Shown here: positions 1 through 20,000 of the stretch, in pieces
Numbering within the stretch: position 1 is the first letter of the stretch
Layout: every line of letters starts with the position of its first letter
NCBI GenBank assembly: GCA_000934665.2
Contig: KZ538104.1
Span: forward strand, 111,451-131,450
Source of the DNA: Catajapyx aquilonaris
Lineage: Eukaryota
DNA length: 20,000 bases
Direction: 5' to 3'
Notes under the pieces: generated by a model
Seen by the model: the letters and a program-made list of their open reading frames with translations, nothing else
What the model was told of the DNA's origin: nothing
Database searches by the model: none
Translations under genes and position numbers: made by a program

Positions 1-113
1 CTGGAAACATATTGATAAAATAAAAATCTCACGAAAAATGCTCAAGTGACATTGGAATTCATTTTCTAACATTGCATTTTATTTTTGGGGGGATGTAAAA
101 TTCCACAATTCGT

Positions 114-1075
114 AGCGAAATTCGGGAAAAACAAAAGCGTGACCTTGGAATCCATTTTCCGACCTTGAAAGTCATTTTGTGACCTTGAGACTTTTCGCCA
201 TTTGCAGCCAAATTCGGGAAAAACAAAAGCGTGACCTTGGAATCCATTTTCCGACCTTGAAAGTCATTTTGTGACCTTGAGACTTTTCGCCATTTGCAGC
301 CAAATTCTGGAAAAATAAAAGCGTGACCTTGGAAACAATTTTCCGACCTTGAAAGTCATTTTGTGACCTTGAGACTTTTCACCATTTGCAGCCAAATTCT
401 GGCAAAATAAAAGCGTGACCTTGGAAACCATTTTCCGACCTTGAAAGTCATTTTGTGACCTTCAGACTTTTCACCATTTGCAGCCAAATTCGGGAAAAAG
501 AAAAACGTGACCTTGGAATCCATTTTCCGACCTTGAAAGTCATTTTGTGACCTTGAGACTTTTCTCCATTTGCAGCCAAATTCGGGAAAAATAAAAGCGT
601 GACCTTGGAATCCATTTTCCGACCTTGAAAGTCATTTTGTGACCTTGAGACTTTTCGCCATTTGCAGCCAAATTCGGGAAAAATAAAAGCGTGACCTTGG
701 AAACCATTTTCCGACCTTGAAAGTCATTTTGTGACCATGAGACTTTTCAACATTTGCAGCCAAATTCTGGAAAAATAAAAGCGTGACCTTGGAAACCATT
801 TTCCGACCTTGAAAGTCATTTTGTGACCTTGAGACTTTTCTCCATTTGCAGTCAAATTCGGGAAAAATAAAAGCGTGACCTTGGAATCCATTTTTTGACC
901 TTGAGACTTTTCACAATTTGTAGGGAAATTCGGGAAAAATAAAAGCGTGACCTTGGAGTCAATTTTCCGACCTTGAAAATCATTTTGTGACCTTGAAATC
1001 TGTTTTTCGACATTTATTCCCCAATTTGTAACGAAATTCTGGGAAAAAAATAAACGTGTGACTTTGGATATCATT
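114..1075. repeat. 92-bp tandem satellite/minisatellite, ~10 well-conserved units with degenerate edges (traces at ~45 and ~1150)
   Basis: The anchor (G/A)CGTGACCTTGG recurs at 137, 229, 321, 413, 505, 597, 689, 781 and 873 (period 92), then at 945 (72-bp unit, one 20-bp subrepeat lost). Each unit has three GACCTTG subrepeats spaced 20 bp apart. Confidence 0.97.
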
Positions 1076-1760
1076 TTCTGATATGGAACATTGTTGTTTT
1101 ACACTTAAAATTGCAGTTCTTGTAGCAAAAGTCTAAAGAAAAATATTATCGTGACCTTGGACTGTTTTTTTTTTTTTCGGCCGACAATTTATAACTTACA
1201 ACCCACATGGGAATAATTATTTTGTAAGCTTAAAAATAGTTCAAGCAGCTTTCAAACTGCTCCTGCTGAATATCTGCTACAAAATGCAGGAAAGACCAAA
1301 TAAAGTTACATGAAATACCCTGGTAAATAATGGTCAATTCAAAACTATACTCGTGACACAATTGCTAGTAAAACGATAATGGCCTACACGGAATGCATGA
1401 TGCAGGCCTCCCCGAGTTACAAAATTTGCCACTCCATTGTGTGTGTCCGTGTATGAGCAGTTTGTTTAATGCTCCTGGTGCTAGACGGCTGGCAATGCTT
1501 GAATTGCAGGATGCCATAAATTCTGTCGGAATCCCACAGTTACACAGCTTGAAATGCAATCCAATTATTTTCCTAGCTGCAGAAAAATACATGGTTATCC
1601 TGGTAAATACTTCTTGATTGCTGTTACAGTTGGTGCGAAAACTGCAATAGCAATTTGGATCACCTTGCAATTTTTGGACCATGATACACTATTGTCTGAC
1701 ACTACCTTCATCATATTTATAATGAAATCAGCACCTAATGCTCTGTGGAATGCTTCCTCT

Positions 1761-1897
1761 TTGACCCATCGCATTTCCACAGGCAATAACTGTCACATTC
1801 TCAGCCAGCTCTGGAGAAACAACATGCACCCTTTGCGCACGCTTTTTCTCCTGAACAGCTTGTTTGTGAGGCACAGTTAGTCGAATGCCTTTTTTCA
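1761..1897 (-). pseudogene. Frameshifted remnant of the pogo DDE_1 catalytic-domain N-terminus, downstream of the stop codon
   Basis: The minus strand reads AAC T GAT GAA AAA A GGC ATT CGA CTA ACT (a broken N-x-D-E-K-G-x-R-L-T). In another frame, 1829-1761 gives VHVVSPELAENVTVIACGNAMGQ, which fits the pogo 'ENVTxxACxNAxG' motif. Similarity is lost beyond ~1760. Confidence 0.85.
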
Positions 1898-3449
1898 TCA
1901 GTTATAAATATTATTTGCGCTGTACATTATTTCCATCTCATCCATGATTGCCTTCAGCTTCCAAAAATATTTATTGACAATAGCCTGGTTCAACTTTTGT
2001 CCCCGTCCTGTATTCAGATGTAGTGCTCTCCTCTTTTGGATCTCTGGTTGCCTCCTGTAGAATTCCTTCAACCAATGCGTACCTGCCATTTTTTCTGTAG
2101 TGCTGAAGTTGTGGGGAATATGGTACGATTCAGCAAATGCATACACACTACGTCGCAGAAGTTTTGCAGTGAGTGGAATTCCCAAATATTCTAGTCTGAG
2201 CAATTCACTGACAAGTCTCTTCTCTTGGTCCATGTCTAGCATGCAGTGTCGACCCAGTTTCTTGATGCACTTGCCAGAGGTGACGTGATTCCGGAGAGTT
2301 CGTCGTGGTATCCCGTACTGATTTGCTGCTTGCAACACTGGGACACCTGTGGGTTACAACAGCACATTCTTATTAATATGAGAGAGAGGTTGTTGGTACC
2401 TTGACATTTAACTAATTCGTGATAATCGTGAAAAGTGATAACTACCTTATAATCAATATTTTGGGACCATGAATATGATGAAGTGGAAAAAAATTAAGTC
2501 ATTGCTTCGATTATAATCCAGCTAAATTTTCCTTTGTGCAAGCCACTTATTGCTATGTCCAAAATTGCTCGATTTGGACTCAGCTCTGTACCCCCAGGAG
2601 GGCCACTTTGTACCCCTGGTTGGGAACTCCTGCTGTAGAGGATGGTATCAATAACTTTATTACGGAGAAGGGACTTGAAGTAGCCATCGGTTCACTAAAG
2701 GTGAAATAGTCTCCCGGAATCGACGGAATCCCCAACATCATCCTAAAAAATGCAGGCCCAAGGCTACGAGAGCTGATGATCTCGGTAATTACTCCTACTA
2801 CAAATATTCATTCAGAAAGAGAAAAACCTCCCAAAAAACTCCGCCGTCAAAGAGTTAAATTCTCCTCATCAGGTCTATTTAATAGTGCATTATCTGATGG
2901 ACTTAACAAACTTTGGCATTAAATGCATCATGGCCAACATTATTACAGGCAAAATTTCCGACAATAAAGGTGCGTTTACATGTGAGCGATTTGACAATAA
3001 CAACGCTGAGTAATCCGAGTATTGTTTGAGGCGAAAATCGATTGTTACTTTCACCTCAAGCAATATTGGCTACATCACTTGGCGATGATTTAGCTCCGCT
3101 TCGCTTGTCAAATTGCTCACATGTAAACGGGGCTTTAAGGTGCGTTTACATGTGAGCGATGTCATCGCCGAGCGCCGAGTCCCAAACAATTGGATTCATC
3201 ACTCGGCGATCAAAAGGCTCACATTAATATGGATAAACATTATCCATCTTGGCTGGAACAACTGAAGACTTCACTCGTCAAATCGCTCACATGTAAATGC
3301 GGATTTAGACATAACAACTTCTTCAAGCTTCATAAATATTACATACCTCTTTTAACAGCCTTCATAGCACACTCCATGGTACGGATGTCCCACGTAGCAT
3401 ATTTTGGTCTGGACGCCATGCTCAAAATAAGCTGCATATATATTTCCAT
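1898..3449 (-). CDS. pogo/Tigger transposase-derived DNA-binding protein (HTH_psq + HTH_Tnp_Tc5/CENP-B-type), ~183 aa; join(3449..3347,2346..1898)
   Basis: Exon 1 reads MEIYMQLILSMASRPKYATWDIRTMECAMKAVKR G| (donor GTATGT at 3346). Acceptor ACAG at 2347 is phase-1 compatible and continues G-VPVLQAANQYGIPRRTLRNHV (psq HTH), LGRHCMLDMDQEKRLV...GIPLT...AGTHWLKEFYRRQPEI (CENP-B-type HTH), ending IYN-TGA. In-frame alternative ATGs lie at 3437 and 3419; a splice acceptor (TTTTCAG) sits at 3453. Confidence 0.8.
2586..2632 (-). mobile_element. Terminal fragment of a hAT (Charlie-like) non-autonomous element, intronic
   Basis: The minus strand reads CAGGAGTTCCCAACCAGGGGTAC...GGGGGTAC, resembling the hAT CAGGGGTTCCCAA terminus. 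It is flanked by CTGTAGAG, close to the CTCTAGAG-type target. The other end was not found. Confidence 0.5.
2968..3134. mobile_element. PIF/Harbinger-like MITE, copy 1 (167 bp), intronic
   Basis: ~30-bp imperfect TIR AGGTGCGTTTACATGTGAGCGATTTGACAA ... TTGTCAAATTGCTCACATGTAAACGGGGCT, flanked by TAA (2965-2967) and TTA (3135-3137), the TWA target typical of PIF/Harbinger. Confidence 0.8.
3138..3304. mobile_element. PIF/Harbinger-like MITE, copy 2 (167 bp), intronic
   Basis: TIR AGGTGCGTTTACATGTGAGCGAT ... ATCGCTCACATGTAAATGCGGAT, flanked by TTA (3135-3137) and TTA (3305-3307). Confidence 0.8.
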
Positions 3450-3741
3450 CCTCTGAAAAGAAAAATTAGATAAGCATAAGCAACTGGCTCATACCATAGA
3501 CACTGCACCTTACACAAACATTACCAAATAAAAGTTATGGTGTATACTACCCCAAGTCGGAGAAAAAGAATGCAGGTGAGTTAGTTTGTATGCGCAGGAA
3601 TTATTTTCCAATTAGGCTCTTCTTCAGCTTCAGCGGTGCAGAAGAACAGCTTCCAGATGTAGCCTCTTGGCCTGCACTGTGGTTTTATGTAACGAAGTGG
3701 GTAATGATAAACATGATTATGTCCGAAACCTGTCCAATGTT

Positions 3742-5949
3742 TTATTTCCGTATCTCCGACACTGTCACTTCGTTGCCTAACGAGTAGCTTTGAACTAGGG
3801 CAATAAGCTGTCTCTCACACTGTAGTTTCAGATGTGTTGGGACATCTTCTCTTAAAATTCCCATCAGATAATCTCCTAACCTTGAGTAGCGGTCTGCTTG
3901 CGGAGGCTGAACCGCAAGTGCTCTAAAATAAAGGAAAATGCAAGTGTAAGGACACGAATGCAGAAATGGGTGAAAATATTACTGGTTGTAAGTTTGGTTT
4001 GGTTCACTGAAGCAAATATCACCAATACCATGAAGCATAAATTGATTTATCACTATTAATTATGCGGATAGCATGAAGAGTATGTCTGTAGCAGATGGGG
4101 AAAATGCAGCTGTTGATATGTGGGCTAGTCTAAATACACTAATATCTAATGTCTATTAGAGCTTTTTTGTCTGTCCTCGTCAGCTGTGAATAATGTGCAT
4201 TTCTCACTTGTTCAGTTGATCAAGTTCATAGTCAATTTTTTGGACCATCTCCTCCTCTTGATCTGCAGTCCTGGTGTTCGGCCTCTTTTTTGGGCTCCGG
4301 TTTGCAGTGGGAGAAGACTTGGGAGACATAAAAGGGGCCTGGGATGAGGGACAAGGAGTGGGTCTCAATGAATTGGACGAGCTTGGAATGACAACCAAAT
4401 ATGAGGTAGGTGCAGGGGTCACTGTATGTCCTGCAGTGGGAGGAATTTCTTCATTCTTCTCTTCTTGTTCTTCTTCACCGTCCCCCGTAGTCAACTCAAC
4501 CACAGGTTCTATTGAGAGCTCCTGAGATTCAACTTGAGGCTCCCCCAAGTCCAGCGGCTCAGCAAAGATGCCTTCCTTCTGGCAGGATAACACTGACTGC
4601 TCTCGGTTCTTCATTCTAGGCTGCAAACTGCCCATCGTCCTGAAAATGACGATGCCATTAAAAACCACAGAGCAAGGTGGACAGTAAGAGTGCCTCTGAA
4701 ACCTGGCAACATATTAAATTTTAAAATTATGTATCAAAAAATATGGCACATTTCTTGTGCATTGTAAAACTGCCGACAAAAACATGTCGCAACATTTGAC
4801 ATATACCAAAATGTCTCACAATGAAGTGTCCCACCAATTTGATACTTACTTCCTGGATCCAACCCTGTTCCGCATGAAGAGCATGTCCTGAAAGTGGGCC
4901 CACTTCACACCAACCGCACCATGCGATTTAGAAGCATTGTGGTAGGCAACGCGAAACTGGTCCACCAAATTCTTCCAGCTCGTTTTGCATTGGTAACCTG
5001 CAATGAAATAATTCAGATGTATACAGTACTACTAATGGCACGTGTCTTATACCAATTCGAGCAGAAGACGCTCTAGTGGAAAATGTGCTTGTAGGAACGA
5101 GACTGATACTCACTGGTCATTCCCATTTCCTTTGCGACCTGTGACCACAGTAGGTCACCAAGTGCTTTGTCCCTGTAGTCCTGGCGGCACTTGTCCCATA
5201 GAGTGGGCCTGGCGTGTACCTCCCGAATGAGTTTTTCCTTCTTCAGTTTTTCTTGGGCGCGTAGCATTGCTCGTTCCGCCTTCGTCTTTGCCCTGTCGAG
5301 TCTGCCTGGAGTGGGAAATGAAGAGGAGAGGAGGTGGTTGGGGAAGCTGGAAAGTGGAGGGACTGGTCCAGGGGGCCGCTTGTGATTGCAAGTGGCAGTG
5401 AGGGCTTCAAATCACACTTTCAGAGCAGTTAGAAAATTAATCTTTTGCTCACAGTGTGTCCAAACTTTGCACAAAAGAGCCCGAATTTTCTTGCTACGAC
5501 CAGTCCTTCACGTGAGTGTCATGCGTCCCAAGTTTTTGCTTACAATTCGAATCTGCCTACATTGTTGCCGACAATAAACTTCAACGTACATTTCAACTTT
5601 TCCTTCGCTACGTCCTATGAACAAAATAATTGTTGTCCAAACTTAATTTTACAGACCATTTTACATCAGTCAGCTTACCATGAGTATTGGCCATCTTGTG
5701 TCCAAGAGTATGCGTCACCATTGACAAGGCAGATTTGGACGTCATCTGAGACGTTAGTTTGTCAGTCCCCGTCGTAGTGGATTCAGGCGAGTCAGCTCTG
5801 GGTTCAGAAGATTCCATTTCGGCTGTCACCATATTCTCAGGAACAGCATCCATCATCGGCTCTTCCTTCACCTCCATGTTCCAAAACGCCTCAGACTCCA
5901 TCATCTCCTCCTCTGTCTTCATAGCATAGCCTGCCACCTCCAATGCCAT
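3742..5949 (-). CDS. MADF (Myb/SANT-like in Adf-1) domain protein with C-terminal BESS-like motif, ~407 aa; join(5949..5679,5305..5114,4997..4850,4639..4208,3922..3742)
   Basis: MADF signature EKLIREVHARPTLWDKCRQDYRDKALGDLLWSQVAKEMGMT|SYQCKTSWKNLVDQFR...KWAHFQDMLFM, then an acidic and S/P-rich linker, then DRYSRLGDYLMGILREDVPTHLKLQCERQLIALVQSY (BESS-like). All four introns are GT-AG with matching phases (1,1,2,2); total 1224 nt, open to TAA. The first exon is less certain; a shorter form could start at ATG 5267. Confidence 0.87.
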
Positions 5950-6053
5950 GGGTCTGTCAAAAATTCTAACATTAGCGCCAAGCGCATGAAACGGAACTGG
6001 GCGGCAAGACTGGTCACTCATAAATGGACATTAGTATGGGCAGTTGCTTTTAC

Positions 6054-6093
6054 CTGCTGTGCAAATACTCTTCCTTGTTCCGTTGCCTTTGAC
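6054..6093 (-). other. Probable 40-bp upstream exon (5' UTR or N-terminal extension) of the MADF gene
   Basis: Minus strand: pyrimidine tract CTCCTCCTTTCCTCAG|GTCAAAGG...CACAGCAG|GTAAAAG. Splicing to the acceptor TTTTTGACAG at 5954 keeps the frame open (QRQRNKEEYLHSRPM). A further candidate donor GCG|GTAATA lies at 6240. Confidence 0.5.
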
Positions 6094-6249
6094 CTGAGGA
6101 AAGGAGGAGTCGGCCAGGTACACCTCAGCGGGCATGTAGGTCAACCTCCAGCAGGCTGATAGAAGCTGTCTGCTGCAAATGCCAGGAAATGGGTCCTGCT
6201 CAGATACTAATTACTCTCTAATAATTACAAAGCTTATTACCGCCATGTG

Positions 6250-6650
6250 AGCAGGCCTTAACAGACTCTCGTTTCGGCTGGTTGGAGATGATGAAAAAGA
6301 ACAAGCTTGACAGTCGGCCATCTTTGACGATGGGCTCATTCCGACCCCTGCTCTCTTCAGAACCGTTTCGAGTCATCTCCACACAGGTGGCAGCACTGAT
6401 CGATACCGTATTCGCAATGTTACCGTATATTCCCACCAAATATAGAACAATTAGCAAAAGCTCAGGTGAATCACATTATTGTAAACGCACAATTCGGACA
6501 ACAATATTCCGCTTCATTTTGCCTGCATGTTGCCGATTGTATGAACCACAAATTAAGCCATTGTTTCCATAAGAGCATAACCAGGCGGGGGTTATTCTTG
6601 CAGAAATCTACGGTATACCGTATTCGTAAAATGTTCTATTTCGTTCGAAC
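6250..6650 (-). promoter_or_regulatory. Putative promoter/first-exon region of the MADF gene
   Basis: Positional inference: lies between the upstream exons and the start of the repeat field and is visibly CpG-richer. Contains a 7/8 DRE-like site (TATCGATC on minus, 6398-6405) next to TGGCAGCACTG. No TSS can be fixed. Confidence 0.3.
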
Positions 6651-7198
6651 CTCATTCTATTTAATCAGTTTGTTTGGAACACAAGCTCTTATGGTTTCCA
6701 TGGCACCCACATGCTACATGCGTTCCAAACATATCCGTCTCCATGGCGATTCGAATGGGAGTCAACAACAGCAGCAGCCAAGACAGCAAAGCGTGTCCAT
6801 TGGCAACCGATCGAATGTGTTCTCGAGTGTTGTCAACAACAATCGGTCAGTCTTGCTCCGGCCGAGGTAGGGTTCGGTTGTGTCTGTCCGTGTCTCTCCT
6901 TCCAGTGTATATCGCAACTGTGTTGCCAAACATATATAGGTCAGGGCTGGTCAGGGGGTATCTTCTCAAATACTGTCTGCTCTTATTGTCGGTGTATATT
7001 TCTTCTTTCCCGACCTTCATGTGGTGGGGTTTATGGCATGCGAGGCACTCTTTCGTCACAGCCTGCTTCTAAAAATGGTTTAAAATGGTCTCGTCCTTAT
7101 AACATAATATCGTGTGACGTGACGTCTCAATGTGTGCTGTTTTGTGCTGGTTGTACAGTCAGTATTTCATGTAAGAAGAATATTACTTTGTGAATGTA

Positions 7199-7305
7199 GA
7201 ATGGAAAACGAGAGAACGATCTGACGTCATCGTTTCTTCCATTGTTGCTTTTGAATGTTTCCATGGAAACTGTGATGACGTCAGATCGTTCTCTCACTTT
7301 CAGTA
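7199..7305. mobile_element. ~105-bp MITE-like insertion with a perfect 22-bp inverted repeat
   Basis: GAGAGAACGATCTGACGTCATC (7210-7231) is the exact reverse complement of 7274-7295. The segment is absent from the paralogous position near 13190. Confidence 0.7.
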
Positions 7306-8160
7306 GGTACATTATCTTGTATCACATATTCGGTGCTGGTATAAGGTGCGTGTACTATATTGTATCGCACAATTACGCGCCTGATTATATTTTATAATAC
7401 CCTAGCCTTCCTTGGGTGCTTTGTATCATCCGCATTAAAAAATTAATGGTAATGATATTATGGACGGGGGTTTCCTGAAGCTTCTCTGTTATGACGTATT
7501 TCTCCACTATTTCAATGTAAGTCTTATGATTGAGCATTAATATTGAGTGATGCTTTTGTACTGTGTGTGCAAATATCATTGGATGCAATGAAAAGATGGA
7601 TTGGATTGGTTGCTGATTTTTGTCTCCAACATTTCTGTTGCTCGGGGAGGGCACTGGTGAAAGAAAGCTGTTCACTTGCTCATTGTCAAGATCGAAGAAT
7701 ATTACCCGCAAGGAGGTTTCCTCTCATTTTTCTGTAATATTAGAGTAACTAAAATCTCGTGTCATCTGAAACTTTGTTCGCAGATTCATCTGGATCAATG
7801 CAAATTTACACACAGATTACTGTTACACGGAATCCTATTCTGCTTGGCGGATTCACCGATTTGTTTACATTATTGTTGACCTATAAGGTAATGGAAATCA
7901 TTACAATAGAGTATAATATCTTGACCATATTGATCTCTGTGTGCAATGATGCGTATCGCGCACTGGCTGTGTGATTATTCCGGTCAATGTTACGGTTTCG
8001 TAATGCAAACGTATATCAAGCATCACTCACATCTCTCTTCACAGAGTCAGTCGAAATGCACCCTCGGCCCACGGTTTTAACGCTGGAGTGTGTCTCATCC
8101 ATAAAGTTTCGATACACAAGGACTCCTAGATCATATCTATAGTGTAACATAACTATACTG

Positions 8161-8221
8161 AACCCGTCTTACAATATCAATTTCGGCCAGCCAGGCCGAA
8201 ATTGATATTGTAAGACGGGTT
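8161..8221. repeat. Perfect 28-bp inverted repeat with a 5-nt spacer (hairpin/cruciform; possibly a collapsed MITE)
   Basis: AACCCGTCTTACAATATCAATTTCGGCC-agcca-GGCCGAAATTGATATTGTAAGACGGGTT. Confidence 0.95.
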
Positions 8222-8899
8222 TCACATTAATAGTCTATAGCGTCTTGTACAGTTCAGTGTCACGCAAGATTTTTGGAGCATATATTTTATAAGGGAATTT
8301 TTCCTCAATCGTTTCACTCTGATCTCCCTTGACAGAGGAGGAGCATTAATTTTTAGGGAGCTTCTTTAGTTATTAACATACATATATGCACATGAGGCCT
8401 TTCAGGTCTGCACGTGTCCATCTGGTTGTTATAACATAACAATAATAGAGTAATAATGAAATGACATAATAGTAGAATACATGAGTAGAATACACCGTGA
8501 AGGGTTTACTGGAGGCCTTTTAGGTCAATGTCTTTCAATTACTGACGATGTGGGGACTTGGAATAGCTGCAGGAATGCAATACCGGAATATTTCCAGTGC
8601 ATGGTGCTACCCGTAATGTTGTAGCAATACCAAAAGCATGGGGTTTATGTCTCACTCTTGGGCCAGGTGGGTGGTGGTCGTTGAAATCGGCATTTGAAAC
8701 CGCTGCGCTGGTTGGCTAGGCCACCATGACAAACCTCTACTTACTGTATGTACAGTACCACCATATACGGCCCAAGCTTCTGGTTGTTGCGCCTCGACAT
8801 GCTCAACAATGAGACTTCTGAAGGCCAGTGTAAAGAAATAATTACTCTCGTCATTATACCTTCTTCCTCTGCCTTCCCGACACAAATAGTATAGCCTAC

Positions 8900-9329
8900 A
8901 AGAAAAATGATTTTTTTAAAAATTACGCAGTGTTGAAAACAAAATTTCCCACCAGGCATCTGTATGTACATTTCTCAAGTTCTTCAGGGCAAACAGTTGG
9001 AACGAGGTGGGGGTGTGAGGTAGGGGTGAGGGGTCATGGGGTCAAATATTCTGGGGAAAAACATGATGGCTGTGCAGTCTTTTCCTGGACCAACTCCATC
9101 CCCATTCCTCTTTTTACACATCCAATCAGAATTGACTACGCTATAACCAAAGCAGGCAATCTATCACAGATAGTGACAAACTTTGGCTTATTGTAACTTG
9201 GCCTTATTTTAAGGTGTATCGAGTTCCAGTGTACGGAACGCAAATTTTACAAACAAACAAACTTCCAAAAATATACCCGTACCTTTAACAGCATCCCAAC
9301 ATACCCGGGCAACGCCGGGTAACCTGCTA

Positions 9330-9330
<1 letters not shown>
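8900..9330 (+). mobile_element. Non-autonomous Helitron; 3' end clear, 5' boundary approximate
   Basis: GC-rich hairpin TACCCGG-gcaacg-CCGGGTA (9302-9321) followed after 5 nt by CTAG (9327-9330) and T, the canonical Helitron 3' terminus. Similarity between copy A and copy B is lost across this interval. Confidence 0.65.

Positions 9331-9375
<45 letters not shown>
9331..9375. repeat. (TAA)15 microsatellite
   Basis: Read directly. Confidence 0.99.
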
Positions 9376-9376
<1 letters not shown>

Positions 9377-10689
9377 CAGTATAGTCTTTGCCTGTCGCTG
9401 TTAAAAAGGGCAAGTAAGTTCAAGGGATCAGAATTCGTCTACATCACGCATATGCTTTTTGGATATGGAATGTTGAAATCTGAGTCCTGAGTCTCCTGAC
9501 ACTGCCTTTTGAAGTTTTGATACCAAATCGGCGGGGTTTCAGTTGTGCGTGGTTCCTGTCGATGGTTCATATTTCGATTAATTTGTGCATGCACAAGTTC
9601 CTATTGCCGTAGTACAATTATTGAATAATTAAATAGGCTAACTACTGTATATTGCTTCGGCATGGGATGATGTGTAACATTTGGTCGTCCAGGTGTAACT
9701 AAGTCTGTAGTTCCTCTCCATGTACAGTGTTGCATCGTCCAGAAACCACTTTTCTAGGTCCCATAAAGGTTGTTTCAGTACAAAATTGTCATGATTACTG
9801 GATGCGTACAGTACGCAGTAGGTTAATGAAAGTAATTTATTGTGTCTAATTTAGTCACGTTCATCAATCAGCATTACTGGCTGCATCTTGGGGACCTCTG
9901 GAGTCCTGCGATTGGTCTACAAAAATGCTGAGAACGTTGAAAGCACATTATTTTCGTGCTTCTTAGCACGGCTTGTTATCGTATACCAACTCCCAGCTTT
10001 TTTGGTTTACTGTCGTAATAAGCATTATCTGGACTGTATACGATTCACGTTGGTACGATGCTTACTGATGTATCCATGAGTAACGTCAAGTATGGCACAG
10101 CTGATCAGAGTAAAATCTTTACTCTAATCAGTGAGAGCAGGGACACAAATGAGGCAGTCTTGAAAGTAGATATGAAAATGGCAATGTAAAAATTCCCTGA
10201 ATTTTCTGCAGAATGACGGCTTTATGCAGGTTGCAAGCGTATTACAAACATTCTCCGGACATTGAGTTATGATTATCTTGAGATAGAATGCTGCTGATTT
10301 TAAGGCTCTTCTGCAAAAATGGCATGGTCCTCATCAGTGACTCGCCAATCCTATGCCTCAAGACCCCGGAGCCAGGTCAGGTCGATGATGAGGTTGGAGG
10401 AGGCAAACGTCGCGTCGGTGCCTCAGCAGACACTGAACAATATCACTGTGACCACATTCGGCGAATGCCACCGTATGCTCACTTGTGCAACAGTGATGAA
10501 TTTTGGAGTGGTAATCAAATGCACCAAGCCTTACAATTTGAGGTTATTTCGCAGACAGTGCAACTTGTCCGCTCCCAGAAGATATTAGTACATATTTCTG
10601 CGTGAGACATGCAGTGTCGTCCAGACGATGCATCAAAGAGAATGGAGCATGATCTGGAGCATGGCTGTTTACTCGCACATTTTTAACAA

Positions 10690-10793
<104 letters not shown>

Positions 10794-11649
10794 GTTTGTT
10801 TGGAACAAGCTGGGGTCGCCATGGCACCAGATTGTCTCCCCTGGCAACCGTCGTTCCAAACGACCGTCTTGTTCTCGTTTACATGCCTTACAACCATGTG
10901 GTTTACAATGTAAAGCGTCAATAAGTGTTCAACAAGCCGAGTCCGAGTCTGCGGTCGATTGCATTGCATCTATCAGTGTTGCAAAGCTTATCACAACTGT
11001 GGTTAGTGAAGCCTACTCAAAGGTTATCTTCTTCCAAATACGTCTGCTTTCCTGATGCTTTTCGGATGCTTTCCTTGTGCTCTGGGTACCTGCTTCCTCC
11101 GCTCATGGTGCAGTCAACTATATGTCATCGGGTTGTTGAAGTCAGTATAGGTCGGTGTCTGTTTTTTGGGAAACGATATATATGAACCCTCATTGTCATC
11201 TGCCAACCATACGAGTAACTGATAAATGGCATGAGGCACTCATTGTCACAGCCGGCTTCTGAAAATGGTTTTAAATGGTCTTGTCCTTACTCATAAGCTC
11301 TAATGTATACGTAATGGTGCGTCAATGTAATCTGTTCCTTGTGATCCATCAAACGACGGTGTGTTGGAAACAGAGTGGCCGGGGGCAATGGAAATACTTC
11401 AACCACTTCAACTACTTGTTGCTATACGTCATTACAATGTAGTGCCACTTGTTTGTTCTCTGTCGGTCTATAGTCTCCAAACAGGTTCCACAGCATTGAC
11501 AGCATTGCACCGCACTTCTTGGAGTTGTCCGCAATATTATGGTGCCTCGTATCTGCGTCCTTCTTCTCTCGTCACTGCATCGCGTATGGTTTTTAGAACC
11601 TCGGCAGATTTCTTTTTTGCCAAACCTCTTCACCTATATCATTGTTTTC

Positions 11650-11650
<1 letters not shown>

Positions 11651-11723
<73 letters not shown>
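11651..11723. repeat. (AAT)24 microsatellite
   Basis: Read directly. Confidence 0.99.
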
Positions 11724-14207
11724 GCTATCAAGTGACAGTCGCATGCAAATGGGTCCTACCGCAGAGCCAATATGACCGATACTATTTGATGATTTATGTG
11801 ACTGAGATGCTGACGAACAGTCCTGGTTGGAGGACTGTGGCTGGGGCATAAATTATAACTTCGACGTAAGAGTGTCTTCCTCACAATGCCAGACAATGTT
11901 ATAGTAAACTAGACGATAAATGGAGAGGCTGAAGTATACTTTATCTTGACAGGCAGGGTGTGAGTTCTGTGTGGTGGTTTTTCTGTGTGGTGGTTTATGA
12001 GTGGTTAAGTTCACATGCCACAATGTGCACGGCTTCCAGTGCAATCCTGTTGGGTTCTTCATCATGTCGTGGACTCATTGCAATAACCCATAACATGAAC
12101 CAGAATGTGTATATTCCAACAGGTGCGAGGAAGTTGCATTGCAGCACCGGAGCAGGAGTTCAGGTTCGATAGACGTTCTTGATATAATTTTGGTGTTATC
12201 CCAGGCGGTTGACTCAGGTTTGGTCTCATAGAGCTCTGCTACAATAGTCGTAGAATTGCTTCTTTTGACTTCAAATGAAGCTGCGTCGGTCTGACGGTCT
12301 TACAATATCTTATACAGGTGTAATGTAGAACTTGATCAATTCCGTCACATCTTTATGGGGCAGCATCTTTCAATTCCAGTTCGTGGATTTCACAGCGTGG
12401 ATCACTTAACGTTTCCAGTGTCCAATGGTCGCGTGTGAGTCATGCCTTCGTCAGTGGCTATAAATTGTGTCAAGGCTATATCAGAGATTCAAGGATAATA
12501 ATACTACTACAATGAGAGAGAGAGAGAGAGTGGTAGAGGCCGGTTGACCGCCTAATATATTGTGAGACGTGCAGTGTAATCATTTTGGGTAGCACTAGAA
12601 GATGTTCGGAAGTGTTATTGCAATTATCTGGGAGACCATTCATATCAATGTGTATGTAGGAGGCCTCAAATGTATGAATCAAGCAACCACTTTGCTTTCT
12701 CCGGCACACCAGCATGTGCAGAATTTGGTCCGAGTGTGTGCTGATCTTGACGATCTTACAATAGCAGCATTAGCATTGATCCTTCCTAGCCAGCATGGGC
12801 ATTTTAGGAGTTTGGAGCAGAAATGGTCACTTTTTTACAAAACAGTACGTCAACAAAATGACGGCAGCACCCGACTTTTTCCTTCTCGGGTATAATCATA
12901 ATGTAAAATATCCATTTAACAAGTGAAACACTCGACCTGTGTAGGGTAGTCCTTGGGTTATAGTCAGAGTGACACACATCCGACATATTTTTTGTAACTT
13001 CTTTGCACATGACCAAGCCACGAAAAATTGTTGGCAAGATTTATTTGCCCAGCCTCAGGCGAGGCTCGGGATTTATTATGATGCTTCACCCTAACATTTC
13101 CTAGACGTTCTATATGTTCTGTGTTTTATCCCGGTTTTGTGCTGGTTGTCCTGTCAGAATAATTTCATGCAAGAAGTTATGAATGTGTAGAAGCTATCTT
13201 ACATCACATATTATGTGACTAAGGTGTTATATTGTAGCGCATAAGAATTTATTATGCGCCTGGTTATTATTTTAATATTCGAGCCCTTGTGTTCCTTTGG
13301 CGCTTTGTATAATTCACACTCAGGGCACCTATACTGAGATGCATATAAGCGTAATGTTAAGAATAAGTATCCAGTAACCAACTTCGGTTTGCAGGGCGGT
13401 TCATTGGTATCCTCGTGGGAACCGAAGTTTGCGAGATCTCTATATAGTTGCGACAAAGTTCATTATGGGATCACTCATCTCTCGCTACCTGGATGTGTTC
13501 TCGGCACCACAAAACTGGCGAAAAGGCTGAAAAGGGTTTTACAAAAGTGGTGGAGGGTGAGAAAAGTTGACATTTTTGCAAGCCATGTTCACTAGCAATA
13601 ATTTATTACCGCAGGACTCGCCAGCCTGCGAATCCACGTTTAACTCTGGCACAATATTCAGTGTTCCTCTATTAAAATTGCTGGCGCCTAGCTGCATTAT
13701 TTAATTTCTTCTGTTTATGGCTTGTGACACCATCAAATATTAGTAAGTTATAAGTTTCTCTCTGTCACTAAGTTGTTTCTGACTTAGTGTAGCCACAGCA
13801 TGCTGCTGTTGCTGCTCCACAACGAGCCTATTAACTATGTGGCTAACCACTAGTAGTAGTTATAAGTATTATAATTTCCCAAACGTCAGGTGGGTGCCTG
13901 AGTGCCTCTCGTACGATTCTCAATAGATTAGAAGCCTGAATAAAGAGCGAGACGACATTATTTTTTCATCGCCCGTGACACACGAAAGACTATCCTTCGA
14001 GATTTGCTTTGCCCAACTCTTCACGGGTCATTGTTTTCGAACAGTGTTCTAAGCTTGGGTCCTCTCTGTGCGCATGCCAAATGTTTCATCTTAGCTCGTC
14101 TTCATTCGAGGGAGTCTACTTCTAGTGTGAATAAAGCAGTGCCTGTATAGTGCAAACCAATGATGTTGTGGTATGATTGGTACACTAAGTGCAACTACTT
14201 AACCAGT

Positions 14208-14245
14208 TAATAATAATAATAACAATAACAATAATAATAATAATA

Positions 14246-14325
<80 letters not shown>
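14208..14325. repeat. Compound (AAT/AAC)n(GAT)n microsatellite
   Basis: Read directly. Confidence 0.99.
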
Positions 14326-14958
14326 AAGGGGCCTCAAAGCATTCCCAGGCCTAGAAGTGCGGTTGAGATGAGGTGATGTTCGTGATAATTTTGGAGCTTT
14401 GGCGTTATTCCGCGTGAAATTAGCACTTGGTCTCTGTAAATATGTACGTGCCACAGTGTGTCATATAGACCCGTATTTATCTCCTGCTCAAAGGCTTTTT
14501 CCAAGCCTTCATGCGGGATTCTATAATATTTGCTGCAAGTATACCAACTTGGAAGATCCAAAAGGTCTTCTAGTTTCTTGTAATTCATCAGTCATCATGT
14601 GAAAATCATGGAATACCCTCTGTGGACTTCCTATGGAGCCCCTTCTTAGCATGCTTCTTGACCAATTTGTACCTACCATCATCATTCCGTTGGAGAGGTG
14701 TTCCTCTATTCAGCAGAGCGTTCGCAATTCTTCGACCCCGTTGGTCGCCGTTGGCATTCTGTGGCTTCGTACTTGGAGGCCACAAATGCTTGTATCTTTT
14801 TCAGCTCTGGCCCTTTCTTGACATCATTTTAGTGTTGTGAGGGCGTGGGATATTGCGAGATCATAGTTAAAGGATGGGCGGGGCATGGCAGTCTCAGTCT
14901 ATTGGGCAGAAAGGATGTGAATCCTATAGTCATCCACAATGTATATGCATATAGTATT

Positions 14959-14978
14959 CAACAACAACAACAACAACA

Positions 14979-15022
<44 letters not shown>
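14959..15022. repeat. Compound (CAA)n(CTA)n microsatellite
   Basis: Read directly. Confidence 0.99.
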
Positions 15023-15679
15023 ATCACGACATTTCCCTATGAGGGGTAGTCAGCGATGAAGGGAGACGCAAGCTAACCCAACATATGAACTAATAAAACT
15101 CACGAGAATAAACCTAAAAACAACCTGTCCCACCCCCCACCCCTGCCCACCTCAGACATCACCTTATCCTCAGACATATTTTATATTTACCTATTTACCC
15201 ATTAATTAACCTACCGGCGCCATTTACACCTATCCAAACAAACAACCCTAGCCTCAGCCACGTCCATGGTCCTATTGACACAAGAACGTCAAGAACGTTT
15301 GGTGTATATCGTATTTGACTAGTTAAAACGGACTTTAGAGTGGCCTTAGTTCATACTACAGTGATGACTCTGAATACTGATCTATATTTAATGTTGCACG
15401 CTAAGTCACCAACCAACCGTCACGGAATGGACGTATAAGCCAGTTGTAGAATCTCATCTTCATTTTCCCGCTGATTAATGTGAAGCTATACTTCGCAGAT
15501 TGGTGATTGCGCCGCTTTGAAACCAATGCATCAGAAACCAATGGATTAATGCAATGATGTTAAGTGCGAAGGTTATACAGTCATAACACTAGGCCTGTAA
15601 TATTGATGGGCAGCCTATGACACTGTCCTCTTTTCTCTCTTCGTTCATATCTCCATCTAGGCCCTATATCCCATCTATA

Positions 15680-15907
15680 CAGTGTCTAAAATTGATATGT
15701 AAAACGTCTACAACAGACAGGGAGCATTGGTTGCTTTGGATCTATTCCATTTAAAAGAAAAAGAAACTGGGAAAGTATTTTGGTTCAAGTCAGGTCGCAC
15801 CGGGTCGCACCTACAATAAAGCCAACTTGTGTGTGTATAGTGTCCACACCGCACCGCGGAGAGTCATAAGGTGTATTAAAATGTGTCCTCTACTTTGGAA
15901 CACCTTG
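15680..15907. mobile_element. Possible Tc1/mariner-type MITE remnant
   Basis: The left end TA-CAGTGTC and right end TTTGGAACACCTTG (reverse complement CAAGGTGTTCCAAA) resemble the common TACAGGGTGTTCCAAA terminus, but the two ends match each other poorly. Confidence 0.3.
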
Positions 15908-17100
15908 CATAACTCCAAGTGGGCATTAATTTTTAGGTATAGCTTATTGATTTATTAACTATAAATATAAAGAACAAGAGGCCTTCATTCAGCTCTACAA
16001 GTGTCCATCAGGTTGTAATAACTAAGCATAATATATTCGAGTAATAATCGAATAGGTCGTGAAAGGCTTGCTGGGAGCCGGGACTTTTAGGTCAACATCT
16101 TTCAAATCACCGGCGTTATTCATTGACTGCTCGGTGTGGGATATTTTGATGTTGTCTTTGAGATTGTAGAATCCCGAGAGAACCCATCCGGGTACCCCCA
16201 TCCGAACACGGACAGAACCCGTTAAAACTATCAGTATACGTGAAAGGTTGCCCCGGGTTGCCCTCCGTCCGAACTGGGGATATGACCGTCCTCAGTGTTG
16301 GAGACCTGTGTGGATGTGTGCTTGGCGGTAACTTGCAGCTACAGACTTCCATAGTAGTCCATTTGGCAGAGTCTGTACTAACGTCTCGTCCAGATGAACA
16401 GGACCCTCAGCACAGAAATACAGTATATTTCCAGTGCATGCTGGCGTTATCCGTAATGCGGCACAATACCACAAGCACCCGGACCACACGGACTAGTCTC
16501 TGCCAGACGTCACTTCCCACTTGTGCCAGGTGGTAGTCACTGCAGTCTTGGAACGCGACTTCAGACCTCTGGCTGGCGAGGCCACAATGGCAAACCAATA
16601 TATACACACGCTGTATACTGACGTACCACCATGAGGCCCAAGAGCCCAAATCAATGACTCCCTCCGACTATGAGCACGCCACATATTCACAACATATCCA
16701 TGGCACTGAGTCACACCTTGTGTACAGAAATATGACAAGGGGGCAGACCAGCAGAGGATCTAATAATTATTTAATGTGCATCAAAGCCACGTCTTTGCTG
16801 AAATCACTGACAGTACAGCGGTACAAACTGCCCTTCTCTCTGATGTTGAGTAATGAATCGCAGCAGGCGCATCTCATTCTCCCATATGTTGATGTAATAG
16901 GCAAGCGGATTCCAATATTGTGATATACAGGTCACAAGGCTACAGGTTCGGTTTACGGGGACAGTCCCGTACACCGCATTATCATGACACATTGACACAT
17001 GTGCTGAGCTGTTGGGGTATGGAGTGCATATTGGCAGGGTGTCACAGAAAAATGTTAACAAGACCGCAGTTTTTGACATTTCATATGTCCTCATCCTAGT

Positions 17101-17205
<105 letters not shown>

Positions 17206-17411
17206 CCAGTGGTCTTTGCCTGTCACGGCTGTTTAGAAAGGGCAAGTAAGTGCAAGGGCAAGGATGAGAATTCCCATGTTATTTTGAGTTACTCCAGATG
17301 AACACGCGCCACATGTCAAGTTACCTACTTACGTACTCACCCGTGCTCACAGTGATGCTAAGCATTAGCTACACATAGTTGTAAGTTTATACGGACACTA
17401 GCCAAGTGTCA

Positions 17412-17496
17412 GGGTCCTTTTAGTTATCGCAAGTTTCTCCAGAAGCTGCACAAAAATGGCAGCTCCTGAAGAAATTTGCTATAACTGAAAGGATCC
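17412..17496. repeat. Imperfect 38-bp inverted repeat with a 9-nt loop (85-nt hairpin)
   Basis: 17412-17449 against the reverse complement of 17459-17496: 32/38 matches, no gaps. Confidence 0.9.
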
Positions 17497-17784
17497 GAAT
17501 ATACTGTATGTAAGATAACATACTGTAGACTTTGTGGACCTGCTTCTCCTATAGCCTATAGTCCATATCAGGCGAGTATTAAGGGCTTATGCAAGCAGCA
17601 AGTATCCGTCGTTTTCAGGCAATTGATATTTCCTATTTTCTCTTGTCACGTACTAAGACTGTCCCATTACTAGGTTGATTTCGGTCACTCGTGCCACACC
17701 CACAGCAGGTCTGGTTTAAACACTTTGCCATGCGCATGATGGAAACATCACGCTGACCTGAGTTCATTTCGAATAATTAATAAA

Positions 17785-17817
17785 GTTGTTGTTGTTGGAG
17801 GAGGAGGAGGAGGAGGA
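17785..17817. repeat. Short compound (GTT)4(GGA)n microsatellite
   Basis: Read directly. Confidence 0.9.
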
Positions 17818-19798
17818 CATTCGATGCATTTCAAACCTGTCCACATCACACATTTGCTTTGCGGATATGGAATGTTCAAATAATTGAGTCCTGGCACTGC
17901 CTTTACATTTGATACCAAATCGGCGGAGTTTCAGGTCTGAAAATGTGTGCATGGTTATTGTCTATGGTTCACAAGAATTTGTGCGTAATATATTCCAAAT
18001 TCCAATTATTGGTTTTGGCTCGTGTGGTAACGTAGTATAGCATATAGGCTTACTACTACTATAATAATTGCTTCTCCATGGGATGATGCGTAACAAGTAA
18101 TCAAACCCATTGGTCGTCCAGACAGTTATTATTATAAGCTCACCTCAAATTGAGGAGCATCAAGTTGGCTTATGTTTGTGTTGCACCATCCAGATCCCAC
18201 TTTTCTCGGTACTATAGGAGGGTTTGTTTCATTACAAAATATATTGTCAATGATAGTTACCCTACTGGATGCATACCATAATAATTATACTGTATATAGT
18301 ATAGGTTAATGAAGGTAATTGTGCCTAATATTACGCACGTTAATCAATCGGCTTTACCCGGCTTTACCTACGGCTGTAGCATCTTGGGACCTCTGGAGTC
18401 CTGCGATTCGTCTACAAGAAAGCCGAGAATGTTGAGCACATTTCGTGACTCGTAGCTTGCACAGTACATGGCTTTACAACATATACCTCTCTTCTGCTGT
18501 TTGCTCGTCATAGGCTAGTTTTCTAGCTAGTTCTATCTAGTTTCTATCTGGATGTTGGTACCATGGTCGGTACAATGCTTACGCGTCTGTATCATAGATC
18601 ATTTTTCAAAGTGAATAAAAGAATCAAGGAGGTATATGCGTATATCCCGACGAGACATGTATTTGCTTGTGATTTTCACTTGTGAGTAACGTCGATCAAC
18701 CAATCAGTAATCAGTTGATAGATGTAATTGTAGTGACTTCGTCGCCACATGGTTATCTCAGCTCCTTATTTTAAGGCAGTCACTTTTGCACATATACGTT
18801 TAATAGTCATCAAGAATATTATATTCATAAGTGAATCCAAATATATGAATTTCAACGGATGTCCGATAGGCAATGGTCTATTGGAACAGTCATCATCGGA
18901 CATCAATGATGCAGCCAATTTTTTTGCACACCAGACCCCCTTTGCATGGTGTTCAAGGTGTCTATCTTAATATGATGTCGTAATTAGAAGGCACACTTGA
19001 GAACATTATATCGTAATATGCCAATATGTGTAAAATCTTATAGTGGCTCGCACAATACAAATAAATAACGTATAAGTAAATTTGATAGTGTTCTGACTAA
19101 CTTCTGCCAATAATATTAGTAAAGGTCAGGTAAAGGTAGTTTCCCGCTCCGTCCATATATGGATTATCGTCAGTTTCTATGCCAAAGCAATATTATATTC
19201 TGCTGAGACGAGTCCCTCAAGAAACTGCAGCCATGCTCAGAGGCAAGGCCTTCAGACCAAGGAACATTATCGTAGCTCTCTGTATCTCACCTTAGCGCCG
19301 AGACCGAGCATCAGGGAGTAGGAGCCGGGGATGTGGCTTCAGATGAGGTCCTATTATGGTGTATTCAGCAGGCCATCACTGCAACTTCCCTCCTTGGTGA
19401 TATGTCACGTGGGTCATCTGACTTCACACCCTTTGCAGCTGCGATAGGCTCAGGTTTCAATATGAACCTGTTGTATCATAAGAATAATATCAAAATCCAA
19501 ATGAAAAGGCGCACACATGCACGTGTGTCGCAATGGAATCACAATGCAACATTCGAGCTCAATGACACATCAACTTTCCCTCCCATCCTCAAAGACATGA
19601 TTTGCATTAAGTCCTCGTCTGTCTACACAAAGTGAACTTGATACGCAGCTATTTTTGAATGGTACCACACGAGGAAGAATTCGGACAATAATTTTTGGAG
19701 TTGCAATCTACAGACCAACTAAGTCCAGTCCCTTTGATCCTTTCATCGCCCTCTCCAACTCACCTCTGGGTAAAAGAAATACCGTATATAGAGATCAG

Positions 19799-19928
19799 GG
19801 GTGCTTCTTTGGACTGTGGGTTGCAACGGACCGTAGGAATAACGCCGACCGGAATAGTGTCGAATCGGAATAATGTCGAAAGAATAACGCCGACCGGAAT
19901 AGTGTCGAATCGGATGTAAAACGCACCC
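19799..19928. mobile_element. Small MITE-like element with internal ~15-bp tandem subrepeats
   Basis: Short imperfect TIR GGGTGCTTCTTT ... TAAAACGCACCC. The 33-mer GAATAACGCCGACCGGAATAGTGTCGAATCGGA is repeated exactly at 19837 and 19882. Confidence 0.55.
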
Positions 19929-20000
19929 ACTTTTTTTCTCCGCCTCTGACTATCTCTCCCTGCTTTCAACCCAAGTTCCTCTGTCTGACGCTAGAGGTCA

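What the first reader, a model, noticed from the sequence alone, without database searches (positions are those of the whole stretch)
1761..3452. Candidate domesticated pogo DNA-binding gene (CENP-B/JRK-like), cut exactly at the first catalytic Asp
Seen: 183 uninterrupted codons covering both HTH domains across a phase-compatible 1000-bp GT-AG intron. A small frameshift turns N-x-D-E-K-G into N-TGA-TGA, and the next ~140 bp of DDE sequence has further frameshifts before similarity vanishes. No pogo TIRs were found, and the TE insertions I could recognise here all sit in the intron. Known: pogo transposases have been domesticated repeatedly (CENP-B, JRK/TIGD, Abp1/Cbh, CAG). Inference: an intact DNA-binding half with a wrecked catalytic half points to selection on a host DNA-binding protein or transposition repressor, possibly an independent lineage-specific event.
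Basis: partly seen in the sequence, partly recalled or inferred. Interest (0 to 1): 0.75.

Follow-up and report, generated by a model that had tools for sequence, protein, structure and literature searches.

The report
Truncated pogo transposase with intact DNA-binding half
This is a cut-off copy of a pogo-type jumping gene that can still encode its DNA-binding part and seems to be transcribed and spliced, but nothing yet shows that the host uses it.

Summary
On the minus strand, 3419-3347 and 2346-1901 join across an exactly 1000-bp GT-AG interruption. The joined frame is open for 173 codons, or 183 from an upstream ATG that has no homology. It carries a psq HTH and a Tc5/CENP-B HTH (Pfam; fold Z 7.8 to CENP-B 1HLV). 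At the family's N-x-D-E-K-G motif two small indels give TGA TGA. A further 53 codons of the transposase core follow in one other frame, then homology stops at about 1737. Profile positions 280-664 of the family are nowhere in the window.

New evidence:
- In three DNA runs of one sample, no second contig at least 90% alike lies on exon 2 or the remnant.
- A run from another sample, which behaves like RNA, has a contig that leaves the genome exactly at the predicted acceptor. Its upstream exon ends in AG, as exon 1 does.
- The DNA-binding part keeps 25 of 28 family-conserved residues.

Against domestication: no orthologue is available, so selection is untested. The catalytic remnant is nearly as well kept as the DNA-binding part, so the break may be young. 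A diverged second version of exon 1 carries a frameshift.

Verdict: a single-locus pogo relic. I put domestication (Drosophila CAG-like, DNA-binding part only) at about 0.3. Interest is modest.

The parts
3347..3419 (-). Exon 1: ATG 3419 plus 24 codons and one base. It encodes the N-terminal arm and first helix of the psq HTH. An in-frame, non-homologous extension reaches ATG 3449.
   Evidence: Sequence. Alignment with relatives. Family profile positions 60-84, E 0.1. tblastn to P0001 residues 4-27, E 0.028. No Pfam hit on its own.
2347..3346 (-). 1000-bp interruption with GT..AG ends in phase 1. AGGT stands at both junctions. About 570 bp is unique sequence; the rest is repeats.
   Evidence: X5 contig 25 fits 2001-2348 and then leaves the genome, with 10 more letters.
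2965..3307 (.). Two adjacent MITE copies, 2965-3137 and 3142-3307, with 31-33-nt terminal inverted repeats, inside the interruption.
   Evidence: the repeat finder pairs I1, I2, I4. Summed depth about 5,000-10,000 against about 27-40 for neighbouring unique contigs.
1901..2346 (-). Exon 2: 148 full codons holding the second half of the psq HTH, the Tc5/CENP-B-type HTH and the linker, up to ...NNIYN.
   Evidence: Pfam. Family profile 85-232, E 1e-58. 46-49% identity to P0003, P0004 and P0005. AlphaFold2 pLDDT 86.4. CENP-B 1hlv_A at Z 7.8, rmsd 2.8 A over 62 residues.
1895..1900 (-). TGA TGA at the family's N-x-D-E-K-G motif. Two indels: the x codon is reduced to one base, and there is one extra A in the A-run.
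   Evidence: No variant at this place in DNA runs X1, X2, X4.
1737..1895 (-). Out-of-frame remnant of the transposase core: 53 codons in one frame with no stop. Homology ends here.
   Evidence: tblastn 44-53 aa at 51-52% identity. Family profile 236-279, E 1.6e-9. Pfam DDE_1 not detected on it.
3742..5949 (-). Neighbour, given as context only: a five-exon MADF gene of 407 aa on the same strand. Its stop codon lies 322 bp upstream of ATG 3419.
   Evidence: MADF profile 1-43 and 44-84. X5 contigs join 5678/5304 and 5112/4995. Canonical splice sites and an open joined frame.

Best explanation
This is an immobilised 5' fragment of a pogo-superfamily DNA transposon, and I found no second near-identical copy. 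The copy lost its catalytic half: two small indels at the N-x-D-E motif, and a loss of everything beyond about residue 217 of a transposase of roughly 600 residues. It also lost any recognisable ends, so it cannot move or cut.

Its DNA-binding half has not yet been hit. It is interrupted by 1 kb that carries GT-AG ends. The locus is transcribed at a low level, comparable to the MADF gene 0.3 kb upstream, and the interruption is spliced out. The mRNA can therefore give a 173-residue psq + Tc5 HTH protein.

Shown: the anatomy, the homology, the lack of a second copy at 90% likeness or more in one sample's DNA, and use of the acceptor. Inferred: that the donor is 3347, that the protein is made, and, my main commitment, that the open frame reflects a fairly recent break rather than host selection. 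On this reading the locus is a relic, or at most a raw candidate at the very start of domestication.
For: Homology and truncation.

The catalytic remnant is about as well kept as the DNA-binding part. It is 51-52% identical to the three closest relatives, against 46-49% for exon 2. It has no stop in 53 codons. It keeps 7 of 10 conserved columns, against 25 of 28 for the DNA-binding part. So little time need have passed since the break.

Only one lesion cluster and one breakpoint lie in about 720 bp of homologous sequence. With so few lesions, a clean 519-bp stretch is not unusual (my estimate is P about 0.06-0.24).

A second version of 3252-3535 from another sample has +T behind 3364, inside exon 1. 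Five of its six listed exon-1 substitutions change the residue.

The window has Y where 39 of 51 relatives have R, three residues before the psq Trp.

No protein more than 53% identical appears among 1498 hits in a library of 1.84 billion representatives or in the word-indexed searches.

Comparable TIR-less, low-copy transposase fragments in Drosophila were judged to be debris when synteny and clean splicing were missing (PMC13548663, section 10 read).
Against: A young relic of an active family should have sister copies. None at least 90% alike lies on 1367-2368 in DNA runs X1, X2, X4.

Time has clearly passed. Two MITEs and another repeat landed in the interruption and none in the 519 coding bases or the remnant.

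The 1-kb interruption restores the family's reading frame without gain or loss of a residue. Relatives read straight through that point. X5 contig 25 breaks exactly at the acceptor, and its two preceding letters fit an exon ending in AG.

The DNA-binding part is as close to 28 full-length relatives as they are to each other (mean identity 36.3%, rank 15 of 29). Its three departures at conserved columns are conservative: I>L, K>R, P>A.
Confidence: 0.55

Rival explanations
1. It is a real lineage-specific host gene of the CAG type: a pogo transposase reduced to its DNA-binding part, kept by selection as a sequence-specific DNA-binding protein. It could act as a chromatin or transcription factor, or as a repressor that occupies the ends of related elements. 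Its 1-kb intron would have been acquired or kept after immobilisation.
For: No second copy at 90% likeness or more in DNA runs X1, X2, X4, and depth equal to the neighbouring unique contigs. No TIR pair. The 173-codon frame is intact across a precisely placed GT-AG interruption. The acceptor is used in X5, at a depth (3.85) like the MADF exons (2.3-3.6). 25 of 28 conserved columns are kept. The model is confident and CENP-B is the best structural match, 3.5 Z units above the next. All recognisable repeat insertions are in the intron. Precedents: CAG lacks DDE_1 (PMC4231638, passages read), and a young mariner-derived gene gained an intron (PMC13548663, section 9 read).
Against: Selection is untested because there is no orthologue, no synteny and no dN/dS. 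The DDE remnant is not visibly more decayed than the DNA-binding part, which a long-kept gene with a dead 3' tail would predict. A frameshifted second version of exon 1 exists. X5 is not on record as RNA, its contigs are shallow, and the donor was not seen directly. A gene on the same strand ends 322 bp upstream, which could supply read-through transcription.
Confidence: 0.3
2. The 1-kb 'intron' is simply nested insertions that broke an intronless transposase frame. The GT and AG are the chance AGGT of the target site. The X5 contig boundary reflects a structural difference between individuals, or cryptic splicing of read-through RNA, with no meaning for the protein.
For: Relatives read straight through the junction. 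AGGT stands at both ends, so an insertion with a short target duplication would give the same picture. At least 430 of the 1000 bp are repeats. Only 10 unaligned letters lie beyond the boundary, and I could not see them.
Against: X5 shows canonical exon-exon joints with no mismatches in the neighbouring gene, so it behaves as RNA. The intron-exon 2 continuity is absent from X5, otherwise contig 25 could not run through the junction (my reading of how such contigs are built). The boundary falls within 2 bases of the predicted acceptor, out of about 350 possible places. No terminal repeats or known element account for the outer, unique parts of the interruption.
Confidence: 0.1
3. The pogo exons are 3' exons of the MADF gene, making a host-transposase fusion made by exon capture.
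For: Same strand, 322 bp apart. There is an acceptor-like site TTCTTTTCAG|AG at 3453/3452. The mechanism is known in vertebrates (bioRxiv 10.1101/2020.05.07.082677, abstract seen).
Against: The MADF frame ends with TAA at 3744-3742, and AATAAA overlaps it. None of the four MADF donors is in phase 0, as the site at 3452 would need. None of them ends in AG, as the X5 contig at 2348 requires. X5 has no cover on 3538-3871.
Confidence: 0.03

Closest known systems
Drosophila CAG (pogo-derived, CENP-B-related gene)
   Same: A composite psq/CENP-B_N + HTH_Tnp_Tc5 DNA-binding part with no DDE_1 domain, explained there by a deletion inside a pogo copy. No TIRs (PMC4231638, passages read).
   Different: CAG meets six criteria, including dN/dS 0.08, conserved synteny across the genus, orthologues and lethal alleles. 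None of these could be tested here. Our locus still carries a recognisable DDE remnant.
LOC26532114 of the Drosophila obscura group (young mariner-derived gene)
   Same: The N-terminal HTH is kept and the catalytic domain lost. It is lineage-restricted, modestly expressed, has an intron absent from the ancestral element, and lies close to a host gene (PMC13548663, section 9 read).
   Different: That gene has four syntenic orthologues and dN/dS 0.7. Its intron is in the 5' UTR, whereas ours splits the psq HTH. It belongs to a different family (mariner, not pogo).
CENP-B, JRK/JRKL, TIGD1-7, POGK, POGZ; fission-yeast Abp1/Cbh1/Cbh2
   Same: Derived from pogo/Tigger transposases, with the same type of DNA-binding part. 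CENP-B 1HLV is the best structural match to exon 2 (Z 7.8).
   Different: Most derive from complete transposase genes and keep the DDE_1 region (PMC7386202, abstract and passages read). Sequence relationship to our piece is remote: the PDB sequence search found no CENP-B at E<=1.
Ordinary truncated pogo/Tigger copies ('genomic debris')
   Same: A 5' fragment with a frameshift and a deletion breakpoint and no ends. Such copies were set aside in surveys (PMC7386202 methods passage; PMC13548663 section 10).
   Different: No second near-identical copy, an open 173-codon frame across a spliced interruption, and transcript evidence.
Truncated-transposase repressors such as the P-element KP protein (recalled; PMC7776569 seen only in a search listing)
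   Same: An N-terminal DNA-binding fragment without catalysis could compete for element ends.
   Different: No related active element was found here for it to repress. This is purely an analogy.

Membership tests
pogo superfamily transposase (IS630-Tc1-mariner group) | N-terminal HTH_psq / CENP-B_N-type helix-turn-helix | tested here: met
   Pfam HTH_psq on exon 2 (profile 21-37 of 45, 20.8 bits, cut-off 20.4). The first half lies on exon 1, collinear with the family profile (E 0.1) and aligned with relatives. The domain is only whole after splicing.
pogo superfamily transposase (IS630-Tc1-mariner group) | HTH_Tnp_Tc5 second DNA-binding domain | tested here: met
   Pfam E 1.9e-5, 25 bits, cut-off 22.2, profile 3-65 of 66. 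Fold match to CENP-B residues 70-131, Z 7.8.
pogo superfamily transposase (IS630-Tc1-mariner group) | DDE_1 catalytic domain with the D-D-D/E triad | tested here: not met
   Only 44-53 codons of the core's start remain, and they are out of frame. Pfam DDE_1 is not detected. Profile 280-664 is absent from the window. The rest could lie beyond the window's start only if a stretch of more than 1.7 kb had been inserted.
pogo superfamily transposase (IS630-Tc1-mariner group) | Terminal inverted repeats with TA-type target duplication | tested here: inconclusive
   No inverted-repeat pair flanks the piece. The 3' end is missing, however, and a lone 5' TIR cannot be recognised without other copies.
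Domesticated transposase gene (criteria of Feschotte & Pritham as applied in PMC4231638; PMC13548663) | Single or low copy, immobile | tested here: met
   One contig, no second one at least 90% alike, on 1367-2368 in DNA runs X1, X2, X4, with depth 21-40 like the neighbours. This is one sample only. Copies under 90% are invisible, and a diverged version of exon 1 exists in X5.
Domesticated transposase gene (criteria of Feschotte & Pritham as applied in PMC4231638; PMC13548663) | Intact coding capacity evolving under constraint (dN/dS < 1) | not testable with these tools
   The frame is intact, but no orthologue is available. The only comparison is six substitutions in exon 1 against X5 contig 27: five change the residue and one is silent.
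Domesticated transposase gene (criteria of Feschotte & Pritham as applied in PMC4231638; PMC13548663) | Orthologues at a syntenic position in other species | not testable with these tools
   No genome is held for the window. The MADF neighbour found no relative in the protein collection.
Domesticated transposase gene (criteria of Feschotte & Pritham as applied in PMC4231638; PMC13548663) | Expression with reads that respect the exon-intron structure | tested here: inconclusive
   X5 contig 25 (depth 3.85) fits 2001-2348 and then departs, which is consistent with the 3347|2346 junction. X5's kind is '?', the donor side was not seen, and exon 1 in the window's own form is not covered.
Domesticated transposase gene (criteria of Feschotte & Pritham as applied in PMC4231638; PMC13548663) | Phenotype or biochemical function | not testable with these tools
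   No data.

The most novel reading that the evidence does not exclude
A domestication caught at birth. A pogo copy lost its nuclease through a frameshift and a deletion, yet its psq + Tc5 DNA-binding module is kept open. It is split by a 1-kb intron that arose at an AGGT protosplice site after immobilisation and has since served as a safe landing pad for MITEs. It is expressed next to a MADF gene, while the dead DDE stub is still legible. That would give a dated, stepwise example of how a CAG/CENP-B-type host factor begins, including intron gain inside a helix-turn-helix.
Probability: 0.25. Interest if true: 0.5.

Novelty: new member of a known kind. Interest (0 to 1): 0.3.

Why it matters
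Pogo transposases are among the most often domesticated transposases (CENP-B, TIGD, JRK, POGK/POGZ, CAG). Almost all known cases are old, so their first steps are inferred rather than seen. If this locus proves to be under selection, it would show an early stage: the nuclease freshly disabled, the DNA-binding part preserved, and an intron newly accommodated. If it is not under selection, it is ordinary transposon debris, and a useful reminder that an open frame, a missing TIR pair and a transcript do not by themselves make a gene.

Tried and rejected
- Whole-genome search: no genome is held for this window, so no copy census or paralogue search was possible.
- Sequencing runs: no RNA holder is listed. 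I laid the one '?' run and three DNA runs instead.
- X5 has no cover on exon 1 in the window's form, on 1901-2000, on the remnant or on 3538-3871. This is no evidence either way.
- Earlier findings of the scan: none by place or by sequence.
- Metagenome scan for relatives: 166 pattern matches, none confirmed.
- Protein search with the MADF exon, to learn whether the collection covers related species: 60 candidates, none significant.
- PDB sequence search with exon 2: only chance-level rows, E>=0.037.
- Foldseek on PDB: nothing at E<=0.001, with CENP-B first at E 0.11. The VIA second look gave Z 7.8.
- ESM Atlas: only generic psq/Tc5 clusters.
- MADF-pogo fusion: rejected on splice phase and on the AG rule.
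- Programmed frameshift at A AAA AAG: rejected by reading. Both TGA codons precede the slippery run in the zero frame, and the +1 frame does not lead into the remnant's frame.
- More DDE remnants: none in 1-1737. There is one isolated 23-residue 'LLIFDG..SH' match at 13675-13764(-), E 0.027, with no collinear neighbours.
- A reverse-transcriptase-like stretch I thought I saw at 2710-2919(+) and a BESS-like last MADF exon: Pfam finds neither.
- Looking for the same intron in relatives: of 154 stored proteins, 55 hold the GIPRRTL-like motif near the N-terminus. By eye, those that begin upstream of the junction continue homologously across it. I cannot tell which of them come from DNA and which from spliced models.
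- Complex prediction and the second structure job were not used.
Full report
**What is there**

The window is eukaryotic and no whole genome is held for it. On the minus strand an ATG at 3419 opens 24 codons plus one base, ending at G 3347. GTATGT follows. At 2348-2347 stands AG, and from 2346 the frame runs on to AAC at 1901, followed by TGA TGA. The interruption is exactly 1000 bp, with donor GAG|GTATGT and acceptor CCCACAG|GT. Aligned with relatives, the family's N-terminus (M..KRA.W) matches MASRPKYATW from ATG 3419. The homologous frame is therefore 173 codons, and the ten-codon extension has no counterpart.

**Family**

Pfam on exon 2 alone finds two domains:
- HTH_Tnp_Tc5: E 1.9e-5, 25 bits, cut-off 22.2.
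- The second half of HTH_psq: profile 21-37 of 45, 20.8 bits, cut-off 20.4.

Exon 1 alone gets no Pfam family. It does lie collinearly on a profile I built from 28 full-length relatives (positions 60-84, E 0.1) and on P0001 residues 4-27 (tblastn E 0.028).

The closest proteins in very large collections are only 42-53% identical:
- 2 hits of near length among 7 candidates.
- 3 longer hits among 278 candidates: 325-630 residues with psq, Tc5 and DDE_1. Two are named by their sources as unnamed products of a butterfly and a beetle.
- 1498 hits at E<=1e-3 in 1.84 billion representatives, 6 of them at E<=1e-30.

Pfam on six of these relatives confirms psq (all six), HTH_Tnp_Tc5 (five) and, in the four longest, DDE_1.

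An AlphaFold2 model of exon 2 with 46 relatives is confident (pLDDT 86.4). Foldseek ranks the CENP-B DNA-binding domain 1hlv_A first but weakly (E 0.11). VIA-align gives Z 7.8, rmsd 2.8 A over 62 residues, on CENP-B residues 70-131. The next row is at Z 4.3. A PDB search by sequence found nothing meaningful.

**The break**

Relatives read ...IYN-[M/I]-D-E-K-G-C-R-L. The window reads AAC TGA TGA AAA AAG GCA. T-D-E-K is legible one base over and K-K-G-I-R-L two bases over. The simplest account is two small indels: the x codon is reduced to a single T, and one A is added in the A-run.

One frame, 1895-1737, stays open for 53 codons. It matches relatives at 51-52% identity over 44-53 residues and matches profile positions 236-279 (E 1.6e-9). 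Homology then stops abruptly.

Profile positions 280-664 are nowhere in the 20 kb, and a relaxed tblastn adds nothing in 1-1737. Only 1736 bases remain to the window's edge, so a remainder beyond a large insertion cannot be excluded. However, 1247-2464 is one unique contig in the DNA runs, which fits a deletion breakpoint better.

That this D is the first catalytic Asp is recalled, not tested.

**Copy number and assembly**

Three DNA runs of one sample, which may be the source of the window, each give a single contig on 1247-2464 with no difference. Their depths are 40.1, 34.9 and 21.2, like the neighbouring unique contigs. No second contig at least 90% alike lies on 1367-2368. No variant or indel is reported at 1890-1900. 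So the frameshift is not an artefact of one assembler, and there is no near-identical sister copy in that individual. Copies under 90% likeness would not be seen.

No inverted-repeat pair flanks the piece. With the 3' end gone, that says little.

**The interruption**

It holds two adjacent MITEs, 2965-3137 and 3142-3307, with 31-33-nt TIRs. Their summed depth is about 5,000-10,000. A moderate repeat lies around 2465-2553 (bin depth up to 753). The remaining 570 bp or so are unique.

Relatives read homologously straight across the junction point. The interruption therefore looks specific to this lineage, though I cannot tell which relatives are spliced models. AGGT stands at both ends. That fits both the splice consensus and an insertion at a protosplice site.

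**Transcripts**

No run on record as RNA holds the stretch. One run of another sample, X5 (kind '?'), behaves as RNA. Its contigs join 5678/5304 and 5112/4995 with no mismatch. These are canonical GT-AG introns of the neighbouring MADF gene.

By my arithmetic on the depth bins, the loose ends of two more contigs fall at 4639 and 3922. That completes a five-exon, 407-residue MADF gene, 5949-3742. The MADF profile halves are found.

X5 contig 25 (358 nt, depth 3.85) fits 2001-2348 without a difference. It then carries 10 letters that do not fit the intron. The two extra matching bases at 2348-2347 are what one expects if the upstream exon ends in AG, as exon 1 does (...AAAGAG). All four MADF donors end otherwise. 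So the acceptor appears to be used, and a MADF fusion is unlikely. Splice phase also argues against a fusion: no MADF donor is in phase 0 for the acceptor-like site at 3452, and the MADF frame ends in TAA with an overlapping AATAAA. I could not see the 10 letters, and the donor is inferred.

**Evidence against a kept gene**

1. The remnant is about as well preserved as the DNA-binding part. Identity to the three closest relatives is 51-52% against 46-49%. It keeps 7 of 10 conserved columns, against 25 of 28. It has no stop in 53 codons. A dead tail of an old gene should look worse.

2. X5 contig 27 lies on 3252-3535 with 10 substitutions and 4 indels. One indel is +T behind 3364, inside exon 1. 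The contig is unspliced and runs 45 nt into the first MITE. Of the six listed exon-1 substitutions, five change the residue. It is either an allele or a duplicate made after the MITE landed. Either way, one version of this exon is broken. At codon 7 the other version has the family's R where the window has Y; R is found in 39 of 51 relatives.

3. No orthologue can be examined. A metagenome scan, the earlier findings of this scan and a search with the MADF exon all came back empty.

**Evidence for a kept gene**

- No sister copy at 90% likeness or more, although enough time has passed for three repeat insertions. All three are in the intron, and none is in 519 coding bases.
- A precise, apparently used splice that restores the frame.
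- A DNA-binding part as close to 28 full-length transposases as they are to each other: mean identity 36.3%, rank 15 of 29. Its only departures at conserved columns are conservative.

**Comparison with the literature**

Pogo domestication is well documented: PMC7386202 (abstract and passages read), PMC7325037 (passages read) and PMC4231638 (passages read). Forms that keep only the DNA-binding part exist: CAG, CG4570, and a young obscura-group gene with a newly gained intron and dN/dS 0.7 (PMC13548663, abstract and sections 9, 10, 20 read). The same paper shows that TIR-less single-copy fragments without synteny and clean splicing are best treated as debris.

**Verdict**

My odds:
- Transcribed relic or pre-domestication state: about 0.55.
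- Host gene under selection: about 0.3.
- Insertion artefact with meaningless splicing: about 0.1.
- MADF fusion: about 0.03.

At best this is a new member of a known kind.

Noticed in passing
window 114-996: A tandem satellite with a 92-bp unit, 8.6 copies, 95% matches. It also reads as a 276-bp higher-order period. It lies about 740 bp beyond the point where pogo homology stops.
   Followed up: no
window 3742-5949 (-): A five-exon MADF gene of 407 aa. The donor of its fourth intron (GT at 4207-4206) overlaps an in-frame TGA (4206-4204), so an unspliced message would end there. X5 contigs support the splicing. The last exon looks BESS-like by eye, but Pfam is silent. No relative was found in the protein collection.
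   Followed up: partly
window 3637-3828, 4461-4619, 1288-1301: In the DNA runs, a second version of these stretches (at least 90% alike, 14 substitutions plus 4 gap letters over 192 bp at 3637-3828) stands at about the same depth as the window's version. This hints at a partial paralogue of the MADF gene's 3' half, or at very divergent haplotypes.
   Followed up: partly
window 2965-3307: Two head-to-tail MITE copies of an abundant family, with TIRs of about 31-33 nt. Summed depth is about 5,000-10,000 against about 27-40 for neighbouring unique contigs.
   Followed up: partly
window 13675-13764 (-): An isolated 23-residue match (NLLIFDGVTSH...) to the second-Asp region of the pogo family profile, E 0.027. 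It has no collinear neighbours, so it is either a chance match or the last crumb of an older element.
   Followed up: yes
window 9331-17205: Many long pure trinucleotide microsatellites, several of them compound: ATA x20 next to AAC x14 at 10692-10793, TAA x13 next to ATG x27 at 14208-14325, and TAA x21 next to ATC x13 at 17104-17205. No Pfam domain turned up in the 20 longest frames of 6000-20000.
   Followed up: no
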